NCBI RefSeq assembly: GCF_055900595.2 | Contig: NZ_CM148325.1 | DNA length: 64,000 nt | Strand: one strand, 5' to 3' | Shown here: one piece after another, positions 1-64,000 of the stretch | Layout of the letters: every line of letters starts with the position of its first letter | How positions within the stretch are numbered: position 1 is the first letter of the stretch | Notes under the pieces: model-generated | The model's input: only the letters and a program-made list of their open reading frames with translations | What the model was told of the DNA's origin: nothing | Databases searched by the model: none | Position numbers and translations under genes: made by a program

Positions 1-14186: not shown

Positions 14187-14774
14187 TCAGTTAACTGAAT
14201 CGATCCATTGCACACTGTCGGCGGTGAGCGTAAAGGGAGTAGGGGTGCAGATCGCCAGACTTAAATTTTCAAGCTGACAATGGCTGACTGACAGCGAGGA
14301 CTGATAGGTGCTGTCTACGCTGACGATTTGCCAGGCGCTGCCGCCACGTTGTTTAACGATAGCTTCTTTGCGTGTCCAGATGCGCCAGAACATTTCCAGT
14401 TGCTGATCTGGATGCACGGCGTCCATCTCGGCATGTTCTCCGAGGCTGAACACCGCGTTCGCCAGCCAGCGCCAGTTGGCACGCGGGCGAATCACTTCGA
14501 TATCGCAGCCGACTTCGCCCTCATCGCTCAACAGTAGGGCAATATCGTCACCGCTATGGCTTAAGTTGAACCATAGCGGCGTTTCCGGCGCGAATGCAGG
14601 TTTGCCTTGTTCGCCATAGATGATCTCAGGTAGCGGGGAAAGCGTGTGTGAAAGCAATGCACGCCCCGCCAGCCAGCGTTCGCGCCGTGGACCTTGCGGT
14701 GCTTTATCGCGTAAAGCCGGTGGCAGTGGAGCTGCGCTTAAGGTCGAAACTTTCCCCAGAACTATCCGATACAT
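14187..14774 (-). CDS. acpT: Sfp-type 4'-phosphopantetheinyl transferase AcpT
   Basis: 195 aa; WTRKEA-type PPTase motif (IWTRKEAIVKQRG). Start ATG 14772..14774 lies 1 nt after the stop of the upstream island KS gene. Confidence 0.9.
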   Translation of the reverse strand: MYRIVLGKVSTLSAAPLPPALRDKAPQGPRRERWLAGRALLSHTLSPLPEIIYGEQGKPAFAPETPLWFNLSHSGDDIALLLSDEGEVGCDIEVIRPRANWRWLANAVFSLGEHAEMDAVHPDQQLEMFWRIWTRKEAIVKQRGGSAWQIVSVDSTYQSSLSVSHCQLENLSLAICTPTPFTLTADSVQWIDSVN

Positions 14775-14775
14775 A

Positions 14776-16005
14776 TCAGGGCCAACGTTTTATGATGATG
14801 GATGTATTAATGCCGCCAAAGGCAAAGTTGTTACTCTGCAAAAACTCACAATCAATCTTGCGCGCTTCATGCATGATGTAATCCAGCTCGCCACAGTTAG
14901 GGTCTGGTTTATTCAGGTTTAGCGTAGGCGCAAACCAGCCTTCTCGCATCATTTGCAGACTCATCCAGGCTTCGAGCGCGCCACAGGCACCAAGCGTATG
15001 ACCAAAATAGCTTTTCAGCGAGGAGAGCGGCACATTATCACCGTAAATGGCTGCTGTCGCCAGACTTTCTGCCATATCACCACGATCGGTCGCCGTGCCA
15101 TGCGCTGAAATATAGCCAATATCTTGTGCGCTTAACCCGGCGATTTTCAGCGATTGCTCCATACAATACTGCATGGTTTCTCGCTGTGGTTGGGTGATAT
15201 GCGCGGCGTCGCAGTTAGTGGCAAAGCCGACGATTTCTCCATAAATGGTCGCACCGCGCGCTTTGGCGTGCTCCAGTTCTTCGAGAATCAGCGTGCCTGC
15301 GCCTTCGCCAATCACCAGCCCGTCGCGGTTTTCATCGAACGGTGAAGGGGTGGTTTTCGGCGCGTCATTATGCTGGCTGGTGGCGAAAAGCGTATCAAAT
15401 ACCGCCGCTTCTGAAGGGCATAACTCTTCGGCGCCACCAGCAACCATCACCGTTTGATAACCGTGACGAATGGCTTCCCACGCGTAGCCGATCGCCTGGC
15501 TGCCGGAGGTACAGGCGCTGGAGGTTGGGATCACCCGCCCGCGCAGGCCAAAAAATAGCCCGGTATTAACGGCGGTGGTGTGCGGCATCATCTGCACATA
15601 GGTGGTGCCAGTGATGTTATTGGTGTGCTTTTCAGTCAGCATGGTGGCGAACTCGCTCACCGGACCGGTACTGCCGGTCGATGAACCGTACGCAATGCCC
15701 GTTTCGCCGCTGGTTAATATCGGATCGCCAATCAACCCTGCCTGCTCTAACGCCAGCTCGCTGGCTCGGGTCGACATTTGCGACACGCGGCCCATCGCAC
15801 GGATACGCTTACGGGTGTAGTGCTCCGGTAGCGTAAAATCATCAATCGGCGCGCCAAGCAGGGTATGCAGGCCATCGTAAACCTGCCACTCCGGCATTTT
15901 GCGCACTGCGTTCTCATACGCCAGCAAACGCGCGGAAACGTCCTGCCAGTTTTCACCAAAGGCAGTCACGCCGCCCATTCCTGTAATCACTACGCGACGT
16001 GTCAT
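14776..16005 (-). CDS. apeR: beta-ketoacyl-ACP synthase (APE cluster, ApeR-like)
   Basis: 409 aa; KS active-site Cys in SSACTSG, His motifs HGTATDRGD and GHTLGACG; ATGA overlap with the upstream reductase gene. Confidence 0.85.
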   Translation of the reverse strand: MTRRVVITGMGGVTAFGENWQDVSARLLAYENAVRKMPEWQVYDGLHTLLGAPIDDFTLPEHYTRKRIRAMGRVSQMSTRASELALEQAGLIGDPILTSGETGIAYGSSTGSTGPVSEFATMLTEKHTNNITGTTYVQMMPHTTAVNTGLFFGLRGRVIPTSSACTSGSQAIGYAWEAIRHGYQTVMVAGGAEELCPSEAAVFDTLFATSQHNDAPKTTPSPFDENRDGLVIGEGAGTLILEELEHAKARGATIYGEIVGFATNCDAAHITQPQRETMQYCMEQSLKIAGLSAQDIGYISAHGTATDRGDMAESLATAAIYGDNVPLSSLKSYFGHTLGACGALEAWMSLQMMREGWFAPTLNLNKPDPNCGELDYIMHEARKIDCEFLQSNNFAFGGINTSIIIKRWP

Positions 16006-16733
16006 AACATCCCTCCGTTGATGGAAATAACCTGGCGGGTGACGTAACCCGCAATATCAGACATTAAATAACTGGCAAGCCCGGCAACTTCTTCCGCCTG
16101 GCCCATGCGTTTCATGGGGATCATCGACATTGCCTCTTTCAGAGCGCTCTCTTCCATTTCGATCATCCCGGTATCAATAAGCCCCGGCGCGATGCAATTG
16201 ACGGTGATTTTGCGCTTCGCGAGTTCGATAGCCAGTGCTTTTGTTGCGCCGATAATTCCGGCTTTGGCAGCACTGTAGTTCACCTGGCCGCGATTGCCCA
16301 TTACGCCGGAAACCGAGGACAGCGTGATGATGCGTCCGCCCTGGCGTGCGCCGATCATCGGCATAATGCACGGCTGAATGACGTTGTAGAAACTGTCGAG
16401 GTTGGTGTGGATCACCGCATCCCAGTCGTCATCGCTTAAAGCCGGAAAAGCGGCATCGCGGGCGATCCCGGCGTTACTAACCACGCCGTACCAGGCACCG
16501 TGTTGCGCGATCTCGTGCTCCAGCACTTCCCGACACTGTTCGCGGTTTGCGACGTCGAAACTGAGCAAACGCCCGTTACCACCGTTGGCGACAATGGCAT
16601 TCAGCGTTTCCTGAGCGCCTGCGGCGTCACGGTGATAGTGAACGCCAATGTTAAAGCCGTCTGCCGCCAGTTGGCAGGCGATGGCGCGACCAATGCCTTT
16701 GCTGGCACCAGTAACCAGAACTGAACGACTCAT
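16002..16733 (-). CDS. apeQ: 3-oxoacyl-ACP reductase, SDR family (ApeQ-like)
   Basis: 243 aa; TGASKGIGRAIA dinucleotide-binding motif and YSAAK catalytic motif. Confidence 0.85.
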   Translation of the reverse strand: MSRSVLVTGASKGIGRAIACQLAADGFNIGVHYHRDAAGAQETLNAIVANGGNGRLLSFDVANREQCREVLEHEIAQHGAWYGVVSNAGIARDAAFPALSDDDWDAVIHTNLDSFYNVIQPCIMPMIGARQGGRIITLSSVSGVMGNRGQVNYSAAKAGIIGATKALAIELAKRKITVNCIAPGLIDTGMIEMEESALKEAMSMIPMKRMGQAEEVAGLASYLMSDIAGYVTRQVISINGGML

Positions 16734-17197
16734 CAGGACGCTCCTTGTTGAAACAGGGTGGTAAGTTCTTCCGCAGTCGGCTGGAAGGTGTTAATGCGGC
16801 CCGTTGCCTCGCCGTCGTTGATGCTGCACTCAAAACTGCCGAAGCGTTCATCTTGCATCAGCAGTTTGACGGTAATGGTCAGCGTCTGGCCTGCGGGCAG
16901 AATGCCAGCGGCGCAAAGCAATTCACGCGCGCCCAGTACCATCCCTAACTCAATACTGTTTTTGCCCTGCTGGTGGCGATGCCAGCCAGACCAGACGCCG
17001 ACGGTTTGCGCCATCAGTTCAAGGGCAAACCAGCCAGGGAGATTGCCGTCCGGGTCGAGAAACGGTGCCAGTACACCACTGGGCGAAACCGTCACGCGGC
17101 ACACGGCGCTGTCATCGCTGACGCTCACCACTTCTTCCAGCAGCAACATGGGCGCATCGTGGGGCAGATAAGCGCCGGGTGATAAATAGTGGCTCAC
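16733..17197 (-). CDS. apeP: hot-dog fold dehydratase subunit (ApeP-like)
   Basis: 154 aa; GTG start at 17197 overlapping the stop of the upstream KS gene; call rests on size and cluster position. Confidence 0.65.
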   Translation of the reverse strand: MSHYLSPGAYLPHDAPMLLLEEVVSVSDDSAVCRVTVSPSGVLAPFLDPDGNLPGWFALELMAQTVGVWSGWHRHQQGKNSIELGMVLGARELLCAAGILPAGQTLTITVKLLMQDERFGSFECSINDGEATGRINTFQPTAEELTTLFQQGAS

Positions 17198-18363
17198 GAA
17201 ACCCTCCCGAGCAGAATGCTGGCGTTATTGCCGCCAAAGGCGAAAGAATTGGACAGGATCACCGGACGTGCCAGCGGCTGTGGTTTTTCGATAATGCCGC
17301 ACGGTGGCAGCGTGGGATCGCGTGGCGACAGGCTGAAGTCCTGAGCGGGCAGCGGTAAATCACGCTCTAAGATCAACGTGCTAATTGCCGCCTCGGTAAT
17401 GCCCGCCGCGCCCAGCGTGTGTCCGGTCAAATGTTTGGTGGAGCTGCACGGTACGCGTTCGCCAAACAGGGCGTTAACCACCATTGATTCAATCTGGTCG
17501 TTGAGTTGTGTGGCGGTGCCGTGCAGGTTGATATAGCCCACCTCATCCGGCGTAAGCTGCGCATCGTTCAGCGCCTGGTTAATAGCGCGGATCGCCCCTT
17601 CGCCCTGCGGATGCGGGGCCGAAATATGATAAGCGTCGCTTGATTCACCAACGCCCAGTAACGCGATGGGCTGCGGTTCACGGGTCAGCAGCATTAGCCC
17701 CGCGCCTTCGCCAATGGTGATGCCCGCACGGTCACGACCGAACGGCTGACATAAGGTGGGCGACAGCGATTCGAGGCTGTGAAAACCGTTAATCGGCATC
17801 CGGCTCAGAGTGTCTGCGCCACCCACAATGGCGGCATCGACCAGCCCCGCTTCGATAAGCCTGCGCCCGCTGATCATCGCTCTGGCGCTGGAAGAGCAGG
17901 CGGTTGAAAGAGTATATGCCGGGCCGTCGAGCGCCAGCCAGTGGCTGAGAAAACGCGACGGATCGCCGAGTTCTTGTTGTGCATAGTGCCATGTGGTGCT
18001 TGGCTGCCCGTGGGTGCGCAGGTTAACGTGCGTGTCGCCTTCATGCAGGCCGGAGGTGCTGGTGCCAAGCACAATCGCGATGCGCTCGCGGCCATATTTT
18101 GCGATGGCGTCATCAACCTGCAGCTGGATCTGCGCCAGCGCCGCCAGCAGGATCTGATTGTTGCGCGAGCGGTGCGCAGCGAATTTTTCCGGGATAAGCG
18201 GAAGCTCGCCATCCACGCCAGCCAGGACCGCCTGCGGATGCCCCTGCAACCAGCCTGCGCGTGGGCGCATTCCGGGAGCAACACCGCGAGTCAGGTTGGC
18301 TGCGATCTCATCAAGATTATTTCCCAGGGCGTTGATCATGCCAACGGCGGAAATATAAATCAT
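17194..18363 (-). CDS. apeO: beta-ketoacyl-ACP synthase (ApeO-like)
   Basis: Active-site Cys in LSTACSSSA, His motifs LHGTATQ and GHTLGAAG. Start is either GTG 18372 (track) or ATG 18363. Confidence 0.8.
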   Translation of the reverse strand: MIYISAVGMINALGNNLDEIAANLTRGVAPGMRPRAGWLQGHPQAVLAGVDGELPLIPEKFAAHRSRNNQILLAALAQIQLQVDDAIAKYGRERIAIVLGTSTSGLHEGDTHVNLRTHGQPSTTWHYAQQELGDPSRFLSHWLALDGPAYTLSTACSSSARAMISGRRLIEAGLVDAAIVGGADTLSRMPINGFHSLESLSPTLCQPFGRDRAGITIGEGAGLMLLTREPQPIALLGVGESSDAYHISAPHPQGEGAIRAINQALNDAQLTPDEVGYINLHGTATQLNDQIESMVVNALFGERVPCSSTKHLTGHTLGAAGITEAAISTLILERDLPLPAQDFSLSPRDPTLPPCGIIEKPQPLARPVILSNSFAFGGNNASILLGRVS

Positions 18364-18364
18364 A

Positions 18365-18949
18365 TTAGTCACCTAAGTATTGAATGGTGATGTGGTATTT
18401 AAAGACATGCTGCTCAATGCTGATTGGCACGCGTTTTCCTTTGCGATTCAAATAGGTGATTTCCGTGACCAGTTTGCCGCTGGCGTTACGCAGTTCGCGT
18501 TTGTCACCGTTGTCACGAAGTGTCCATCCTGCGGGAAGTTGCGGTTGCCAGGCGCTAATCGGCCAGTGGCTGAGCATTACGTCAGCCAGCACCTGACTTG
18601 CTGGCGGCAACTGTGGGACGACGATGGATTGCTCGGCGCGTAGCCCTTGCGCATCGTAGGTCACCAGAAACAGACGAATGCCGACTGATGACAGTCCGGC
18701 AAGGGTGATTTTCTGGTCGTCGGCATTAAGCATCACCAACAGCGACTGGGTTTTGCCGTTGAAGCTGCCAGTCAACAGTTGTTGGGAATTGACGGCGGGT
18801 GAAATCCCCGGCGCAGGCAGCGTGATGCGTGTGCCAGGTTGCAGCCACGCCTGCGGGCGGCCTTCCTGTTCCGGTTGCGAGTGGCTACAGCCGGTGAGGA
18901 TAAGCGTAGCGGTCAGGGCGAGCGCCCGCCAGAAGGTGGGTTTGATCAT
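18365..18949 (-). CDS. apeN: DUF3261-like outer-membrane lipoprotein (ApeN-like)
   Basis: 194 aa; signal peptide with lipobox LTGC; ATGA overlap with the MMPL gene stop. Confidence 0.7.
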   Translation of the reverse strand: MIKPTFWRALALTATLILTGCSHSQPEQEGRPQAWLQPGTRITLPAPGISPAVNSQQLLTGSFNGKTQSLLVMLNADDQKITLAGLSSVGIRLFLVTYDAQGLRAEQSIVVPQLPPASQVLADVMLSHWPISAWQPQLPAGWTLRDNGDKRELRNASGKLVTEITYLNRKGKRVPISIEQHVFKYHITIQYLGD

Positions 18950-21261
18950 TTTTTTGTTCTCTTTTTATCGGGCATAGCCAGCGGCGAAAGCAGGAAGGCG
19001 GTGAAAATACCGCTCACCAGCACAATGCCAAAACTGCTGATGGCCTGAGTGGCGCTGAATACCAGCATTCCCAGCGTCAGCAAGGTGGTGAGCATTGCCA
19101 GCGTGATCGCCAGTAGGGAAGTTAACGGTGTACCGCGCGGATTACTGAAAAACAGCGTGTAGTTGATGCCGATGCCAAGCACCAGCACCAGCGCCAGCAG
19201 CGAAAAGAGATTCACCGCCTGCCCGCTCATCGCCAGCACTGCCAGACCGCAGCCCAGCGAAAGCACCGAAGGCACCAGGCTGATAAGCCCTTTGCGCCAG
19301 CCAAGGCGGGCCACTGCGCCGCAGGCAATCACTGCCAGCGCCACCAGCAACAAACCGGTTAAGACGTGGCGGTAAAGTGCGAACAATTCATCAAAAGTGT
19401 TTTTGCGATCAACCCAGGCAATGCCCTGGTAATAGCTGGCTGTTTCCTGCAACAACGCGCTACTTTTAACCCCTTCAACCGGCACCAGTACGCCGCTTGC
19501 GCCGTTTTCCAGCGTCAGCCACAGCAGACGCCAGCCTTCACTGGCGGGGCTTGCCAGCCATTCATCGACCTTCACTGGCATGGCGTTGAGATCTGGTTTC
19601 ACCGCCGTCAGCCCGGCATTTTGCAGCGCTTTTGTTACCGTCGGGGCAGACGTTTTCAGCAGATGTAAATCTTCCTCCTGCCGCACCAGGGAGTTCAGCG
19701 GAATAGTGCGGTAGTTGCTGATAAGACCGTCTTTTTTCGCTTTCTCCAGCGAGGCGGTAAATGTCTCCAGCCGCCGCAATGTTTGCTGTGGCGAATCGCC
19801 GTAAACCACAAACCATTTTTGATCGACGCTTTGTCCGGTCAGGGCGGTAATGGCTTTTTCCTGCGCCAGAATATGCTGCGGCAGCGCCTGTAACTGCGAG
19901 ATATCGTCATCGACGCGCAGCATTGACATCCCCGCCAGCGAAAACAGCGCCAGCGCGACGGGCAGACCCCGCGACAGTTTTTTATTGCGCCGCCACGCCG
20001 CCAGCCAGCGCAGCATCAGCGCCATCGCCGGAACCGGACGCACCGGCAGGCCACGGCACAGCCACGGATGCCAGAACAGAACGGTCAGACAGGAGGCGCT
20101 CAACCCGACGGCGGCAAAAATCGCCATCTGGCGAATGCCGGGGAAGGGGGCGAGCATCATAATCAGATACGCCGCCACGGTGGTGAGCAGCGCCAGTAGC
20201 AAGGCATTGCGCACTTTCGCCAGGCTTTGCCACGGCGAAACGTCATTGCCGTGCACCATCCGTTCAGTGAGGTAATAGAGCGTGTAGTCAGCGGAAATGC
20301 CGATAACGCTCATGCTCATCACCAGCGTCATCAGGTGTAATTCACCGAAAATCAACAAGGTGGCGACCGTTCCCGCCAGCGCGCCAATGCCGATGGAAAT
20401 CACGCAAAGCAGCAACGGGCGTAAAGAGCGGAACACCGCCACAATCAGTAATATCACCCCCAGCAGCGTTGCCACGCCCAGGGTTGAGATATCCTGCTTC
20501 GCCTGTTGACTGGCGTAATCGCTGTAAAATACCGTGCCGCGCGAGAGCAACTGCGCCTGCGGGTAACGCGTTTTCAGATCCTTTTCCAGCGTATTCAGGG
20601 TGGTGATGAGCTGGTGGGTTTGCTGCATATCAAACGACGATCCCGCCAGTTCTCCGTGTAGCAGATACCAGTAGTTGCCCTGGGGATCCTGCGTCACCAG
20701 CCAGCCGTCCATCAGTCGTAAACGCTGACCGTTTTTCGCCATCGCCAGCTGCGAGCCGCGCATTAACATCAGCGGATCGTTTTGCAGCTCCTTGCCGCTT
20801 ACCCCGGAGAACGCAGAATAAAGCTGGGAGAGGATCCACTGCGCCTGCGCTTCACCGCCGTTTTGTAGTCGGGCGCGAGTGTCGGGGTCAATCAGGCCGT
20901 TGCGATGCTGCCAGAAAAACGCTCCCCACGCCTGCTGGCTGGCGGCATCCATTGGCCCTTTAACATCGCCGAGCGCAGCGGATTTTTGCAGCAGCGTCAG
21001 CCATTCCTGAGCGACCAGGGGATTAGCCTCTTTACCGGGGCTGACCAGCCACACCAGTTGGCGGTCCAGACGCTGCATAAAGCCGTCATTCAGCGCCGGG
21101 GGAATATCGCCCATCGCCTGTTTGGGTAACATAGCCAGCACGCTACTGTTCAGTCGTGATTGCGGCAGCAGGATCAGCAACGCCGCTGCCATGACCAGGC
21201 AGATGATCCCCCATAACAGCGCCGGGCGTTTACTGGGCGGCAAAACGTTGGCGTTCGTCAT
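18946..21261 (-). CDS. apeM: MMPL/RND-superfamily predicted exporter (ApeM-like)
   Basis: 771 aa with two clusters of TM helices separated by soluble domains. Start 21261 overlaps apeL by 32 nt; an alternative ATG at 21192 is possible. Confidence 0.75.
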   Translation of the reverse strand: MTNANVLPPSKRPALLWGIICLVMAAALLILLPQSRLNSSVLAMLPKQAMGDIPPALNDGFMQRLDRQLVWLVSPGKEANPLVAQEWLTLLQKSAALGDVKGPMDAASQQAWGAFFWQHRNGLIDPDTRARLQNGGEAQAQWILSQLYSAFSGVSGKELQNDPLMLMRGSQLAMAKNGQRLRLMDGWLVTQDPQGNYWYLLHGELAGSSFDMQQTHQLITTLNTLEKDLKTRYPQAQLLSRGTVFYSDYASQQAKQDISTLGVATLLGVILLIVAVFRSLRPLLLCVISIGIGALAGTVATLLIFGELHLMTLVMSMSVIGISADYTLYYLTERMVHGNDVSPWQSLAKVRNALLLALLTTVAAYLIMMLAPFPGIRQMAIFAAVGLSASCLTVLFWHPWLCRGLPVRPVPAMALMLRWLAAWRRNKKLSRGLPVALALFSLAGMSMLRVDDDISQLQALPQHILAQEKAITALTGQSVDQKWFVVYGDSPQQTLRRLETFTASLEKAKKDGLISNYRTIPLNSLVRQEEDLHLLKTSAPTVTKALQNAGLTAVKPDLNAMPVKVDEWLASPASEGWRLLWLTLENGASGVLVPVEGVKSSALLQETASYYQGIAWVDRKNTFDELFALYRHVLTGLLLVALAVIACGAVARLGWRKGLISLVPSVLSLGCGLAVLAMSGQAVNLFSLLALVLVLGIGINYTLFFSNPRGTPLTSLLAITLAMLTTLLTLGMLVFSATQAISSFGIVLVSGIFTAFLLSPLAMPDKKRTKK

Positions 21262-21835
21262 CGGTCAGTTGCGCTGGCGTCAGTTGATGTTGGGTAAGAG
21301 CGATATCGGTGCGATCGCCCTGTTTATCATTAAGCTGAATGCTCTCCAGATAGGTTTGCCCGGCGAGATCGATGGTATTGAAAATTTTATCCAGCGGCGT
21401 GGTGGTCGGCGTCAGGCGCAGCGTCCAGCGGCCTTCGCCTTTGTCAGCAAATTCGACGCGGAAGTTTTGTTCCAGCACTTTGCGATCGGCCTGGAACAGC
21501 GCGCGCAGCAGGTGGTTAAACTGGAACATCTGCGGGTTATTTTCTGCCGTGATGATTTGTGGCGGCTGACCGTTGATCACCTGCACCATGCGTTTATCGT
21601 CCAGTAATAGCTGCATGGGGAACGGTGAGGTTTGATCCCACAACAGCCCCTGGTCGCGGGCGATCAACATCTGCCCCTGCGATCGCAGCGGTTGCGGCAG
21701 ATCTTTAATCGTCCGGGTTTGATCGAAATGGGCGCGGATCACCGGCTGTTCGGTAAAGCGTTGCTGAAGATCGTCCAGGGTCAGGGCGCTCACAAACGGG
21801 CTAATCAGCAGCGCCAGCAGCGGTAAAAATTTCAT
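21230..21835 (-). CDS. apeL: LolA-like outer-membrane lipoprotein carrier protein (ApeL-like)
   Basis: 201 aa; cleavable signal peptide (MKFLPLLALLISPFVSA); LolA-like size. Confidence 0.7.
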   Translation of the reverse strand: MKFLPLLALLISPFVSALTLDDLQQRFTEQPVIRAHFDQTRTIKDLPQPLRSQGQMLIARDQGLLWDQTSPFPMQLLLDDKRMVQVINGQPPQIITAENNPQMFQFNHLLRALFQADRKVLEQNFRVEFADKGEGRWTLRLTPTTTPLDKIFNTIDLAGQTYLESIQLNDKQGDRTDIALTQHQLTPAQLTDDERQRFAAQ

Positions 21836-22254
21836 GGTTTGACTCCCATGCGTTCAAACAGAATATCGGGGCTGACAAAGCACAGTTCGCGGCTTTGCTC
21901 GTCGACCGCGACCTGAATGGTGTATCCGGTGGTGGCGCGTTTGCCCGTTTCGGCATCGAAAATCTGATAGCCAATTCGCAGGCGGTTTTCGAACTCTTCG
22001 ATATGCGCACGCACGCGGATGCGTTGCTCAAAGGTGAGGGCGTGGCGATATTTCACCCGCGCATCGACCACTGGCCACAAATAACCCGACTCTTTCATCT
22101 GCCGATAGCCGTAATTGAACTGGTTGAGCAGCGCCTCGCGGGCCACTTCAAAGTAGCGAAAATAGTTACCGTGCCAGGCCACGCCCATCATATCGACGTC
22201 GTGAAATGGAATGATCAGCTCGACTTCAGCGGTAAATCGGGGATCGTTAAGCAC
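21832..22254 (-). CDS. apeK: 4HBT/YbgC-type hot-dog thioesterase (ApeK-like)
   Basis: 140 aa; HDVDMMGVAWHGNYFRYFE thioesterase motif; GTG start. Confidence 0.75.
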   Translation of the reverse strand: MLNDPRFTAEVELIIPFHDVDMMGVAWHGNYFRYFEVAREALLNQFNYGYRQMKESGYLWPVVDARVKYRHALTFEQRIRVRAHIEEFENRLRIGYQIFDAETGKRATTGYTIQVAVDEQSRELCFVSPDILFERMGVKP

Positions 22255-22257
22255 CCT

Positions 22258-23934
22258 TTACTCCTTGTCCTGGACTTCCGGCAGTTGCCAGAAATCGAAA
22301 AAATTAAACCAGTCGAGGGGCGACTGGAGCGCGTGATGTTCCAGACGCGCGGCGTAATGATCGATAGCGTTTTGCAGCGCCTGCTGGCGTTCGCCACGCG
22401 GCAACAGCAGCGGGTCGGCAAAGGTTTCGCAGTTAATATGCAGCTTGCCGTGCTGGCGCAGGGCGAAAATCAGATTCACCGGGCAGCGCAAAATAGACGC
22501 GAGAATAAACGGCCCCTGTGGGAAGGGCGCAGGCTGGCCCATAAACGAACTCCAGCAGACGCGCCAGTCGCCGCCGCGTTGCGGGTTGATGGCGATGCGG
22601 TCACCAACAATCGCCACCCATTCGCCGTTATCCAGCTTCTCTTTTAGCAGGATGGCGGTGTCCGGGCCGATATCCGTCACCGGCATCAGGTTAATGCCTG
22701 CCTGAGGAGCCATCTCCTGCATTATCTGTTTAAAGCGTTGGGCGTTTTCGCTAAACACCAGCGCGTTAATGGTTTTGTAGCCCTGAATTTTTGCCAGCGC
22801 CCGGCACACTTCCACATCGCCAAGATGCGAGGCCAGCAGCAATTTGCCGCGCGGATCGCTGACGTTAAGTGCCGCTTCTGCGCCTGGTGCAAACAGCACA
22901 TCACGCCCGAGTTGCAGCTCGCCGCGCCAACTGGCGATTTTGTCGAGCATGGCGTTGCCGAAACGTAGAAAGTGCTGATAGCTGTTGAGTTTTGCTGCCT
23001 GTGGTTGATGCTGGCGCACACGGGCGAGCCAGTCTTGCGACGCTTTGCGCGCCCGGCTGGCGGTGAGCCAGTAGACGCCCACCACCGGATAAAGCAGCGC
23101 GGTAAACGCCGTTCTTCCCAGCAGGCGCCAGACCAGCAGCATCAGGCGCATTCCCCATAATCCTTTCACTTCGCTCTGCCGCGCCCAGTGGCTGGAAGAG
23201 TGGCGCATCAGCAGCGAAGGAATACGCGGCAACATGCCGAAAAACAGGCGCGTGTGCATGAGCGAGATGCGGACGTTATCTTTCAGGGCATCAAAGTGCG
23301 AAAGCCCGTCCAGCGGATAGGTGACGCGGGTCGGCACGAAATAGCTGGTGTTTCCCTGCCAGTAGAGGCGCACCATCACTTCGGTGTCGAAATCCATCCG
23401 CTTGCCGATGGTGGCGTGTTTTGCCAGTTGCAGCGTTGGCGCAACCGGATAAACGCGAAAGCCGCACATGCTGTCTTTCAGTTGCAGGGAGAGCGTTTCG
23501 ACCCATACCCAGATGTGGGTGACCCAGCGCCCGTACAGCCGTGAGCGGGGGATGGAGTCATCGTAAATTGGCTGGCCGGAGATCAGTGCCGCAGGGTGTT
23601 GTTCAGCGAGTGCCAGCAGTTTGGGGATATCTTCAATCGCGTGCTGACCGTCGGCATCTACCTGTACCGCATGGCTGAACCCCGCGTCTGCCGCTGCCTG
23701 TAAGCCGCGCATTACCGCCGCGCCTTTGCCTGCGTTTTCTGCCAGGCGAATTAATGTCACGCCAGGCTGTTCGGCAACCAGATTATCCAGTTGCTGTTGC
23801 GTGGCGGCATCGCTGCCGTCATCCACCACAATACAGGGCAGATTAAATGGCTTAAGACGCGCCAGCACGCCCGGCATCATTGCGCCGTGGTTGTAGCAGG
23901 GGATCAACACGCAGGGAGAAAAGTTTACCGACAT
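22258..23934 (-). CDS. apeJ: family-2 glycosyltransferase fused to a C-terminal acyltransferase-like domain (ApeJ-like)
   Basis: 558 aa; N-terminal GT-A fold signature (CYNHG...VVDDGSDA), longer C-terminal domain. Confidence 0.7.
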   Translation of the reverse strand: MSVNFSPCVLIPCYNHGAMMPGVLARLKPFNLPCIVVDDGSDAATQQQLDNLVAEQPGVTLIRLAENAGKGAAVMRGLQAAADAGFSHAVQVDADGQHAIEDIPKLLALAEQHPAALISGQPIYDDSIPRSRLYGRWVTHIWVWVETLSLQLKDSMCGFRVYPVAPTLQLAKHATIGKRMDFDTEVMVRLYWQGNTSYFVPTRVTYPLDGLSHFDALKDNVRISLMHTRLFFGMLPRIPSLLMRHSSSHWARQSEVKGLWGMRLMLLVWRLLGRTAFTALLYPVVGVYWLTASRARKASQDWLARVRQHQPQAAKLNSYQHFLRFGNAMLDKIASWRGELQLGRDVLFAPGAEAALNVSDPRGKLLLASHLGDVEVCRALAKIQGYKTINALVFSENAQRFKQIMQEMAPQAGINLMPVTDIGPDTAILLKEKLDNGEWVAIVGDRIAINPQRGGDWRVCWSSFMGQPAPFPQGPFILASILRCPVNLIFALRQHGKLHINCETFADPLLLPRGERQQALQNAIDHYAARLEHHALQSPLDWFNFFDFWQLPEVQDKE

Positions 23935-24278
23935 AGGCGGATCTTCCCGCTACTGGCGGTGTGGCGGGCGTCACCGTCGTGACGCTGATAACTAAAGCTC
24001 AGAATCTGGCGTTCTTCCTGCCAGCTAAGCGTGAGTGTGACGCGGTTATCCGGCAGCAATGGAGCCTGGAATTTGATGTTCTGAATGGAGTGAAAACGCC
24101 AACCGGGCGCGAGCAGGGCAAGCGCGTAACTCATCGCCCAGTCGATTTGCGCCACGCCAGGGAGTAATGGTTGTACGGCAAAATGACCGCGAAACCAGAA
24201 CAGATCTGCCCTGAGATGCAAAACAATCTCAAGGTGATTCACTTGTGCCTGATGGCGCTCGATTTCATGGGGCTTCAT
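23925..24278 (-). CDS. apeI: FabZ-like 3-hydroxyacyl-ACP dehydratase (ApeI-like)
   Basis: Hot-dog dehydratase motif FRGHFAVQPLLPGV. ATG at 24278 preferred over the track GTG at 24308, which would overlap apeH by 44 nt. Confidence 0.75.
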   Translation of the reverse strand: MKPHEIERHQAQVNHLEIVLHLRADLFWFRGHFAVQPLLPGVAQIDWAMSYALALLAPGWRFHSIQNIKFQAPLLPDNRVTLTLSWQEERQILSFSYQRHDGDARHTASSGKIRLCR

Positions 24279-25626
24279 GAAATAACTCCTGTAATTGCGC
24301 ATAGACACGCTTGTTCATACTGTTTACTGGCATTTCATCAATAACGCGCCAGTAACGCGGAATAGCAACTGGCTCCAGCGTCGGGCGCAGTAATCGCCGC
24401 CAGGCCATTTCCTGGCTGTGCCCGCCGCCGTTTTGCCATTGCAGGCGAGCTTCGTCATCCAGCACCAGCAAAACGCCAATACTCTGACGTCCGCCGCGCG
24501 TAACGGGAACTGCCGCCGCCTCGCGAATACCGTCCAGCGCCAGCAGACGTTGTTCTACTTCCTGGAGTGAAATACGTTTTTCTTCAATCTTAACGATGCG
24601 CCCACGACGCCCCATCAGATGGAACTGACCGTCCTGGCTAAACTGCAAGAGATCATCGAGTAACAGGCCGTTATCTTCCGCTATCAGCGGTGAAAAGAGG
24701 CGAAATGCTTCACCTTCGGCCTGGAACTGCACACCTGGGAAGGGTAGCCAGCGGCGTTGCTCTTGTTCGCGGTAACGCCAGGCGATGACGCCGGTTTCCG
24801 TGCTGCCGTAGATTTCATCAGGCCAGACGCGCAGCCAGCTCGCGGTATATTGTACGTCCTGCCACGGCAGCTCACCGCCAGCAGAGAGAAGCACCTGAAC
24901 GGGCGGCGGAGAAAGCTGGGTATCCAGCCGTTTCAAAAATGCCGGGCTGCTGATGAAGATATAGCGATGCTGGTGACTCAATGCGGCAAACTGTTCGACA
25001 TACCAGAGCATGGCGGCGTGCAGCGGTAATCCCAGCGCCATTGGCAGGAAAACGCGAAAAGTCAGGCCGTACAAATGCTGCGGCAATACGGAACCGACGA
25101 CACGACATCCGGCAAGACGTGCGCCTAATCGTTCAGCCAGCAGTTCTGCTTCACGGTCCAGCAAATGAACAGGTTTAATTACCCGCTTTGGCTGCCCCGT
25201 AGAACCGGAGGTAAACAGCTCGATATAAGCGTCTGGCGCTATAGCGGCAAAGGTGAATGATTGTGTCGCGACTTGTGGGGAGCTTGCTACCAACAGCAAT
25301 GAACCTTGCCAGTTAAGTTCGCTGTCGCTAAGCACACCATCGAACAGTTCACGTTGCTCGTTAAGCTGGATGACGCGGTTATGCCCCGGAAGCACCGGTG
25401 TTTTTCCGGCGTGTAGCGTGGCGAGCAGGGCAACGATAAACAGATAGCAGTCCTCAAAGCACAGCGCCCAGCGTTCACCTGGTTGTTGCTGTAAACGGCA
25501 GATAAGTTGCGAGACATCGTGACGCAAATCGCCCAGCGTCCAGGTGCTTTCGTCCAGCCACGCAATGGGCGTGTCATCAGGGCGTGGCGCAGTCAGCCAG
25601 CGTGCAAGCGGTAAGGTCTGCTTCAT
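24265..25626 (-). CDS. apeH: AMP-dependent acyl/aryl ligase (adenylate-forming; ApeH-like)
   Basis: Adenylation P-loop FTSGSTGQPKRV. ATG at 25624..25626 forms an ATGA overlap with the apeG stop; the track start 25665 is an extension. Confidence 0.8.
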   Translation of the reverse strand: MKQTLPLARWLTAPRPDDTPIAWLDESTWTLGDLRHDVSQLICRLQQQPGERWALCFEDCYLFIVALLATLHAGKTPVLPGHNRVIQLNEQRELFDGVLSDSELNWQGSLLLVASSPQVATQSFTFAAIAPDAYIELFTSGSTGQPKRVIKPVHLLDREAELLAERLGARLAGCRVVGSVLPQHLYGLTFRVFLPMALGLPLHAAMLWYVEQFAALSHQHRYIFISSPAFLKRLDTQLSPPPVQVLLSAGGELPWQDVQYTASWLRVWPDEIYGSTETGVIAWRYREQEQRRWLPFPGVQFQAEGEAFRLFSPLIAEDNGLLLDDLLQFSQDGQFHLMGRRGRIVKIEEKRISLQEVEQRLLALDGIREAAAVPVTRGGRQSIGVLLVLDDEARLQWQNGGGHSQEMAWRRLLRPTLEPVAIPRYWRVIDEMPVNSMNKRVYAQLQELFHEAP

Positions 25627-26204
25627 GAGCGATCTCTTTTCATCACCTGACGGCGCACCAGCCATTCACCAGCCATTAACGTCCCCATCAACAAATAAGC
25701 AATCATGCCGTTCCAGGCAGTCCATAACGACATATCGCCATGCAGCGCGGTAAAGAGGGCAATTCCGCCGTTGATGATGAAAAAGCCGCACCAGATTTGC
25801 GTGACGTGGCGGGTATAGCGCACGCCCTTTTCCGGGAGGTCTGGCTCCTGCAAACGCGCCAGCCGCTCAACAATTGGCATTGCCGACCACAGCGAACCGC
25901 CAAAAACCGCCAGCATTACCGCGTTAACCACTACCGGGTAAAACAGCAGTAGCTGGTGCGTTTTCAACAGAAAGCTGGCGACACACAAGGCGATACCCAC
26001 GACAGCGACGATTTGTGTGACGGCTTGTAGCGGCTCGGCCTGGCAACGAGTCTGGCGCAGGCGCAATAAAAGCAGCAGCGCCATCAGCGGCAACAGCCAG
26101 TGCAGGCCGTTATGTGCCAAACCAAGCCAAATCACAAACGGCCAGGCGAGCAGTAATAATCCGGTCAGCAGTTTAATAATCGGTAGCGAGCGAATGCCCG
26201 ACAT
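25623..26204 (-). CDS. apeG: polytopic inner-membrane protein of unknown function (ApeG-like)
   Basis: 193 aa, about five hydrophobic helices; ATG 26202..26204. Confidence 0.65.
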   Translation of the reverse strand: MSGIRSLPIIKLLTGLLLLAWPFVIWLGLAHNGLHWLLPLMALLLLLRLRQTRCQAEPLQAVTQIVAVVGIALCVASFLLKTHQLLLFYPVVVNAVMLAVFGGSLWSAMPIVERLARLQEPDLPEKGVRYTRHVTQIWCGFFIINGGIALFTALHGDMSLWTAWNGMIAYLLMGTLMAGEWLVRRQVMKRDRS

Positions 26205-26208
26205 CAGA

Positions 26209-26460
26209 TCAGGCTTCTTGTAGCAGGCGTTCTACGGCCTCTACGACATCCTGGACTGTACGCACTGCTTTAAACTCTTCCGGCTTGATTTTCTTACCGG
26301 TTTTCTTTTGCAGATGCACAATCATGTCAACGGCGTCGATGCTGTCCAGTTCCAGATCTTCGTACAGGCGCGCTTCAGGTTTGATGTCCTGCGGATCGAT
26401 TTCAAACAGCTTAACCAGCAGAGCTGAGACTTCCTGATAGACGGTTTGTTGTTCTGTCAT
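26209..26460 (-). CDS. apeF: acyl carrier protein (ApeF-like)
   Basis: Pantetheine attachment motif LELDSIDAVDM. ATG at 26460 (MTEQQ...) or the track GTG at 26475. Confidence 0.8.
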   Translation of the reverse strand: MTEQQTVYQEVSALLVKLFEIDPQDIKPEARLYEDLELDSIDAVDMIVHLQKKTGKKIKPEEFKAVRTVQDVVEAVERLLQEA

Positions 26461-26471
26461 GATGGCTTTCC

Positions 26472-26729
26472 TCACGCACGTTGTGCAGCAATAAAAGAGG
26501 CCAGAGTGGCGACAGAGAAAAAGTGCTGACGCATCTCTTCACTTTCCGCAGAAAGTACAACGCCATATTCATTTTTTACTGCCAGCCCCAGTTCCAGGGC
26601 ATCGATGGAATCCAGCCCTAAACCGTCGCCGAACAGCGGCGCATCGGTCTCGATATCATCAGGAGTCAACTCGTCCAGATTGAGGGTGCTGATGATGAGG
26701 TTTTTAATTTCCAGATAAAGCGCTTGCAT
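26472..26729 (-). CDS. apeE: acyl carrier protein (ApeE-like)
   Basis: 85 aa; LGLDSIDALEL motif; ATG 26727..26729. Confidence 0.8.
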   Translation of the reverse strand: MQALYLEIKNLIISTLNLDELTPDDIETDAPLFGDGLGLDSIDALELGLAVKNEYGVVLSAESEEMRQHFFSVATLASFIAAQRA

Positions 26730-27525
26730 TATTTATTCCTGAGAGAGGTAAACAACCTTGTTGTAATTGAAGCAAAAGATGCCGGTTTAACTGCCTTGCT
26801 GCCAGCGCCGGTTCTTGTGAAGTTGCAACGTAAAATTTATTGATTTCAACCCGATCATGGACTTCAACCGTAAAAAACGGCCTGGCAGGTGGAACGTCAT
26901 ACCATTTACTTTGTTTATCCAGCAGATGCTCGCTACAGCCGATCGTCACGATGCGTAAATCGCTGGCACAGCGCACGGCAATATTCGCCGCCCCGCGCTG
27001 CAGCGTCATTTTTTCACCGGGCTTCGTTCGCGTGCCTTCGGGGAAAATCAAGATAGTGTCGCCCTGTGCCAGTCGCTGTTGGCAGCGGGGTAACAGGGTT
27101 TCAGCTTCGCTGTTGATTAAATAATCTGCCGCCCGCACAACGCCGCCAAGAAAAGGATTTTTTAACAGCGCGCTTTTCACCAGGCAGTCAGTTTCTGGCA
27201 TGACTGACGCCAGCAGTACGTAATCGATAAGCGTGGGATGATTAGCTACGACGAGGCAACCGCGTTCCTGACGTAAAATTTCAGCGCCATCAATACGATA
27301 ATCCAGCACGCCAAGCCCTTTCGCGACAGTTAAAAACAGGCGAAAACTGGCGGCAATGCTGCGACGCGCCAAACGACGGCGGCGGGAAGTATCCCACACC
27401 AAAACTAACAATATGTTAAACCACACGACAGAAAGCAGCAGGCCGCCGAGACCAAACAGGGCAAAACACAACCCGGTCATAACCAGTCGCCATGTCCATT
27501 CCAGGCGTGACATCAGCTTACTCAT
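26704..27525 (-). CDS. apeD: PlsC-like lysophospholipid acyltransferase (ApeD-like)
   Basis: 273 aa; N-terminal TM anchor; HX4D acyltransferase motif NHPTLID; ATGA overlap with the apeC stop. Confidence 0.75.
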   Translation of the reverse strand: MSKLMSRLEWTWRLVMTGLCFALFGLGGLLLSVVWFNILLVLVWDTSRRRRLARRSIAASFRLFLTVAKGLGVLDYRIDGAEILRQERGCLVVANHPTLIDYVLLASVMPETDCLVKSALLKNPFLGGVVRAADYLINSEAETLLPRCQQRLAQGDTILIFPEGTRTKPGEKMTLQRGAANIAVRCASDLRIVTIGCSEHLLDKQSKWYDVPPARPFFTVEVHDRVEINKFYVATSQEPALAARQLNRHLLLQLQQGCLPLSGINNASALSGN

Positions 27526-28244
27526 CTACGGCTCCAGCGCCACTGTACGCGCTCACCAGGAAGTGAAAAAGCATCTGAATTTTGTAAATAGTGCTGTAAA
27601 AACAACATGCTTTGCGGCAGTGTTGTTTCATTGCCCGCAATGGCTGGCTGTGTTTCACATTGCCACTCATCGCCAGCTTCAATCACCAGCGCAACAGCAT
27701 ATGGCCAGGTCGGCATTTCTGCTGGGAGCTGCGGATGATAGAACTCAGGTAGAAAGCCATCAAAATCGACCATCAACACGCGCTGGTATCCCGCTTGTAA
27801 CAGGCTAAGCACTTCACACAAACCTTGCTGGAAAGTGTCGCGACCAGCCGAAAGCGATGAGGAAACGATCGGTTGTTTGGCCGCAATGGTCAGGTTACCC
27901 ACGGAAGAGTTGTGTACGGAGAGCGCGAAGTCCGTCGGAGAGAGCGCCTGTTCGGTTGCCAGTGCATGAACAATGCGGTAATTGCGCTCCAGCTCGCCAT
28001 GACGACTGGTATACAAAACGGCGTCTGGCTGATGGTGGCGTAGCATTGCCAGACCGCACTCCACGGCCAGTTTGCTGCCAGAACTGAGACGGCGGGCGGT
28101 CATCATTGGCAGTTCACTTAATTTTGCCAACGGTGCGGCAGGGTCAACCGCCCACGGCTGGCGCGACCATGCTTGCCATTGCTGGGCTTCGCTAAGTCCA
28201 GGCGCCAGTGCCTTCCAGTCGGTAATATTTAATGTAAATTTCAT
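27522..28244 (-). CDS. apeC: truncated KS-like protein lacking the active-site Cys motif; chain-length-factor-like partner (ApeC-like)
   Basis: About 240 aa with no TACSS-type motif. ATG at 28244 (MKFTLNI...) preferred over the track TTG at 28268. Confidence 0.6.
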   Translation of the reverse strand: MKFTLNITDWKALAPGLSEAQQWQAWSRQPWAVDPAAPLAKLSELPMMTARRLSSGSKLAVECGLAMLRHHQPDAVLYTSRHGELERNYRIVHALATEQALSPTDFALSVHNSSVGNLTIAAKQPIVSSSLSAGRDTFQQGLCEVLSLLQAGYQRVLMVDFDGFLPEFYHPQLPAEMPTWPYAVALVIEAGDEWQCETQPAIAGNETTLPQSMLFLQHYLQNSDAFSLPGERVQWRWSRR

Positions 28245-28284
28245 CAACGCGCGCCCGCGGTAAACCAAAATTATTAAGTGACGA

Positions 28285-29343
28285 TTATTTCTTTTGGCAT
28301 ATCAATAATGTATGCCCAACGCCTAAATTATCGTGGCGCTCTGCTACCTGAAATCCTGCTTTATTCAGATAGTCGTAAAATTTCTCTGCGCTATAGAAAC
28401 GGCTGTTACCGTTTGCCATGCAGGTAAAATAAAGTGAGGACGCGTTCAGGCTAAATGATGCTGCTTCAAACCGCTGCGCATCCCAGAACAACTCCATGAT
28501 GCAAACTTTTGCGCCAGGCTTCATTACGCTGGCGATTTTGCTGAGTATGCTAATTATTTGTTCGGGTGAAAAACAGTCTAAAAATTGGCTCATCCACCAG
28601 ATATCAGCCTCGCCCGGTAATGGGGCATCGCTTAGCATATCCACCGCATGGAAATCTATGCGATCAGAAAAACCTGCATTCGCGATATTTTCTTTCGCTA
28701 GTACGATTTGTTGTGGCAGATCTAATAACGTCACGGCGATGTTTTCATTGTATTTGCAGCAACGCAAAGCCCACTTACCCGTATTGCCGCCTACATCGTA
28801 CAATGTTGTGGGGTTGTTGGCGAATACATAAGGCAGTGCGGCGTTAAATGCGCCATCTGAATAGTAATGATCAAACGCAAACCAGCTTTCACGAGCGGCA
28901 TCTGGTAATTGTGAAAGTGCGGGATATATCGTCGACCAGTCGCCAAATACTTTTAACCCGGACGGTTTTCCTTCATTGAGTGAATCGGCGAGGAAGAAGA
29001 GCCCCTGATAGCAGACATCCTGGGTGAAATCCATATTCACGCGAGTCATAGTGTCATGCAGGAGGTAATGACCGATTTTCGCCAGGTAATACATTCCCTC
29101 TTTACAGGTAATAATTCGCCCGCTTAAGCCCATATCTAACAGAACGCTGGCCGCATATTCGTTGATATGGCTATGTTCGGTGATATCAGCCAGCGTTGCG
29201 CCATGTTTGCCTTGCCGATCCAGATATGAAAGTACACCCGCATTACGTAGGCAGAGAGCTGTTTGAAAAAGCATGGGGGCAAAGGCAATGCGTTGAGCTT
29301 CGGTAATCGCATCCAGTGCGCTAAGAGAATCCTGTTCGTACAT
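28285..29343 (-). CDS. apeB: SAM-dependent methyltransferase, probably O-methyltransferase (ApeB-like)
   Basis: SAM-binding motif LYDVGGNTG; ATG at 29343 (MYEQ...) or the track GTG at 29352. Confidence 0.75.
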   Translation of the reverse strand: MYEQDSLSALDAITEAQRIAFAPMLFQTALCLRNAGVLSYLDRQGKHGATLADITEHSHINEYAASVLLDMGLSGRIITCKEGMYYLAKIGHYLLHDTMTRVNMDFTQDVCYQGLFFLADSLNEGKPSGLKVFGDWSTIYPALSQLPDAARESWFAFDHYYSDGAFNAALPYVFANNPTTLYDVGGNTGKWALRCCKYNENIAVTLLDLPQQIVLAKENIANAGFSDRIDFHAVDMLSDAPLPGEADIWWMSQFLDCFSPEQIISILSKIASVMKPGAKVCIMELFWDAQRFEAASFSLNASSLYFTCMANGNSRFYSAEKFYDYLNKAGFQVAERHDNLGVGHTLLICQKK

Positions 29344-29411
29344 GTTGGGCACAACCTGTTAAGAGGGAATTAAATTATTATCGGACCGAAGCGGCCCGAC
29401 TTTAGGGGAAA

Positions 29412-29801
29412 TTACAAATCTGCGCCAGCCGACAAATTCAGTTGAATATCTTTGTCGAGATTGCGGACCCAGCGATTATAGTTTTTATGAATTTGTCCGC
29501 CTGATGCTTGCAGGTTCTGACTATTTTCATAATTGATATCGTAGCTGGATGCCGTGTAGTTAATGCGAATTTCGGCTGAATGATCGCGTGACTGTTGACG
29601 TGCTTTAATTACGCCTTGTCCGGCTTCGGACATAATCCATTTGCGTTCAACGCCAGCTTTCAGAATCGCTTTTTTCACTTGTTCCTGGGTATGACCAGCG
29701 CTGACGGTTGAGTGAACCTGATCAATTGGCGCAGTACGCGCGCAACCCGCTAAAGCACCCACAACAGCAATAGCCGCAAACCATTTCATGTAATGTCTCA
29801 T
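29412..29801 (-). CDS. small lipoprotein of unknown function at the island edge
   Basis: 129 aa; signal peptide and lipobox (AVVGALAGC); start ATG at 29801 or 29789; candidate hairpin terminator just downstream. Confidence 0.55.
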   Translation of the reverse strand: MRHYMKWFAAIAVVGALAGCARTAPIDQVHSTVSAGHTQEQVKKAILKAGVERKWIMSEAGQGVIKARQQSRDHSAEIRINYTASSYDINYENSQNLQASGGQIHKNYNRWVRNLDKDIQLNLSAGADL

Positions 29802-30130
29802 TAGAATCCCATTAAAGTATTGTTTTTACGAGTAAAGCAAGATTTAACTGTAATTGCTGGCATCACTATTCTTTATTTAGCGAAAAAATTACTTGTGAGA
29901 TAAGTCAGTAAGTGCACATCAGAGTAAAAATTTCTGAAATGACTAAATTACTGCCAGCGGGGACCAACTATAAGTGAGTGAGAAAAATGAGGCAATAAAA
30001 ATAACAGATTGTTATCAGTGCATTCTTTGAGAGGGATTTAATCGCTATTCGGCGTTTATATATATTTGACTTAAGGAATGGTTTTTATAAATTAATTGTC
30101 TGAATAATGTTTCTTCATTTCCTCAAATCA
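29802..30130 (-). promoter_or_regulatory. AT-rich intergenic region, candidate promoter/regulatory region for the island
   Basis: About 330 bp of markedly AT-rich, stop-dense sequence upstream of the minus-strand island genes; no specific sites identified. Confidence 0.3.
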
Positions 30131-30160
30131 AATGGCCACTGTTAGATAAACGGTGGCCAT
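30131..30160 (-). terminator. perfect 9-bp inverted repeat 3' of yhhT; possible terminator or binding site
   Basis: AATGGCCAC-N12-GTGGCCATT, 20 bp past the yhhT stop; only a weak U-run follows on the minus strand. Confidence 0.3.
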
Positions 30161-30180
30161 TGCCTGCTCAGGAGGTGCTA

Positions 30181-31230
30181 TTAACCCGGTAACCGACTTT
30201 TCGGTCTGCCCGGCCCCAGTAAGATCGCCAGTTTGCTACCGCCTTTGGTGGTTTCCATCCAGATTTTACACACGCTGGTTAATGGTACCGAAAGTAGCAT
30301 CCCTACCGGGCCGAGCAGCCATCCCCAAATTAACAATGAAAGAAATACCACCATGGTGGACATCCCCAGGCGATGGCCCATCATCCGTGGTTCTAAAATA
30401 TTGCCGATGACCATATGGACCACTAAAAACAATGCGCCGACCAGAATACATTCGTAAACGCCATTAAACAGCAGCACCTGAATCATTGGCGGTACGGCGG
30501 AAATTACCGCGCCGATATTGGGCACGTAGTTGAGCAAAAACGCCAGTACTGCCCACATCAGCGCAAACTGTACGCCCATTAGCGCCAGCCCCAGCCAGAC
30601 GATTACGCCTGTCCATAAACTTAGCAGTGTCTTCAATGCAAGATAGTGTGAAACACCTTTTAAGGCGCGGTGTAGTCCGGCGATGTGAATCTGTGGATTA
30701 TTCAACGCAAAACGCATTTTGTAGGGGACGTGGCGTACTTCAAACAGCATGAAAACTACGGTCATCACCAGCAAAAGCACGCTCGCCATTGCCCCGGAAA
30801 GCCCGGTCATTAGCGCCGTGGTGAAGGTAACCACTTTTTCCGAGTCCATCCGCTGCAGCATTCGCTCCGGCGACATATGCAAATTAAGAAAAGGCAACAT
30901 CTCCTGCAATTTAAAAAGTTTGCGCGTCAGCTCCTTATTAAACTTCGGCAGCATAGAGATGAATTCGTTAAACGATGCCGCCAGTACGCCGACCAGCGCA
31001 GTAAGCGCAATCAGCATCACCACGACCACAATTGTAATGGCAACGGGACGCTGAACACCGCGACGAATAAACCAGGTGACCAGTGGGTTGAGGACGATGG
31101 CAAAAAACAGCGCCAGTAACAGCTGCACAATGATATCTGCCGCTGCGTGAATGCCCGCGAGGATCACTACCAGCGAGGCCAGCTTGAGCAGAATGTGCAT
31201 GCCCGTTTTATCGGGTTGAGGGGTTTCCAT
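30181..31230 (-). CDS. yhhT: AI-2E family transporter YhhT
   Basis: In-frame ATG at 31228..31230 gives 349 aa (METPQPDKTG...); polytopic membrane protein. The track ORF is a 27-codon extension. Confidence 0.85.
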   Translation of the reverse strand: METPQPDKTGMHILLKLASLVVILAGIHAAADIIVQLLLALFFAIVLNPLVTWFIRRGVQRPVAITIVVVVMLIALTALVGVLAASFNEFISMLPKFNKELTRKLFKLQEMLPFLNLHMSPERMLQRMDSEKVVTFTTALMTGLSGAMASVLLLVMTVVFMLFEVRHVPYKMRFALNNPQIHIAGLHRALKGVSHYLALKTLLSLWTGVIVWLGLALMGVQFALMWAVLAFLLNYVPNIGAVISAVPPMIQVLLFNGVYECILVGALFLVVHMVIGNILEPRMMGHRLGMSTMVVFLSLLIWGWLLGPVGMLLSVPLTSVCKIWMETTKGGSKLAILLGPGRPKSRLPG

Positions 31231-31361
31231 TGGGGCTTCCTTGTGACTTTTTGTATTAAGTGTAGCGGGAGTCACGCCAGCAATATTCTGATTCTTACTG
31301 CTGATTTTCACGTCAGCACGTGGTAAAAATGAAACACTGTTGTAAAAATGTGGTGATCCTC

Positions 31362-32579
31362 ATGCCCGAACCCGTAGCCGAACCCGCGCTAAACGGATTG
31401 CGCCTGAATTTGCGCATTGTCTCCATTGTCATGTTTAACTTCGCCAGCTACCTCACCATCGGGTTGCCGCTCGCTGTATTACCGGGCTATGTCCATGATG
31501 TGATGGGCTTTAGCGCTTTCTGGGCAGGATTGGTTATCAGCCTGCAATATTTCGCCACCTTGCTGAGCCGCCCTCATGCCGGACGTTACGCCGATTTGCT
31601 GGGACCCAAAAAGATTGTCGTCTTCGGTTTATGCGGCTGCTTTTTGAGCGGTTTGGGGTATCTGACGGCAGGATTAACCGCCAGTCTGCCCGTCATCAGC
31701 CTGTTATTACTGTGCCTGGGGCGCGTGATCCTTGGGATTGGGCAAAGTTTTGCCGGAACGGGATCGACCCTATGGGGCGTTGGCGTGGTGGGTTCGCTGC
31801 ATATCGGGCGGGTGATTTCGTGGAACGGCATTGTCACTTACGGGGCGATGGCGATGGGTGCGCCGTTAGGTGTCGTGTTTTATCACTGGGGCGGCTTGCA
31901 GGCGTTAGCGTTAATCATTATGGGTGTGGCGCTGGTGGCCATTTTGTTAGCGATCCCGCGTCCGACGGTAAAAGCCAGTAAAGGCAAACCACTGCCGTTT
32001 CGCGCGGTGCTTGGGCGCGTCTGGTTATACGGCATGGCGCTGGCGTTGGCTTCTGCCGGATTTGGCGTTATCGCCACCTTTATCACATTGTTTTATGACG
32101 CTAAAGGCTGGGACGGTGCGGCTTTTGCGCTGACGCTGTTTAGCTGTGCATTTGTTGGAACGCGATTGTTATTCCCTAACGGCATAAATCGTATCGGCGG
32201 CTTAAATGTGGCGATGATTTGCTTTAGCGTTGAGATAATCGGCCTGCTACTGGTTGGCGTGGCGACTATGCCGTGGATGGCGAAAATCGGCGTCTTACTC
32301 GCGGGGGCGGGGTTTTCGCTGGTGTTCCCGGCATTGGGCGTAGTGGCGGTAAAAGCAGTGCCGCAGCAGAATCAGGGGGCGGCGCTGGCAACTTACACCG
32401 TATTTATGGATTTATCGCTTGGCGTGACCGGACCACTGGCTGGGCTGGTGATGAGTTGGGCGGGCGTCCCGGTGATTTATCTGGCGGCGGCGGGACTGGT
32501 CGCAATCGCGTTATTACTGACGTGGCGATTAAAAAAACGGCCTCCGGTGGAAGTACCTGAGGCCATCTCATCATCTTAA
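31362..32579 (+). CDS. yhhS: MFS transporter YhhS
   Basis: ATG at 31362 gives 405 aa (MPEPVAEP...); 12-TM MFS-like protein; the track start is GTG at 31320. Confidence 0.85.
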   Translation: MPEPVAEPALNGLRLNLRIVSIVMFNFASYLTIGLPLAVLPGYVHDVMGFSAFWAGLVISLQYFATLLSRPHAGRYADLLGPKKIVVFGLCGCFLSGLGYLTAGLTASLPVISLLLLCLGRVILGIGQSFAGTGSTLWGVGVVGSLHIGRVISWNGIVTYGAMAMGAPLGVVFYHWGGLQALALIIMGVALVAILLAIPRPTVKASKGKPLPFRAVLGRVWLYGMALALASAGFGVIATFITLFYDAKGWDGAAFALTLFSCAFVGTRLLFPNGINRIGGLNVAMICFSVEIIGLLLVGVATMPWMAKIGVLLAGAGFSLVFPALGVVAVKAVPQQNQGAALATYTVFMDLSLGVTGPLAGLVMSWAGVPVIYLAAAGLVAIALLLTWRLKKRPPVEVPEAISSS

Positions 32580-32582
32580 AAC

Positions 32583-33140
32583 TTACTGAATAACCAGCGT
32601 ATTAATGATGTTTTCTGCGGTGGTCTGTGCTTTTTGCTGATCGTCAGCTGGCAGCGTAATTTGCATGGTCAGCAGTTGATTACCCACGTTACCCAGAATA
32701 ACGGAAGAGTACGCCGTCTGGCCTTTCGCGGAGATAATGCTGTCTAACTGCTGCATTTTGTGACCTTTCAGCTCAATGGCTTTATTGGTTACCACTTGCA
32801 GCTGCGGATCGCGGCTACGTTGCTGATCTTCCAGGCGCTTCGCCAGCACCGCCAGATCTTCTTTCGGATCATCGCCCATGATGACGATGACTGCTTTTTG
32901 CCCGGTGGCGTCGGACCAGACATGCATGTTATTAGCCTGCGTTCCCAGCTTACCGCTCTGGTCGGTCATATCCGCTGGCAGCGAGAAACTTAACTTGCCA
33001 TCAAGCAGGTTGACGGGATTCCCGGTAGCGTTACTTTCCGCGACCGAACCCTGCGCCGTAGCGTTAGTGTCTTTATCATCACAGGCCGTAAGCCCCATAA
33101 CCAGCAGGCCAATTCCGACATATTTAACCAGATTGCGCAT
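32583..33140 (-). CDS. dcrB: periplasmic lipoprotein DcrB
   Basis: ATG at 33140 gives 185 aa with signal peptide and lipobox (LTAC). Confidence 0.85.
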
Positions 33141-33212
33141 TGACTTCTTCCTTTCGATAAACGGCCATAACGGCTCATTCATCCATCTTATCACAACTCT
33201 GATAACGAACCT

Positions 33213-33878
33213 TTAACTCGCCTGCAAAGCGTTGATTTCGGATTTATCTGCCAGTCTTTTCAACAGCATATTGAGTAATACGCCATACATTGGCAGGAAG
33301 AAAACGATACTGATTAACACTTTGAAACAGTAATCGACCAGCGCGATTTCCATCCAGTGTTCAGCCATAAAGGCATCTGGGCTGCGCCAGAAGGCAATGA
33401 AGAAGAAGGCCAGCGTGTCGCTGACGTTACCAAACAGGGTGGAAGCCGTCGGTGCCAGCCACCAGCGACGACTCTGACGCAGGCGGTTAAAAACGTGCAC
33501 GTCGAGGATTTGCCCCAGCGCGTAGGCCATGAAACTGGCGGTGGCGATACGGGCGACAAACAGGTTGAAGTGGGCGAGCGCGCCGAATCCCTGCCAGGAA
33601 CCCATATAGAACAGCGACGAGATGACGTAGGAGATCAGTAACGCCGGGATCATCACCGCAAAGATGATACGACGGGCCAGCGGTGCGCCAAAAATACGCA
33701 CAGTCAGGTCGGTAGCAAGGAAAATAAACGGAAAGCTAAACGCGCCCCAGGTGGTATGGAAACCAAAAATGGATACGGGAAGCTGAACCAGATAGTTACT
33801 GGAGGTGATCACCAACAGATGAAATAACGATAACCAGAACAACGCCTTATAGCGTTGAGTTTGCGAGAAAACGTTCAT
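33213..33878 (-). CDS. yhhQ: queuosine precursor transporter YhhQ
   Basis: 221 aa polytopic membrane protein; synteny. Confidence 0.85.
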   Translation of the reverse strand: MNVFSQTQRYKALFWLSLFHLLVITSSNYLVQLPVSIFGFHTTWGAFSFPFIFLATDLTVRIFGAPLARRIIFAVMIPALLISYVISSLFYMGSWQGFGALAHFNLFVARIATASFMAYALGQILDVHVFNRLRQSRRWWLAPTASTLFGNVSDTLAFFFIAFWRSPDAFMAEHWMEIALVDYCFKVLISIVFFLPMYGVLLNMLLKRLADKSEINALQAS

Positions 33879-34098
33879 ATTGTACCTTTTTGATTAACCA
33901 TTGGGGTGAGGGAACCCAATACGTACGACACGTCTGTTACCTTAACATAATAACGTGCTGACCCTTTTTTCGAGCCGCCGCATGATACTGCTTTACGTTG
34001 ACAATGCAATGGTTAATTTTCACGCAATCGTTAACCTGGTTTGCTTACGGACTCACAGGGCGTAAACTAGCGCCGTTTTTTTATGTGATGAGAAGAAA

Positions 34099-34344
34099 AT
34101 GACCGATCTCTTTTCCAGCCCTGACCACACACTCGACGCACTTGGCCTGCGCTGCCCGGAACCAGTAATGATGGTGCGCAAAACTGTGCGCAATATGCAG
34201 CCAGGTGAAACGTTGCTGATTATTGCTGACGATCCGGCGACGACACGCGATATTCCTGGGTTTTGTACCTTTATGGAACACGAACTGGTTGCGAAAGAGA
34301 CCGATGGACTGCCTTATCGTTATTTGATTCGCAAATCGGGGTAA
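34099..34344 (+). CDS. tusA: sulfur carrier protein TusA
   Basis: 81 aa; CPxP active-site motif (LRCPEPVM). Confidence 0.9.
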
Positions 34345-34398
34345 GGTGGATCAGGCTAGCGGACCGATCGCGCTCAATTTTGCGGCTTGCAACCGGTT

Positions 34399-34535
34399 TG
34401 TAGGACGGATAAAACGTTCAAGCTGCATCTGGCGATACGGTGCGCAAGGCCTGATGCGACGCTGTCGCGTCTTATCATGCCTACGAGTTCGATGCCCTGT
34501 GTAGGCCAGGTAAGGCGTTTACGCCGCATCCGGCA
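34399..34535. repeat. REP/BIME cluster
   Basis: Imperfect palindromic GCCTGATGCGACGCTG...CGCGTC and GTAGGCC...GCCGCATCCGGCA units typical of E. coli REP elements. Confidence 0.75.
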
Positions 34536-34558
34536 CGCAAACGTAATGGAATGCACAA

Positions 34559-34867
34559 ATGGATTATTTAATTCCAGTTTGTCTGGCATTGCTGGGATTG
34601 CTCGCGATCTTCACCCCCAATTGGCTGATCCCTGTTTTTATCGTCGTGGGGGGATGGCTGGGGGTACTTGCCTGGGGTTGGCTCTGGCTAATGATTTTTT
34701 TACCTTTACTTAACGGTGTCGGGCTTGCTTATGCCCTGTGGTTGATGTTCAAAAGGCCATCCATAGCATCCCGCCTGGTTGCTGCATGCTGTGTTATCTC
34801 CGTCATTCTGATGTTAGCGCTTTATTATGCTTTCCTGACTATGCCGCCGTTCCCGGCCCAGCACTAA
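34559..34867 (+). CDS. hypothetical small Trp-rich membrane protein (102 aa)
   Basis: ATG start with GGAA 8 nt upstream; three hydrophobic segments; convergent with zntA. No homology evidence available. Confidence 0.35.
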   Translation: MDYLIPVCLALLGLLAIFTPNWLIPVFIVVGGWLGVLAWGWLWLMIFLPLLNGVGLAYALWLMFKRPSIASRLVAACCVISVILMLALYYAFLTMPPFPAQH

Positions 34868-34899
34868 GCCTGATAGCCAGAGGCTATCAGGCAACACTT

Positions 34900-37098
34900 T
34901 TACTTCCTGCGCAACAATCTTAACGCATTCGCCGTCACCAGCACCGTCGCACCCGTATCTGCCAGCACCGCCAGCCAAAGGCCAGTCATTCCTAACAGCG
35001 TTGTGACGAGGAAGATCCCTTTCAGCCCCAGCGCAATGGTGATGTTCTGGCGGATATTGGCGTGAGTGGCGCGTGCCAGTTCAATCATCTGCGCCAGGCC
35101 GCGCAGGTGGTTATGGGTTAATGCTGCGTCGGCGGTTTCCAGCGCCACGTCTGTGCCACTGCCCATTGCAATCCCTATGGCGGCAGCTTTCATGGCGGGC
35201 GCGTCGTTAATACCGTCGCCGACCATCGCCAGCGGCGCATGTTGATTCAGCTCGGTCACCGCTTTGACTTTATCTTCCGGCAACAGGCCCGCTTTAAACT
35301 CCAGCCCCAACTCCCCGGCAATTGCCGCCGCTGCGCGTGGATTATCGCCAGTGAGGATCACCCCTTTGACACCCAGGGCGCTCAGTTCGCTGATGGCAGT
35401 TGCGGCGTCGGCGCGCAGGGTATCCTGCAATGCAATTACGCCAAGCACGTCATCGTTACGCACCACCAGTACTACCGTTTGCCCGGCGCTTTCCAGTTCG
35501 TTAATTAAACCAGCAAATGCAACAGCCGGATGTTTTCCGGCAGCGCATATCAACACGCGCTCGCCGTTAATCAGTGCTTCAATACCAGACCCGACCAGCG
35601 CCCGCTGTGATTCGGCGGCGGGAATGGCGAGTTCAGCAACCTGTGCTTCGCGTACGATGGCTTGCGCCAATGGATGCGTCGCGCCTTGCTCGACCGCCGC
35701 TGCCAGTGTCAGCAGTTCAGATTCACTAATACCCGTTGCCGGATGAATCGCGGTAACGCGCGGTTTACCGACGGTCAGCGTACCGGTTTTATCAAACGCC
35801 ACCTGGGTAACACGACCTAGTTGTTCCAGCGCCGCACCGCCTTTAATCAACGCCCCACGACGCGCTGCTGCTGCCAGCCCGGAGGTGATCGCCGCAGGTG
35901 TTGAGATCACCAGCGCACACGGGCAGCCAATCAGCAGCAGCGTCAGCCCTTTATAAATCCACTCCTGCCAGCTTGCGGCAAACAGCAGCGGCGGCACCAG
36001 CGTCACCAGCAGGGCGACGGCCATAATCGCTGGCGTGTAAATACGGCTGAAACGGTCGATAAACCGCTCAATCGGTGCGCGGCGCTCTTCAGCTTCTTCG
36101 ATCAGTTTCAGAATCCGGTCAATGGCGCTGGCACCCGGTTCTGACAGCACTTCCAGCGTTACCAGACGGTCTACGCTGGTGGCGCCTGCAGGAACTTTAT
36201 CACCCGTCGCGCGTTCCACCGGAATGGATTCGCCGGTCAGGGCGCTTTCATCAAAACTGGCAAACGGTGAGAGCAGTTTACCGTCGGCAGGTAAACGCCC
36301 ACCCGCTGCGACTTCAATCACATCGCCCGGACGCAGGCTGTTAATTGCTACCTCTTCACGCTTGCCATTACGCAGGCGCGTGGCGGTTTCCGGTTTCAGC
36401 GCCATTAACGCGCTGACCCCTTGACGCGCGCGGCTGGCGGCCCAGCCTTCCAGTCGTTCACCAATCAAAAATAGCAGCAACACCATCGCAGCTTCGGCGG
36501 TTGCGCCAATAAACAGCGCGCCAATGGCGGCTACGCTCATTAACGTTTCAATGGCGAAGTAGCTGCCCGATTTGATCAGCCGTAATGCCTGGCGCACAAT
36601 CGGGTACAGCCCAACCAGCGTGGTCGCGATAAACGCCAGTTGCCCGAACGGATGATTAAACTGCTCCAGACCCCAGCTGATTGCCATCAACACGATTAGC
36701 GTAATCAGCGGCAGATTCTCTTTCAGGCGTGATTCTTGTTGTTCGTCGGCGGACTGTTCATCGCGCAGGGAATAGCCCGCTTTTTGCACCGCAGATTCAA
36801 CTTGTGCACGGATGTCATTGTCGGCATCAACCACCAGTTTTTCGGTGGCGAACAGCACCTGCACCTGATTCACGCCTGCAAGCTGGCGCACGGCATTTTC
36901 TACCTTGCGCGCGCAGGCGGCGCAGTCCATGCCGCTGACTTTCCAGCTATAGCGGGTGCCGGAGACGTTTTCAGAGAGCGTTGGCGTGCTGGAACATGCG
37001 CCGTCGCAGCAACAGTCGTTGGCGTTCTGTGCCGTGGTTAGCGGTTTGAACGCAGCAAAGTGAGGGGCTTTCTTGCCGTTATTGTCAGGAGTCGACAT
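34900..37098 (-). CDS. zntA: Zn/Cd/Pb-exporting P1B-type ATPase ZntA
   Basis: 732 aa; N-terminal GMDCAAC metal-binding motif, CPC transmembrane motif, DKTGT phosphorylation site. Confidence 0.95.
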   Translation of the reverse strand: MSTPDNNGKKAPHFAAFKPLTTAQNANDCCCDGACSSTPTLSENVSGTRYSWKVSGMDCAACARKVENAVRQLAGVNQVQVLFATEKLVVDADNDIRAQVESAVQKAGYSLRDEQSADEQQESRLKENLPLITLIVLMAISWGLEQFNHPFGQLAFIATTLVGLYPIVRQALRLIKSGSYFAIETLMSVAAIGALFIGATAEAAMVLLLFLIGERLEGWAASRARQGVSALMALKPETATRLRNGKREEVAINSLRPGDVIEVAAGGRLPADGKLLSPFASFDESALTGESIPVERATGDKVPAGATSVDRLVTLEVLSEPGASAIDRILKLIEEAEERRAPIERFIDRFSRIYTPAIMAVALLVTLVPPLLFAASWQEWIYKGLTLLLIGCPCALVISTPAAITSGLAAAARRGALIKGGAALEQLGRVTQVAFDKTGTLTVGKPRVTAIHPATGISESELLTLAAAVEQGATHPLAQAIVREAQVAELAIPAAESQRALVGSGIEALINGERVLICAAGKHPAVAFAGLINELESAGQTVVLVVRNDDVLGVIALQDTLRADAATAISELSALGVKGVILTGDNPRAAAAIAGELGLEFKAGLLPEDKVKAVTELNQHAPLAMVGDGINDAPAMKAAAIGIAMGSGTDVALETADAALTHNHLRGLAQMIELARATHANIRQNITIALGLKGIFLVTTLLGMTGLWLAVLADTGATVLVTANALRLLRRK

Positions 37099-37139
37099 GG
37101 CATCCTCCGGTTAAGTTTTTCTCATTAACCGAAGGATAC

Positions 37140-37161
37140 ACTCTGGAGTCGACTCCAGAGT
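37140..37161. promoter_or_regulatory. ZntR (MerR-family) operator in the zntA promoter
   Basis: Perfect 22-bp palindrome ACTCTGGAGTCGACTCCAGAGT, 42 bp upstream of the zntA start, flanked by TTGACT on the transcribed strand. Confidence 0.8.
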
Positions 37162-37170
37162 CAAGTTTTA

Positions 37171-37797
37171 TCAGAGATACAGCGAGCGGACGATGAGGAA
37201 ATGTCCGGCAAAATAACAAGCGGCGGCAATCGCGTTATCCGCACGGAAGCGTCGGCGATAGTGGCTACCCAGCCAGACAAAGTTACTGATAAACAGCAAC
37301 GAAGCGCCGACAAATGCAGAAAGTGCCGGAGCGGTTGGACGGAAGAACCACAGTTCACCTGCCAGCCATACCATCACCAGCGTCATGCCGATAAACGTGC
37401 AGATAGGCCAACGATACTCTTCCAGACGCGTCCAGATAATCGCCAGTAACAGCGCACCCAGCACCAGCAACACCAGCGGCAAAGGCCAGAAGAATGAGAG
37501 CGTCATCTGGCTGGCGAAATAGATGGTGTACAGCAGGTGTGAGAGGAAAAACGCGCCGATGGCGTACATCAGACGTTGACGTGGCAACAGGGTTAGCGCA
37601 TCGCCCAGCAGTGAGGCGCACAGTCCCGCCAGCACCAGATAACTAATGGCGTCGAACATCGGCGCTTGCCATGCCAGTAACAGCAGGAGAAGAAGGGTTA
37701 ACGGTTTAAACACCCAGCGTTGCCAGGTTGGCCCACGATACGATGCATCCACAGATAGCCATGCGGAAAGACAGACTGCGATAAACGACCAAAGCAT
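37171..37797 (-). CDS. yhhN: YhhN-family inner-membrane protein
   Basis: 208 aa polytopic; synteny. Confidence 0.85.
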
Positions 37798-37937
37798 CTT
37801 AGTTCCTTGAATTCGTTATTTTTTCGTAAGCGGAATGCCTACGGTCTTGCTTCCAGTTTAGTGGCGAGGGTGGACGGATGACAACACCATAACTGGCAGG
37901 GTATGCTTATTTCCGCATTTTCCGATGAGGGATAAAG

Positions 37938-38297
37938 ATGAGCAAACCACCTCTTTTCTTTATTGTTATCATTGGCTTAATTATCGTCGCCGCATCGTTT
38001 CGTTTTATGCAACAGCGACGGGAAAAAGCTGATAATGATATAGCGCCACTCCAGCAAAAGTTGGTGGTGGTGAGCAATAAGCGGGAAAAACCGATTAACG
38101 ATCGCCGTTCGCGCCAGCAGGAAGTGACACCGGCAGGTACCAGCATGCGCTATGAGGCGAGCTTCAAACCGCAAAGCGGAGGAATGGAACAGACCTTTCG
38201 CCTCGACGCCCAGCAGTACCACGCCCTGACAGTGGGCGATAAAGGTACGCTGAGCTATAAAGGAACGCGCTTTGTCAGCTTTGTCAGCAAACAATAA
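37938..38297 (+). CDS. yhhM: DUF2500 membrane-anchored protein YhhM
   Basis: 119 aa with N-terminal TM segment; synteny. Confidence 0.8.
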   Translation: MSKPPLFFIVIIGLIIVAASFRFMQQRREKADNDIAPLQQKLVVVSNKREKPINDRRSRQQEVTPAGTSMRYEASFKPQSGGMEQTFRLDAQQYHALTVGDKGTLSYKGTRFVSFVSKQ

Positions 38298-38299
38298 GG

Positions 38300-38569
38300 T
38301 TATTTTTTAACGTTAAATTTCTTCTGCCAGACCAGCAGTTCAAATACGCCGAAAAGGAAAATGCGCACCTTTTCGGCGGTGGTCATCTGCGGGCCATCTT
38401 TCGGTAAAGTGGATTTCAACAGCGCCAGCTGCATACCATGCATCAGCACGGTGAAAATCAGCGCCACGTTAACGAAAATATTCAGCGGACGCGGGAAGGG
38501 ATGCACCAGGTTGAGGATTAAAAATCCCCAAACACAGAGCATTAACACACGACCAATATTAATCAGCAT
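38300..38569 (-). CDS. yhhL: DUF1145 small membrane protein YhhL
   Basis: In-frame ATG at 38569 gives 89 aa (MLINIGRVLML...); the track ORF is an extension into rsmD. Confidence 0.8.
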   Translation of the reverse strand: MLINIGRVLMLCVWGFLILNLVHPFPRPLNIFVNVALIFTVLMHGMQLALLKSTLPKDGPQMTTAEKVRIFLFGVFELLVWQKKFNVKK

Positions 38570-39155
38570 CACTTTCTCCTTGTGCTTCGCGTTGATACAG
38601 GCGGTAAGCCACCTGACCTGCCACTTTTTCCCGATGTAATGACCAGTTCGCCGGAACGGTGGGGAGCCCGTTTTCGACTTCGCTTTCGACATAAATCAGG
38701 GCTTCGTCAGCCAGCCAGCCGTTATCTTCCAGTAAATTTATCGTCTCTTCTAACAAGCCACGGCGGAACGGTGGATCGACAAAAACGATATTATGCGGTG
38801 TGCCTTTTTGCGCCAGGAATGACATCGCGTTGCTGTTCACCACGCGTGCATTACCTGCTTTTAGTGTCGCCAGATTCTTAATTAACTGTTGAGAAACCGC
38901 GCGATCCATCTCAATCAACGTGGCCCCCGCAGCGTAGCGCGATAACGCTTCCAGCCCCAGCGCGCCGCTCCCGGCGAAGCAATCCAGACATTGGGCGTCA
39001 ACAATGACCGGAGCCAGCCAGTTAAACAACGTTTCGCGTACGCGGTCGGTGGTGGGGCGCAGGCCTGGGCTATCAGGAACCGGGAGTTTACGGCCTCGCC
39101 ACTGCCCGCCAATAATGCGGATTTGGCCGCTGCCGGAATGATTCGGTTTTTTCAT
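38559..39155 (-). CDS. rsmD: 16S rRNA (guanine966-N2)-methyltransferase RsmD
   Basis: 198 aa; SAM-binding motif DCFAGSGALGLEAL. Confidence 0.9.
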   Translation of the reverse strand: MKKPNHSGSGQIRIIGGQWRGRKLPVPDSPGLRPTTDRVRETLFNWLAPVIVDAQCLDCFAGSGALGLEALSRYAAGATLIEMDRAVSQQLIKNLATLKAGNARVVNSNAMSFLAQKGTPHNIVFVDPPFRRGLLEETINLLEDNGWLADEALIYVESEVENGLPTVPANWSLHREKVAGQVAYRLYQREAQGESDAD

Positions 39156-39304
39156 GATAAATTGCTCAATCCGCCAGATAACACATACTTGCAGGCGGTG
39201 ATGTGAATTAAGTTAAGTGATAGACTATTTCATCATTTTTTTAGCTGCTATGTACATAGCGTTAACGCTGTGCCATGAAGCAACAGCGAGGAGTGTAGTC
39301 GCAA

Positions 39305-40843
39305 ATGGCGAAAGAAAAAAAACGTGGCTTTTTTTCCTGGCTGGGCTTTGGTCAAAAAGAGCAGACCCCGGAAAAAGAGACAGAAGTCCAGAACGAACAA
39401 CCAGTTGTAGAAGAAATCGTTCAGGCGCAAGAGCCTGCGAAGGCTTCTGAACAAGCCGTTGAAGAGCAGCCGCAGGCGCATACTGAAGCCGAGGCGGAAA
39501 CTTTTGCTGCCGACGTTGTGGAAGTTACTGAACAGGTTGCTGAAAGTGAAAAAGCGCAGTCTGAAGTTGTTGCTGAACCGGAAGTTATTACTGAGCCGGA
39601 AACGATAGTTGAAGAAACGCCAGCGTCAGTCATTGAACCTGAAGTTACGCCAGAGCCTGTGGCTATCGAGCGTGAAGAGCTGCCGTTGCCGGAAGACGTC
39701 AAAGCCGAAGAGGTTTCGCCAGAAGAGTGGCAGGCCGAAGCGGAAACCGTAGAGATTGTCGAAGCGGCGGAAGAAGAAGCGGCTAAAGACGAAATCACCG
39801 ACGAAGAGCTGGAAGCACAGGCGCTGGCTGCCGAAGCGGCAGAAGAGGCGGTGATGGTGGTTCCTCCGGCAGAAGAAGAGCAGCCGGTGGAAGAAATCGC
39901 TCAGGAGCAGGAAAAACCGACCAAAGAAGGTTTCTTCGCGCGCCTGAAACGCAGTCTGTTAAAAACCAAAGAAAACCTCGGTTCCGGATTTATCAGCCTG
40001 TTCCGCGGTAAAAAAATCGACGATGATCTGTTTGAAGAATTGGAAGAGCAATTGCTCATCGCCGATGTGGGCGTGGAAACCACGCGTAAAATTATCACCA
40101 ATCTGACAGAAGGTGCGACCCGCAAGCAGCTTCGTGATGCCGAGGCGCTCTATGGCCTACTGAAAGAAGAGATGGGTGAGATTCTGGCGAAAGTCGATGA
40201 ACCGCTGAACGTTGAAGGTAAAACGCCGTTCGTGATCCTGATGGTGGGCGTCAACGGTGTGGGTAAAACCACGACGATCGGTAAGCTGGCGCGTCAGTTT
40301 GAGCAGCAGGGTAAATCAGTGATGCTGGCGGCGGGCGATACTTTCCGTGCAGCAGCGGTTGAACAGCTTCAGGTCTGGGGTCAGCGTAATAATATTCCGG
40401 TGATTGCCCAGCATACCGGTGCGGATTCCGCTTCTGTTATCTTCGACGCCATTCAGGCCGCTAAAGCGCGTAACATCGACGTTTTGATTGCCGATACCGC
40501 CGGACGCCTGCAGAACAAATCGCACTTGATGGAAGAGTTGAAGAAAATCGTCCGCGTGATGAAGAAACTCGACGTTGAAGCTCCGCATGAAGTTATGCTG
40601 ACTATCGACGCCAGTACCGGGCAGAATGCAGTAAGCCAGGCCAAACTGTTCCACGAAGCCGTTGGCTTAACCGGCATCACGCTAACGAAACTGGACGGCA
40701 CGGCGAAAGGCGGGGTAATTTTCTCGGTGGCTGACCAGTTTGGTATCCCTATCCGCTACATTGGTGTCGGCGAACGTATTGAGGATTTGCGTCCGTTTAA
40801 AGCGGACGACTTTATAGAGGCACTTTTTGCCCGAGAGGATTAA
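39305..40843 (+). CDS. ftsY: signal recognition particle receptor FtsY
   Basis: MAKEKKRGFFSWLGFG N-terminus, long acidic E/A-rich domain, GTPase motifs GVNGVGKTT and DTAGR. Confidence 0.95.
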   Translation: MAKEKKRGFFSWLGFGQKEQTPEKETEVQNEQPVVEEIVQAQEPAKASEQAVEEQPQAHTEAEAETFAADVVEVTEQVAESEKAQSEVVAEPEVITEPETIVEETPASVIEPEVTPEPVAIEREELPLPEDVKAEEVSPEEWQAEAETVEIVEAAEEEAAKDEITDEELEAQALAAEAAEEAVMVVPPAEEEQPVEEIAQEQEKPTKEGFFARLKRSLLKTKENLGSGFISLFRGKKIDDDLFEELEEQLLIADVGVETTRKIITNLTEGATRKQLRDAEALYGLLKEEMGEILAKVDEPLNVEGKTPFVILMVGVNGVGKTTTIGKLARQFEQQGKSVMLAAGDTFRAAAVEQLQVWGQRNNIPVIAQHTGADSASVIFDAIQAAKARNIDVLIADTAGRLQNKSHLMEELKKIVRVMKKLDVEAPHEVMLTIDASTGQNAVSQAKLFHEAVGLTGITLTKLDGTAKGGVIFSVADQFGIPIRYIGVGERIEDLRPFKADDFIEALFARED

Positions 40844-40845
40844 CA

Positions 40846-41514
40846 ATGATTCGCTTTGAACATGTCAGCAAGGCTTATCTCGGTGGGAGACAGGCGCTGC
40901 AGGGCGTTACGTTCCATATGCAGCCGGGTGAGATGGCGTTTCTGACCGGTCATTCCGGCGCAGGGAAAAGTACCCTCCTGAAGCTGATCTGTGGGATTGA
41001 GCGGCCCAGCGCCGGGAAAATCTGGTTTAGCGGCCATGACATCACGCGTCTGAAAAACCGTGAAGTTCCGTTTCTGCGCCGCCAGATTGGCATGATTTTC
41101 CAGGATCACCATCTACTGATGGACCGTACTGTCTACGATAACGTGGCGATACCCCTGATTATCGCCGGTGCCAGCGGTGACGATATTCGTCGTCGTGTAT
41201 CGGCGGCGCTGGATAAAGTCGGGCTACTGGACAAAGCGAAGAACTTCCCTATTCAGCTTTCCGGCGGTGAACAACAGCGTGTTGGCATTGCCCGCGCGGT
41301 GGTGAACAAGCCCGCGGTACTGCTGGCGGATGAACCGACCGGTAACCTTGACGACGCGTTGTCAGAAGGAATTCTACGTCTGTTTGAAGAATTTAACCGC
41401 GTTGGGGTAACCGTATTGATGGCAACGCACGACATCAACCTGATTTCGCGGCGTTCCTATCGCATGCTCACCCTGAGCGATGGTCACTTGCATGGAGGCG
41501 TGGGCCATGAATAA
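40846..41514 (+). CDS. ftsE: cell-division ABC ATPase FtsE
   Basis: 222 aa; Walker [10 protein letters not shown], signature LSGGEQQR. Confidence 0.95.
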
Positions 41515-42565
41515 GCGCGATGCAATCAATCATATCCGGCAGTTTGGCGGGCGTCTGGATCGCTTCCGTAAATCGGTCGGCGGCTCTGGCGACGGCGGTC
41601 GTAACGCGCCGAAACGCGCGAAATCCTCGCCAAAACCGGTAAATCGCAAAACTAACGTTTTCAACGAACAGGTGCGCTATGCTTTCCACGGCGCTTTGCA
41701 GGATCTGAAAAGCAAACCGTTCGCCACGTTTTTAACGGTGATGGTTATCGCCATCTCCCTGACGCTGCCCAGCGTCTGTTATATGGTGTACAAAAACGTT
41801 AATCAGGCGGCGACGCAGTATTATCCGTCACCGCAAATCACCGTTTATCTGCAAAAAACGCTGGACGATGACGCCGCTGCGGGCGTGGTGGCACAGTTGC
41901 AGGCCGAGCAAGGCGTAGAGAAAGTGAATTATCTTTCTCGTGAAGACGCACTGGGGGAGTTCCGTAACTGGTCTGGTTTTGGTGGTGCGCTGGATATGCT
42001 GGAAGAAAACCCGCTTCCGGCAGTGGCGGTGGTAATCCCGAAACTCGATTTTCAGGGGACCGAGTCACTGAATACCTTGCGCGATCGTATCACCCAGATC
42101 AACGGCATTGACGAAGTGCGAATGGATGACAGCTGGTTTGCCCGTCTGGCGGCGTTGACCGGGCTGGTTGGGCGCGTTTCGGCAATGATCGGCGTATTGA
42201 TGGTGGCGGCAGTGTTCCTCGTCATCGGTAACAGTGTGCGTCTGAGCATCTTTGCTCGCCGTGACTCCATTAACGTACAGAAACTGATTGGTGCGACAGA
42301 TGGTTTCATCCTGCGCCCATTCCTGTACGGTGGCGCATTGCTGGGATTTTCTGGCGCATTGCTGTCATTAATTTTGTCGGAAATTCTGGTCCTGCGTTTG
42401 TCTTCGGCGGTTGCGGAAGTGGCGCAGGTTTTCGGAACGAGGTTTGATATCAATGGCTTATCTTTTGATGAATGCCTGCTATTGCTGCTGGTATGCTCGA
42501 TGATTGGCTGGGTGGCAGCCTGGCTTGCCACGGTACAACATTTACGCCACTTTACGCCTGAATAA
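41507..42565 (+). CDS. ftsX: cell-division ABC permease-like protein FtsX
   Basis: ATG at 41507 gives 352 aa ([15 protein letters not shown]...), overlapping the ftsE stop by 8 nt. Confidence 0.9.
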
Positions 42566-42689
42566 TAAAAGCGTGTTATACTCTTTCCCTGCAATGGGTT
42601 CCGTAGCAGGGAAAGAGACCCCGTTGTCTCTTCCCGGTATTTCATCTCTATGTCACATTTTGTGCGTAATTTATTCACAGCGTTGCATT

Positions 42690-42716
42690 GAACTTGTGGA
42701 TAAAATCACGGTCTGA
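42690..42716 (+). promoter_or_regulatory. sigma-E type promoter upstream of rpoH, overlapping a DnaA box
   Basis: GAACTT (42690..42695), 16-nt spacer, TCTGA (42712..42716); DnaA-box match TGTGGATAA at 42695..42703. Confidence 0.65.
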
Positions 42717-42809
42717 TAAAACAGTGAATGATAACCTCGTTGCTCTTAAGCTCTGGCACAGTTGTTGCTACCACTGAAACGCCAGAAGATATCGATTGAG
42801 AGGATTTGA

Positions 42810-43664
42810 ATGACTGACAAAATGCAAAGTTTAGCTTTAGCCCCAGTTGGCAACCTGGATTCCTACATCCGGGCAGCTAACGCGTGGCCGATGTTGTCGG
42901 CTGACGAGGAGCGGGCGCTGGCTGAAAAGCTGCATTACCATGGCGATCTGGAAGCAGCTAAAACGCTGATCCTGTCTCACCTGCGGTTTGTTGTTCATAT
43001 TGCTCGTAATTATGCGGGCTATGGCCTGCCACAGGCGGATTTGATTCAGGAAGGTAACATCGGCCTGATGAAAGCAGTGCGCCGTTTTAACCCGGAAGTG
43101 GGTGTGCGCCTGGTCTCCTTCGCCGTTCACTGGATCAAAGCAGAGATCCACGAATACGTTCTGCGCAACTGGCGTATCGTCAAAGTTGCGACCACCAAAG
43201 CGCAGCGCAAACTGTTCTTCAACCTGCGTAAAACCAAGCAGCGTCTGGGCTGGTTTAATCAGGATGAAGTCGAAATGGTGGCCCGTGAACTGGGCGTAAC
43301 CAGTAAAGACGTACGTGAGATGGAATCGCGTATGGCGGCACAGGACATGACCTTTGACCTGTCTTCCGATGACGATTCCGACAGCCAGCCGATGGCTCCG
43401 GTGCTCTATCTGCAGGATAAATCGTCCAACTTTGCCGACGGCATTGAAGATGATAACTGGGAAGAGCAGGCGGCAAACCGTCTGACCGACGCGATGCAGG
43501 GCCTGGATGAGCGTAGCCAGGACATTATCCGCGCACGCTGGTTGGACGAAGACAACAAGTCCACGTTGCAGGAACTGGCTGACCGTTACGGTGTTTCCGC
43601 TGAGCGTGTGCGCCAGCTGGAAAAGAACGCGATGAAAAAACTTCGCGCTGCTATTGAAGCGTAA
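42810..43664 (+). CDS. rpoH: RNA polymerase sigma-32 (heat-shock sigma factor) RpoH
   Basis: 284 aa; [35 protein letters not shown]-terminus. Confidence 0.95.
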
Positions 43665-43685
43665 TTACCGCTGTTAAGCAGAGAA

Positions 43686-43717
43686 CCCTGGATGAGAGTC
43701 CGGGGTTTTTATTTTTT
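43686..43717 (+). terminator. Rho-independent terminator of rpoH
   Basis: Hairpin CCCTGGA..TCCGGGG followed by TTTTTATTTTTT. Confidence 0.75.
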
Positions 43718-43935
43718 GGGCCTCTGCAATAATCAATGACCCCCTCCGGCAAAACGCCAATCTCCACGCAGATTGTTAATAAACTGTCAAAATAGCTATT
43801 CCAATATCATAAAAATCGGGTATGTTTTAGCAGAGTATGCTGCTAAAGCACGGGTAGTCATGCATAAAACGAAATAAAGTGCTGAACAACAACATCACAA
43901 CACACGTAATAACCAGATGAATGGGGATTCTCAGG

Positions 43936-45039
43936 ATGAATATAAAGGGTAAAGCGTTACTGGCAGGATGTATCGCGCTGGCATTCAGCAATATGGCTCT
44001 GGCAGAAGATATTAAAGTCGCGGTCGTGGGCGCAATGTCCGGTCCGGTGGCCCAGTATGGCGACCAGGAGTTTACTGGCGCAGAGCAGGCAGTTGCGGAT
44101 ATTAACGCTAAAGGCGGTGTGAAAGGCAACAAACTGCAAATCGTAAAATATGACGATGCCTGTGACCCGAAACAGGCGGTTGCGGTGGCGAACAAAGTCG
44201 TTAACGACGGCATTAAATACGTGATTGGTCACCTCTGCTCTTCATCAACGCAGCCTGCGTCTGACATCTACGAAGACGAAGGCATTTTAATGATCACCCC
44301 AGCAGCAACCGCACCAGAGCTGACCGCCCGTGGCTATCAGCTGATCCTGCGCACCACCGGCCTGGATTCCGACCAGGGGCCGACGGCGGCGAAATATATT
44401 CTTGAGAAAGTGAAACCGCAGCGTATTGCTATCGTTCACGACAAACAGCAGTACGGCGAAGGTCTGGCGCGTGCGGTGCAGGACGGCCTTAAGAAAGGCA
44501 ATGCTAACGTGGTGTTCTTTGACGGCATCACCGCCGGGGAAAAAGATTTCTCAACGCTGGTGGCGCGTTTGAAGAAAGAGAATATCGACTTCGTTTACTA
44601 CGGTGGTTACCACCCGGAAATGGGGCAAATCCTGCGTCAGGCACGCGCGGCAGGGCTGAAAACTCAGTTTATGGGGCCGGAAGGCGTGGCTAACGTCTCG
44701 CTGTCTAACATTGCGGGCGAATCAGCGGAAGGGCTGCTGGTAACCAAGCCGAAGAACTACGATCAGGTTCCGGCGAACAAACCAATTGTTGACGCGATCA
44801 AAGCGAAAAAACAGGACCCAAGCGGCGCGTTCGTCTGGACCACCTACGCCGCGCTGCAATCTTTGCAGGCGGGCCTGAATCAGTCTGACGATCCGGCTGA
44901 AATCGCCAAATACCTGAAAGCGAACTCCGTGGATACCGTGATGGGGCCGCTGACCTGGGATGAGAAAGGCGATCTGAAAGGCTTTGAGTTCGGCGTATTT
45001 GACTGGCACGCCAACGGCACGGCGACTGATGCGAAGTAA
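43936..45039 (+). CDS. livJ: periplasmic Leu/Ile/Val-binding protein LivJ
   Basis: ATG at 43936 gives 367 aa with signal peptide ([23 protein letters not shown]). Confidence 0.9.
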
Positions 45040-45098
45040 TCATTAATCGGCAATTTGGGTTGCCGCCAAATTGCTAATATCGAGTACGCATGCTTCAT

Positions 45099-45197
<99 letters not shown>

Positions 45198-45238
45198 AAT
45201 TTCTCGTTGGTCATCACTTTTGAAATCAAACTTGACGA

Positions 45239-45622
45239 TTAACGCTTCTCCCAGCCGCCCTGTTGTGCCGTAAACCCCAGCGTCTGCATAAACGCCGTCA
45301 TCACGCCGCGATCTTCCACGCCTGCATCCGCCATCCACCAGCCTGAAACGCCAGGATTGTTACGCAAAACCTCTTCCAGCAAATATTGCCCCACACCGCG
45401 ACGTCGGGTGACTTCCCGCACGCGCAGGGAATCCAGTGCCCCCTCGGTGCCGTTTAAGGTTACCCGCACGGCCGCGAGCAGGCGCTCGTTAAAACGCGCG
45501 GCGTAGATACGGTGGTTATCGTCAACCTGTAAAGAGGAAGGGGAGTACTCCGGCCAGATCTTTTGCAGGTCAATCCGGTCCTGGTCGCTAAAGTGTTCTA
45601 AACGAATGATGGTCAGCTTCAT
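45239..45622 (-). CDS. panM: PanD maturation factor PanM (PanZ), GNAT fold
   Basis: 127 aa; synteny between livJ and livK. Confidence 0.85.
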   Translation of the reverse strand: MKLTIIRLEHFSDQDRIDLQKIWPEYSPSSLQVDDNHRIYAARFNERLLAAVRVTLNGTEGALDSLRVREVTRRRGVGQYLLEEVLRNNPGVSGWWMADAGVEDRGVMTAFMQTLGFTAQQGGWEKR

Positions 45623-46045
45623 GGGAAACCCGTGTAAATCACAAAAGTGGAACCAGTGTAGCGAAATAATTTAATCGGAGGCTTTCTCTTTTTTATTTCT
45701 TTTGGCAGGTGATTAATTTTTTAACAGCAATAATTACAAATTAAAAACATTAGAGAATGAAAAATGTCCAGCATAATCCCCTGAATGGTAGTGAATTATT
45801 CCGCCCTTTGTACCGTTATTTTATGCTGACAACGGCGCTTTTTTCTGTTTATCTATCAACAAATTCAGAATATTATCTGTTCTTAATCGACTGAAAAATA
45901 GGGATTTTAATCGCTATTATCACAAAACACTGCGCTAAACCCTTAATCAGACAGGCAAAAACAGTGCAGTATAAAAAAAGTACAGTCTGATTTGTTAACA
46001 CATAAAAACAAAGCAACACAACATCACGAATGGGGATTTTTGACT

Positions 46046-47155
46046 ATGAAACGGAATGCGAAAACTATCATCGCAGGGATGATTGCACTGACAATTTCAC
46101 ACACCGCTATGGCCGACGATATTAAAGTTGCCGTTGTCGGCGCGATGTCCGGTCCGATTGCCCAGTGGGGCGATATGGAATTTAACGGCGCGCGTCAGGC
46201 GATTAAAGACATTAATGCCAAAGGGGGAATTAAAGGCGATAAGCTGGTGGGCGTGGAATATGACGACGCCTGCGACCCGAAACAAGCCGTTGCGGTCGCC
46301 AACAAAATCGTTAACGACGGCATTAAATACGTTATTGGTCATCTGTGTTCTTCTTCTACCCAACCTGCATCAGATATCTACGAAGATGAAGGTATTTTGA
46401 TGATCTCGCCGGGGGCGACCAACCCGGAGCTGACTCAACGCGGTTATCAACACATCATGCGTACTGCCGGGCTGGACTCTTCCCAGGGACCAACAGCGGC
46501 AAAATACATTCTTGAGACGGTGAAGCCCCAGCGCATCGCCATCATTCACGACAAACAACAGTATGGCGAAGGGCTGGCGCGTTCGGTGCAGGACGGATTG
46601 AAAGCAGCCAATGCCAACGTCGTCTTCTTCGACGGCATTACCGCTGGTGAGAAAGATTTCTCCGCACTGATCGCCCGCCTGAAAAAAGAAAACATCGACT
46701 TCGTTTACTACGGCGGTTACTACCCGGAAATGGGGCAGATGCTGCGCCAGGCCCGTTCCGTTGGCCTGAAAACTCAGTTTATGGGGCCGGAAGGGGTGGG
46801 TAATGCGTCGCTGTCGAACATTGCTGGTGATGCCGCCGAAGGTATGTTGGTCACTATGCCAAAACGCTATGACCAGGACCCGGCAAACAAAGGCATCGTT
46901 GATGCGCTGAAAGCAGACAAGAAAGATCCGTCCGGGCCATATGTCTGGATCACCTACGCGGCGGTGCAATCTCTGGCGACTGCCCTTGAGCGTACCGGCA
47001 GCGATGAGCCGCTGGCGCTGGTGAAAGATTTAAAAGCTAACGGTGCAAACACCGTGATTGGGCCGCTGAACTGGGATGAAAAAGGCGATCTTAAGGGATT
47101 TGATTTTGGTGTCTTCCAGTGGCACGCCGACGGTTCATCCACGGCAGCCAAGTGA
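46046..47155 (+). CDS. livK: periplasmic leucine-specific binding protein LivK
   Basis: ATG at 46046 gives 369 aa ([23 protein letters not shown]); paralog of LivJ. Confidence 0.9.
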
Positions 47156-47202
47156 TCATCCCACTGCCCGTAAAATGCGGGCGGGTTTAGAAAGGTTACC
47201 TT

Positions 47203-48129
47203 ATGTCTGAGCAGTTTTTGTATTTCTTGCAGCAGATGTTTAACGGCGTCACGCTGGGCAGTACCTACGCGCTGATAGCCATCGGCTACACCATGGTTTA
47301 CGGCATTATCGGCATGATCAACTTCGCCCACGGTGAGGTTTATATGATTGGCAGCTACGTCTCTTTTATGATCATCGCCGCACTGATGATGCTGGGCATT
47401 GATACCGGCTGGCTGCTGGTGGCGGCGGGATTCGTCGGCGCAATCGTCATTGCCAGCGCCTACGGCTGGAGTATCGAACGGGTGGCCTATCGCCCGGTGC
47501 GTAACTCTAAGCGCCTGATTGCGCTCATCTCGGCAATCGGCATGTCCATCTTCCTGCAAAACTACGTCAGCCTGACCGAAGGTTCGCGCGACGTGGCGCT
47601 ACCCAGCCTGTTTAACGGTCAGTGGGTTGTGGGCCATAGTGAAAACTTCTCTGCCTCTATTACCACCATGCAGGCGGTGATCTGGATTGTTACCTTCCTC
47701 GCCATGTTGGCGCTGACAATTTTCATCCGCTATTCCCGCATGGGGCGCGCCTGTCGTGCTTGCGCGGAAGACCTGAAAATGGCGAGCCTGCTTGGCATCA
47801 ACACTGACCGGGTGATTGCGCTGACCTTTGTGATTGGCGCGGCGATGGCGGCGGTGGCAGGTGTGCTGCTCGGTCAGTTCTATGGCGTAATTAACCCCTA
47901 CATCGGCTTTATGGCCGGGATGAAAGCCTTTACCGCTGCGGTGCTCGGTGGGATTGGCAGTATTCCGGGGGCAATGATTGGTGGCCTGATCCTGGGGATT
48001 GCGGAAGCGCTCTCTTCTGCCTATCTGAGTACGGAATATAAGGATGTGGTTTCATTTGCCCTGCTGATTCTGGTACTGCTGGTGATGCCGACCGGTATTC
48101 TGGGTCGCCTGGAGGTAGAGAAAGTATGA
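47203..48129 (+). CDS. livH: branched-chain amino acid ABC permease LivH
   Basis: 308 aa; operon position. Confidence 0.9.
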
Positions 48130-49403
48130 AACCGATGCATATTGCAATGGCGCTGCTCTCTGCCGCCATGTTCTTTGTTCTCGCGGGCGTCTTTATGGGT
48201 GTGCAACTGGAGCTGGACGGCACCAAACTGGTGGTCGATACGGCTTCAGACATCCGATGGCAGTGGGTGTTTATTGGCACTGCGGTGGTCTTTTTCTTCC
48301 AGCTTGTGCGACCTGCATTTCAGAAAGGATTGAAAAGCGTTTCCGGGCCGAAGTTTATTCTGCCCGCGATTGATGGCTCCACGGTGAAGCAAAAGCTGTT
48401 CCTCGTCGCACTGTTGGTGCTTGCGGTGGCGTGGCCGTTTATGGTGTCGCGCGGGACGGTGGATATCGCCACCCTGACCATGATCTACATTATCCTCGGC
48501 CTCGGGCTGAACGTGGTGGTTGGGCTGTCTGGCTTACTGGTACTGGGTTACGGTGGTTTTTACGCCATCGGCGCTTACACCTTTGCCTTGCTCAATCACT
48601 ATTACGGTCTCGGCTTCTGGACCTGTTTGCCGATTGCCGGACTGATGGCAGCGGCGGCGGGCTTCCTGCTCGGCTTCCCGGTGTTGCGTTTACGTGGCGA
48701 CTATCTGGCGATCGTTACTCTCGGTTTCGGCGAAATTGTGCGCATATTGCTGCTCAATAACACGGAAATCACCGGCGGTCCGAACGGAATTAGTCAGATC
48801 CCGAAACCGACACTCTTCGGACTCGAGTTCAGCCGCACCGCCCGCGAAGGCGGCTGGGATACGTTCAGCAATTTCTTTGGCCTGAAATACGACCCGTCCG
48901 ATCGCGTCATCTTCCTCTACCTGGTGGCGTTACTGCTGGTGGTACTAAGCCTGTTTGTCATTAATCGCTTACTGCGGATGCCGCTGGGCCGCGCCTGGGA
49001 AGCGTTGCGTGAAGATGAAATCGCCTGTCGTTCGCTGGGCTTAAGTCCGCGTCGTATCAAGCTGACCGCTTTTACCATCAGTGCCGCGTTTGCCGGTTTT
49101 GCCGGAACGCTGTTCGCGGCGCGTCAGGGCTTTGTCAGCCCGGAATCTTTCACCTTTGCCGAATCGGCGTTTGTGCTGGCGATAGTGGTGCTCGGTGGTA
49201 TGGGTTCGCAATTTGCGGTGATTCTGGCGGCAATTTTGCTGGTGGTGTCGCGAGAGTTGATGCGTGATTTCAACGAATACAGCATGTTAATGCTCGGTGG
49301 TTTGATGGTGCTGATGATGATCTGGCGTCCGCAGGGCTTGCTGCCCATGACGCGCCCGCAACTCAAGCTGAAAAACGGCGCAGCGAAAGGAGAGCAGGCA
49401 TGA
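48126..49403 (+). CDS. livM: branched-chain amino acid ABC permease LivM
   Basis: 425 aa; 4-nt overlap with livH. Confidence 0.9.
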
Positions 49404-50167
49404 GTCAGCCATTATTATCTGTTAACGGCCTGATGATGCGCTTCGGTGGCCTGCTGGCGGTGAACAACGTCAATCTTGAACTGTACCCGCAGGAAATCGT
49501 CTCGTTAATCGGTCCTAACGGTGCCGGAAAAACCACGGTCTTTAACTGCCTGACCGGATTCTATAAACCCACCGGCGGCACCATTTTACTGCGCGATCAG
49601 CATCTGGAAGGTTTACCGGGGCAGCAAATCGCCCGCATGGGCGTGGTGCGCACCTTCCAGCATGTGCGTCTGTTTCGTGAAATGACGGTGATTGAAAACC
49701 TGCTGGTGGCGCAGCATCAGCAACTGAAAACCGGGCTGTTCTCCGGCCTGTTGAAAACGCCTTCTTTCCGCCGCGCCCAGAGCGAAGCCCTCGACCGCGC
49801 CGCAACCTGGCTTGAGCGCATTGGTTTGCTCGAACACGCTAACCGTCAGGCGAGTAACCTGGCCTACGGTGACCAGCGCCGTCTGGAGATCGCCCGCTGC
49901 ATGGTAACGCAGCCGGAGATTTTAATGCTCGACGAACCGGCAGCAGGTCTTAACCCGAAAGAGACGAAAGAGCTGGATGAGCTGATTGCCGAACTGCGTA
50001 ACCATCACAACACCACTATCTTGTTGATTGAACACGATATGAAGCTGGTGATGGGGATTTCAGACAGAATTTACGTGGTCAATCAGGGGACGCCACTGGC
50101 AAATGGTACGCCGGAGCAAATCCGTAATAACCCGGACGTGATCCGTGCCTATTTAGGTGAGGCATAA
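49400..50167 (+). CDS. livG: branched-chain amino acid ABC ATPase LivG
   Basis: 255 aa; Walker [10 protein letters not shown]. Confidence 0.9.
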
Positions 50168-50168
50168 G

Positions 50169-50882
50169 ATGGAAAAAGTCATGTTGTCCTTTGACAAAGT
50201 CAGCGCCCACTACGGCAAAATCCAGGCGCTGCATGAGGTGAGCCTGCATATCAATCAGGGCGAGATTGTCACCCTCATTGGCGCGAACGGCGCGGGGAAA
50301 ACCACCTTGCTCGGCACATTATGCGGCGACCCGCGCGCCACCAGCGGGCGAATTGTGTTTGATGATAAAGACATTACCGACTGGCAGACAGCGAAAATCA
50401 TGCGCGAAGCGGTGGCGATTGTTCCGGAAGGGCGTCGTGTTTTCTCGCGGATGACGGTGGAAGAGAACCTGGCGATGGGCGGCTTTTTTGCCGAACGCGA
50501 CCAGTTCCAGGAACGCATAAAGTGGGTCTATGAACTGTTTCCACGTCTGCATGAGCGCCGTGTTCAGCGGGCAGGCACCATGTCCGGCGGTGAACAGCAG
50601 ATGCTGGCGATTGGTCGCGCTTTGATGAGTAACCCACGTTTGCTATTGCTTGATGAACCCTCGCTCGGACTGGCACCGATTATCATCCAGCAAATTTTCG
50701 ACACCATCGAGCAACTGCGCGAGCAGGGGATGACTATCTTCCTCGTCGAGCAGAACGCCAACCAGGCGCTAAAGCTGGCGGATCGCGGCTACGTGCTGGA
50801 AAATGGTCATGTCGTGCTTTCCGATACTGGCGACGCGCTGCTGGCAAACGAAGCGGTGAGAAGTGCGTATTTAGGCGGGTAA
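50169..50882 (+). CDS. livF: branched-chain amino acid ABC ATPase LivF
   Basis: ATG at 50169 gives 237 aa (MEKVMLSFDKV...); Walker A GANGAGKTT. Confidence 0.9.
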   Translation: MEKVMLSFDKVSAHYGKIQALHEVSLHINQGEIVTLIGANGAGKTTLLGTLCGDPRATSGRIVFDDKDITDWQTAKIMREAVAIVPEGRRVFSRMTVEENLAMGGFFAERDQFQERIKWVYELFPRLHERRVQRAGTMSGGEQQMLAIGRALMSNPRLLLLDEPSLGLAPIIIQQIFDTIEQLREQGMTIFLVEQNANQALKLADRGYVLENGHVVLSDTGDALLANEAVRSAYLGG

Positions 50883-50893
50883 ATTATCGAATA

Positions 50894-50921
50894 CCCGGCA
50901 GCCAGCTTCTGCCGGGTTCTT
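50894..50921 (+). terminator. candidate intrinsic terminator of the liv operon
   Basis: Stem CCCGGCAG / CTGCCGGG with a 7-nt loop, followed by TTCTTC. Confidence 0.5.
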
Positions 50922-51000
50922 CGTCCGTATACAGACTTGTTTCAACTGACCGGGAGGATTAAAACCAGACCACTTATTTGCCACGGAAAGGTTCCCTCCC

Positions 51001-51747
51001 ATGCATTATGCCGTTGTCGTCATGCTTGAACTGCTTTGCTGTATTCACGCTTATCGCTCCGGACAAGAGCGATACTGGATTTTTATTATCTTCTGTTTTC
51101 CGGTGATTGGCTGCGTGGCGTATTTCGTCATGGTTATGCTGCCTGAAACGGGCGCTGACCGTCACGGGCGTACTTTGCTGATGCGCCTGCAGGACAAAAT
51201 CAGCCCGGAACGCCACCTGCACAAATTAACCGAAGAGCTGGCGATTGCCGAGACCAATCAAAACCATTATGCGTTAGCTAACGAACTGGCGCGCCTTGGG
51301 CGTTATCACGAAGCCGTTCCCCATTATCAGCAGGCGTTAAGCGGAATTTTCGCCCATGAAGCGGTAATGATGTTAAGCCTGGCGCAGGCGCAATTTGCTA
51401 TTCAGGAGTTCGCCGCCTGTCAGCAGATGCTGGAAGATGTGATGCGTTATAACCCCGATTTTCAGTCGGCAGACGGGCATTTGTTATTTGCCAGAGCGTT
51501 AGCCGCACAAGAAAAATACGCTGATGCGGAAAGCGAGTTTGAGGTGCTTGTTTCTTATTACCCCGGCCCGCAGGCACGTATTTACTATGCGGAAATGTTG
51601 GCGAAAATGAGTCGGTTACGTGAAGCCAACGAGCAGTATGTTGCTGTAGTTGATACGGCTAAACGCTCAAGACCTCATTATAGAAAACACCACCGGGAAT
51701 GGATTAAGACCGCCAATGAACGGCTGAAGCAGAGTGTGGTGCAATGA
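51001..51747 (+). CDS. hypothetical membrane-anchored protein: N-terminal two-helix domain plus C-terminal helical (TPR-like) domain
   Basis: 248-aa ORF with a GGAAAGG Shine-Dalgarno, E. coli-like codon usage, its own upstream and downstream hairpins. N-terminus (YWIFIIFCFPVIGCVAYFV) resembles PLD-N-terminal-type small membrane domains. Confidence 0.7.
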   Translation: MHYAVVVMLELLCCIHAYRSGQERYWIFIIFCFPVIGCVAYFVMVMLPETGADRHGRTLLMRLQDKISPERHLHKLTEELAIAETNQNHYALANELARLGRYHEAVPHYQQALSGIFAHEAVMMLSLAQAQFAIQEFAACQQMLEDVMRYNPDFQSADGHLLFARALAAQEKYADAESEFEVLVSYYPGPQARIYYAEMLAKMSRLREANEQYVAVVDTAKRSRPHYRKHHREWIKTANERLKQSVVQ

Positions 51748-51876
51748 AAATCTTCTTTGCCGTTAGACCAGTGTCGCGGCAATCTTTTGTTAAAATTGAA
51801 AAATGTAGCTCTCATCGGGCAGCAAAACTGGACGCAGAATTTGCTGCCATTTTTGCTCTTCATGGTAAGGAGTTCT

Positions 51877-51907
51877 GGCGATTAGCTGACCGTTAATCGC
51901 CTCTTTT
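51877..51907 (+). terminator. candidate intrinsic terminator downstream of the 248-aa gene
   Basis: Stem GGCGATTA / TAATCGCC followed by TCTTTTC. Confidence 0.4.
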
Positions 51908-51970
51908 CAGTGCATTCTCGGGATATCCGTGCCCCATCTCCCAATTTCCCTCACCCACGCCGTCACCGCC

Positions 51971-51988
51971 TTGTCATCTTTCTGACAC
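51971..51988 (+). promoter_or_regulatory. Pho-box-like site in the ugpB promoter region
   Basis: TTGTCATCTTTCTGACAC matches the Pho-box consensus CTGTCATAAATCTGTCAC at 13 of 18 positions; further direct-repeat-like sequence follows. Confidence 0.45.
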
Positions 51989-52106
51989 CTTACTATCTTA
52001 CAAATGTAACAAAAAAGTTATTTTTCTGTAATTCGAGCATGTCATGTTACCCCGCGAGCATAAAACGCGTGAATTCGCGCATTCGGTACAACAAGAGAGA
52101 TAAACG

Positions 52107-53423
52107 ATGAAACCGTTACATTATACAGCTTCAGCACTGGCGCTCGGACTGGCGTTAATGGGGAATGCACAGGCAGTGACGACCATTCCGTTCTGGCATT
52201 CTATGGAAGGGGAACTGGGTAAAGAGGTGGATTCTCTTGCCCAACGTTTTAACGCCGAAAACCCGGATTACAAAATTGTACCGACCTATAAAGGCAACTA
52301 CGAACAGAATTTAAGCGCGGGGATTGCCGCATTTCGTACCGGCAACGCGCCGGCTATTTTGCAGGTTTATGAAGTTGGCACCGCCACCATGATGGCGTCG
52401 AAAGCCATTAAACCGGTATATGACGTGTTTAAAGAGGCGGGGATTCAATTCGATGAGTCGCAGTTTGTGCCGACGGTTTCAGGCTACTACTCCGACAGCA
52501 AAACCGGACATTTACTCTCCCAGCCGTTCAACAGCTCGACTCCTGTTCTCTATTACAACAAAGATGCTTTCAAGAAAGCGGGATTAGACCCGGAACAGCC
52601 GCCGAAAACCTGGCAGGATCTGGCAGACTATGCCGCGAAACTGAAAGCCTCTGGTATGAAGTGCGGCTACGCCAGCGGCTGGCAGGGCTGGATCCAACTG
52701 GAAAACTTTAGCGCCTGGAACGGTCTGCCGTTTGCCAGCAAAAACAACGGCTTTGACGGCACGGACGCGGTGCTTGAGTTCAACAAGCCGGAGCAGGTGA
52801 AACACATCGCCATGCTCGAAGAGATGAACAAGAAGGGCGATTTCAGTTACGTAGGGCGTAAGGATGAATCTACCGAGAAGTTCTATAACGGTGATTGCGC
52901 GATGACGACCGCCTCTTCGGGTTCTCTTGCCAACATTCGCGAGTACGCCAAATTCAACTACGGCGTAGGTATGATGCCTTACGACGCCGATGCGAAAGAT
53001 GCGCCACAAAACGCCATTATCGGCGGAGCCAGCCTGTGGGTGATGCAGGGCAAAGATAAAGAAACTTACACCGGCGTGGCGAAGTTTCTCGACTTCCTCG
53101 CGAAGCCAGAAAACGCTGCCGAGTGGCATCAGAAAACCGGTTATCTGCCAATTACCAAAGCGGCGTATGACCTGACCCGTGAGCAGGGCTTTTATGAGAA
53201 AAACCCAGGGGCGGATACTGCGACGCGTCAGATGCTGAACAAGCCGCCGTTGCCGTTCACCAAAGGGCTGCGTCTGGGCAACATGCCGCAGATCCGCGTG
53301 ATTGTGGATGAAGAGCTGGAAAGCGTGTGGACCGGTAAGAAGACGCCACAGCAGGCGCTGGATACCGCTGTTGAGCGTGGGAACCAGTTACTGCGCCGCT
53401 TTGAGAAATCTACGAAGTCTTAA
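52107..53423 (+). CDS. ugpB: periplasmic sn-glycerol-3-phosphate-binding protein UgpB
   Basis: 438 aa with signal peptide. Confidence 0.9.
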
Positions 53424-53430
53424 CCAGTGA

Positions 53431-53500
53431 AATGTCGGATGCGTTTCGCTTATCTGACCTGGCATCGCGTGTAGGCCGGATAAGCGAAGCGCATCCGGCA
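53431..53500. repeat. REP element(s) between ugpB and ugpA
   Basis: GTAGGCCGGATAAGCGAAGCGCATCCGGCA unit and a partner. Confidence 0.75.
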
Positions 53501-53520
53501 CAGTTCAGGAATTAACCGTA

Positions 53521-54408
53521 ATGTCATCATCCCGTCCGGTGTTCCGCTCGCGCTGGCTGCCTTATTTGCTGGTCGCGCCGCAGCTTATCATCACCGTTAT
53601 CTTTTTTATCTGGCCTGCGGGCGAAGCGTTGTGGTACTCGCTACAAAGCGTCGATCCATTTGGCTTTTCCAGCCAGTTTGTCGGCCTGGATAACTTCGTC
53701 ACGCTGTTTCATGACAGCTACTATCTCGACTCCTTCTGGACGACGATAAAATTCAGCACCTTTGTCACCGTCAGCGGTTTGCTGGTGTCGCTGTTCTTCG
53801 CGGCGCTGGTGGAGTACATCGTGCGCGGCAGCCGTTTCTATCAAACCTTAATGCTGCTGCCGTATGCCGTGGCTCCCGCCGTTGCCGCCGTATTGTGGAT
53901 CTTCCTGTTTAACCCTGGTCGCGGGCTGATCACTCATTTTCTCGCTGAGTTCGGCTACGACTGGAACCATGCGCAAAACAGCGGTCAGGCAATGTTCCTG
54001 GTGGTGTTTGCCTCAGTATGGAAGCAAATCAGCTACAACTTTCTGTTCTTCTATGCCGCGCTGCAATCCATTCCCCGTTCGTTGATTGAAGCCGCAGCCA
54101 TCGACGGTGCAGGCCCGATTCGCCGCTTCTTTAAGATTGCGCTGCCGCTGATTGCGCCGGTGAGCTTCTTCCTGCTGGTGGTGAACCTGGTGTACGCCTT
54201 CTTCGACACCTTCCCGGTGATCGATGCCGCCACGTCCGGCGGACCAGTACAGGCCACCACGACGCTGATTTATAAGATCTACCGCGAAGGCTTTACCGGA
54301 CTGGATCTGGCTTCGTCTGCCGCGCAGTCGGTGGTGTTGATGTTCCTCGTCATCGTGCTGACGGTGGTGCAGTTCCGCTATGTTGAAAGCAAGGTGCGTT
54401 ACCAATGA
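53521..54408 (+). CDS. ugpA: sn-glycerol-3-phosphate ABC permease UgpA
   Basis: 295 aa; operon position. Confidence 0.9.
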
Positions 54409-55250
54409 TTGAGAACCGTCCGTGGCTGACAATATTCAGCCATACCATGCTGATCCTCGGGATCGCGGTGATCCTCTTCCCGTTGTACGTGGCGTTTGTC
54501 GCGGCGACGCTGGATAAACAGGCCGTCTACGCCGCGCCGATGACGCTCATCCCCGGCACGCATCTGTTGGAAAACATCCACAACATCTGGGTGAACGGGG
54601 TAGGCACAAATAGCGCGCCGTTCTGGCGGATGTTGCTTAACAGCTTCGTGATGGCGTTCAGCATTACGCTCGGCAAAATTACCGTCTCGATGCTCTCGGC
54701 ATTTGCCATTGTCTGGTTTCGTTTTCCGCTGCGTAACCTCTTCTTCTGGATGATTTTTATCACCCTGATGCTGCCAGTTGAAGTGCGTATCTTCCCGACA
54801 GTAGAAGTCATCGCCAATCTGAATATGCTCGACAGCTACGCTGGTTTAACGCTGCCGCTGATGGCCTCGGCAACCGCTACCTTCCTGTTCCGCCAGTTCT
54901 TTATGACGCTACCGGATGAGCTGGTGGAAGCGGCGCGGATCGACGGTGCGTCACCAATGCGTTTCTTTTGCGACATCGTTTTCCCGCTGTCGAAAACCAA
55001 TCTGGCGGCGCTGTTTGTGATCACTTTTATTTACGGCTGGAACCAGTATTTGTGGCCGTTGTTGATTATTACCGACGTTGATCTCGGCACCACCGTGGCA
55101 GGAATCAAAGGGATGATCGCTACAGGCGAAGGCACCACGGAATGGAATTCGGTGATGGCGGCGATGTTGTTAACGCTTATCCCTCCGGTGGTGATTGTTT
55201 TAGTGATGCAGCGTGCCTTCGTGCGCGGCCTGGTCGATAGTGAGAAATAA
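54405..55250 (+). CDS. ugpE: sn-glycerol-3-phosphate ABC permease UgpE
   Basis: 281 aa; 4-nt overlap with ugpA. Confidence 0.9.
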
Positions 55251-55251
55251 G

Positions 55252-64000: not shown

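Follow-up and report, generated by a model that had tools for sequence, protein, structure and literature searches.

The 22-bp palindrome at the zntA promoter read as the ZntR operator, and an adjoining RNA hairpin with a possible role against read-through

A stretch of 64,000 nt (contig NZ_CM148325.1, assembly GCF_055900595.2; hereafter the window) contains a perfect 22-bp palindrome shortly upstream of zntA, which raises the question of whether this sequence serves as a protein-binding site, acts at the RNA level, or has no role at all. Direct reading of the window showed that ACTCTGGAGTCGACTCCAGAGT at 37140–37161 is identical to its own reverse complement, with two arms of 11 nt and no gap between them, as the first-pass annotation had described. 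The symmetry ends at both flanks with an A/C mismatch. It is the longest perfect palindrome of the window, all others having arms of at most 7 nt, and a second copy of the operator with up to three mismatches was found neither in the window nor in 100 shuffles. Based on the composition of the window, 0.016 perfect palindromes with an arm of at least 11 nt are expected analytically in 64 kb, and such an arm was reached in 6 of 200 first-order Markov simulations, so that the chance per window is 1.6–3%. By itself, the length is just moderately improbable, because about one perfect 22-bp palindrome is expected by chance in a genome of 5 Mb. This frequency is what would favor a chance or neutral feature without regulatory role, e.g., one built on the SalI-like core GTCGAC. 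The case for an operator stands instead on position, identity to a characterized site of Escherichia coli K-12, and conservation. The features of the locus are as follows:

34900–37098, minus strand: zntA, Zn(II)/Cd(II)/Pb(II)-exporting P-type ATPase, 732 aa (NCBIfam NF033775 and RefSeq annotation)
37100–37139, minus strand: predicted RNA hairpin with 5' arm 37139–37125, 10-nt loop, and 3' arm 37114–37100 (inverted-repeat search and folding)
37104–37108, minus strand: Shine-Dalgarno sequence GGAGG of zntA (direct read)
37124–37128, minus strand: predicted start of PzntA, about 7 nt past the -10 hexamer (~37126; from the geometry of the -10)
37133–37138, minus strand: -10 hexamer TATCCT (direct read; published as TATccT)
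37139–37158, minus strand: 20-bp spacer between -35 and -10, occupied by the dyad (direct count; published as 20 bp)
37140–37161, minus strand: ZntR operator, perfect 22-bp palindrome with the halves ACTCTGGAGTC and GACTCCAGAGT (direct read; published consensus, PMC1526738)
37159–37164, minus strand: -35 hexamer TTGACT, sharing its final 3 nt with the beginning of the palindrome (direct read; published as TTGACt)
37171–37797, minus strand: yhhN, YhhN family, 208 aa, co-directional with zntA (ORF and Pfam)

The gene downstream of the palindrome was identified by a score of 1443.7 bits against NCBIfam NF033775 (cut-off 1240), and RefSeq annotates this ORF as ZntA in genomes that are 100% identical at the locus. 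Read on the minus strand, the 72-bp gap between yhhN and zntA has the order TGA-TAAAAC-TTGACT-CTGGAGTCGACTCCAGAGTG-TATCCT-TCGGTTAATGAGAAAAACTTAACC-GGAGG-ATGCC-ATG, with the yhhN stop codon lying 6 nt before the -35 hexamer and 10 nt upstream of the palindrome. Counting from the near edge of the palindrome to the A of the zntA ATG (37098) gave 42 nt, with 41 bases between them, in agreement with the distance of 42 bp stated before. The hexamer TTGACT had been called adjacent to the repeat on the transcribed strand; in fact, its last 3 nt (ACT) belong to the palindrome as well, so that the two overlap, and it lies on the coding (non-template) strand of zntA.

This layout displays the features of a MerR-type promoter, as the first-pass annotation had proposed. 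The dyad sits between the -35 and -10 hexamers, both hexamers are recognizable as sigma-70 elements, the spacer of 20 bp is over-long (class range 19–20 bp; counted here and published as 20 bp in PMC3431237 and PMC1526738), and a metal efflux gene, zntA, follows directly downstream. As expected for such a spacer, PzntA was missed by a standard sigma-70 scan allowing 16–18 bp. The sole match of that scan was a promoter-like TTGTCA-18-TAAACT at 37855–37884 on the minus strand, in the divergent gap between yhhM and yhhN. Judged from its sequence, it may serve as the promoter of yhhN, and transcripts begun there could read through into zntA.

Over the stretch that runs from the yhhN 3' end up to and including the -10 hexamer, the sequence is identical to that of E. 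coli K-12 MG1655, and the palindrome also equals the 22-bp ZntR consensus of Permina et al. 2006 (PMC1526738), whose table gives CTGGAGTCGACTCCAGAGT with TTGACt-(20)-TATccT for E. coli zntA and lists related sites in Salmonella, Yersinia, Photorhabdus, and Shewanella. The only difference from MG1655 in the whole yhhN-zntA intergenic region is the A-run in the 5' UTR (37116–37120), which has five A residues here and six in K-12; it falls in the loop of the hairpin listed above. At least 5,399 of 5,426 complete E. coli genomes matched a core of 48 bp comprising -35, dyad, and -10 with 100% identity; for the 1.3 kb around PzntA, identity was only 95–99% in 5,417 of the 5,426.

Likewise, Hobman et al. 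2012 give TTGACT as the -35 hexamer of PzntA and a spacer of 20 bp (PMC3431237). According to the passage of that paper citing Brocklehurst 1999 and Outten 1999, ZntR protects both hexamers and the spacer holding the dyad from DNase I, so that the published footprint, the check originally suggested, maps here and not elsewhere. ZntR was described as a weak repressor of PzntA without zinc and an activator with zinc (PMC9189660); the same source states a spacer of 19 bp, whereas direct counting from TTGACT to TATCCT gives 20. Both apo- and Zn-ZntR distort the DNA, as a statement in PMC2611976 citing Outten 1999 has it. The mechanism of the MerR family and the transcription-activation complexes of CueR and EcmrR are treated in PMC9909328.

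Set against these data, there is next to nothing left for chance. The palindrome exactly fills the 20-bp spacer before zntA and coincides with an experimentally characterized site, it is invariant in the genomes counted above while its flanks vary, and the architecture with covarying arms recurs across many phyla (see below). Published footprint and mutagenesis data have already refuted a neutral role.

We therefore read 37140–37161 as the operator of PzntA, the MerR-type promoter of zntA, bound by ZntR and activated by metal, with a probability of roughly 0.97. Sequence, geometry, gene identity, identity to K-12, and conservation come from the present analysis; ZntR binding, footprint, and distortion mechanism are taken from the literature. 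No evidence against this reading was encountered. According to the published mechanism, a ZntR homodimer binds the two 11-bp half-sites filling the spacer between TTGACT and TATCCT. With 20 bp between them, the hexamers are not in phase with each other for RNA polymerase carrying sigma-70, resulting in low basal transcription, and apo-ZntR keeps PzntA weakly active or repressed. Upon binding of Zn(II), Cd(II), or Pb(II), ZntR kinks and under-winds the dyad center, which brings -35 and -10 into register, allows sigma-70 RNA polymerase to form the open complex, and leads to transcription of zntA.

The window itself does not encode a ZntR-like ORF (tblastn, best E = 3.1). In K-12, zntR is unlinked to its target (3.4387 Mb compared to 3.6065 Mb for zntA, about 167 kb apart), and it was found in 5,425 of 5,426 complete E. 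coli genomes; since the gene is nearly universal in the species, the present strain presumably carries it as well. The PDB holds no ZntR-DNA complex, the ZntR structures 1Q08, 1Q09, and 1Q0A being without the DNA-binding domain, and the nearest protein-DNA complexes are those of CadR and CueR. For this reason, we infer the base-specific contacts of ZntR by analogy from these two proteins.

Comparison with known systems showed that the site is the same as PzntA/ZntR of E. coli K-12 (Brocklehurst 1999; Outten 1999; Permina 2006). PmerT/MerR of Tn501 and Tn21 is alike in having a dyad in an over-long spacer, a -35 of TTGACT, and activation by under-winding once metal is bound, but the mer spacer is 19 bp instead of 20 bp, the half-site sequence is another one, and merR is transcribed divergently from the same region as PmerT, unlike the unlinked zntR. 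The E. coli promoters PcopA and PcueO also respond to a metal sensor of the MerR family, CueR, for which structures with DNA and with RNA polymerase have been solved (4WLW, 6LDI, 6XH7); they differ from PzntA in their 19-bp spacer and in the operator ACCTTCCC-N5-TGGAAGGT, and CueR senses monovalent metals. The operators of CadR (Pseudomonas) and PbrR (Cupriavidus) share a dyad of the type TTGAC..TGGAGT...CTCCA..GT and differ in central and outer arm bases; many of them drive a merR-family gene directly and not an ATPase. Thus, the operator of PzntA is already known and adds nothing new to zinc homeostasis. Its value here is that of a positive control. The first-pass annotation, which had offered the site as a test of sequence-level reading in the window, recognized a textbook MerR-type operator from the bare sequence and placed it correctly, which indicates that such reading is sound here.

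The architecture was also searched for in other species using the pattern TTGACNNTGGAGTNNNCTCCANNGT, in which the -35 and the arm cores were fixed and the -10 and several arm positions left free. The scan covered 100,044 species with one genome each and yielded at least 120 loci, with neither Salmonella nor Klebsiella pneumoniae among those listed; 108 distinct sites were analyzed, a set biased to sites matching the operator pattern. Of these 108 listed sites, 93 have TAnnnT at a spacing of exactly 20 bp, compared to 0–6 at the other spacings from 17 to 23 bp. Complementarity at the free arm positions was seen in 73 and 76 of the 108 sites listed, where about 25% would be expected by chance, and 28 of these 108 formed a perfect 22-bp palindrome. 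The listed matches came from Proteobacteria, Acidobacteria, Cyanobacteria, Firmicutes, and Actinobacteria, and the downstream gene among them was a P-type ATPase in Enterobacterales, Vibrio, and others.

A different arrangement was observed in Acidobacteria, Alphaproteobacteria, Gemmatimonadetes, Actinomycetes, and Alteromonadaceae, where the ATG of a merR-family gene lies 5–8 nt past the -10 (loci L004, L007, L044, L065, L069, L081, L105, L110, L119, L122, and L123 among them). This short distance implies leaderless, autoregulated merR-family transcripts.

Since the yhhN stop codon lies so close to the palindrome, we also considered that the latter might work chiefly in RNA, as a hairpin that terminates or stabilizes the 3' end of the yhhN transcript. 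In read-through RNA it would form a 9-bp stem with a 4-nt loop, and no other terminator is present in the 72-bp gap. An intrinsic terminator for yhhN was nevertheless rejected, because the minus strand, on which both yhhN and zntA lie, has no U-tract after the hairpin (GUAUCCUUCGG); a terminator scan of the gap gave zero calls on this strand. Moreover, the dyad is also found where the upstream neighbor is distant or divergent, and in other phyla it fronts unrelated genes. A role chiefly for yhhN RNA is thus quite improbable compared to the operator of PzntA, though as a secondary effect the palindrome may shape yhhN read-through RNA.

On the opposite strand, a consensus scan called 37140–37171 terminator-like, so that the palindrome together with the plus-strand T-run CAAGTTTTAT could be taken for an intrinsic terminator of antisense transcription leaving zntA. 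No gene on the plus strand ends here, however. The T-run merely mirrors, on the other strand, the stop codons of yhhN and an A-rich region (TGATAAAAC), and in Citrobacter and Enterobacter it is not kept as a T-run. The scan is also weak, with four such sites in 1.2 kb where 1.2 are expected. Antisense termination therefore deserves hardly any credence, and the plus-strand call is probably incidental.

Directly 3' of the operator on the minus strand, the same gap contains a second inverted repeat, which is predicted to fold in RNA. Here, GUAUCCUUCGGUUAA (37139–37125) pairs with UUAACCGGAGGAUGC (37114–37100) over 15 bp including two G·U pairs, and folding of 37100–37139 gave -20.8 kcal/mol with a z-score of -7.3 compared to shuffles. 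Its 5' arm consists of the -10 and discriminator of PzntA, and its 3' arm includes the Shine-Dalgarno sequence of zntA. Without this 5' arm, as in RNA beginning at the predicted PzntA start (~37126), folding reached just -7.0 kcal/mol (z = -0.3). The computed probability that GGAGG is unpaired was 0.00 whenever the 5' end lay upstream of 37135, and 0.24 when it lay at 37130 or beyond in the downstream direction. As the 5' arm lies upstream of the predicted start, the hairpin should be limited to transcripts begun further upstream, i.e., yhhN read-through, and such read-through is plausible given the nearby yhhN stop and a gap that is free of minus-strand terminators. An Rfam search returned no family at E<=10 except for one noise match of 9.1 bits.

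An equivalent hairpin was predicted at 25 loci of Enterobacteriaceae, chosen by the operator pattern and covering Escherichia, Citrobacter, Enterobacter, Kosakonia, Phytobacter, Pseudescherichia, Superficieibacter, Pseudocitrobacter, Pluralibacter, and others. Folding energies ranged from -10 to -28 kcal/mol, with z-scores of -3 to -9 at all loci but the Klebsiella-like L025, and just -0.3 to -6.4 kcal/mol were left when folding from the predicted start. The sense strand folded better than the antisense strand in 24 of the 25, by 4.3 kcal/mol on average, as is expected of RNA with G·U pairs. In an alignment of 21 sequences from Enterobacteriaceae, 86.8% of cells were paired, compared to 27–55% with slid partners, and changes on both sides were found in 7 of 18 pairs, compared to 1.5 ± 0.9 in shuffles (0 of 500 reaching this number), both arms being under other constraints as well, namely those of the -10 and the Shine-Dalgarno sequence. 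The covariation score in this alignment was 0.178 compared to 0.05–0.07, so that compensatory changes of the kind expected of an anti-Shine-Dalgarno fold-back hairpin are present in these 21 sequences. RNAalifold on a structure-blind alignment returned a covariation term that was only weak (-0.14), and counting the pairs explicitly, with controls, is more informative here.

Accessibility of the ribosome-binding region followed the same pattern in 22 Enterobacteriaceae, where the median probability that the Shine-Dalgarno window is unpaired was 0.046 for read-through RNA and rose to 0.468 for RNA beginning at the predicted start; in Serratia/Yersinia/Edwardsiella, Photorhabdus/Xenorhabdus, and Erwiniaceae, no such contrast was found. 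Genomes with the yhhN stop 3–14 nt from the -35 have the hairpin, and it is absent where yhhN is 78–189 nt off or the neighbor is divergent, a correlation that, given the clade structure, amounts to few independent events. Altogether, these comparisons make it likely that the hairpin at 37100–37139 is real and conserved.

A further variant was seen in Photorhabdus and Xenorhabdus (L006, L039, L079, and L109), where the -10 is TAGAGT and its downstream complement co-varies (TAGAGTTAAT...ATTAACTCTA). The hairpin of these genera takes in the -10 and ends short of the Shine-Dalgarno sequence, and yhhN lies 117–189 nt upstream or is absent.

With regard to its role, the hairpin resembles an arrangement in the insertion sequences IS10 and IS50, in which an anti-Shine-Dalgarno hairpin has its 5' arm upstream of the start used by the element itself, so that transcripts from outside alone form the hairpin and are left untranslated. 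This fold-back inhibition of read-through transcripts is said to go back to work by Davis, Simons, and Kleckner in 1985 and by Schulz and Reznikoff in 1991. The hairpin described here shares with it a stable structure sequestering the Shine-Dalgarno sequence and a 5' arm upstream of its own start, which in this case is a predicted one. It differs in that the gene concerned is a chromosomal metal-efflux gene, that the 5' arm is formed by the -10 and discriminator of zntA itself, and that the structure was predicted from sequence. By analogy, we tentatively suggest an IS10/IS50-like fold-back insulator within a MerR-type promoter, blocking translation of yhhN read-through transcripts, and regard this role as possible but rather doubtful. 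Transcripts begun at PzntA would not have the 5' arm and would be translatable. Read-through transcripts from yhhN would contain it and be translationally silent, and then probably be subject to Rho. Silent read-through would make ZntA synthesis strictly dependent on initiation activated by ZntR.

While the promoter is known, the doubling of its -10 and discriminator as one arm of a 15–18-bp RNA hairpin is undescribed in the literature searched, where neither a zntA leader hairpin nor yhhN read-through was mentioned. An array paper on Y. pestis treated yhhN-zntA as a single unit. If true, such an insulator would explain how a tightly metal-gated pump is kept silent although a co-directional gene ends just 72 bp before it and the gap has no terminator, would provide a chromosomal example of translational insulation embedded in a promoter, and would bear on the interpretation of yhhN-zntA co-transcription data. 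Read-through from upstream is a known source of leak in biosensors based on PzntA, and the design of such sensors for zinc, cadmium, and lead would be concerned as well.

Apart from the promoter region, some differences to other E. coli genomes were observed around zntA. The spacer between tusA and zntA (34340–34899) measures about 560 bp here compared to 101 bp in K-12 and carries REP-like repeats matching 1–16 places per genome. It also contains a very hydrophobic ORF of 102 aa on the plus strand (34559–34867), annotated as hypothetical and with no match in Pfam, and the full segment was found in just 264 of 5,426 complete E. coli genomes. Similarly, the 1.3-kb region 36600–37900 matched at 99% identity or more in only 8 of 5,425 matching E. 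coli genomes, the others ranging from 95 to 99%. With so few close matches, the window belongs to a lineage that has been sampled sparsely. Strain Z0117EC0005, isolated from a dog, and several human isolates matched best.

Finally, the right half of the operator, GTCGACTCCAGA (37148–37159), recurs at the zntA start codon as ATGTCGACTCCTGA (37085–37096) with 11 of 12 positions identical. The copy at the zntA start is closer still in Enterobacter and Pseudocitrobacter (ATGTCGACTCCAGAG, 13 of 13 positions). It could be a coincidence at the codon level (M-S-T-P-E/D) or what is left of a former half-site; alternatively, it could pair in read-through RNA with the operator's left arm.

Follow-up and report, generated by a model that had tools for sequence, protein, structure and literature searches.

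The window, by which we mean the whole 64,000-nucleotide stretch of DNA that was analysed, contains ftsY, the gene for the SRP receptor. In the list of open reading frames (ORFs), its coding sequence occupies 39305..40843 on the plus strand, begins with ATG, and specifies 512 amino acids followed by a stop codon. It is the first gene of ftsY-ftsE-ftsX, with ftsE starting at 40846 and ftsX at approximately 41507, and rsmD lies divergently on the opposite strand; ftsY has these same neighbors in K-12, CFT073, and SMS-3-5. The gene is 100% identical to an annotated one in strain Z0117EC0005, and no difference is detectable between its product and the clade I/ST485 protein encoded there, WP_103253583.1. 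The allele is thus an already known, ordinary one of its lineage, catalogued in RefSeq. An antisense ORF within the gene (39421..39798; 125 amino acids, rich in Ser and Ala) was rejected as a mirror artefact of the GAA/GCN-rich coding strand.

The protein opens with an acidic A domain (residues 1–207; 39305..39925, plus strand), delimited by its composition and by the lack of a Pfam match before residue 225. Asp and Glu make up 30% of this domain, which carries a net charge of −50 over the 206 residues preceding KEGFF; the A domain of K-12 carries −46 over 191 residues, and its acidic share is likewise 30%. At the N terminus lies a fully conserved basic lipid-binding region, MAKEKKRGFFSWLGFGQK (39305..39358, plus strand). 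Residues 1–20 do not vary among the nine aligned Escherichia sequences, and a wider alignment adding Citrobacter and Salmonella showed differences at residues 4 and 17. An amphipathic membrane-targeting sequence (MTS), FFARLKRSLLKTK, marks the A/N junction (39932..39970, plus strand) and is invariant in all aligned sequences. The NG domain that follows (39977..40828, plus strand) consists in Pfam terms of SRP54_N (PF02881; residues 225–290, E = 4.5e-15) and the SRP54 GTPase (PF00448; residues 308–508, E = 4.7e-80, covering profile positions 1–195 of 196), both far above the curated cut-offs.

The GTPase motifs G1 (GVNGVGKTT), G3 (DTAGR), and G4 (TKLD) are present in the translation and do not vary from K-12, and the entire NG domain differs from that of K-12 by two residues, S to T at 272 and A to T at 307. 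The GTPase domain is therefore intact, as the earlier note had held. The window protein shows every feature of the FtsY family that sequence can reveal: N and G domains, motifs, the enterobacterial A-domain architecture, and genomic position. It matches K-12 FtsY in its place beside rsmD at the head of ftsY-ftsE-ftsX, in its identical N-terminal lipid-binding region and A/N MTS, and at 97% of aligned positions overall. The near-identity of the NG domains predicts that the window protein would engage the Ffh/4.5S RNA complex in a GTP-dependent manner and dock at SecYEG.

Where the two proteins differ is in length. In K-12 strain ER2796, ftsY is annotated as 1494 nt encoding 497 amino acids (WP_001040654.1), a protein that we take to be UniProt P10121; the window protein is 15 residues longer. 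The lengths given in the earlier note, 512 amino acids here and about 497 for K-12, were thus both right, and pairwise alignment with K-12 confirmed that the difference is real. Protein and DNA alignments with K-12, CFT073, and PSJ-07 resolved the 15 extra residues into three in-frame indels, all of which fall in the A domain, where the extra length had been suspected (approximately 39400..39900). An assembly artefact is excluded, since an independent complete genome carries the 1539-nt gene at 100% identity and eight genomes match its most variable part at 100%. The length difference is a deterministic observation, for which chance is not an issue.

The first indel is a 12-nt segment, GTTGCTGAACCG, placed by codon alignment at 39569..39580 (plus strand), although the position of the gap depends on the alignment within about 39566–39583. 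It encodes four amino acids that K-12, CFT073, and 98.6% of E. coli lack. In the window it is flanked on both sides by GAAGTT; in E. whittamii the flanks read GAAGC...GAAGC, with the two copies 12 nt apart, and a deletion between them yields the K-12 junction, GAAGCGGAAGTC, exactly. The second indel, which the common E. coli allele lacks, is a 30-nt segment encoding the ten residues TPASVIEPEV (39617..39646, plus strand, by alignment). This segment opens with the heptanucleotide ACGCCAG (39617–39623), and a second copy abuts its end (39647–39653). Deleting one ACGCCAG together with the intervening DNA gives GAAGAAACGCCAGAGCC, a single A/G difference away from K-12, GAAGAAACGCCGGAGCC. The third is one CAG codon, Gln172 (39818..39820, plus strand, from a listing of the junctions), which is found in the window, CFT073, and all outgroups and is missing from the K-12-type 497-residue alleles. 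Strain PSJ-07 carries a separate 120-nt A-domain deletion, bracketed by GAAGAG and leaving an FtsY of 458 amino acids, that is independent of the K-12-type deletions. A deletion bounded by short direct repeats bears the classical mark of replication slippage or microhomology-mediated deletion.

We sampled ftsY lengths at even spacing from 5,425 matches (n = 40) and found 1497 nt in 28, 1494 nt in ten, 1539 nt in one, and 1377 nt in one. The commonest E. coli FtsY has 498 amino acids, and K-12 itself is a minority variant shorter by one codon.

Both larger indels sit in a hypervariable patch of the A domain that was delimited by identity comparison (residues ~85–119; 39556..39662, plus strand), SEVVAEPEVITEPETIVEETPASVIEPEVTPEP. 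Here 14 of 65 alignable nucleotides differ from K-12 (78.5% identity), as against 15 of 511 in the rest of the A domain (97%; Fisher p = 3e-7). The patch was the lowest-identity segment in nearly every comparison of long with short alleles and between species, and in the profile of the window against K-12 no bin of the syntenic region scored lower than 39501–40000 (86.4%). Substitutions cluster at residues 86–101, which read SEVVAEPEVITEPETI in the window and PEA----EVVAQPEPV in K-12. The patch is built of degenerate, hexapeptide-like units of E, P, V, T, and A. A degenerate 18-nt tandem repeat (hexapeptide EV[VI][AT]EP) runs for 2.2 copies at 39563..39601 (plus strand; TRF period 18, 83–85% matches, score 57); further direct repeats are 57–79% alike, and copies spaced by 30 nt (family D9) are 76% identical over 21 nt. 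The patch does not behave as a contingency-type tandem-repeat polymorphism, in which near-perfect units vary in copy number, since it holds only 2.2 copies at 83–85% match, indels of 12 and 30 nt that are not multiples of 18 nt, and dense substitutions.

Rates of change set the patch apart as well. Between long and short alleles its dS is 0.58 (seven synonymous differences), a between-species level, as compared with 0.07–0.13 in the adjacent A-domain segments. Constraint on the central and 3′ A domain is relaxed: dN/dS is 0.26–0.70 there versus 0.02–0.03 in NG (the NG values being against other E. coli), and it nowhere exceeds 1.

The window is about 95–96% identical to K-12 throughout the syntenic region. 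We rejected the idea that ftsY entered an otherwise K-12-like genome as a lone recombinant island, as the divergence extends over the whole window and flank matches track the carriers of the patch. A gene at least 99% identical to the window ftsY occurs in only 18 of 5,425 genomes. All eight genomes that match the patch of the window at 100% do so over 8 kb of downstream flank as well; among these, the GEMS isolates E200086, E400634, E500002, and E600003 are typed "Cryptic I" and 100117 "Cryptic", with ST485 and OND:H45 (PMC13064198). The next-best relatives, 2013C-4282 and EC42405 (flank identity 98.4–98.7%), are clade I strains, clade I being a sister lineage to E. coli sensu stricto at the subspecies level, with >95% ANI (PMC10100065). 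On the evidence of the 64-kb window, we assign its source to Escherichia cryptic clade I, in an ST485-like lineage. This placement accounts for the roughly 5% synonymous divergence from K-12 seen throughout ftsY. The long patch is present in each of the 18 genomes that match best in the flank, which points to vertical inheritance inside the clade I lineage.

The long patch is nonetheless shared more widely: it is present in 49 of 5,426 complete genomes (~0.9%), of which 18 have a clade-I-like local background and about 31 an E. coli background resembling SMS-3-5. A K-12-like patch (≥95% identity) is found in 5,351 of 5,425 genomes, and 19 more have one at 80–90%. The FtsY of SMS-3-5 (WP_001040624.1), like that of some 30 comparable E. 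coli sensu stricto genomes, has 512 amino acids and both segments, and the SMS-3-5 patch is 97% identical to that of the window; its NG domain, however, is only 96.4% identical, and nine substitutions separate the A domains. Given the 99.7% CFT073-like NG domain of SMS-3-5 and flanks that in the approximately 31 carriers outside clade I reach no more than 96.7% identity to the window, the long patch stands on at least two genomic backgrounds. The earlier note had thought of a strain polymorphism; what we find is a lineage allele of cryptic clade I.

To polarize the length difference, we scanned for outgroups with the A domain as query, taking one genome per species; the scan returned no representative of E. 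fergusonii, E. marmotae, E. ruysiae, or E. coli. FtsY has 512 amino acids in E. whittamii (clade II) and in SCPM-O-B-8794, a divergent genome labelled E. coli, and 509 in Escherichia sp. E1V33; all three share the A-domain layout of the window and carry both segments at matching positions. In E. albertii (504 amino acids) and Escherichia sp. MOD1-EC7003 (486 amino acids), the 12-nt segment is present and 24 of the 30 nt of the second are missing. The short state nests inside long-bearing lineages, and on parsimony the common E. coli allele would therefore be the deleted form, which makes contraction in the majority of E. coli, rather than expansion in the window lineage, the probable direction of change. 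This polarity comes from Escherichia lineages alone, because the FtsY proteins of Salmonella and Citrobacter are short and can barely be aligned in the patch region. A search of E. coli with the E. whittamii patch as query found no undeleted precursor of the K-12-type haplotype. Six records labelled E. coli encode an E. albertii-like FtsY of 504 amino acids; we rejected interspecies transfer of the A domain as their origin because MSB1_4I, the one fetched, is also 98–100% identical to E. albertii over 3.1 kb of flanks and is probably a mislabelled genome.

In sequence, as opposed to length, the long patch is no close match to the outgroups sampled (76–89% identity), and on the strength of these values we rejected E. 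whittamii, E1V33, SCPM-O-B-8794, E. albertii, and MOD1-EC7003 as recent donors of the patch. The long patch is only 77–79% identical to those of E. whittamii and SCPM-O-B-8794, to which the short K-12 patch is 88–89% identical, and the E1V33 patch falls in the same 77–79% range against the window. Where the window reads TEPETIVEE, E. whittamii and E1V33 have AQPEPVVEE and SCPM-O-B-8794 has AEPEPVVEE; the E. whittamii motif is also that of K-12, and the TEPE of the window recurs in MOD1-EC7003. Taken with the dS of 0.58, these distances mean that simple vertical descent plus two deletions does not explain the substitutions in the patch. The long patch thus appears ancestral-like in its length state while its sequence lies on a long branch, which might reflect a long-standing polymorphism, gene conversion of a short tract by a lineage outside the sample, or local acceleration combined with uncertain alignment of degenerate repeats.

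An NG+1 construct without the A domain reportedly supports growth (Eitan and Bibi, J Bacteriol 2004). The larger indels map to about K-12 residues 86–100, in the middle of the disordered region. NMR has shown Ile38–Ala140 of the K-12 protein to be a highly dynamic, intrinsically disordered stretch that makes no contact with lipid (PMC5094494); lipid binding involves Gly8–Lys18 and the C-terminal MTS (PMC5094494; summarized in PMC9099147). The central A domain contacts SecYEG through non-specific electrostatics and retains its disorder in doing so (PMC5094494; summarized in PMC9099147). The A domain provides most of the affinity for SecYEG, which for K-12 FtsY is 0.18 μM (PMC5094494), and works as a flexible tether (PMC5094494; PMC9099147). 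Against this background, 14–15 additional residues would most likely amount to a slightly longer tether with a near-neutral effect.

We consider it probable that the window ftsY is a normal, functional clade I allele whose 512-residue product is the undeleted, genus-typical form of a disordered linker, and that the allele of K-12 and of ~98.6% of E. coli is derived. An ancestral-like long A domain would have been kept in the clade I lineage. The majority E. coli lineage would have lost 12 nt and 30 nt, both in frame and between short direct repeats, through replication slippage or microhomology-mediated deletion, with the loss of one more codon, CAG, in K-12-type alleles. The action of FtsY should be unchanged, the affected part being disordered, non-lipid-binding, and non-specific in its contact with SecYEG, and the long form shifting net charge by only −4.

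The opposite course, in which the window strain recently duplicated repeat units of its A domain from a K-12-like ancestral length, might be suggested by the degenerate tandem and direct repeats at both indel sites. Those copies are only 57–85% alike, however, which leaves no room for a recent duplication, and the long state occurs in at least three Escherichia lineages other than E. coli and in the 49 complete genomes on their two backgrounds; the long alleles moreover differ from one another by 1–4 substitutions in the patch and by 2–4% elsewhere in the gene, an indication of age. We regard such an expansion as very improbable. Of the earlier suggestion of repeat expansion or contraction as a strain polymorphism, its natural origin and its setting in a low-complexity A domain with degenerate repeats (the 18-nt unit and paired ACGCCAG) hold, whereas polarity, repeat-unit nature, and strain level do not: the non-coli Escherichia point to contraction in majority E. 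coli, and the indels look like microhomology deletions within a substitution-dense stretch of about 100 nt rather than simple gain or loss of repeat units.

A stronger competitor, if still an unlikely one, treats the patch as a product of allele replacement rather than of recent deletion in situ: a short gene-conversion tract, with either the long or the short form imported from an unsampled Escherichia, or a polymorphism older than the split between E. coli and clade I. The excess of substitutions and of dS over adjacent segments fits this account, as does the sharing of AQPEPVVEE and of TEPE across species lines, and only lineage sorting or transfer would place a patch 97–99% identical on both clade I and E. 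coli sensu stricto backgrounds. Yet no donor turned up, and outgroup patches reach 84–89% identity at best; the patch is the fastest-evolving segment between species generally, so that relaxed constraint and misaligned repeats may inflate its divergence; the counts are small (the seven synonymous differences); and in the window lineage the patch has been inherited together with its flanks. Least probable of all in our estimation is that long and short alleles are functionally distinct and both maintained by selection, with tether length and charge tuning FtsY-SecYEG docking or co-translational membrane association. The contribution of the A domain to SecYEG affinity gives the idea some footing, and the long allele adds 15 residues and four net negative charges, but the binding is non-specific and leaves disorder intact (PMC5094494), the acidic share stays at 30%, dN/dS nowhere rises above 1, and natural alleles span 458–512 amino acids in viable isolates. 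There is, finally, a slim chance that the patch is an ancient polymorphism common to several Escherichia lineages, in which two deeply diverged families of patch haplotypes (a TEPE-type long form and an AQPEP-type form) predate the split of E. coli from clade I, have been moved by short gene-conversion tracts, and may persist because the length or charge of the SRP-receptor tether matters in some niche; we entertain it because patch dS is at the between-species level and the patch is shared by two backgrounds.

On the favored reading, that of an undeleted clade I allele, the biological weight of the finding is small, and the polymorphism is a routine natural one. For annotation, an FtsY of 512 amino acids in an E. 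coli-like genome does not signal a mis-called start, a frameshift, or an assembly error, and K-12, one codon under the commonest E. coli allele, should not be taken as the ancestral reference state. The presence or absence of the 42 nt in ftsY offers a simple marker for cryptic clade I together with an SMS-3-5-like subset, about 0.9% of complete genomes. The range of natural allele lengths in viable isolates fits the biophysical view that the central A domain is a disordered tether tolerant of changes in length.

The identity of the window to K-12 is only ~95–96% over its whole length (1–64000; profiled at 7106–60712), and the stretches of it that we tested match genomes typed as Cryptic I, ST485, OND:H45 at 100%. 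Because of this combination, we place the source strain of the window, on sequence identity, in Escherichia cryptic clade I and not in E. coli sensu stricto.

Gene content differs from that of K-12 as well. The window-versus-K-12 identity profile showed that ~15.4 kb between the yhhT and acpT homologues (14795–30184) lack a K-12 counterpart. Minus-strand open reading frames (ORFs) of this segment match ketoacyl synthases, a KR/SDR, an MMPL-like exporter and a family-2 glycosyltransferase, along with an AMP-binding enzyme, an acyltransferase and an O-methyltransferase; the segment resembles the acpT-adjacent fatty-acid/aryl-polyene-type island of O157:H7 (O-island 138) and CFT073. Conversely, gaps between aligned segments (HSPs), read with the K-12 annotation, revealed no window counterpart of two regions of the K-12 comparison sequence (L030), namely rhsB/yhhH/ISEc1 (~6.7 kb) and tssD-yrhA-IS1-yrhB (~3.4 kb), whose points of absence lie at 8750–8754 and 59354–59405, respectively.

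Within ftsY, the coding region of the acidic, disordered N-terminal A domain also contains a Ser/Ala-rich antisense ORF of 125 aa (39421–39798, minus strand), whose composition suggests a mirror image of the GAA/GCN-rich sense strand, not a gene.

The A domain is subject to natural deletion. Strain PSJ-07 (NZ_AP027619.1) encodes an FtsY of 458 aa (L003, the PSJ-07 locus, 1501–2877) bearing a 120-nt in-frame deletion that has GAAGAG repeats at both ends and aligns to window positions 39722–39841. Lost through this deletion is the stretch EEWQAEAETVEIV, which takes in several positions that are invariant among aligned enterobacterial A domains (E141–E145, E147, T148 and E150); also removed is K-12 region 152–161, the site of a transient helix.

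The hypervariable patch of the A domain defines additional alleles. Six records under an E. coli label, MSB1_4I (NZ_LR898874.1), SCU-172, MS 21-1, OZ547117, OZ546925 and OZ546911, match the patch of the 504-aa E. albertii-type ftsY. Locus-level comparison covers one of the six, MSB1_4I, whose yhhM-ftsE locus (L031 1–3129), together with its flanks, shares 98–100% identity with E. albertii NBRC 107761 across 3.1 kb, but only 73–97% with K-12. Judged by these sequence matches, the six are probably E. albertii genomes mislabelled as E. coli. Another 19 genomes in our collection of complete E. coli genomes carry a patch 80–90% identical to that of K-12, and constitute a further allele class that is neither the long class, which retains both indel segments, nor the E. 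albertii type. Finally, the ftsY loci of E. albertii and Escherichia sp. MOD1-EC7003 (L006 and L008) have in common an identical 24-nt deletion with a GAATCT junction (aligned to window 39617–39640). That the same deletion and junction occur despite only 88–92% identity elsewhere in the gene points to either parallel deletion or the exchange of a short tract between lineages.

Follow-up and report, generated by a model that had tools for sequence, protein, structure and literature searches.

The 11-bp-phased PhoB array of the ugpBAECQ promoter, preserved downstream of a probably ancestral tetratricopeptide repeat gene

The 18-mer TTGTCATCTTTCTGACAC, found 119-136 bp upstream of the ugpB start codon (ATG at 52107), most probably (about 0.93) corresponds to the distal Pho box of the already characterised phosphate-starvation promoter of the ugpBAECQ operon. 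The feature as a whole is known biology, namely the PhoB array of the E. coli ugpBAECQ promoter. It is located in a stretch of 64,000 nucleotides of E. coli chromosome, hereafter the window, in which the gene order is livG, livF (ending at 50882), an open reading frame of 248 aa, ugpB and ugpAECQ (Table 1). Judging from the nucleotide sequence, the regulation of ugp has very probably been preserved in the source strain.

Table 1. Position and properties of the features of the livF-ugpB region in the window.
Feature	Position	Strand	Remarks
livF terminator-like hairpin (CCCGGCAGC...CTGCCGGG then TTCTTCGT)	50893-50925	+	-20.0 kcal/mol, z = -3.7
248-aa gene, N-terminal PLDc_N-type membrane segment and TPR repeats	51001-51747	+	Pfam TPR_19, TPR_2, PLDc_N
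Terminator-like hairpin 1, after the TPR gene (GGCAGCAAA...TTTGCTGCC then ATTTTTG)	51818-51855	+	-17.4 kcal/mol, z = -3.0
Terminator-like hairpin 2 (GGCGATTAGC...GTTAATCGCC then TCTTTTCAGT)	51877-51910	+	terminator scan; -14.8 kcal/mol, z = -3.8
ugp regulatory block (candidate CRP element, Pho-box array, core promoter, 5′ UTR)	51924-52106	+	183 bp
Conserved CGTGC-cccatc-TCCCA, candidate weak CRP site	51928-51943	+	3 mismatches to TGTGA-N6-TCACA
11-bp-phased array of seven PhoB half-sites (one upstream half-site and three Pho boxes)	51960-52032	+	
Pho box 1, TTGTCATCTTTCTGACAC (TTGTCAT-cttt-CTGACAC)	51971-51988	+	distal, top-scoring candidate PhoB dimer site
Sigma-70-like match TTGTCA-17 bp-TATCTT	51971-51999	+	9/12 consensus; interleaved with Pho boxes 1 and 2
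Pho box 2 (CTATCTT-acaa-ATGTAAC)	51993-52010	+	equals the ChIP-chip motif CTATCTTACAAATGTAAC
Pho box 3 (AAGTTAT-tttt-CTGTAAT)	52015-52032	+	promoter-proximal, in the presumed -35 place; kept in 10/10 aligned taxa
Candidate -10 hexamer CATGTT, PhoB-dependent downstream promoter	52043-52048	+	10 bp after box 3; invariant in 10/10 taxa
ugpB, periplasmic sn-glycerol-3-phosphate binding protein, first gene of ugpBAECQ	52107-53423	+	Pfam SBP_bac_8, SBP_bac_1; RefSeq WP_000803190.1

The 18-mer presents the TGTCA-type 7-bp direct repeats with a 4-bp AT-rich spacer that define a Pho box, and it belongs to a series of half-sites that start with an exact period of 11 bp: CCGTCAC at 51960, TTGTCAT at 51971, CTGACAC at 51982, CTATCTT at 51993, ATGTAAC at 52004, AAGTTAT at 52015 and CTGTAAT at 52026. 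A preliminary description of this DNA, made from its letters, had placed the 18-mer about 120 bp upstream of ugpB and noticed further direct-repeat-like sequence after it; both observations were confirmed, since 119 bp separate its 3′ end from the ATG and the sequence that follows is composed of the phased half-sites. The search of the whole window for the classical consensus CTGTCATAWAWCTGTCAY with up to three mismatches returned no match, because the 18-mer carries four mismatches to it, and a weight matrix derived from ChIP-seq sites was therefore used instead. This matrix was built with 57 published PhoB sites (Table 1 of PMC10294691), those of ugpB and rpoH being excluded as they lie inside the window.

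In this matrix, the 18-mer (register 51972-51989) reached about 15.4-15.7 bits, with a median of 15.6 for the training sites, and ranked second among ~128,000 positions on both strands of the window. In 64 kb, 0.28 sites as strong as this are expected, and one box alone is weakly significant and only suggestive. The other 18-mers in register were all positive, with 12.0 bits at 51961, 7.7 at 51983, 9.8 at 51994, 10.8 at 52005 and 8.4 at 52016, and the sum of the six was 64.1, compared with a mean of -9.1 (sd 7.3) and a highest value of 26.2 in 200 dinucleotide-preserving shuffles. The phased array is, in this way, real and beyond chance. The opposite reading, by which the repeats would resemble Pho boxes only by chance, in intergenic DNA rich in AT, could draw on the expected frequency of a single 15-bit match and on the empty search with the classical consensus. 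Its probability is negligible: the score of the phased array is far beyond all 200 shuffles, the sequences are identical to published motifs bound by PhoB in vivo, and the array is conserved across genera. It was ruled out by the shuffles together with the identity to the ChIP-seq and ChIP-chip motifs. The best match to the PhoB matrix in the window was another sequence, TTTCATCTCTATGTCACA, at 42640-42657, upstream of rpoH, where published ChIP-seq data also place PhoB, although no expression effect was detected (PMC10294691).

The assignment of the array to PhoB comes from previous in vivo studies in K-12. In the work of Fitzgerald et al. (2023), the ugpB ChIP-seq peak, whose score of 35 was the second highest of the genome, after that of pstS, contains the MEME motif TGTCATCTTTCTGACACC (PMC10294691), and this motif, given for ugpB in Table 1 of that paper, is identical to the register 51972-51989 of the window. 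In the same study, the ugpB RNA value of 54,461 found in the wild type fell to 2,830 when phoB was deleted, a 19-fold difference. Similarly, the ChIP-chip analysis of Yang et al. (2012) positioned the ugpB motif CTATCTTACAAATGTAAC at -105.5 from the start codon (PMC3465305), in agreement with the centre of box 2 at 52001.5, which is 105.5 bp before 52107. The identity to both published motifs bears out the early suggestion that the ugp promoter has its PhoB boxes in these repeats. Moreover, in O157:H7 EDL933, whose locus has the livF-TPR-ugpB arrangement and the promoter as in the window, ugpB was 7.9-fold up in low Pi and 5.7-fold higher in the wild type than in the phoB mutant (PMC3978041). 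This strain carries the TPR gene and still induces ugpB in a Pi- and PhoB-dependent manner. The coordinates of ugp sites are absent from a Salmonella paper (PMC10715179) and from the CRP genomic SELEX paper (PMC3105977), and PMC8600398 is silent on ugp.

The AT-rich downstream repeats (ATGTAAC, AAGTTAT and CTGTAAT) could also, or even mainly, be ArcA sites that repress ugp anaerobically from an array common with PhoB. In fact, Park et al. (2013) included ugpBAE among the operons directly repressed by ArcA, and ArcA and PhoB boxes share an identical 11-bp spacing and a very similar base composition (PMC3798270). However, ChIP-seq, ChIP-chip and RNA data tie exactly these boxes to PhoB, and ArcA binding would supplement the PhoB explanation and not displace it; a role for ArcA here is considered possible, though on the doubtful side. 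The recognition of the array by PhoB is the reading followed below.

Within the PhoB array, the geometry of a box occupying the -35 place would be given by box 3, which ends at 52032, with CATGTT starting at 52043; the 18-mer is ~44 bp farther upstream. The spacing between the Pho box and the -10 hexamer is 10 bp at pstS, phoA, phoB and phoE. As the -10 element was placed by its spacing from box 3, the downstream transcription start would be near 52055. The sigma-70-like match TTGTCA/TATCTT may represent the upstream cAMP-CRP-dependent ugp promoter, for which it is a sequence-based candidate. Combining S1 mapping with footprints of PhoB, Kasahara et al. (1991, J Bacteriol 173:549) reportedly distinguished a PhoB-dependent downstream and a cAMP-CRP-dependent upstream ugp promoter. 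A downstream promoter with multiple Pho boxes, interspaced with a cAMP-CRP-dependent upstream promoter, is described in reviews and later papers that summarise this work (PMC4415409, PMC4447250, PMC3798270), two of which mention an alternative overlapping ugp promoter thought to be inhibited by PhoB~P (PMC4447250, PMC4415409).

A mechanism can be proposed in which, under Pi limitation, phosphorylated PhoB dimers would bind head-to-tail on the three 22-bp-spaced Pho boxes (51971-52032) and on the half-site at 51960. The promoter-proximal box would stand in for the -35 element and recruit the sigma-70 RNA polymerase to a weak -10 element, probably CATGTT, from which the polymerase would drive the transcription of ugpBAECQ. 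The array would also overlap the second promoter, dependent on cAMP-CRP and active in carbon starvation, which PhoB would occlude. The presumed ugpB 5′ UTR contains a small GC-rich palindrome, ACGCGTGAATTCGCGC (52062-52082), near-invariant in the ten taxa aligned and scored by the scan as a minus-strand terminator-like site. No RNA family of Rfam was found between 50800 and 52200 with permissive thresholds.

The overlap with a carbon-starvation promoter raises the question of where CRP would bind. A scan for CRP sites returned two weak candidates, the element at 51928-51943 (3 mismatches) and Pho box 1 (2 mismatches). The near-palindrome of the latter, TGTCAtctttcTGACA, might thus be the CRP site of the carbon-starvation promoter, instead of or besides a PhoB site, as it departs from the CRP core TGTGA-N6-TCACA at only two positions and a CRP-dependent promoter overlapping the Pho promoter has been described (PMC4447250, PMC4415409). 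Against this proposal, ugpB was placed in the group 'not identified by SELEX-chip' in the CRP genomic SELEX (PMC3105977). Both mismatches of TGTCAtctttcTGACA, moreover, fall on the symmetric G7/C16 positions, and the conserved element at 51928-51943, which retains the GTG and C-C, is a better candidate. In the recognition of DNA by CRP, the symmetric G7/C16 pairs make the strongest contacts. CRP binding at TGTCAtctttcTGACA is, taken together, improbable, and the 18-mer is still best read as a PhoB site.

The element at 51928-51943 has its K-12 equivalent at positions 1003-1018 of the K-12 locus (L001), and its GTG and TCCCA are kept across Escherichia, Citrobacter and Pseudocitrobacter. As it lies ~70 bp upstream of the candidate upstream promoter and start (TTGTCA/TATCTT), it is plausible, on the basis of its sequence and position, that it represents a weak CRP site of the second promoter. 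Directly 3′ of this element, position 51944 is occupied by A in the window and by T in the other nine aligned sequences, and the exact 61-mer around it was found in at most 8 of the 5,426 complete E. coli genomes. The whole element of 36 bp at 51924-51959 (TATCCGTGCCCCATCTCCCA(T/A)TTTCC...) may be functional, either as a CRP site or as the site of an undescribed regulator, a proposal rated as unlikely. If it were, the T-to-A change at 51944 would retune the carbon-starvation control of ugp, leaving the Pho control untouched; that this change affects the carbon-starvation branch and not Pho control is speculation. Another CRP-site-like sequence, TTTGAgacaggTGACA, was observed in the K-12-specific spacer just after livF (L001 818-833).

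The conservation of the promoter region was assessed by means of an alignment of ten sequences: the window, K-12, O157, E. albertii, Escherichia sp. E1V33, E. whittamii, Citrobacter sp. NCU1, Pseudocitrobacter, C. freundii and a metagenomic relative (metaG77, 77% identity). From 51924 (TATCCGTGCCCC...) to the ATG, the window equals K-12 save for 51944. Homology starts at TATCCGTG (51924) in nine of the ten sequences and farther downstream, near CGTCACC, in metaG77. The mean majority fraction across the ten taxa was 0.44 just upstream of this limit, 0.81 at 51924-51959, 0.90 in the array and 0.95 in the core promoter and 5′ UTR. All the taxa aligned retain the proximal boxes. The distal box, with 14-15 bits within Escherichia, drops to ~1 bit in the same columns of Citrobacter and Pseudocitrobacter and is therefore outside the evolutionarily constrained core of the array. 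The strongest box of metaG77 (15.4 bits) is found at the position of box 2. As read from these alignments, site strength appears to turn over inside a conserved multi-box PhoB array.

These observations indicate that the Pho control of ugp resides in a self-contained module of 183 bp, which is kept constant amid the repeated rearrangement of the DNA upstream. Such rearrangements comprise gene loss and REP elements, together with a toxin-antitoxin module inserted in C. freundii and the disappearance of the whole ugp operon from one cryptic Escherichia lineage. In C. freundii (L010 4350-5824), the TPR gene is separated from the ugp promoter by two small hypothetical ORFs and by a toxin-antitoxin pair of the Phd/YefM-Fic type, and the conserved promoter block restarts straight after these. 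In this cryptic lineage, Escherichia sp. MOD1-EC7003 (L005 3744-5568; window 51749-56904), homology to the window is interrupted from the TPR stop codon to the 3′ end of ugpQ, and ~1.2 kb of DNA replaces ugpBAEC and most of ugpQ, including the Pho promoter. The replacement DNA carries an ORF of 231 aa and an IS200/IS605-like tnpA fragment, and this genome also lacks the DNA corresponding to window positions 57528-59880.

The gene placed immediately upstream of this module encodes a product named 'tetratricopeptide repeat protein' in RefSeq; the search of NCBIfam with the 248-aa protein returned generic TPR matches alone, all under the curated cut-offs. Over 1.6 kb, the window does not differ from strain Z0117EC0005 (100% identity). 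The preliminary description considered that this gene, together with a terminator, had been inserted upstream of an intact promoter. Two terminator-like hairpins are indeed located between the gene and the promoter, and they probably act as terminators, as suggested by their folding, computed for 51818-51848 and 51877-51901; the arms of hairpin 1 are conserved in Citrobacter and Pseudocitrobacter. The claim of an intact Pho promoter also stood, given the 183 bp that equal K-12 bar one base. The insertion itself did not, as the gene is found in the same livF-ugpB slot in other species, has a host-like GC content and is not bounded by repeats, and it appears to be ancestral.

The gene looks inserted relative to K-12 because it is present in just 659 of 5,426 complete E. 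coli genomes (12%) and absent from K-12. A recent insertion just 5′ of the Pho promoter, leaving the promoter undamaged, would also be in line with the patchy distribution of the family in Enterobacteriaceae, its next relatives being distant homologues of Pseudomonas with ~44% identity in an unrelated context. Several lines of evidence, however, make such an insertion very unlikely. Firstly, the gene is found between livF and ugpB in seven lineages other than E. coli (E. albertii, E. whittamii, Escherichia sp. E1V33, Citrobacter sp. NCU1, C. freundii, a Pseudocitrobacter MAG and the metagenomic relative), with 69-96% amino-acid identity (69% in Citrobacter sp. NCU1 and in the Pseudocitrobacter MAG, 75% in C. 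freundii and 77% in the metagenomic contig), so that the absence from the orthologous site of outgroups that characterises a genomic islet is not found here. Secondly, Citrobacter and Pseudocitrobacter also possess the terminator hairpin that follows the gene. Thirdly, the GC content of the gene is 0.51, host-like, with flanks of 0.47-0.59; no target-site duplication, direct repeats or terminal inverted repeats were found at the breakpoints 50883 and 51924, and no mobility gene at the TPR gene, so that the hallmarks of an insertion are lacking. Finally, the alleles of the window and O157 are ~4% apart, indicating a long residence, and E. albertii holds the TPR gene and the K-12-type REP spacer together, positions 120-395 of the K-12 spacer matching at 89% identity.

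The most parsimonious reading of these comparisons is that the TPR gene was ancestral at this site and was lost by ~88% of E. coli, including K-12, in which the REP-bearing spacer remains. The evolutionary direction is in this way corrected, and K-12 would be a deletion derivative at this locus and not the reference state. The origin of the K-12 arrangement by REP-to-REP recombination around the TPR gene was considered and found no support, as only the right-hand part of the K-12 spacer (positions 120-395, with one REP) was located in E. albertii, 3′ of the gene, and the left REP was not found upstream of the gene. The synteny of the PLDc_N/TPR protein with ugp could reflect a functional link to phospholipid turnover.

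Other particularities were observed in the DNA around this gene. In the K-12 livF-ugpB spacer (L001 844-944), two palindromic units resemble REP elements, GCCTGATGCGCTGCGCTTATCAGGCCTAC and GTAGGCCTGATAAGGCGTTTACGCCGCATCCGGCA, and the latter is also present in E. albertii, 3′ of the TPR gene. In E. albertii (L009 2465-2890) and E. whittamii (L008), ~410 bp of additional DNA that the window lacks, including a small hydrophobic ORF, are intercalated between livF and the TPR gene. The TPR gene of E. albertii is apparently frameshifted, its best tblastn segment covering 185 of 248 aa.

In comparison with known systems, the window resembles the K-12 ugp region in the 183 bp before the ATG, which bear the same three Pho boxes. 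They differ upstream, where K-12 presents a 215-bp REP-bearing spacer right after livF in place of the TPR gene and two terminators, so that the livF-ugpB distance is 1,224 bp in the window and 398 bp in K-12; the T-to-A change at 51944 is a further difference. O157:H7 EDL933 and Sakai share with the window the gene order, the terminators and the Pho boxes, differing from it by the ~4% nucleotide divergence in the TPR gene and, in the regulatory block, at 51944 and at three bases around 51954-51956. Similarly to the canonical Pho promoters of pstS, phoA, phoB and phoE, the ugp promoter has TGTCA-type half-sites with 11-bp spacing, PhoB-dependent activation and, in the placement proposed above, a proximal box that would stand at the -35 place, 10 bp before the candidate -10 element. 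Unlike these single- or double-box promoters, it has three boxes and a half-site, the proximal boxes being degenerate (7-11 bits) and the most distal one the strongest, and its array would overlap a second promoter, so that PhoB would be both an activator and a repressor on the same DNA (PMC4447250).
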